A stretch of DNA of 33,083 bases from Chiloscyllium plagiosum (lineage: Eukaryota): the NCBI RefSeq assembly GCF_004010195.1, contig NW_025213447.1:1-33083 (forward strand), in the 5' to 3' direction. Under the pieces are notes generated by a model. The model saw nothing but the letters and a program-made list of their open reading frames with translations. It made no database searches and was not told the origin of the DNA. Each line of letters begins with the position of its first letter. Positions within the stretch are counted from its first letter, which is position 1. Shown here piece by piece: positions 1 through 33,083 of the stretch. A program made the translations under genes and the position numbers.

Positions 1-699
1 GGGGGTGAGCGTGGGAACAGGAGGTGGGGTCTCGGGGTGGGGTGTGCCGGAGTTTATCTGCCTGCCCCTTCCCTGGGCCTGCGTGTTCCTCGCCCTCAGA
101 AGAGGCTCCGGGTTGAGCAGGCAATCTCTCTGCAGAGACGGTGGGTCTGCCTGGCGATAGGGAGAGACTGGCTCTCACCGTCAATGCGTGGGCACGTATT
201 GGAGGGGGTTCTCACTGATGTTGTTATGAATACACTAACAGTGGGGGTTCCTGTGAGAGTTACAGTGCGGTGAAGACTGGGATTGGTGGCACATGGCTGC
301 CTCGGTGTCTCCTCCTACAAGGTGGGGGGTGGGGGTGGGGTGGTGAAGACGGGTCGGTCTGGTTCTCTTCCCTTGCCACCCTCTTGTGGGCAGGGCTCTC
401 GTGTTCTGGAATGAGGCTGGCAAGGGGAGCGGGCACAAAAATCTCACCACAACTCAGGCGTTTGTTTAAGATGCAGCTGTTTGCATATTTTCACTGAGGG
501 AGATGTAAGAGCCTACCCAAACTTCAAGACCTAAGTGGCTAGGGAGCATGAGGAGTGGGGGAAGATTAGCATTAATAAGGATGTTGAGAAATGACTGAGG
601 TGGATAAGCCACTGGTAACCAGTGGACTGCATCGCAGAATGTTGGAGGAGGTGGCTCTCAAGAGAGAGTCAATTCATTGACTAAAACAAGGGGTGGGGT

Positions 700-998
700 G
701 GGGGGATAACCTCAAAATAAGGGGGAACAGATTTCGGATTGAAGTAAGGAGGAGCTTCCACACCCAAAGATTGTGAATCTGTGGAATTCCCTGCCCAGTG
801 AAGCAGTTGAGGCTTGTTGGTGGAACGTTTTTAAGGCAAAGATGGACAATTGTTTGAACAGTAAAGGAGTGAAGGGTTATGGTGGGAGGGCGGGTAGGTG
901 GAGCTGAGGCCATACAATGATCACATTGAATGTCGGAGCAGGCTCAAAGGGCCCGGCGGCCTACTCATGCTCCTCAAGCTTATATTGTTATGTTCCTA
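700..998 (+). mobile_element. CR1 LINE 3' end fragment
   Basis: ORF2 C-terminal 'FHTQRL.NLWNSLP', then a 3'UTR with the ...GGCCTACTC..GCTCCT...TTATGTTCCTAT tail typical of CR1. Confidence 0.75.
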
Positions 999-1307
999 TT
1001 GATCATCATTTTCTGACAATCAGTATATTTTAGAATGATTCCTGCAGATTGGAAGCTAACAGATGTCACCCCACTGTTTGGAAAAGGAGCAAGAGAGAAA
1101 CCCAGGGACATGCCGACACACCAGCCTTCCATCAGTAAGGCAGAAAATGTTCGATTTGATCATAAACGATGTGATCAATAGGTACTTGGATAAAAATGGA
1201 CTCATTGGGCCCCTTGAGCACAAATTTAGAAATGGGAAATCGTCTTTGGAAAATTATTGTAGATTTTTAGGTGTTACTCAGAAAATTGAGAAGGAGAATA
1301 ATATATT

Positions 1308-1622
1308 GGGTGGCATGGTGGCACAGTGGTTAGCACTGCTGCCTCACAGCGCCAGGGACCTGGGTTCAATTCCCGCCTCAGGCGACTGACTGTGTGGAGT
1401 TTGCACGTTCTCCCTGTGTCTGCGTGGGTTTCCTCCGGGTGCTCCGGTTTCCTCCCACAGTCCAAAGATGCGCAGGTTAGGTGAATTGGCCATGCTAAAT
1501 TGCCCGTAGTGTTAGGTGAAGGGGTGAACGTAAGGGAAATGGGTCTGGGTGGGTTGCGTTTCAGCGGGTCGGTGTGGACTTGTTGGGCCGAAGGGCCTGT
1601 TTCCACACTGTAAGTAATCTAA
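1308..1622 (+). mobile_element. tRNA-derived SINE, HE1/V-SINE-like
   Basis: A box TGGCACAGTGG, B box GGTTCAATTCC, V-domain-like core GTGTGGAGTTTGCACGTTCTCCC...GGGTTTCCTCCGGGTGCTCCGGTTTCCTCCCACA, and a CR1-like 3' tail ending TAATCTAA; similar to the copies at 16617, 24033 and 26676. Confidence 0.9.
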
Positions 1623-2375
1623 GCCAATACTCTCCTCTTTGTCTATAACCATTTGGATTTTCAGAAGGCGTTTGATAAGATCCCCTCAGGAGGTTGCTTA
1701 GAAAAATTAAAGCACATGAAATTAGGAGGTTATGTAATGATGTGCTTTAAGGATTGGCTAACAGACCGAAAAACCGAACCAGAACAAATGCGTCACTCCC
1801 ACCTCAGCAGGCTGTGAGTATTGGGGTACTGCTCAGATCAGTACTTAGGCCCCAGCTTTTCACAATATGTGTCAGTGCTTTAGAGATGGGTATAGACATT
1901 TATGAATAATACAAAGCTGAGCAGAAATGTTCATGGTGAAGAAGATGAAAAATGTTTAGAGGAGCACTTGGACAGATTTCACAACTGGACAAGAACATGG
2001 CCGATGGAATAAAATGTGAGGTCAGATAGGGGGAGCTGATGTGCAGAGCATTTCTTGAATGTAAGATATTGCAAAGTGTGGATATATAAATGAACCTAGG
2101 TGTTCTTGTTGGTAATGTGCAAGTACGGCAAGTTTTTAGTGGAATATTGCCCTTTATTGCAAGACGATTTGAGGAGAGCAGTAATGAAATCTTTCTTCAA
2201 TGATACAGGAGCTTGGTTGAACTGCACCTGGAGTACTGTCTGCAGGTTTGGTTCCCTTATCTCAGCAATGATATCACCACCATCTAGGACTGGTCATGAA
2301 AGTTCACCAGACGTGTTCCCTGGTTGGTGGGACTGTCCTGTGAAGCAAGATTGAACAAAGCATTCTCTAAGGATT

Positions 2376-3041
2376 GACTTGCAGGTTGAGTCCGTGGTTA
2401 AGAAAGCAAATGTGATGTTGTCATTTATCTCAAGAGGGTTGGAATGTAAAAGCAGTGATGTGCTACTTTATAAAGCTCTAGTACAGCCCTGTTTAGAATA
2501 CTGTGTCCAATTTTGGGCCCCATGCCTCAGGAAGGACATACTGGTACTGGAGCGTGTCCAGCGGAGATTCACACGGATGATCCCTGGAATGGTAGGTCTA
2601 ACATACGATGAATGGCTGAGGATCCTGGGATTGTATTCATTAGAGATTAGAAGGTTGAGGGGAGATCTAATAGAAACTTACAAGATAATGCATGGCTTAG
2701 AAAGGGTGGATGCTGGGAATTTGTTTCCGTCAGGCGGGGATACTAGGACCCACGGGCACAGCCTTAGCATTAAAGGGGGTCAATTAGAACAGAAATGAGG
2801 AGACATTTCTTCAGCCGGAGAGTGGTGGGCCTGTGGAATTCATTGCCATGCAGCAGAGTGGAGGCCGGGACGTTAAATGTCTTCAAGGCAGAGATTGATA
2901 AATTCTTGATCTCGAAGGAATTAAGGGCTACGGGGAGAGTGCGGGTAAGTCATGTTGAAAAGTCCATCAGCCATGATTGAATGGCAGAGTGGACTCGATG
3001 GGCCGAATGGCCTTACTTCCACTCCTATGTCTTATGATCTA
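2376..3041 (+). mobile_element. 5'-truncated CR1 LINE (ORF2 C-terminus + 3'UTR) nested in the older CR1
   Basis: ORFs 2379-2798 and 2795-2980: LYKALVQPCLEYCVQFWAP, LERVQRRFTRMIPG, RRLRGDLIETYKI, FFSRRVVGLWNSLP; tail CCTATGTCTTATG. Confidence 0.9.
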
Positions 3042-3213
3042 AAAAATGAGATTGAGTATTCTCTATAGATTCAAAGTAATTGCATTGAAACTTACAAAAT
3101 TCTTAAAGGGATGGACAGAGTTGATGTAGGGTTGGAAAATCCCGAACCAGGGTCACAATTTCAAACTGGAGAGGTTGCCCTTTAAGACGGTTGAGATCTC
3201 CATTATTATTATT

Positions 3214-4050
3214 TGTATCATTTTGGTTTTGGAGCTGTGAGCTGAGAACTGAAGGTGACCTTTGGACTGTGAGCAGCAGCTTGCTTTAAAGAAAGAGGAG
3301 AACAACATGCTATTTGTTTTTGAGGCCAGGTCTGGAAGTGAACTGCTGGTTGATTCTTGTTCAAAGAACATTCTAGATGTTTCAGCTCTGGAAAGGCATT
3401 TCTCTCAAACCTGAGGCAGATGTTTGAAAGTTGAAGGCGATCTCACAGGGAGTTTGGTGGATCTGTCTGATAAAGTTGGATAAAACAGAGAAACCAAACT
3501 TTGCACTGGTTTTGAACTGTCTGCTTTTGTCAGCAGGTTTGTTGTTGAGGAAGCAACACGACCGAAGGTTGAATTGCTGACTGTTTGTTCACTCATTATT
3601 AACTTCCTGAAAGTTTGGAGAGTGGAATCTCGGTCATAAGAATTAAATCAATATTCCTCACAGCATGTTGGAAGCTATGTGCACACACTGGTGTTTTCAA
3701 AAACCATGCAAGATACAATCCCATGTGCCTGTGATATTCCAGGTCATAGGAATTGCTTCAGTGAACTGGTCGGTTACATCTTAATTTTTTAAAATTTATC
3801 GGTGAACTGTTTGTCCTTCTGTCTTTGTGAGAGTGGGTTTAAACCATAAACATTAATTGGATGACTTTGATGTTTAACTTTGCTTTGCTAAAGCTGCATT
3901 ATTTTTAATAAATTGTGAATTCACCTTTTAAGCCCTAATCTTGGTGTCTGGTAGCAATTATTCACAAATAGGAATCATTGGCATCCACTTTGAGGGCCAT
4001 TAATTTTACTGAGTTATGAATGCAGGACGGGGAGGCTCTATGTTGTAACA
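3214..4050 (+). mobile_element. Possible solo LTR (non-coding insertion interrupting the old CR1)
   Basis: ~840-bp non-CR1 block beginning TG and ending ...TGTAACA, with AATAAA at 3907-3912; CR1 sequence resumes at 4051; no clear TSD. Confidence 0.3.
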
Positions 4051-4216
4051 GGATGGCGATGAGCAGCATTTCTTTTATTGAGAGTGAATCTTTGGAATTC
4101 CCTTCTAGAGAGGGCTGTGGACATTAAGTCTTTGAGTATATTTCAGGGAGGGATTGCTACTTTTTTTCATTACCACTGTATATATGAGTGTGTAGCTGTC
4201 TGATACTTTGTCTCAC

Positions 4217-4477
4217 TGTGTGTGTGCGCGCGCGTCTGCATGTGTGTGTATGTTTGTGTGTGTATGTGCGCGTCTGCATGTGTGTGTATGTTTGTGTGTG
4301 TATGTGCGCGTCTGCATGTGTGTGCGCGTGCCTGCGTGTGTGTGTGTATGTATGCGCATGTCTGCATATGTGTATGTTTGTGTGTGTGTGTGCATCTGCA
4401 TGTGTGTGCGTGTGCCTGCGTGTGTGTGTATGTTTGTGTGTGTGAGTCTGCATGTGTGTGTGTGTTTGCATGTGTGT
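4217..4477. repeat. Degenerate (TG)n/(CA)n microsatellite
   Basis: Directly visible; source of the spurious HT/CV-rich ORFs. Confidence 0.95.
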
Positions 4478-4551
4478 CCATACAACAATTGTTGTATCTT
4501 CGATAATAAACTAATAATTGCATTTATTAAGAAACTTGCTGGGTGGTATCA

Positions 4552-5349
4552 CCCTCCCAGACTGACAATCAGACAGGGCTCCCAATACAGGCAGACTAGC
4601 CCCTCCCAGACTGACAATCAGACAGGGCTCCCAATACAGGCAGCCTAGCCCCTCCCAGACTGACAATCAGACAGGGCTCCCAATACAGGCAGAGTAGCCC
4701 CCCCCCAGACTGACAATCAGACAGGGCTCCCAATACAGGCAGACTAGCCCCTCCCAGACTGACAATCAGACAGGGTCCCCAATACAGGAAGACTAGCCAC
4801 TCCCCGACCAACAATCAGATAGGGATCCCAGTACAGACAGACTAGCCCCTCCCAGACTGACAATCAGATAGGGCTCCCAATACAAGCAGACTAGCCCCTC
4901 ACAGACTGACAATCAGACAGGGCTCCCAATACAGGCAGCCTAGCCCCTCCCAGACTGACAATCAGAAGGGTCCCCAATACAGGCAGACTAGCCCCTCCCA
5001 GACTGACAATCAGACAGGGCTCCCAATACAGGCAGCCTAGCCCCTCACAGACTGACAATCAGACAGGGCTCCCAATACAAGCAGACTAGCCCCTCCCTGA
5101 CCAACAATCAGACAGGGCTCCAAATACAGGCAGACTAGCCCCTCCCTGACCAACAATCAGACAGGGGTCCCAGTACAGACAGACTAGCCCCTCCCAGACT
5201 GACAATCAGACAGGGCTCCCAATACAGGCAGACTAGCCCCATCCCAGACTGACAATCAGATAGGGCTCCCAGTACAGGCAGACTAGCCCCTCCCAGACTG
5301 ACAATCAGACAGGGCTCCCAGTACAGGCAGACTAGCCCCTCCCAGACTG
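4552..5349. repeat. 49-bp minisatellite, ~16 copies
   Basis: Unit CCCTCCCAGACTGACAATCAGACAGGGCTCCCAATACAGGCAGACTAGC (starts at 4552, 4601, ...). Confidence 0.97.
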
Positions 5350-5424
5350 TCAGGTTTCCAGCATGTGGATTTAATGTTAGTCCATTAACAACAGTCCTAT
5401 TCAAGACTTTGTCCTTCATTGACC

Positions 5425-5665
5425 ATGGTCTGACTAACATTTCTCACTTTGGAGCACTGGGACCTGGAGTACTGCCTGCAGCTCTGGTTTCTGTTTTGCA
5501 GGAAGGATATTCTCACTCTGAAAGGGGGTACAGTGCGGGGCTACCAGATTGCTCACTGGGATTGAGAGGCTTGTTTCCTGTGGACCTGGCATCTAAAACA
5601 CAGGCACCGTCACACAGTAAGGGCCAAGCCTTCAGGAGTGAGACAGGAGAACTGTCTTCACCAAA
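5425..5665 (+). mobile_element. Decayed CR1 ORF2 C-terminal fragment
   Basis: CTGGAGTACTGCCTGCAGCTCTGG (LEYCLQLW), AGGAAGGATAT, and an 'HS.GPSLQE'-like remnant. Confidence 0.5.
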
Positions 5666-5667
5666 TT

Positions 5668-6000
5668 CCAGTACAGGCACAGGCCCTTCGGCCCTCAAAG
5701 TCTGTGCCGGTCCAGATTCTCTATTTAAACCTGTCACCTATTTGCTAAGGATCTGTATCCCACTGCTCCTTGCCCATTCATGTATCTGCCTAAATACATC
5801 TTAAATGACTCTATTGTGCCCGCCTCTACCACCTCTGCGGGCAACATGTTCCAGGCACCCACCACTCTCTGTGTATAAAACCTGCCACGCATACCTCCCT
5901 GAAACCTTTCCCCTCTCACCTTGAACTCGTGACCCCTAGTAATCGAGTCCCCCACTCTGGGAGAAAGCTTCTTGCTATGCATCCTGTCAAAACCTCTCAT
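5668..6000 (-). mobile_element. CR1 LINE 3' end fragment
   Basis: ORF 5734-6000: TRGHEFKVRGERF...FYTQRVVGAWNMLP...FKMYLGRYM, followed by the GGCCGAAGGGCCTGT 3'UTR hairpin. Confidence 0.88.
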
Positions 6001-6071
6001 TTATTAAAGGCTGGGATTGTGTTCCTTCTTTAACCAATGGGACTTAAAGACTGAGCAAGAAACACCAGAAG

Positions 6072-6504
6072 TTGAAGAGTGTGTTGCTGGAAAAGCGCAG
6101 CTGGTCAGGCAGCATCCGAGGAGCAGTAATCTCGACGTTTCGAGCATAAGCCCTTCATCAAGAATGAGGGGGGTGGCCCAACTACCAACCTTCCAACTCA
6201 GCACTGCCCTCATCCTGTCCTACTTGTACGTCTCCCTTCCCATCAAACCACTCCACCCTCCTCTCCAACCTATCACCTTCACCCCGATTTTGTCGACCTA
6301 TCACGTTCCCAGCTACCGTCCTCCAAGCCCCACACCCCTCCCATTTATCTCTCAGCCCCCCTTGGGCTCTCCCCTCATTCCTGATGAAGGGCTTATGCCT
6401 GAAACGTCGATTCCCCTGCCCCTCGGATGCTGCCTGACCTGCTGTGCTTTTCCAGCAACACACTCTCGACTCTGATCTTCAGCATCTGCAGCCCTCACCT
6501 TCTG
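6072..6504 (+). mobile_element. Penelope-like (PLE) 3' end with inverted 5' arm (fold-back), 7-bp TSD
   Basis: 6072-6180 is the reverse complement of ~6362-6468; direct repeat CCAGAAG at 6065-6071 and 6505-6511; carries a hammerhead motif. Confidence 0.8.
6381..6408 (+). ncRNA. Minimal hammerhead ribozyme motif (PLE-associated)
   Basis: CTGATGA-A-GGGC-TTAT-GCCT-GAAA-CG-TC: core boxes, stem II, palindromic ACGT helix III, GUC triplet; stem I weak. Confidence 0.6.
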
Positions 6505-6682
6505 CCAGAAGCCAGGGTGAGTTAAAGATGAACTGACACAGAAGGAGATATAAAGAAAGGGAAGAAAGAATTGATTTAAAAAGAGAGCTAACATTGTGAA
6601 TGGGTTTCAATTGTTCCATATCTGTGCTGGGAGGTTGACTAACATTGTGTTAATAACTATCCATCGTCCCAGAGGAGCAAGG

Positions 6683-6885
6683 TAAAAACAATGACTGCAG
6701 ATGCTGGAAACCAGATTCTGGATTAGTGGTGCTGGAAGAGCACAGCAGTTCAGGCAGCATCCGAGGAGCAGTAAAATCAACATTTCGGGCAAAAGCCCCT
6801 CATCAGGAATAAAGGCAGTGAGCCTGAAGCGTGGAGAGATCAGCGAGAGGAGGGTGGGGGTGGGGAGAAAGTAGCATAGAGTACA
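6683..6885 (-). mobile_element. PLE 3' end (left arm of composite 6683-8526), runs into gap
   Basis: Reverse complement of 8363-8530; hammerhead-like CTGATGAGGGGCTTTTGCCCGAAA on the minus strand (6783-6806). Confidence 0.8.
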
Positions 6886-7233
6886 NNNNNNNNNNNNNNN
6901 NNNNNNNNNNNNNNNNNNNNNNNNNNNNNNNNNNNNNNNNNNNNNNNNNNNNNNNNNNNNNNNNNNNNNNNNNNNNNNNNNNNNNNNNNNNNNNNNNNNN
7001 NNNNNNNNNNNNNNNNNNNNNNNNNNNNNNNNNNNNNNNNNNNNNNNNNNNNNNNNNNNNNNNNNNNNNNNNNNNNNNNNNNNNNNNNNNNNNNNNNNNN
7101 NNNNNNNNNNNNNNNNNNNNNNNNNNNNNNNNNNNNNNNNNNNNNNNNNNNNNNNNNNNNNNNNNNNNNNNNNNNNNNNNNNNNNNNNNNNNNNNNNNNN
7201 NNNNNNNNNNNNNNNNNNNNNNNNNNNNNNNNN

Positions 7234-7948
7234 ATCTTCATAATTCTTACAGTCTGCAGTCTCCACCTCGCTGCCTACTTGTTTTCTCTTCTGGTTCCCA
7301 GCCCCCTGCCACATTAGTTTAAAACCTCCCCAACAGCAGGAGCAAAAACTCCCCCAAGGACATTCCGGTCTGGTTCAGATGTAGACCGTCCCTTTTGTTC
7401 TAGTCCCACCTTCCCCAGAACCGGTCCCAATGTCCAATAAATCTGAACCCCTCCCTCCTACACCATCTCTCAAGCCACGTGTTCATCCTGCCTATTTTTT
7501 CATTTCTACACTGGCTAGCACGTGACACTGCTTGCTTTCTACTTATATCGTTGGTGCCTATATGCACCAAGACAACTGGCTGTTCACCCTCCCCTTTTAG
7601 AATGCTCTGCAGCCGATCAGTGACATCCCTGACCCGAGCACCTGGGAGGCAATATACCATCCGGGAATCCTGTTTTCGGCCACAGAACCGCCTAGTTACT
7701 CCCCTCACAATAGAATCCCCTATGACTATGGCCCTATGAGTCTTTTTTCCGCCCTTCTGAACAGCAGTGCCCACCATGATGCCATGATCCTGGTAACTGC
7801 TTCCCTCCCCTGGTGAGCCATCTCCCCCAACAGTATCCGAAACGGTATACCTGTTTCGGAGGGAGATGACTGCAGGGGACAGCTGCACTGCCTTCCTACT
7901 CTTTTTATGTCTTTTGGTCACCCATTCGCTGTCTCCCTCAGCAATCCT
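7234..7948 (-). pseudogene. CR1 ORF1 remnant with SGNH/GDSL esterase domain
   Basis: AIVIGDSIVR (block I), CLPGARV (block II), VLVHIGTND (block III), FIGHWDRFW; apparent internal deletion after 'ISRK' and a stop at 7400. Confidence 0.85.
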
Positions 7949-8190
7949 CAGAGTGCCAGAGAAACAGAGTGCCCCAGAAACAAAGTGCCAGAGGAACAGA
8001 GTGCCTGAGAAACAGAGTGCCAGAGAAATAACGTGCCACACAAACAGACTACCAGAGAAACATCGTGCCCCAGAAACACAGTGCCCGAGAAACAGAATGC
8101 CAGCGGAACAAAGAGTCAGAAAAATACAGTCCCAGAGAAATAGAGTGTAAAAGAAACAGAGTGCTAGAGAAACAGAGCACCGAAGAAACA
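7949..8190. repeat. Diverged 16-bp tandem repeat (~15 copies)
   Basis: Unit approximately GAGTGCCAGAGAAACA. Confidence 0.85.
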
Positions 8191-8526
8191 ACTGTTTCCT
8201 CATTTCCCCTTCCCCCACCTCACCCTCGTTCTAAACTTCCAGCTCAGTACTGTCCCCATGACTTGTCCGGACTTGTCCTACCTGCCTATCTCCTTTTCCA
8301 CCTATCCACTCCACCCTCTCCTCCCTGACCTATCACCTTCATCCCCTCCCCCACTCACCCATTGTACTCTATGCTACTTTCTCCCCATCTCCACCCCCCT
8401 CCAGCTTATCTCTCCACGCTTCAGGCTCTCTGCCTTTATTCCTGATGAAGGGCTTTTGCCTGAAACGTCGATTTCAAAACTCCTCGGATGCTGCCTGAAC
8501 TGCTGTGCTCTTCCAGCACCACTGAT
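8191..8526 (+). mobile_element. PLE 3' region (right arm of composite 6683-8526)
   Basis: Begins with the PLE ORF end (FLISPSP), has a C/T-rich 3'UTR and hammerhead motif; followed by TSD CCAGAGGAGCAAGG. Confidence 0.8.
8442..8469 (+). ncRNA. Minimal hammerhead ribozyme motif
   Basis: CTGATGA-A-GGGC-TTTT-GCCT-GAAA-CG-TC. Confidence 0.6.
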
Positions 8527-8705
8527 CCAGAGGAGCAAGGGGCTGCTGTCTCACTAGAGAGAGAGAGAGAGAGAGAGTGAGAAAGAGAGAGAAAGAGAGA
8601 GGACTGGTGGTGGTTTTACCTGAGAGACAGCACACCTCAATTCAGGGAAGAGGTTGAGAAGGAGAGCTCTTCATGGTAACCTCAGTTGGTGTGGGATTTA
8701 AAACA
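8527..8705 (-). mobile_element. SINE-like element with internal (GA)n; its other end lies at ~6660-6682 (host of the PLE composite)
   Basis: (GA)n at 8557-8600; degenerate B box on the minus strand near 8690-8703; continuity across the TSD. Confidence 0.45.
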
Positions 8706-8759
8706 AGTTCTTTTGTACCAGCCCTAATATTTGATTTTCCAAATAGATATTTTATAACC

Positions 8760-8851
8760 AGTCTGTTCAGTGATGTCACTATATACATCTGGAGCATGTA
8801 GGACTTGAACCTGGATTCCTGGCTCGGAGGTAGGGACACTACCACTGTACC
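8760..8851 (-). mobile_element. tRNA-derived SINE head
   Basis: Minus strand reads GGTACAGTGGTAGTG (A box) ... GGTTCAAGTCC (B box). Confidence 0.6.
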
Positions 8852-9099
8852 TCAAGAGTCCGACTTTGCTTCAGTGACAATGAGCGTAAATGAATGATGG
8901 CTGTCGTCAGGCGACCAATGGAATGGCACAGAGTGTATCGTCATGGGAACGGGGGCAGGGCAGAGGGGACCAGTGGTAGTTTCACTTCAGCATTCGCCAT
9001 CCTGGGGAATGTTCTGGCAATGTGGGATCAAACCCGACCAAGGCAGATGGTGGGATGGCAATTTAATACAAAGCTAACCACATTGCAGCCATGTAGCCA

Positions 9100-9225
9100 C
9101 TTTTGTAAAAACCCATCAAATTTATTAATCTGTTTGGAAAGGAGACTGCTGCCCTTACCTGGTCTGGCCTACATGTGACTCCAGACCCAGAGGAATGTAG
9201 TTGGTACCTAACTACCCTCTGGGGC
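9100..9225 (+). mobile_element. Deu-domain SINE fragment (SacSINE1/AmnSINE1-like)
   Basis: CCTTACCTGGTCTGGCCTACATGTGACTCCAGACCCA...CCCTCTG core; homologous in reverse to 18160-18230. Confidence 0.65.
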
Positions 9226-9696
9226 AGTAAAGGCAGGCCCATCCAGAGGCCCCCACTCCCTGTGAACAAAGGAAAGGAACTTGTGACAATTCACAACTGA
9301 TAAATGGTTTAGAAACAAAAAACAGAGCCCTGAAGTGGGAGATTCCTGAGTGATTTATATCACAGTAACAGCTTTGACAGTGTGGTGTGGTGTTTATTCT
9401 CATTCACAGGGGTTTTAATCGCCCCCACCACCCCCAACATTCAGGAATATTGTTCCTGGACAGAACACCTAGCTCTGTTACTCTCCAGTTTCTAGTTCAA
9501 GCTCCTGTCTTGACCAAACCTGACCTGGTGAGTTAACTTAAAAAGTTCTGAGAAATTAGAAACAGGTAGGAAGTGAAGATTTGAGCCAAGTAGAGGATTA
9601 AGGCGAGACTCTGGGAATCCAAGATGGTGGCGATCGAGAAAGAATCGCACAGCAAAGCTCTGCACCACAGTGCAAGCTGGACAAACTTTTAACCTG

Positions 9697-9823
9697 GTGA
9701 AGGACTTTTGCCCGAAACGTCAATTTTCCTGCTCCTCAGACGCTGCCTGACCTGCTGTGCTTTTCCAGCACAGCATTCTCGAGTCTGATCTCCAGTATCT
9801 GGAGTCCTCACTTTCACCTAGAT
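9697..9823 (+). mobile_element. Short PLE 3' end inserted in the L1 5'UTR, 11-bp TSD
   Basis: CTTTTAACCTG at 9686-9696 and 9824-9834; body matches 6385-6504. Confidence 0.8.
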
Positions 9824-9934
9824 CTTTTAACCTGCCCTACCCGGACCACCCTGATATCCTGGGGCTCTGGGAAAGTCATGGACTCCCAAGAAACAGTTTA
9901 AAAAAAAACTTACCTTGGTTCTCGCCATCCAGGG

Positions 9935-10730
9935 ATGCCCAAGAAGGGAGGAAGAGCGTCCAAGGCCTAGCCCATGGCACAGCCTGCAGCATCCTCAGAC
10001 TCGATTACCTACCAGGCCCCAGTAAAGGAGCTCGCAAAATCTCGGGAGATGCTGGGGAAGCCGATAGAGGAGAAGCTGGCCCCGATCTCTATCACGCTGC
10101 AGAGGCATGAACAGCAGCTGGGAGACCTGGAGGAAAGGCCGGATGAGGTAGAACACAGAGCCGCAGTGGTGGAAGCTGATACTGGTTCCTCCAAGGATAG
10201 GATCCAGGCCCTGCAGACTCAGGTCTGTAAGTTGCTTGACCAAGTTGACCTAGAGAACAGGGGCAAGAGAAGAAATATTCGGATCATCGGTCTGCTGGAG
10301 GGTAAGGAAGGTGAGCGGCCGGCAGAATTTATTGAGGCCCGGTTGCTGAAATTCCTTAACTTGGAGGCTGGCATGAGAGGGCTCACCGGGTCACGGTGCG
10401 GAGTCAGGGCTGGGTCAATGTCCTCGTCCTCTCTTGGTTCGGTTTCATCACTAAAGAGATAAGGAGAGAATCGTGGAAGCTGACAGAATCCAGGGGAAAG
10501 ATCTGAAGGCCTTAGTTTATGAGGGCTCGAAGATCATGTTCTTCCAGGAGTTCTCAGCGGCGATGATCAGGAAAAGAAAATCCTCTGACAGTGTCAAGAG
10601 AAGACTGAGGGAGCTCGGGATCCAGTACTCTCTGAGGTATCCAGTGGTCCTTTGGGTCACCTTAGATGGATCTGTATATCTCTTTGATGGAGAAGGCAAG
10701 AGACTTTGTGGACAAATTAACTTAATCTGA
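9935..10730 (+). pseudogene. L1 ORF1p remnant (coiled coil + RRM + CTD)
   Basis: MPKKGGR...; DLENRGKRRNIRIIGLLEGKEG is a typical L1 ORF1 motif; YEGSKIMFFQEFSAAMIRKRK and YSLRYP; stops and frameshifts. Confidence 0.85.
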
Positions 10731-10970
10731 ACAATGTAATATATATAAATATTCAGGTTGTTGGGATATGTCTCTACTTTTCTTTAAAAAGAAGAAGTCC
10801 AGTCAGGGCTTTGTTTTCCTATTTTTTATTGGGAATAATCTGGTCTAAACTATGCTCAGGGACGGCTGGGATGTTTACTTTCAATTTCTAAGTTATGTTA
10901 TACCAAATGATTGGTGGGGTATTTACCCTTTTTAGTCCAAAATTTCTTTCTGCACATTGTTATTCCATGG

Positions 10971-11293
10971 CCTAAAGAGAGAAAATGCTGGAAAATCTCA
11001 GCAGGTCTGGCAGCATCTGTAAGGAGGGAAAAGAGCTGACGTTTCGAGTCTAACTGACCCTTTGTCAAAGTTAAAAACAGGAGAGAAATAGGGAGGTAAT
11101 TATACTAATATTTTTTCCTCGTATAAATACCTCCCTATTTCTCCTTTTTTTTAGCTTTGACAAAGGGTCAGTTAGACTCAAAACGTCAGCTCTTTTCTCT
11201 CCTCACAGATGTTGCCAGACCTGCTGAGATTTTCCAGCATTTTCTCTCTTTTGTTTCAGATTCCAGTATCCGCAGTAATTTGCTTTTATCTAT
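10971..11293 (+). mobile_element. Fold-back PLE-type non-autonomous insertion, 14-bp TSD
   Basis: Arms ~10974-11105 and ~11121-11251 are reverse complements; TTGTTATTCCATGG at 10957-10970 and 11294-11307; degenerate hammerhead TTGACAA-AGGGTC-AGTTA-GACTC-(G/A)AAACGTC. Confidence 0.8.
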
Positions 11294-12022
11294 TTGTTAT
11301 TCCATGGTGTATTTTCTTTCTTTTCTGCTTGTGTTTGCGGTGCGGCTCGAGCTGGGAGGAGGGAAAATGGTTGGGGTGGCTAGATGCCTACTCTGGGCAG
11401 TTTATGCCCTGTTCAGATAGTTAAATACCGGGGCTGCAGTATTGGCAGCGGGATGGGGAGTTGGGTTTTGGGATGTGTAGATGCCCCCTTTGGGCAGGNN
11501 NNNNNNNNNNNNNNNNNNNNNNNNNNNNNNNNNNNNNNNNNNNNNNNNNNNNNNNNNNNNNNNNNNNNNNNNNNNNNNNNNNNNNNNNNNNNNNNNNNNN
11601 NNNNNNNNNNNNNNNNNNNNNNNNNNNNNNNNNNNNNNNNNNNNNNNNNNNNNNNNNNNNNNNNNNNNNNNNNNNNNNNNNNNNNNNNNNNNNNNNNNNN
11701 NNNNNNNNNNNNNNNNNNNNNNNNNNNNNNNNNNNNNNNNNNNNNNNNNNNNNNNNNNNNNNNNNNNNNNNNNNNNNNNNNNNNNNNNNNNNNNNNNNNN
11801 NNNNNNNNNNNNNNNNNNNNNNNNNNNNNNNNNNNNNNNNNNNNNNNNNNNNNNNNNNNNNNNNNNNNNNNNNNNNNNNNNNNNNNNNNNNNNNNNNNNN
11901 NNNNNNNNNNNNNNNNNNNNNNNNNNNNNNNNNNNNNNNNNNNNNNNNNNNNNNNNNNNNNNNNNNNNNNNNNNNNNNNNNNNNNNNNNNNNNNNNNNNN
12001 NNNNNNNNNNNNNNNNNNNNNN

Positions 12023-12367
12023 CTGTGTCCGTGTGCTTGTGAGAGTGTGTGTGTGTGTAGGAATATCTGTGTGTGTGTGTGTGTGTGTGTGTAGTGCAAT
12101 GGTGATCACCTGTAATGTGACATGGACCCCAGGTCCCGGTTGAGGCCCTCCCTATGGGTACCAAACTTAGCTATCAGCCTCTGCTCAGCCACTTTCCTCT
12201 GCTGCCTGTCCCGGTTTCCCCAATGTACTACCATGCCTCCGGGCATCCCTGCCTGCAACGTATAAGATAGACAACATTGGCTGAGTCACATGAGTACCTG
12301 CCATGTACAAGGTGGGAGGTGTCCCCACCTGTAATGGTGGTATCTATGTCCACAATCTGACACGTCT
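12023..12367 (-). pseudogene. Penelope-like GIY-YIG endonuclease remnant with (CA)n 3'UTR
   Basis: Manual translation: TCQIVDIDTTITGGDTSHLVHGRYSCDSANVVYLIRCRQGCPEAW*YIGET, then after a deletion RDRQQRKVAEQRLIAKFGTHREGLNRDLGSMSHYR* (VVY...YIG and GLN motifs). Confidence 0.8.
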
Positions 12368-12369
12368 GC

Positions 12370-12516
12370 ACTGCAACTGACAGGGTACCCTTCGTTGTTC
12401 AGTACTTCCCAGGGGCTGACAAACTACACCATGTTCTTTGTGACCTGCAACACATTATCAATGAGGATGAGCACCTCACCAAGACCTTCCCCACCTCCAC
12501 TACTCGCCTTTAAACA
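12370..12516 (+). pseudogene. Inverted upstream piece of the same PLE ORF (RT thumb/linker)
   Basis: TATDRVPFVVQYFPGADKLHHVLCDLQHIINEDEHLTKTFP resembles the PLE region preceding the Cys/GIY-YIG domain. Confidence 0.65.
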
Positions 12517-12615
12517 AACATATTAGTTTATGTAGTTTTTTTGTTCAATGGATCTTGTGACACTAAGGCTCGGCGATTTGTAATTCGAGTTCCTCCTCTC
12601 TAGAATCTAAATGTT

Positions 12616-12780
12616 ACATAGAACATAGAACAAAAACACAGAACAATACAGAACAATATGGCCCTTGATGTTGCACCGACCTGTAAACTAATTTAAGCTC
12701 GTCCCCCTACACTATCCCATCATCATCCATGTGCTTATCTAAGGATTGTTTAAATCTCCCTAACGTGGCTGAGTTAACTG
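12616..12780 (-). mobile_element. CR1 3' tail fragment just upstream of L1 ORF2
   Basis: Reverse complement of ~29693-29830 (TAGGGAGATTTAAACAATCCTTAGATAAGCACATGGATGATGATGGGATAGTGT); (CATAGAA)n tail. Confidence 0.8.
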
Positions 12781-12786
12781 CGGATT

Positions 12787-15700
12787 ATGGCTAATGACTT
12801 GATTAAATGGTGTACCTGGAAAATCAAGGGGAGTCACTCACCAATTCAGAGGAAGAAGGTACTTTTAAGTCTTAGAAAGGAGGAGATGAATATTGCTTTA
12901 TTACAGGAGACAATTTGGATGATGGGGAGTATTTGAAACTACAGCAGAATGGCTTTGATCGGGTTTACTTTTCATCTTTTAATACCAGAAGTAGGGGAGT
13001 GACTAAATTGGTTAGGAGGAATCTCTCATTTAAGTTAAAGACACACACGGGAGGTTTGTAATCCTCAAAGCCCTGATAAACGAGGACGAATATGGTGTTT
13101 TAAATGTTTACTGTCCTCCGGCCCATCCTCTCAAGTTTCTGGTAGATGCGTTCTCTAAATTGATCAGTCTCGAGTCTCGGCCTATCATTCTAGGGGCAGA
13201 TTTTAATTGCCTTATGGATCCCACAGTAGACAGGTTGCCCAAAGGCCCCCTGATACCCTCTGTCCAAACTAAACAATGAGTGGATCTGGGTGTGGCGTTA
13301 GGGTTAATGGACGTTTGGAGGAGTCGCCACCCTACAGGCAGGGATTTTACATTTTTTCCCAATCCACACAGATGTCCCACCAGGATTGAGTTTTTTCTGA
13401 CCCCCCCCTGTGGCAACCCTGGACTTGGTGGCATCTTGTACAATTGGTAATATTCCCATCTCCGATCACGCTCCAGTGTACCTGTTGGTTAAGATTAAGG
13501 ACACTATAGTGGGCCTGAGGCACAGCCGAATGGATCCCTTTATCCCTAAGGATAATACGTTTATGAAGTACTTCTCTAGGGAATTTATGGCGTTCCTAGA
13601 CATTAATTCAGGCTCAGTTAGTAGCCCGTCCGTCCTTTGGGAAACTACCATAGCCTATGCCAGGGGTTTAGTTATTTCCTACTCTGCCAGTAGGACGTGG
13701 CAGAAGGCCGAGCAGCAACATCTCCTCGAAGCACGGTTGAAGGCAGTTGAGATGGCTTACTCTGACAGGCCCTCATTGGCCAAGCTACAGAGGATTACGG
13801 CGCAGAGTCTGCATAGAATTCCGTGATCACACAGACAGCGAAGAAGGAGTTACTTTCACAAAACAAAGGTTGCGTGAGCATGGTGACAAACCGGGCAAGT
13901 ACCTCGCATATCTCACCAGGGAAAGGAGTGCCCCTCAAGCCATTACATCGATTAGGGAAGGTGCTGGGAAACTAAGATGTGATTCTAAAAAGATTAATGT
14001 GACATTTCAGAGATTTTACTCTGAATTATACCAATCTGAGGGTTGTGAGGAGGGGCGGGCCAACATGGAGTCCTTTTCCTAGGATCTGGAGCTCCCGGAC
14101 GTGACCCCTGAACAAGAGTCTTTTCTCAGTAGCCCCTTGTCAGAGCAAGAGCTGCAGGAGGCCGTGAGGCAACCTCAGAGTGGAAAGGCACCTGGTCCTG
14201 ATGAACTTCCCAGTGAATTCTATAAAGAATTTATAAGCAAAATATCAGGCCTGATGCTCAATATGTTCAATGACTCATACAGCCATGATCGTCTCCCGCC
14301 ATCTCAAAGAGAGGCCAATATTTCACTTATTCTTAAAAAAAGGGAAGCTCCTGGAGGACTGTGTTTCGTGCAGATCAATTTTACTCTTAAATGTTGACTT
14401 TAAAATCCTTTCTAAGACACTTGCACGAAGGCTGGAGACTTCATAAAGGGCCACAGATCCTCCAATAACGTTAGGAGGCTGCTTAATGTAATCCAAGCGT
14501 GTCATCACCAATCAATACAGGGATTGGTGATTTCTCTAGACGCAGAGAAGGCGTTTGACTGAGTTGAGTGGCCGTACCTTTTCTATACTCTGGAGCAGTT
14601 TGGTTTGGGTGAATCCTTTATATGATAGGTAAAGGTTCTCTCCAGTGGCCCTCTCGCTGCGGTCATCACCAATGGGGTACAGTCAAGCAATTTTAATATT
14701 TTTAGGGTCAGCCGGCAGGGCTGTCCCCTTTCACCATTGCTTTTTACGTTGGTGATTGAACCATTGGCGGAGGCCATTCGTAGGGATCCCAATATACTAG
14801 TTCCAGAAATGGGGTCACAATTACATAAGATTTCGTTGTACGCGGACGATGTCCTCATTTGTTTTGTCAAATCCAGCAGTTTTAGTGCCTCTCCTGATAC
14901 AGTACATCTGCACGTTTGGCAACTTTTCAGGGAACAAGATTAATTTTGCAAAGTTTGTGGGTGGCCTTACAAAGGGGCTAGGTCTTGAGGGCGAATCTCG
15001 GTTCCCGTTTAAGTGGTCACAGGGAGGTTTTGTGTATTTGAGAATATTCATCATTCCAGGTTCTTGATTGGTTGTTTAAAGTTAATTTTGTTCAATTATT
15101 TGACAAAATCAAACAAGACCTTCAAAGGTGGGAGGTGTTTCCGGTCTCATGGTTAGGTCGGATAGCGCTTATTAAGATGAATAGTCTCCCTGTTTGTTGT
15201 ACCCTATCTGGATGTTCCCCTCGGTCGTCAAGAAGTAAACATTCAGGAGACTGAACGGCTGGTTCAACTTTTTTATTTGGCATCATAAGTGGCCCTTTAC
15301 TAAATTAGTTAAACTGCAATTGCTTCACAGATTGGGGGGGAGTGGATCTCCCGGACATTAAAAACTATCAACTGAGCTCGCTTTTATCTTACGTGAGCGA
15401 TTGGGCTTGTGGGGAGCCTCTTTCAATACGGTTAGATATCAGAACCTCTCAGGCAAGGTACCCCCTTACTGACTTGCTGTTTTGGACAACATGAGGACAG
15501 TTAGGGACTATTACCACAACCCAATAGTTATCAATACTGTTAAAGCATGGAGAGCAATTCGGCAGAGGGAAGGCAATATTGGCAAAACATCTTCTCGTAC
15601 ACCTATAGTGGGTGTGCTGGGTTTTCAGCCTGGGATGATGGATTCAGGATTCAAACATCGGGCAGCTAGGGATGTGTCTTGCATGGGCGATTTATTTGAG

Positions 15701-16460
15701 GGAGACACAATGATGTCTTTTGATCAGTTAGTGCAGAAATACAAGCAATCTATGCTCCCTACAAATCTGACATCGGGATGAGGGTGCTCAGTGCTAAGAG
15801 TACATTTTCTGCCAGCACTCTATATCATCAACCGTGGGGGCAGCCCCTCAGATGAGTTTGATCGACCCTGCAGGGTGTGGGAGAGACAGCCAGGCATTGA
15901 GGTCTCCTCAGAGGCATGGGAAGATGTTTGGGAAAACGCAAGAAAGGTATCAACTTGCAACAGGGCCCATGCTTTACAGTTGAAGGTTCTCCACAGGGTC
16001 CACTTGGCTTTGGATTGTTTGTCAAGATTTAATCCCGGAGTATCTTCGACATGTCCCACATGCAAGGTCTGTACGGGCACTCCTACCCATTTTCTCTGGT
16101 CCTGTGGTAAGCCTCAAACGCACTGGAGCGCTGTGGCGGGTGCAATGGAGGGGATTTGGGGTGGAAGGGTGGGGAAGAACCCGATCTCTCTTCTTCTTGG
16201 CCTGACCAACGTTTCCCGAAGGATGTGCATAAGAAAAAAACTTTTCAACATCCTCACTTTCTGCACAAGAAAAAACATCTTGTTCGGTTGGGTATCTAAA
16301 AAAAACCCTGGGCCTGTCGGGTTGGTGGAAGATTGTTATGGAGCATATTCCCCTTGGATTTTCTCACAAATATGGTACACCACAAAACTGAGAATTTCTA
16401 CCAGACATGGCAGCCCTTTCTGGAATACCTGGACACAGATTTGTCTGCCACACCAGTAAG
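12787..16460 (+). pseudogene. L1 ORF2p remnant: APE endonuclease, reverse transcriptase, CCHC zinc knuckle
   Basis: MANDLIKWCTWKIKG...ALLQET; GADFN; ISDHAPV; GKAPGPD; SLDAEKAFD; RQGCPLSPLLF; YADD at 14839-14850; CPTC-x8-H-x4-C (CPTCKVCTGTPTHFLWSC); many frameshifts and stops. Confidence 0.9.
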
Positions 16461-16616
16461 GGCTTTTATATAGCCACATCGATTGTGCTTTATGAGTCCA
16501 ATATCCAGAGAGAGGCCACTGCAAACATATGAATATGTGAAAACTACTGCTCTCGATATTCAAGAGTGAGTGTTTTGTTTGGCTGGGCTGTGTTATTATT
16601 TATTTAGTTCTGTGGT

Positions 16617-16928
16617 TAGATTAGATTACTTACAGTGTGGAAACAGGCCCTTCGGCCCAACAAGTCCACACTGACCCTGCGAAGAGCATCCCACCCAGAC
16701 CCATTCCCCTACATTTACCCCCTTCACCTAACACTACAGGCAATTTAGCATGGCTAATTCACCTGACCTGCACATCTCTGGACTGTGGGAGGAAACCGGA
16801 GCACCCGGAGGAAACCCACGCAGACACGGGGTGATTGTGCAACCTCCAGACGGTCAGTCGCCTGAGGCGGGAATTGAACCCGGGTCTCTGGTGCTGTGAG
16901 GTAGCAGTGCTAACCACCATGCCACCCA
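16617..16928 (-). mobile_element. HE1/V-SINE-like SINE in the L1 3'UTR
   Basis: Reverse complement of 1308-1622, with a (TAATC)n tail. Confidence 0.9.
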
Positions 16929-17458
16929 GGGTTGGAGGTTTTTTTATGTATATTTTTCTATACATATTTATATAGTTGTACGTGAGGGCGGTTTGGATTT
17001 TTAACATTTTTTTGGTGTTCTTTCTTTGTATTGCTTTGAATTGTATTGTTTTGTATTTGTTGTAATTTTAAAAATTCTATTTTTCAATAAAAGTATATCT
17101 TTCAAACAAGAGGAGCCTCCTCTCTAAGAATCGCTGACTGTATGTCCCTTCTCTCCCTCTCCTTCCATACCATACATCCCTCTGCTGTTTCACAGCTCTT
17201 CTGTGGTCATGATGCAATGTTTAAGGCTGTGAGCAAACTCTTTCCTGCGTTCTTGTTTCTCTTCCACATTTCTAATGTTGGCGCAGTCACGTCAACAGAA
17301 CCCTCTTGTGAATCACACCTCGTTACAGGATGTGTTACTCTCCATTGAAATGGTTTTCCTGATTGCTCCACCTCTGAGTTTCTGAAATCTCTCTTCTGAA
17401 TCTCTGGCTACATCGAGGTACAGAGGAGAGACAGTCAAACCAATGTGGTCTGGTATTT

Positions 17459-17584
17459 ACACAGAGAATGCTGGTGAAACAGCAACTCTGAAAGAGCCTG
17501 GAAGCCAGACTGGAAATGTTAACTCTGAGTTTCTCCAGCATGTGTTAGTTTCAGATGCCCAGCCTCTGCAGTATTTTGCCTTAT
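17459..17584 (+). mobile_element. Old, internally deleted fold-back PLE-type insertion, 10-bp TSD
   Basis: TCTGGTATTT at 17449-17458 and 17585-17594; ATGCTGG...CCAGCAT inverted ends; tail like 11255-11290. Confidence 0.55.
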
Positions 17585-18104
17585 TCTGGTATTTCTATTT
17601 CTTACAATCCTCCACATGGAGACCCATCAATATATCTTTCTATTCTTTCCCTCTCACACATTCACCTAGTTTGCCCTTGAATGCACCAGTCTTACTCACT
17701 CTAACCAACCATTTTGACAGAGTTTCACATTCTAACCAGCCTCTGGATAAACAGTGCCTCTGAACACAAAGCTCACTAGCTCAGACTGAGAGGATATGGT
17801 AGTTTGGATAAATTCATTGAGGGTCAGTTTTATCCACGTGCAGTACCTGTGTAAAAACATTTTCCGTCAGGTCAAATAATCTGTGTCTGGTTCTTAACTT
17901 TTGGCTAAATAAGCCCCTGGAGACAAACAGGACAGAGAGGCTGAGTTTGGCCCCTCGATGCAGATTAAACATTGCAACAGTCCGTGCCTCAGTCACTAAT
18001 CAGGCTGAGGGGTCAGTCCCAGGTTTCTTAATTTAGGTGAAACAGGATGGAACTCATCACTGGCTTCTTCAACTAAACTGGCTCTTTCTTTTGATTTCCT
18101 CATT

Positions 18105-18410
18105 TGTGGGATGTGGGTGTCACTGGCTGGCCCAGCATTTATTGCCCATCCCTAATTGCCCAGAGGGCAGTTAAGAGTCAAGCACATTGCTGTGGGTCTG
18201 GAGTCACATGAAGGTCAGACCAGGTCAGGTTGGCAGATTACCCTCCTAAGGATATTAGTGAATGAGATGGGTTTTTCTGACAATTGACAATGGATTCATG
18301 GTCATCATTGGACCCTTAAATTTCTAGCATCTACCATGGTAAGATTTAAACCAGGGTCTCCAGGACATTACCTGGGCCTCTGGATTCATAGCCAAGTGAT
18401 AATAATAGAA
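18105..18410 (-). mobile_element. Deu-domain SINE (SacSINE1-like)
   Basis: CAGAGGGCAGTTAAGAGTCAA.CACATTGCTGTGGGTCTGGAGTCACATG core (reverse of the Deu domain), with a degenerate tRNA head near 18340-18400. Confidence 0.7.
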
Positions 18411-19004
18411 GTTACACTGAATCCCCAATCAGCTGCTTCCCACATTCCCAGGGAGTGTCCAGAGTGACTCTACAGCCATCGAGAGCAGGCAGACTGGCTA
18501 AATATACTCAGCCTGCCCTCAGTACTTTGAGGCCAATGCAACATTATGATTATCCCCTCACTTTGTGAGTTCACCATTACCCAAGGGTGGAGCTGAGGAT
18601 ACACTTGATTCTTATGGTGCAGAACAGAGTAGTTGCAGTTAGATTCAGACCCTGGAAGACTCTTAGCCTGAATCCTTACCCCAGCTCCATTATTCTGTTG
18701 ATGTGGAAGCAAAATGTCAGACTGGATCTAGTTTAAATCGAGTTGCAATCCCCTAATTCCTTTCTGCACCCGCCCTGGGCCAGGTACGGCCTGTGGTGAG
18801 GTGCTGAAGCCTATCTTTTACCATTGTGTTTGGCTGCAAGTGAGAGCAGGCCAGGAGATAATGACTGTGTTCCCTTCCCACAGTCCATGCTGATGCAGAG
18901 AATGGGAGGGGGACGGATGGAGCAGGCTGCCTGAGCTCTGTTACATTTTGTCACCTCCAGGCTGTCTGCATCTTCTGTGTTGTTTTGGATTGACAGCTGC
19001 TGTT

Positions 19005-19189
19005 TAGCTGGAAGTTTAGAACTAGTGTGAGGTGGGGGAAGGGGAAATGAGGGAACTGTTGAAGTCCACATTGATGCCCTGGGGTTGAAGTGTTCCGGGG
19101 TGGAAGATGAGGCATTCTTCCTCCAGGCGTCTGGTGGTGAGGGAGCGGCGGTGAAGGAGGCCCAGGACCTCCATGTCCTCGGCAGAGTG
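19005..19189 (-). pseudogene. PLE GIY-YIG C-terminal fragment
   Basis: HSAEDMEVLGLLHRRSLTTRRLEEECLIFHPGTLQPQGINVDFNSSLISPSP; the end matches 8191-8245. Confidence 0.75.
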
Positions 19190-19710
19190 TCCAACCCGTC
19201 CATGCCGACCAAATATCCTGACCTAATCTAGTCCCATTTGCCAGCACCTGGCCCATATCCCTTTGAGCCCTTCCTATTCATATACCCAACCAGATGCCTT
19301 TTAAATAATTCAATTGTACCAGCCTCCACCACTTCCTTTGGCAGCTCATTCCATATTCATACCACCCTCTGCATGAAAAAGTTACCCATTAGGTCCCTTT
19401 TATATCTTTCCCCTCTCACCTTAAACCTATGCCCTCTAGTTCTGGCCTCTCCCAACCCCAGGGAAAATTCTTTGTCTATTTATCCCATCGATGCACCTCA
19501 CGATTTTATAAACCTCTATAAGGTCACCCCTCACCCTCCGACGCTCCAGGGAAAACAGCCCCAGTCACTTCAGCCTGGCCCTATAGCTCATACCCTCCAA
19601 CCCTGGCAACATCCTTGTAAATCTTTTCTGAAGCCTTTCAAGTTACACAACATCCTTCCAACAGGAAGGAGACCAGAATTGCACACAATATTCCAAAAGT
19701 GGACAAACCA
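19190..19710 (-). mobile_element. CR1 LINE 3' fragment
   Basis: Reverse-complement homology to 28300-28815 (LEYCVQFWSP ... FFMQRVV). Confidence 0.88.
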
Positions 19711-19848
19711 ATTTTTGTTTTTAGTGGGAGATGTACAAAATGATTTTGTCTGATTGCCAAAAGTGGAATCAGTGAGGAATTTACATCATCTGTTTCTCTA
19801 AACTGAGTGGTTCAACTTTATAAATAAGGGCTGCATCTGGGACACATG

Positions 19849-20139
19849 ATTTGGAGATGCTGGTGTTGGACTGGGGTGTACAAAGTTCAAAAATCATACA
19901 ACACCAGGTTACAGTCCAACAGGTTTAATTGGAAGCACACTAGCTTTCGGAGCGACGCTCCTTCATCAGGTGATTGTGGAGGGCTCGATCGTAACACAGA
20001 ATTTATAGCAAAAATTTACAGTGTGACGTAACTGAAATTATACATTGGAAAATATCTTGATTGTCTGTTGAGTCTTTCATCTGTTCGAATACCATGATAG
20101 TTTCACTTCTTTCATGTGTAAATCACAAAACCTTTTTTT
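19849..20139 (-). mobile_element. PLE-type 3' end, second family (left arm of composite 19849-24622), runs into gap
   Basis: 19885-19985 is the reverse complement of 24536-24621 apart from a ~15-bp indel; intact hammerhead motif. Confidence 0.75.
19941..19969 (-). ncRNA. Minimal hammerhead ribozyme motif
   Basis: CAC-CTGATGA-A-GGAGC-GTC-GCTCC-GAAA-GC-TA-GTG: perfect 5-bp stem II, palindromic AGCT helix III, CAC/GTG stem I. Confidence 0.65.
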
Positions 20140-20602
20140 NNNNNNNNNNNNNNNNNNNNNNNNNNNNNNNNNNNNNNNNNNNNNNNNNNNNNNNNNNNNN
20201 NNNNNNNNNNNNNNNNNNNNNNNNNNNNNNNNNNNNNNNNNNNNNNNNNNNNNNNNNNNNNNNNNNNNNNNNNNNNNNNNNNNNNNNNNNNNNNNNNNNN
20301 NNNNNNNNNNNNNNNNNNNNNNNNNNNNNNNNNNNNNNNNNNNNNNNNNNNNNNNNNNNNNNNNNNNNNNNNNNNNNNNNNNNNNNNNNNNNNNNNNNNN
20401 NNNNNNNNNNNNNNNNNNNNNNNNNNNNNNNNNNNNNNNNNNNNNNNNNNNNNNNNNNNNNNNNNNNNNNNNNNNNNNNNNNNNNNNNNNNNNNNNNNNN
20501 NNNNNNNNNNNNNNNNNNNNNNNNNNNNNNNNNNNNNNNNNNNNNNNNNNNNNNNNNNNNNNNNNNNNNNNNNNNNNNNNNNNNNNNNNNNNNNNNNNNN
20601 NN

Positions 20603-22705
20603 TCATATAACATTACACACCTCCGTCATATAATGTTACACACCTCCATCATATAACATCACAAACCACCATCATATACCATTACACACCTCTGTCATAT
20701 AACATGACACACCTCTGTCATATAACGTTACGGACCTCCATCATATAACAGTACACACCACCGTCATATAGCATTACACACCTCCGCTATATAACGTTAC
20801 ACACCTCTGTCATATAACGTTATACACCTCCATCATATAACGTTACACACCTCCGTCATATAACGCTACACACCTCCGACATATAACATTACACACCTCA
20901 GTCATGTAAATAAAGGTCAATTGGTGCTGGGATGCCAGTTTCTGAAGAGCTATTTCAGTGCACACCTCCTTCATATAACATTACACACCTCCGTTATATA
21001 ACGTTACACACCTCCGTCATATAACGTTACACACCTCCGTCATATAACGTTATATACCCCATCATATAACATTACACACCTCCGTTATATAACGTTACAC
21101 ACCTCCGTCATATAACGTTATATACCCCATCATATAACGTTACACACCTCCGTCATATAACGTTATATACCCCATCATATAACGTTACACACCTCCGTCA
21201 TATAACGCTACACACCTCCGTCATATAACGTTACACACCTCCGTTATATAACGTTATATACCCCATCATATAACGTTACACACCTCCGTTATATAACGTT
21301 ACACACCTCCGTCAAATAACGTTACACACCTCCGTTATATAACGTTACATACCCCGTCATATAACGTTACACACCGCCGTTATATAACGTTACACACCTC
21401 CGTCATATAACGTTACACACCTTCGTCATATAACATTACACACCTCCATCATATAACATTACACACCTCCGTCATATAACGTTACACACCTCCAACATAT
21501 AACATTACACACCTCCGTCATATTACGTTACACACCTCCGTTATATAACGTTACACACCTCCGTCACATAACGTTACATACCCCGTCATATAACGTTACA
21601 CACCTCCGTCATATAACGTTACACACCTTCGTCATATAACGTTACACACCTCCGTCATATAACATTACGCACCTCCAACATATAACATTTCACTCCTCCA
21701 TCATATAACATTACACACCTCCGTCATATAACATTACACACCTCCAACATATAACATTACACACCTCCGTCATATAACGTTACACACCTCCGTTACATAA
21801 CATTACACACCTCCAACATATAACATTACACACCTCCAGCATATAACATTACACACCTCCATCATATAACATTACACACCTCCAATATATAACATTACAC
21901 ACCTCCGTCATATAACGTTGCACACCTTCGTCATATAACATTACACACCACCATCATATAACATTACACACCACACCTTCGTCATATAACGTTACACACC
22001 TCCGTCATGTACCATTACACACCCCCGTCATATAACGTTACACATCTCCGTCATATAACATTACACACCTCCGTCATATAACGTTACACACCTTCGTCAT
22101 ATAACATTACACACCACCATCATATAACATTACACACCACACCTTCGTCATATAACGTTACACACCTCCGTCATGTACCATTACACATCTCCGTCATATA
22201 CCATTACAAACCACCGTCATATAGCATTACACACCTCCGTCATATAAAGTTACACACCTCCGTCATATAACATTACACACCTCCGTCATATAACGTTACA
22301 CACCTCCGTTATATAACGTTACATACCCCGTCATATAACGTTACACATCTCCGTCATATAACATTACACACCTCCGTCATATAACATTACACACCACCAT
22401 CATATAACATTACACACCTCCATCATAAAACGTTACACACCTCCATCATATAACGTTACACACCCCCGTCATATAACATCACACACCTTAGTCATATAAC
22501 ATCACACACCTCCATCATATAACATTACACACCTCCATCATATAACATCACACACCTTAGTCATATAACATCACACACCTCCATCATATAACATTACACA
22601 CCTCCGTCATATAATATAATATACCTCCATTATATAACATAGTCCACCTCCATTATATAATATAATACACCTCCTTATATAACATTACACAGCTTCATTA
22701 TATTA
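20603..22705 (+). repeat. 23-bp minisatellite array (~90 copies), interrupted at 20905-20962
   Basis: Unit CATATAAC(G/A)TTACACACCTCCGT. Confidence 0.97.
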
Positions 22706-23400
22706 CCTCTCAATCTTTGCTGTGAGGAGAATAATCTTCAGTTCCTCCAATTGATCCATGTAACTAACCTCCCTAACCCACTGCCCTAAACCCCGTTCCA
22801 TTCCTGCAAGCCTTCTGGTAAATCTCTGCACTGAAATAGCTCTTCAGAGGCTGGCATCCCATCACCAATTGCCCTTTATTTACAAATGCATGGCTTGTGA
22901 CAATGGTACGGGCTGTCACTGAGTCAGACATTCAGGGGACCCGATATCCCCGACATTCATCCTGTTATGTCAGCAAGGGCTCCCTGATTGGACCAGATTG
23001 ACAGCCCCAATCTGGGAACACATTCCCTATGACATCCAGCCTGGCTGACCTCGTTACCATGACTACCCTCCCCAGGTCCCTCAGGTCTTCTCTAAACTGT
23101 ACTGGATACAACACTCTAATTGTGTCCGAAGCAGGGTTCTATTTTGGACCTGCCCCTCCCGTGTTGTATAAACCTATTGATCTGTGCTTTGAATTTTTCA
23201 GTCTGAGAAAGGTAAAGGTGAGGATTCCAGATTTCCAAAGTCCTTTGTTTGAAGCAATGATTAATGACATCACCTTGAATATAGTCATCGAGGTCAACAG
23301 CATGGAAACTGGCCCTTCGGCCCAACCTGCCTGTGGCTGCCCAGTTTTCACAATTTAGACTAATCCCATTTGGTTGCACTTGACCCATAACCCTCCATAA
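22706..23400 (-). mobile_element. Decayed CR1 fragments hosting the solo LTR
   Basis: ...GTAAATCTCTGCAC | CCTCCCCAGG... rejoins across the LTR into a typical CR1 antisense sequence; a separate CR1 3' tail lies at ~23290-23400. Confidence 0.5.
22832..23067 (-). mobile_element. Probable Gypsy-type solo LTR
   Basis: Minus strand: GTAGTC... start, CCAATCAG box, TGTAAATAAAG poly(A) signal, ...CTATTTCA end; ~235 bp interrupting a CR1 remnant; no clear TSD. Confidence 0.55.
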
Positions 23401-24032
23401 CTCTAGCTCAATAATTGAGGTTTACTTCCTTTAATCATTTTGACACAGCGATTAGATTAAACTCGAGGTTCTGTGGATTTAGGAGAATATTAAACCTGAT
23501 GAATGTAACCTTCACTCACAGGAAAGAGTTTCCCTTCTTCAGTACTGGTTAACATTTCCAATATCTCCCGAGCTCCCAAGGCCAGCAGATCTGCTCCAGG
23601 TTATCACCCATCCCCTCCCTAGAGTGGAGAATTCATGAAGATCAATTCTTCACTAACAATTCAGACTGAGCTCACAAACGAGAGCGAGCCTGGGGGCTGT
23701 GATCCCATCAGGCAGTGCAGCAGGCTCCAGGAGGCAAATGCTGACCCCCATCCTAGTCTCAAGTCTGATGTTCACTTTAGGAAACCCACTATCAATAGGA
23801 AAGCTGCGATAATCAAACAGGCCGTTAACAGCAAGGTCTGCAGCACAGACGGCCTTCCCAGACAGGCTACACTTTCCTGACATCGAGACTCCATGCAGAC
23901 AGACCATATTTACAAGGAATAGACAAAACCCGAGAGAGGGGGAGAAGATGGGAGGGAAGCAGAGGAGATGGAGGTGAAGAGAAAGAAGGGGAGGTGGGTA
24001 AAGCAGAGGAAGACAGGGAAGGAAATCACCGT

Positions 24033-24341
24033 GGTCAGCACGGTGGCACAGTGGTTAGCACTGCCGCCTCACAGCACCAGAGACCTGGGTTCAATTCCTG
24101 CTTCAGGCGACTGACTGTGCGGAGTTTGCACATTCTCCCCATGTCTGCGTGGGTTTCCTCCGGGTGCTCCGGTTTCCTCCCACAGTCAGGTCAGGTCAGG
24201 TGAATTGGCCGTGCTAAATTGCCTCTAGTGTTTGGTGAAGGGGTAAACGTAGGGGAATGGGTCTGGGTGGGTTGCGTTTCGGCGGGTCGGTGTGGAGTTG
24301 TTGGGCCAAAGGGCCTGTTTCTACACTGTAATGTAATCTAA
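24033..24341 (+). mobile_element. HE1/V-SINE-like SINE
   Basis: Same A/B boxes, core and TAATCTAA tail as 1308-1622. Confidence 0.9.
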
Positions 24342-24535
24342 TTGAGGTTACGAAGGAGAGAGAGGGCAAGGATGAGTGAGAGACAAGGACAGAGAGGGAA
24401 TGTAAGGTGCATTCTGAAGGCATACGAGATGAAGAAGCTGAAGCCTAAGGACGATGACAAATTTGAGGACTGAAGACAATGAGCATCAAGAGTAAAGAAT
24501 CATGTGCTCGTGGGAAGAGTGAACAGAGAAAGTTT

Positions 24536-24622
24536 AGCCCTCCACTATCACCTGATGAAGGAGCGTCGCTCCGAAAGCTAGTGTGCTTCCAATTAAACCT
24601 GGTGTTGTGTGATTTTTAACTA
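24536..24622 (+). mobile_element. Short PLE-type arm (right arm of composite 19849-24622)
   Basis: Inverted copy of 19885-19985; followed by TGGGACACATG, which also precedes the left arm. Confidence 0.75.
24552..24580 (+). ncRNA. Minimal hammerhead ribozyme motif
   Basis: CTGATGAAGGAGCGTCGCTCCGAAAGCTA, identical to the minus-strand motif at 19941-19969. Confidence 0.65.
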
Positions 24623-25009
24623 TGGGACACATGCTCAGCTAATTTAAAATGAAGAAAAGTTTTGCTTGAATTCTTTACAAACAACAGACTTGTAAGCACG
24701 TGGAAATAATGTGATAATTAAGGTGTTGGGGACGGTTAAAGGAGACAACAGGCTTGATATAGAGAAACACTTTCTTCCGATGGTCAAGACCAGAATACAG
24801 GGGGCAAACTTAAAGATGAGAGTGAGGTTATTTGGGGATGAAGATCAGGAATGGAATCTTCTTTCAAAGACAAATGAAAATCTGCATGTCACCCACAGGA
24901 AGCTGCTGAAATTTCAAACCTGAGGTTTGATTCATTTGATGGAAGGTGGAAAGTACCTGAAAAGTGTAATCCAATTCTTCACGAAGATGAGCCTGAGTTG
25001 TTCCTCTGT

Positions 25010-25990
25010 ACAGTCAGAGAGGCATACAGCATGGAAACACACCCTTCAGCCCCACTCGTCCATGCTGAGCAGGTTTCCTAAACTGAACTGGTCCCTCCAA
25101 ACCCTTCCTATTCATATACCCATCCAGATGCCTTTTAAATGTTGCAATTGTACCAGCCTCCAGCACTTCCTGTGGCAGCTCATTCCATACCCATACCACC
25201 CTCTGCGTGAAAAGGTTACTCCTTAGGCCCCTTTAAATCTTTCCCCTTTCACCCTAAACCCATGCCCTCTAGTTCTGGACTCCCCCACCCACCCCCCACT
25301 CTGGATAATAGTCCTTGGCTATCCTATCCATGCCCCTCATGATTTTATAAACCTCACAGATATTGGTCATCCCTCAGCCTCTGACACTCCAGGAAATACG
25401 TTCCAGCCTATTCAATGTCTCCTCATATCACAAACACTACAGTCTCGGTAACATCCTTGCAAATCCTTGTTTCACCCATTCCATTTTAATAACATCGTTC
25501 CTACAGCAGGGTGACCAGAAATGTACATAGAACTCCAAATACAGCTTTAAATAACAACTCCTGTACTCAATGATGTGACCGACGAGGGCAAGTGTACTGA
25601 ACACCCTCTTCGCCACCCTGTCTACCTGTGACACCACTTTCAAGAAAGTATGTATCTAGGTGTCTTTGTTCATCAACACTCCCAGGGCCCTCTTATTAAC
25701 GGTGCAAGTCCTGCCCTGGTTTGTCTTACCAAAATGCAGCATCTTGCGTTTATCTGAATTAAACTCCATCTACCATTTCTCCGCCCACTGATCCCACGGT
25801 ACTCTGAGATAATCTTCTTTGCTGTCCACTATACCACTTTACCTCCTGGATTCACATCCAAATCAGTTATGTAAATAAGCAAAAGCAGTGGACCTAGCAC
25901 CGATCCTTCTGGCACACCGCTGGTCACAGGCCTGCAGTCTGAAAAACAATCCTCCACCCACCGCCCTCTATCTCCTACCGTCAAGCCAAT
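25010..25990 (-). mobile_element. Decayed 5'-truncated CR1 LINE
   Basis: Minus strand: [56 protein letters not shown], then the 3'UTR. Confidence 0.88.
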
Positions 25991-26097
25991 TGGCTAGCTG
26001 ATTTTCTGTTTTCATTTCAGATCTCCAGCGTCCGCAGCGCTGCTCCTATAGATAGATATGAGGAATAAAAGGACAACTAGAGTAGGAATAGAGCCAG

Positions 26098-26306
26098 GAG
26101 AAAGTGAGGTCTGCAGATGCTGGAGATCAGAGCTGAAAATGTGTTGCCGAGAAAGCGCACCAGGTCAGGCAGCATCCAAGGAGCAGGAGAATCGACGTTT
26201 CGGGCATGAGCCTTTCCTGAAGAAGGGCTCATGCCCGAAACATCAATTCTCCTGCTCCTTGGATGCTGCCTGACCTGCTGCGCTTTTCCAGCAACACATT
26301 TTCAGC
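26098..26306. mobile_element. Palindromic PLE fold-back insertion, 15-bp TSD
   Basis: TAGGAATAGAGCCAG at 26083-26097 and 26307-26321; arms ~26130-26215 and ~26222-26307 are inverted; CTGAAGA-A-GGGC-TCAT-GCCC-GAAA at 26217-26240. Confidence 0.85.
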
Positions 26307-26675
26307 TAGGAATAGAGCCAGTCAAAGACAGAAATGAGAAGTTGTGTGAGGACCCTGTGGAGATCGGAGAAGTGCTAAACAAATATTTCTCATCAGTTTT
26401 CACTCAGGGAAAGGAGAGTATTGTGGAGGAGAAGAGTGAGATACAAGATATTTGACTAGAAAGGATTGAGGTTAGTAAGGAGGAGGTGTTATCAAGACAA
26501 GTCCCCTGGGCCAAATGGGATTTATCCGAGGATTCTCTGGGAAGCTAGGGAGAAGGTGTTGGAACCTTTGGCTTTGATCTTTGAGTCGTCATTGTCTACA
26601 GGTTTAGTACCAGAGGACTGCAAATGTTGTGCCCTTGTTCAAGAAGGGCAGTAGAGCTGACCCAGGTAATTATGA

Positions 26676-26996
26676 GATTAGATGATGATTAGATTAGATT
26701 CCGTACAGGGCAGAAACAGACCCTTCAGCCCAACCAGTCCACACCGACCCTCCAAAGAGCAACCCACCCAGACCCATTAACCTCTGACGAATGCACCTAA
26801 CACTACGGGCAATTTCCCACGGCCAATTCACCCAACCTGCACATCTTTGGATTATGGAAGGAAACTGGAGCACCCAGAGGAAACCCACGCAGACACGGGG
26901 AGAATGTGCAAACTCCACACAGACAGGCGGGAATCAAACCCAGGACCCTGATGCTGTGAGGCAGCAGTGCTAACCACTGAGCCACCGTGCCACCCA
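26676..26996 (-). mobile_element. HE1/V-SINE-like SINE (diverged subfamily)
   Basis: Reverse SINE head and core, (TAATC)n tail; splits the CR1 'NYRP' motif. Confidence 0.85.
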
Positions 26997-27135
26997 TATA
27001 GACCAGTAAGCCTTACTTCTGTTGTAGGAAAAGTTTTGGAAAGGATTGTGAGAAATAGGATTTATAATCATCTGGCAAGCAACATTTCGATTGCAGATAG
27101 TCAACATGGTTTCGTCGAGGGCAGGTTGTGTCTCA

Positions 27136-28858
27136 ATGGGGGAGATACTAAATGAGTATTTTGCATCAGCATTTACTGTGGAAAAGCATATGGAAGAAAC
27201 AGACTGTAGGGAAATAAATGGTGACATCTTGCAAAATGTCCAGATTACAGAAGAGGAAGTGCAGGAAGTCTTGAAAAGGTTAAAGGTGGATAAACCCCCA
27301 GGACCTGATCAGGTGTACCTGAGAACTCTGCGGGAAGCTAGAGAAGTGATTGCTGGGCCTCTTGCTGAGATATTTGTATCATCGATAGTCACAGGCGAGG
27401 TGCCGGAAGACAGGAGGTTGGCAAACGTGATGCCAATCTTTAAGAAGTGTGGTAAGGACAAGCCTGGGAACTATAGACCAGTCAGCCTGACCTCGGTGGT
27501 GGGCAAGTTGTTGGAGGGAATCCTGAGGGACAGGATGTACATGTATTTGGAAAGGCCAGGACTGATTCGGGAACGTCAGCATGGCTTTGTGCGTGGGACA
27601 TCATGTCTCATAAACTTGATTGAGTTTTTTGAAGAAGTAACAAAGAGGATTGATGAGGAAAGAGTAGTAGATGAGATCTATATGGACTTCAGTAAGGCTT
27701 TCGACAAGGTTCCCCATGGGAGACTGATTAGCAGGGTTAGATATCATGGAATACAGGGAGAACTAGCCATTTGGATACAGAACTGGCTCAAAGGTAGAAG
27801 ACAGAGGGTGGTGGTGGAGGGTTGTTTTTCAGACTGGAGGCCTGTGATCAGTGGAGTGCCACAAGGATCAGTGCTGGGTCCTCTACTTTTTATCATTTAC
27901 ATAAATGATGCGAGTATATGAGGAACAGTTAGTAAGTTTGCAGATAATACTAAAAATTGGAGGTGTAGTGGACAGTGAAGAGGGTTACTTCAGATTACAA
28001 CAGGATCTGGACCAGATGGGCCAATGGGCTGAGAGGTGGCAGATGGAGGTTAAATCAGATAAATGCGAGGTGCTGCATTTTGGGAAAGCAAATCTTAGCA
28101 GGACTTATACACTTAATGGTAAGGTCCTAGGGAGTGTTGCTGAATAGAGACTTTTGAGTGCAGGTTCATAGCTCCTTGAAAGTGGAGTCGCAGGTAGATA
28201 GGATAGTGAAGAAGGCGTTTGGTATGCTTTCCTTTATTGGTCGGTGTATTGAGAACAGGAGGTGGGAGGTCATGTTGCAGCTGTACAGGACATTGGTTAG
28301 GCCACAGTTGGAATACTGCGTGCAATTCTGGTCTCCTTCCTAACGGAAAGATGTTGTGAAACTTGAAAGGGTTCAGAAAAGATTTACAAGCATGTTGCCA
28401 GGGTTGGAGGATTTGAGCTACAGGGAGAGGCTGAACAGGCTTGGGCTGTTTTCCCTGGAGCGTTAGAGGCTGGGAGGTGACCTTATAGAGGTTTACAAAA
28501 TTATGAGGGACATGGATAGGGTAAATAGACAAAGTCTTTTCCCTGGGGTCGGGGAGTCCAGAACTAGAGGGCGTAGGTTTAGGGTGAGAGGGGAAAGATA
28601 TAAAATAGACCTAAGAGGCAACTTTTTCACGCAGAGCACGGTACGTGTATGGAATGAGCTGCCAGAGGATGTGGTGGAGGCTGGTACAATTGCAACATTT
28701 AAGAGGCATTTGGATGTGTATATGAATAGGAAGGGTTTGGAGGGATATGGGCCGGGTACTGGCAGGTGGGACTAGATTGGGTTGGGATATCTGGTCGGCT
28801 GGACGGGTTTGACCGAAGGGTTTGTTTCTGTGTTGTACGTCTCTACAACTCTATGACT
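27136..28858 (+). mobile_element. Younger 5'-truncated CR1 LINE (RT domain + 3'UTR) nested in the host CR1
   Basis: ORF 27091-27921: [50 protein letters not shown] (FADD mutated); tail CTCTACAACTCTATGACT. Confidence 0.92.
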
Positions 28859-29830
28859 AGTGGTGTGCCACAAGGATCTGTTTTGGGACCACTGCTGTTT
28901 GTCATTTTTATAAATGACTTAGACGCAGATGTAGGTGGATGGGTTAGTAAATGTGCAAATGACACTAAAGTCGGTGGAGTAGTGGACAGTGTGGAAGAAT
29001 GTTACAGGTTGCAGGGGGACTTGAATAAACTGCGGAATTGGGCTGCGAGGTGGCAAATGGAGTTCAGTGCAGATAAATGTGAGGTGATGCACTTTGGGAA
29101 GAATAACAGGAAGGCAGAATACTGGGTCAATGGAAAGGTTCTTGGTAGTGTGGATGTGCAGAGGGATCTTGGAGTCCATGTACATAGATCCCTGAAAGTT
29201 GCCACCCAGGTGGATAGTGCTGTTAAGAAGGCATACGGTGTTTTAGATTTCATTGGTAGTGGGATTAGTTCTGGAGCTGTAATGTCATGCTGCAACTATA
29301 CAAAATGCTAGTGCGGCCGCACTTGGGAATATTGTGTACAGTTCTGGTCGCCCCATTACAGGAAGGATGTGGAAGCATTGGAAAAGGCGCAGAGGAAATT
29401 TACCAGAATGTTGCCTGGTCTGGAGGGATTGACTTATGAAGAAAGCCTGAGAGACTTGGGTCTGTCCTCATTGGAGAGAAGAAGGCTAAGAGGGGATTTG
29501 ATAGAGACATACAAGATGATCAGAGGATTAGATAGGGTAGACAGTGAAAGTCTTTTTCCTAGGATGATGACGTCAGCTTGTACAAGGGAACATAGTTACA
29601 AATTGAGGGGGTGATAGATTTAAGACAGATGTCAGAGGCAGGTTCTTTACTCAGAGAGTGGTAAGGGCGTAGAATGCCCTGCCTGCCAGTGCTGTTAACT
29701 CAGCAGCATTAGGGAGATTTAAACAATCCTTAGATAAGCACATGGATGATGATGGGATAGTGTCCGGGTATGGGCTTAGATTCATTCGCATTGAGGGCTG
29801 AAGGGCCTGTTCTGCGTTGTATTGTTCTAT
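28859..29830 (+). mobile_element. CR1 3' part (probable continuation of the host copy)
   Basis: [52 protein letters not shown]; 3'UTR with GAAGGGCCTGT and a TTCTATG-type tail. Confidence 0.9.
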
Positions 29831-30019
29831 AATCTATGTTCCATGTTTCTATTTATGTGTCAGGCAACATTACTGAAGGGTTACACGTGCGACGATTTTG
29901 TGGGATTTAATGTCAGGAAATGAGGGCAGCACAAATGGATCAACTGGCAGGATATTTGTTTAAAAGCAGTTCTTATGTGCTAAAGTTTAGATTGGCAATT
30001 AACTATGTGCAATGTAAGA

Positions 30020-30268
30020 AGTATACAGTCCTGCAGATGCTGGAGATCTGATATAAAAACAGAAAGAGATGCAGGAACTCAGCAGGTCTGGACATCTCCA
30101 TGGAGAGAGAGAGGAGCAGAGTCTGATGTGGCTCATCTTCAGAACTTCCCTTGTTTACTGCCTGAGAGGAAGAGGAAGAGTTCTGAAGAACAGTCATATT
30201 GGACTCAAACAGTAACTCTGCTTTCTCTCTCCACAGATACTGACAGACCTGCTGAGTTTCTCTAGCAC
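30020..30268. mobile_element. Old fold-back PLE-type element
   Basis: Inverted arms (AACTCAGCAGGTCTG ... CAGACCTGCTGAGTT; TCTTCAGAACT ... AGTTCTGAAGA); degenerate CTGAAGA...GACTCAAAC. Confidence 0.6.
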
Positions 30269-30846
30269 ATCATCAGGTGGAAAAGCCCTAACTTCAACAG
30301 GAGCAGAATGAAGGAGATGTTGGAGAGTGGGAATGAGTGGGATGAGAAAGAGGAAGGTGAATGGACTACAGTTTAGTCCCAATCATTGTTAATTGTTGCT
30401 ATACCTGGACAGGGGACAATAATGAAGGGTTTAAGTCAACTGAGAATGAACACTGCCAGTTAGATGATCAAGACATCACACAAGGGTCACTCAGTTCTGC
30501 TGCAGGCTGTCAGGGAGCAAGGAGCTAAATACCAGGTTAACATGGACAAGTGAAATTCAGTGTGGTGACATCTTGTGGAACAATGCAACATCCAAGTTCC
30601 TCATTGCCATTACAACATTTCCACAAGATGGAACGATTACAACATTTCTATCTGCCTGCGGTCAGCTTACTAAACCTGTTCTCAAACTGAGGAGGCCTCA
30701 CAGCCGAACCCGTCTCTGACATTGCGGAGATATAAACATTCCCAGAGCCAGTCACTGGGCAGGGACAAGGAGCTGGAAATGCTGCCTGTCTCCCATAATC
30801 CTCAGCTCCAGTGAACAGCTTTACGTTGTCTAACGCTGTCAACAAT

Positions 30847-31102
30847 TTACACACCTCCATCATATACCATTACACACCTCCGTCATATAGCATGACACAC
30901 CTCCGTCATATAACGATACACACCTCCGTCATATAACATTACACACCTACATCATATAACATTACACACCTCCGTCATATAATGTTACACACCTCCGTCA
31001 TATAACGTTACACACGTCCATCATATAAAGTTACACACCTCCATCATATAAGGTTACACACGTCCATCATATAAAGTTACACACCTCCGTCATATAACAT
31101 CA
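30847..31102 (+). repeat. 23-bp minisatellite, same family and orientation as 20603-22705 (~11 copies)
   Basis: CATATAAC(G/A)TTACACACCTCCGT units. Confidence 0.95.
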
Positions 31103-31104
31103 TG

Positions 31105-33083
31105 TGATGTTATATGACGGAGGTGTGTAACGTTATATTACGGAGGTGTGTAATGTTATATGACGGAGGTGTGTAACGTTATATGACGGAGGTGTGTAAT
31201 GTTATATTACGGAGGTGTGTAATGTTATATGACGGAGGTGTGTAATGTTATATTACGGAGGTGTGTAACGTTATATTACGGAGGTGTGTAACGTTATATT
31301 ACGGAGGTGTGTAATGTTATATTACAGAGGTGTGTAATGTTATATGACAGAGGTGTGTAATGTTATATGACAGAGGTGTGTAATGTTATATGACGGAGGT
31401 GTGTAACGTTATATTACGGAGGTGTGTAACGTTATATTACGGAGGTGTGTAATGTTATATTACGGAGGTGTGTAATGTTATATGACGGGGGGGTGTAATG
31501 TTATATGATGGAGGTGTGTAATGTTATATGACGGAGGTGTGTAACGTTATATGACGGAGGTGTGTAACGTTATTTGACGGAGGTGTGTAAGGTTATATTA
31601 CGGAAGTGTGTAATGTTATATGACGGAGGTGTGTAATGTTATATGACGGAGGTGTGTAACGCTATTTGACGGAGGTGTGTAATGTTATATGATGGAGGTG
31701 TGTAACGTTATTTGACGAAGGTGTGTAACGTTATATGACGGAGGTGTGTAATGTTATATGACGGAGACGTGTAATGTTATATGACGGAGGTGTGTAACGT
31801 TATTTGACGGAGGTGTGTAACGGTATATTACGGAGGTGTGTAATGTTATATGACGGAGGTGTGTAACGTTATATGATGGAGGCGTGTAACGTTATTTGAC
31901 GGAGGTGTGTAACGTTATTTGACGGAGGTGTGTACCGTTATTTGACAGAGGTGTGTAATGTTATATGATGGAGGTGTGTAACGTTATTTGACGGAGGTGT
32001 GTAATGTTATATGACGGAGGTGTGTTATGTTATACGACGGAGGTGTGTAACGTTGTATGATGGAGGTGTGTAACGTTATTTGATGGAGGTGTGTTATGTT
32101 ATATGACGGAGGTGTGTAACGTTATTTGACGGAGGTGTGTAACGTTATATGACGGAGGTGTGTAATGTTATATGATGGAGGTGTGTAACGTTATATGACG
32201 GAGGTGTGTAATGTTATATGACGGAGGTGTGTAATGTTATATGACGGTGGTGTGTAACGTTATATTACGCAGGTGTGTAATGTTATATGACGGAGGTGTG
32301 TAATGTTATATGACGGTGGTGTGTAATGTTATATGACGGAGGTGTGTAATGTTATTTGACGGAGGCGTGTAATGGTATATGTCGGAGGTGTGTAACGTTA
32401 TATGATGGAGGTGTGTAACGTTATTTGACGGAGGTGTGTAACGTTATTTGACGGAGATATGTAATGTTATATGACGGAGGTGTGTAATGTTATATGATGG
32501 AGGTGTGTAATGTTATATGACGGAGGTATGTAATGTTATATGACGGTGGTGTGTAACGTTATATGACGGAGGTGTGTAACGTTTTTTGACGGAGGTGTGT
32601 AATGGTATATGACGGAGGTGTGTAATGTTATATGATGGAGGTGTGTAACGTTATGTGACGGAGGTGTGTAATGTTATATGACGGAGGTGTGTAACTTTAC
32701 ATGACGGAGGTGTGTAATGTTATATGATGGAGGTGTGTAATGTTGTATGACGGAGGTGTGTAACATTGTATGATGGAGGTGTGTAATGTTATATGACGGT
32801 GGTGTGTAATGTTATATGACAGAGGTGTGTAATGGTATATGACGGAGGTGTGTAATGTTATATGATGGAGGTGTGTAACGTTATGTGACGGAGGTGTGTA
32901 ATGTTATATGACGGAGGTGTGTAACTTTACATGTCGGAGGTGTGTAATGTTATATGATGGAGGTGTGTAATGTTGTATGACGGAGGTGTGTAACATTGTA
33001 TGATGGAGGTGTGTAATGTTATATGACGGAGGTGTGTAATGTTATATGACGGAGGTGTGTAACGCTATATGATGGAGGTGTGT
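31105..33083 (-). repeat. 23-bp minisatellite in inverted orientation (>85 copies, runs off the window)
   Basis: ACGGAGGTGTGTAA(C/T)GTTATATG units. Confidence 0.97.

What the first reader, a model, noticed from the sequence alone, without database searches (positions are those of the whole stretch)
19838..24633. ~4.8-kb composite: inverted hammerhead-bearing PLE ends plus an 11-bp TSD bracket unrelated genomic cargo
Seen: TGGGACACATG sits immediately outside both a minus-strand PLE-type end (19838-19848) and its inverted partner (24623-24633). Both arms carry the identical motif CTGATGAAGGAGCGTCGCTCCGAAAGCTA. Between them lie a gap, a 2.1-kb satellite, CR1 debris, a solo LTR, unique DNA and a SINE. 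Established: PLE insertions often have an inverted 5' segment and carry minimal hammerheads. Inference: the whole unit occupies one target site. Either a PLE mobilised or captured kilobases of host DNA (template switch or transduction), or the hairpin centre of a small fold-back later acquired a large insertion. This would be a cargo-carrying, composite-transposon-like PLE structure. Caveat: an N gap (20140-20602) lies inside.
Basis: partly seen in the sequence, partly recalled or inferred. Interest (0 to 1): 0.7.

Follow-up and report, generated by a model that had tools for sequence, protein, structure and literature searches.

The report
Penelope insertion enclosing 4-kb host DNA
A jumping gene of the Penelope type seems to have landed once in this shark-like genome and sealed about four thousand bases of ordinary host DNA between its two mirror-image ends, a kind of capture already described in a rotifer.

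Summary
An exact 11-mer flanks two outward-facing, hammerhead-bearing arms (86/89 identical), and only the left arm has a 35-nt tail. This is the published anatomy of one Penelope-like (PLE) insertion. Four other PLE-end units in the window show the same rule (11-15-bp duplications; 33-42-nt one-sided tails in the three two-armed ones), while mismatched flank pairs never exceed 8 bp. So the 4.8 kb very probably fills one target site. The interior (3.9 kb visible) is an old block of host DNA that joins the short arm 16 nt before its hammerhead. Best reading (0.6): the host DNA was taken in while the two newly made arms were joined. Rivals: later capture at the hairpin centre (0.2) and assembly error (0.13). 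No reads, empty allele or donor copy were seen, and the left cargo junction is in a gap. Precedent exists: a 4-kb gene framed by Penelope repeats with an 8-bp duplication in a rotifer. Nothing shows that the unit moves as a composite transposon. New member of a known kind; interest 0.38.

The parts
19838..19848 (+). Target-site duplication, left copy (11 bp)
19849..20139 (-). Left PLE arm, 3' end facing outward; 291 nt visible, runs into the gap
19849..19883 (-). 35-nt tail, present on this arm only
19941..19969 (-). Minimal type-I hammerhead motif (core, bulged A, 5-bp helix II, empty palindromic helix III, 3-bp helix I)
20140..20602 (.). Assembly gap (463 N); hides the left arm's inner end and the left cargo junction
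20603..22706 (+). Cargo: 23-bp satellite, about 91 copies, degenerate right edge
20905..20962 (+). 58-nt inverted copy (54/58) of 22827-22884 inside the satellite; includes 5 nt beyond the end of the LTR-like insert
   Evidence: (I7)
22707..23150 (-). Cargo: decayed CR1 reverse-transcriptase piece, split by the insert below
   Evidence: weak matches, E 0.006 and 0.37
22832..23067 (-). Cargo: LTR-like insert, 236 nt (label recalled; no clean TSD)
   Evidence: sequence
23279..23404 (-). Cargo: short CR1 3' tail
   Evidence: 64% to 28732-28854
23405..24037 (.). Cargo: DNA with no second copy in the window
24038..24342 (+). Cargo: SINE, 79-90% to three other copies in the window
24343..24535 (.). 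Cargo: GA-rich DNA, joined without a gap to the right arm
24536..24622 (+). Right PLE arm, 87 nt, tail-less, starts 16 nt before the hammerhead core, 15-nt deletion between two 6-nt direct repeats
24552..24580 (+). Minimal hammerhead motif, identical to the left one
24623..24633 (+). Target-site duplication, right copy (11 bp)

Best explanation
One insertion of an endonuclease-bearing Penelope-like element, with host DNA taken in as it landed. Steps: (1) the element's protein cut both strands 11 nt apart (inferred from the TSD; cutting and extending both strands is shown in vitro for a lizard PLE). (2) Each cut end primed reverse transcription on PLE RNA, one at the tailed start site and one at the tail-less site, giving two arms whose 3' ends face outward (anatomy shown; mechanism inferred). 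(3) Instead of the two inner ends being joined directly, as in the window's empty fold-backs, about 4 kb of old genomic sequence was copied in between: either the short arm's growing end jumped to a host template (nascent RNA or DNA, possibly nearby), or the template was a read-through transcript from a donor locus in which this DNA already sat upstream of a PLE stub (inferred; the two routes cannot be told apart here). (4) Repair sealed the unit. It is now a dead fossil with no coding capacity.
For: Exact 11-mer at both outer ends against controls: 42 of 42 mismatched flank pairs give 8 nt or less and 9 of 19,856 random pairs give 11 or more. 5 of 7 candidate PLE-end units picked by eye in the window have 11-15-bp duplications, and 4 of 4 two-armed ones among them have a one-sided overhang of 32-42 nt. 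The right arm has no TSD of its own (best 5 nt), whereas a solo arm at 9686-9834 has 11 nt. The cargo joins the right arm 16 nt before the hammerhead core; three other short arms in the window also begin at or shortly before the core. The first bases of the TSD resemble the element bases that the tail-less arm lacks (6 of 8 here; 5 nt exact in the 6669-8540 unit), as priming by annealing would leave. The interior is a nested, decayed block (CR1 split by an insert; 58-nt inverted copy within the satellite), so it came as one piece. A second unit of the same build with a different arm sequence lies at 6669-8540. Published precedent: PMC3846280; two-strand extension and two start sites: PMC11167929. 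Eight runs from six samples of the same organism hold 0.64-0.91 of the words of 22720-25030, more than the 0.45 of its length that is flank, arm, SINE and LTR-like DNA, so the low-copy cargo is real DNA of the species.
Against: The left cargo junction is in the gap, so a TSD of a later insertion cannot be excluded. Both cargo-bearing units have an N gap just inside the left arm, which is what a systematic assembly error would also give. The arms differ by 3 substitutions and 2 indels. No microhomology is visible at the cargo/arm junction. The 7 control units were chosen by eye and 2 gave no TSD. The lizard PLE study reports priming without homology to the cut DNA, so the annealing argument is not general. 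AATAAA/ATTAAA hexamers lie on both strands of the cargo, which weakens the read-through route.
Confidence: 0.6

Rival explanations
1. A small PLE fold-back inserted first. Later its hairpin centre broke and repair patched in about 4 kb of genomic DNA, copied or excised from elsewhere, possibly from the satellite locus 6 kb downstream.
For: Empty fold-backs with the same TSD and tail rule are in the window (10957-11307, 26083-26321). The downstream satellite has its own fold-back centre at about 31100, a sign of breaks and repair nearby. The left junction is unseen.
Against: Needs two events, twice in 33 kb. The visible junction is at the short arm's usual start. The two empty fold-backs show that hairpins persist uncut. 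The inner array is not a recent copy of the outer ones: its 69-nt tiles match their own array better in 55 of 89 cases against 17, and no exact 60-mer is shared.
Confidence: 0.2
2. Assembly artefact: a simple fold-back locus was fused with another locus through the repeated arm, or the contigs on the two sides of the gap do not belong together.
For: 463-N gap inside the unit, and the second unit has one in the same position. PLE tandem/inverted structures are known to trouble short-read assemblies (PMC8557442). No junction was checked against reads.
Against: The TSD ties the left and right flanks together independently of the scaffolder. Cargo, right arm and right flank are in one ungapped stretch, and the arm is only 87 nt with a private 15-nt deletion. 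A fused simple fold-back would be expected to give a negative, not a 463-base, gap estimate (inference; assembler unknown).
Confidence: 0.13
3. The interior is in its ancestral place; two separate PLE insertions landed in opposite orientation, and the 11-mer match is chance or partly element sequence.
For: The start of the right 11-mer resembles the element's own continuation in 6 of 8 bases. No third copy of this family was obtained to fix its consensus end. The satellite also occurs nearby.
Against: The 11-mer is direct while the arms are inverted and it is not a palindrome, so it cannot be the element end on both sides. Chance about 5e-4. The right arm has no TSD of its own, and no inverted TSD abuts its inner end, as an inversion between two copies would leave. 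The tailed/tail-less pairing matches single insertions.
Confidence: 0.04

Closest known systems
Host DNA mobilised between Penelope pLTRs in the rotifer Adineta vaga (Arkhipova, Yushenova, Rodriguez 2013, PMC3846280; main text read, parts 1-4 of 5, supplements not read; size of 4 kb from passages of PMC6431247)
   Same: Non-PLE genomic DNA of about 4 kb inside PLE terminal repeats that include an inverted copy, bounded by a short TSD (8 bp there, 11 here); unspliced. The paper also mentions a few non-coding captures between solo pLTRs with TSDs.
   Different: There the gene lies between two direct pLTRs plus one inverted, and the empty allele was found. Here only two inverted arms are visible (a direct one could hide in the gap), the short arm is an 87-nt stub, the cargo is satellite and repeat debris, the host is a shark-like vertebrate, and no empty allele was seen.
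Canonical EN+ PLE insertion with inverted 5'-truncated copy and one-sided 30-40-bp tail (Craig et al. 2021, PMC8557442, passages; Frangieh et al. 2024, PMC11167929, main text)
   Same: Outward-facing arms, 35-nt tail on one side, hammerhead in the terminal repeat; end of the tailed arm 121 nt from the start of the hammerhead core, close to the 111-118 nt from the start codon reported for the lizard element.
   Different: In the canonical form the inverted copy directly abuts element sequence; here 3.9-4.4 kb of host DNA intervenes and no ORF is visible.
Minimal hammerheads of metazoan PLEs (Cervera and de la Pena 2014, PMC4209133, passages)
   Same: Type-I core, extra nucleotide before helix II, palindromic empty helix III.
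   Different: Helix II (5 bp) and helix I (3 bp) are shorter than the 7-8 and 4-5 bp described for schistosome motifs; cleavage not tested.
L1 5' inversion by twin priming, 5'/3' transduction and templated insertions (recalled; search listing only)
   Same: Both target ends prime synthesis; host DNA can ride along.
   Different: No poly(A) tail; both arms copy the same end of the element; different enzyme class.

Membership tests
EN+ Penelope-like element insertion | RT plus GIY-YIG endonuclease ORF belonging to this family | tested here: inconclusive
   No ORF in the visible arms. Two marine metagenome contigs carry the same hammerhead (27 of 29 nt) next to an RT piece (Pfam RVT_1, E 1.5e-5, 25.3 bits, under the 29.6 cut-off) and an ORF that looks GIY-YIG-like by eye but had no Pfam hit; they are another family.
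EN+ Penelope-like element insertion | Minimal hammerhead motif in the terminal repeat | tested here: met
   Motif and helices present in both arms. Minimum-energy folds do not single out the hammerhead fold (z -1.19 and -0.35); activity untested.
EN+ Penelope-like element insertion | Inverted, 5'-truncated copy with 3' ends facing outward | tested here: met
EN+ Penelope-like element insertion | 30-40-nt tail on one end only | tested here: met
   35 nt on the left arm
EN+ Penelope-like element insertion | Short target-site duplication around the whole unit | tested here: met
   11 bp exact; controls
pLTR-framed host-DNA mobilisation (A. vaga type) | Non-element DNA inside the terminal repeats and TSD | tested here: met
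   3,933 visible bases without PLE arm sequence, subject to the gap
pLTR-framed host-DNA mobilisation (A. vaga type) | Cargo between two direct pLTRs | tested here: inconclusive
   Only one direct arm is visible; the other position is in the 463-N gap
pLTR-framed host-DNA mobilisation (A. vaga type) | Empty allele with a single copy of the TSD | not tested
pLTR-framed host-DNA mobilisation (A. vaga type) | Donor or sister copy of the cargo elsewhere | not testable with these tools
   None in the window; no look-alike among earlier notes; the rest of the genome is not available
Composite (cut-and-paste) transposon | Two intact elements or symmetric terminal inverted repeats recognised by a transposase | tested here: not met
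   Arms are unequal non-coding stubs, one tailed and one not
Composite (cut-and-paste) transposon | Same unit at more than one site with different TSDs | not testable with these tools
   One copy in the window; no genome

The most novel reading that the evidence does not exclude
In this shark lineage, two-ended PLE insertion routinely takes in kilobases of host DNA at the point where the arms meet (2 of the 4 two-armed, TSD-bounded units in this window, in two different PLE families). With thousands of such insertions, this would be a major, unrecognised vertebrate route of DNA duplication and shuffling. Because both arms face outward, a transcript from either strand would end in a sense PLE end, so such units could be copied again with their cargo.
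Probability: 0.3. Interest if true: 0.68.

Novelty: new member of a known kind. Interest (0 to 1): 0.38.

Why it matters
How the two inverted halves of a PLE insertion are joined is an open step of the PLE cycle (PMC8557442 calls the features of the cycle undefined; PMC11167929 leaves the later steps unvalidated). TSD-bounded units with foreign DNA at the joint are fossils of that step. If the cargo's donor and both junctions are found, they tell whether the bridge was copied from RNA or DNA, and from near or far. A 4-kb case in a vertebrate would match the largest case I found in print. This copy holds no gene that I could detect and has no evident function.

Tried and rejected
Own-genome search: no genome held. 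Runs of two other organisms hold 0.15-0.26 of the words: this fits about 4-6% divergence over the whole stretch or repeats alone, so it is not used as evidence. Rfam: 12 matches at E<=1, all under their gathering scores, none a hammerhead and none on the arms. Looking for more copies of this PLE family: 0 in viral contigs; 2 contigs of another family in metagenomes; 1 bacterial hit to a 19-mer, with about 4 expected by chance, rejected. Folding energy does not support or refute the hammerhead. Satellite comparison: the inner array is not a recent duplicate of the outer arrays; the short outer array is slightly closer to its neighbour than to the inner one (5 of 9 tiles against 0), so my idea that the cargo was cut out of the downstream fold-back got no support. 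Inversion between two PLE copies: no inverted TSD abuts the inner end. Host exon in the cargo: 28 stop-to-stop frames of 35 aa or more at 22700-24020 were read by eye and showed only CR1 debris; they were not scanned against a family library. Earlier notes: no look-alike for the arm, satellite or cargo. Seven literature searches listed no report of PLE-framed host DNA in a shark or other vertebrate; the library lacks most subscription papers and I read listings only for most hits.
Full report
Observation. The 11-mer TGGGACACATG is present exactly twice, at 19838-19848 and 24623-24633, in the same orientation. The 29-nt motif is at 19941-19969 on the minus strand and 24552-24580 on the plus strand. 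The arms align over 89 bases with 3 mismatches, a 15-nt deletion between two short direct repeats and a 1-nt gap in the right arm. The left arm shows 291 nt before the 463-N gap; the right arm is 87 nt (24536-24622). Between the TSDs lie 4,774 bases, of which 3,933 are visible cargo. The host is a shark-like animal by my recall of its repeat families and by earlier notes on this genome; no call names it.

Is the 11-mer a TSD? The window gives its own controls. I picked 7 candidate PLE-end units by eye from the self-comparison. Five have exact flanking duplications of 14, 11, 14, 11 and 15 bp (6669/8527, 9686/9824, 10957/11294, 19838/24623, 26083/26307); two gave only 5-7 nt. All 42 mismatched left/right pairs give 8 nt or less, and 9 of 19,856 random window pairs give 11 or more. 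In the 4 two-armed units one arm overhangs the other by 34, 42, 32 and 33 nt at the alignment end; counted from the last shared base the focal tail is 35 nt. This matches the '30- to 40-bp tail, often at one end only' of PLE insertions (PMC8557442, passages), which a lizard PLE makes by starting reverse transcription at two sites while cutting and extending both target strands (PMC11167929, main text). The right arm has no duplication of its own (5 nt), unlike the solo arm at 9686-9834. The 11-mer cannot be the element's end on both sides, because it is direct and not palindromic while the arms are inverted. Its first 8 bases do resemble the element's continuation at the tail-less end; I read this as the priming site. 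I could not get a third copy of this family, so overlap of a few TSD bases with the family consensus is untested.

Are the arms PLE ends? They carry the minimal hammerhead described for metazoan PLEs (PMC4209133, passages): core, one extra A, 5-bp helix II, empty palindromic helix III, 3-bp helix I. Rfam does not score it and folding energy is uninformative. Two marine metagenome contigs have the same motif at 27 of 29 bases beside an RT piece (Pfam RVT_1, E 1.5e-5, under the curated cut-off) and an ORF that looks like a GIY-YIG domain by eye but had no Pfam hit. They are a different family, so this support is indirect.

The cargo. From left to right: a 23-bp satellite, a decayed CR1 piece split by a 236-nt LTR-like insert, a CR1 tail, low-copy DNA, a SINE and GA-rich DNA that runs without a gap into the right arm, 16 nt before the hammerhead core. 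Three other short arms in the window begin at or shortly before the core. Inside the satellite is an inverted 58-nt copy (54/58) of the insert's end plus 5 flanking bases, so satellite and insert have long been neighbours. The interior is therefore a pre-existing block, not a pile of later insertions. Eight runs from six samples of the same organism hold 0.64-0.91 of the sampled words of 22720-25030 (one sample may be the source of the assembly); flank, arm, SINE and LTR-like DNA make up 0.45 of that stretch, so the low-copy part exists in the species. This says nothing about adjacency. The same satellite lies outside the unit at 30847-33083, with a fold-back centre near 31100, but the inner array is not a recent copy of it.

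A second case. At 6669-8540 a 14-bp duplication brackets two inverted arms of another PLE family (153/169 identical, 34-nt tail on the left). Inside are a 348-N gap, a CR1 ORF1 piece (Pfam GDSL lipase, E 2.1e-7, just under the cut-off) and a 16-bp satellite, about 950 visible bases. The CR1 piece lacks room for its 3' end, so it is not a normal later CR1 insertion (inference). Two of four two-armed units thus carry cargo. Both have a gap just inside the left arm, which fits either hard-to-assemble DNA or a systematic error.

Mechanism. Shown: single-site anatomy, asymmetry of the arms, a block of host DNA between them. Inferred: staggered cut, priming from both ends, and bridging by a host template during the join (0.6), by a jump of the short arm's end or by a read-through transcript from a donor with a PLE stub. 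Rivals: later capture at the hairpin centre (0.2), assembly error (0.13), interior in place (0.04).

Comparison and novelty. Arkhipova et al. [quoted passage not shown] This unit works like that case. It differs in host, in its non-coding cargo and in showing only two inverted arms. Seven searches listed no vertebrate report, within a partial library. Earlier AI notes on this genome report 143-236-nt captures at the arm junction from about 1 kb away, and a multi-copy PLE-spread host segment; I did not test them and use them as leads only. Verdict: real, most likely one PLE insertion with about 4 kb of host cargo; new member of a known kind; not shown to be a mobile composite. Interest 0.38.

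Noticed in passing
window 6669-8540: Second cargo-bearing PLE unit, another family: 14-bp TSD, inverted arms, 34-nt one-sided tail, about 950 visible bases of CR1 ORF1 piece and 16-bp satellite, gap inside.
   Followed up: partly
window 10957-11307 and 26083-26321: Empty PLE fold-backs with 14- and 15-bp TSDs and one-sided tails; 9686-9834 is a solo arm with an 11-bp TSD.
   Followed up: yes
window 30847-33083: Same 23-bp satellite as in the cargo, switching strand at a near-perfect fold-back centre at about 31100.
   Followed up: partly
window 20905-20962: Inverted 58-nt copy of 22827-22884 patched into the satellite, 1.9 kb from its source; looks like a locally templated repair patch.
   Followed up: partly
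window 24498-24506: A 9-mer 30 nt inside the cargo's right end is the exact inverted copy of the left TSD/arm junction (19843-19851); 104 of 25,813 windows (0.4%) hold such a match, but it was found after the fact. Unexplained.
   Followed up: partly
window about 9900-17110: Long decayed LINE-1-like element on the plus strand with ORF1- and ORF2-like stretches and an A-rich end (read by eye; label recalled).
   Followed up: no
window 4552-5349: 49-bp tandem array, 16 copies, 91% matches.
   Followed up: no
L001 99-449 and 970-999; L002 48-581 and 1334-1363: A PLE-like element in marine metagenome contigs with the same hammerhead core (27 of 29 nt) as the window's arms but different flanks; in L001 an RT piece is inverted against the rest.
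   Followed up: partly
window 19006-19190: PLE-internal fragment (93% to 8189-8244) cut off by a CR1 piece at 19189-19712, just upstream of the left TSD.
   Followed up: no
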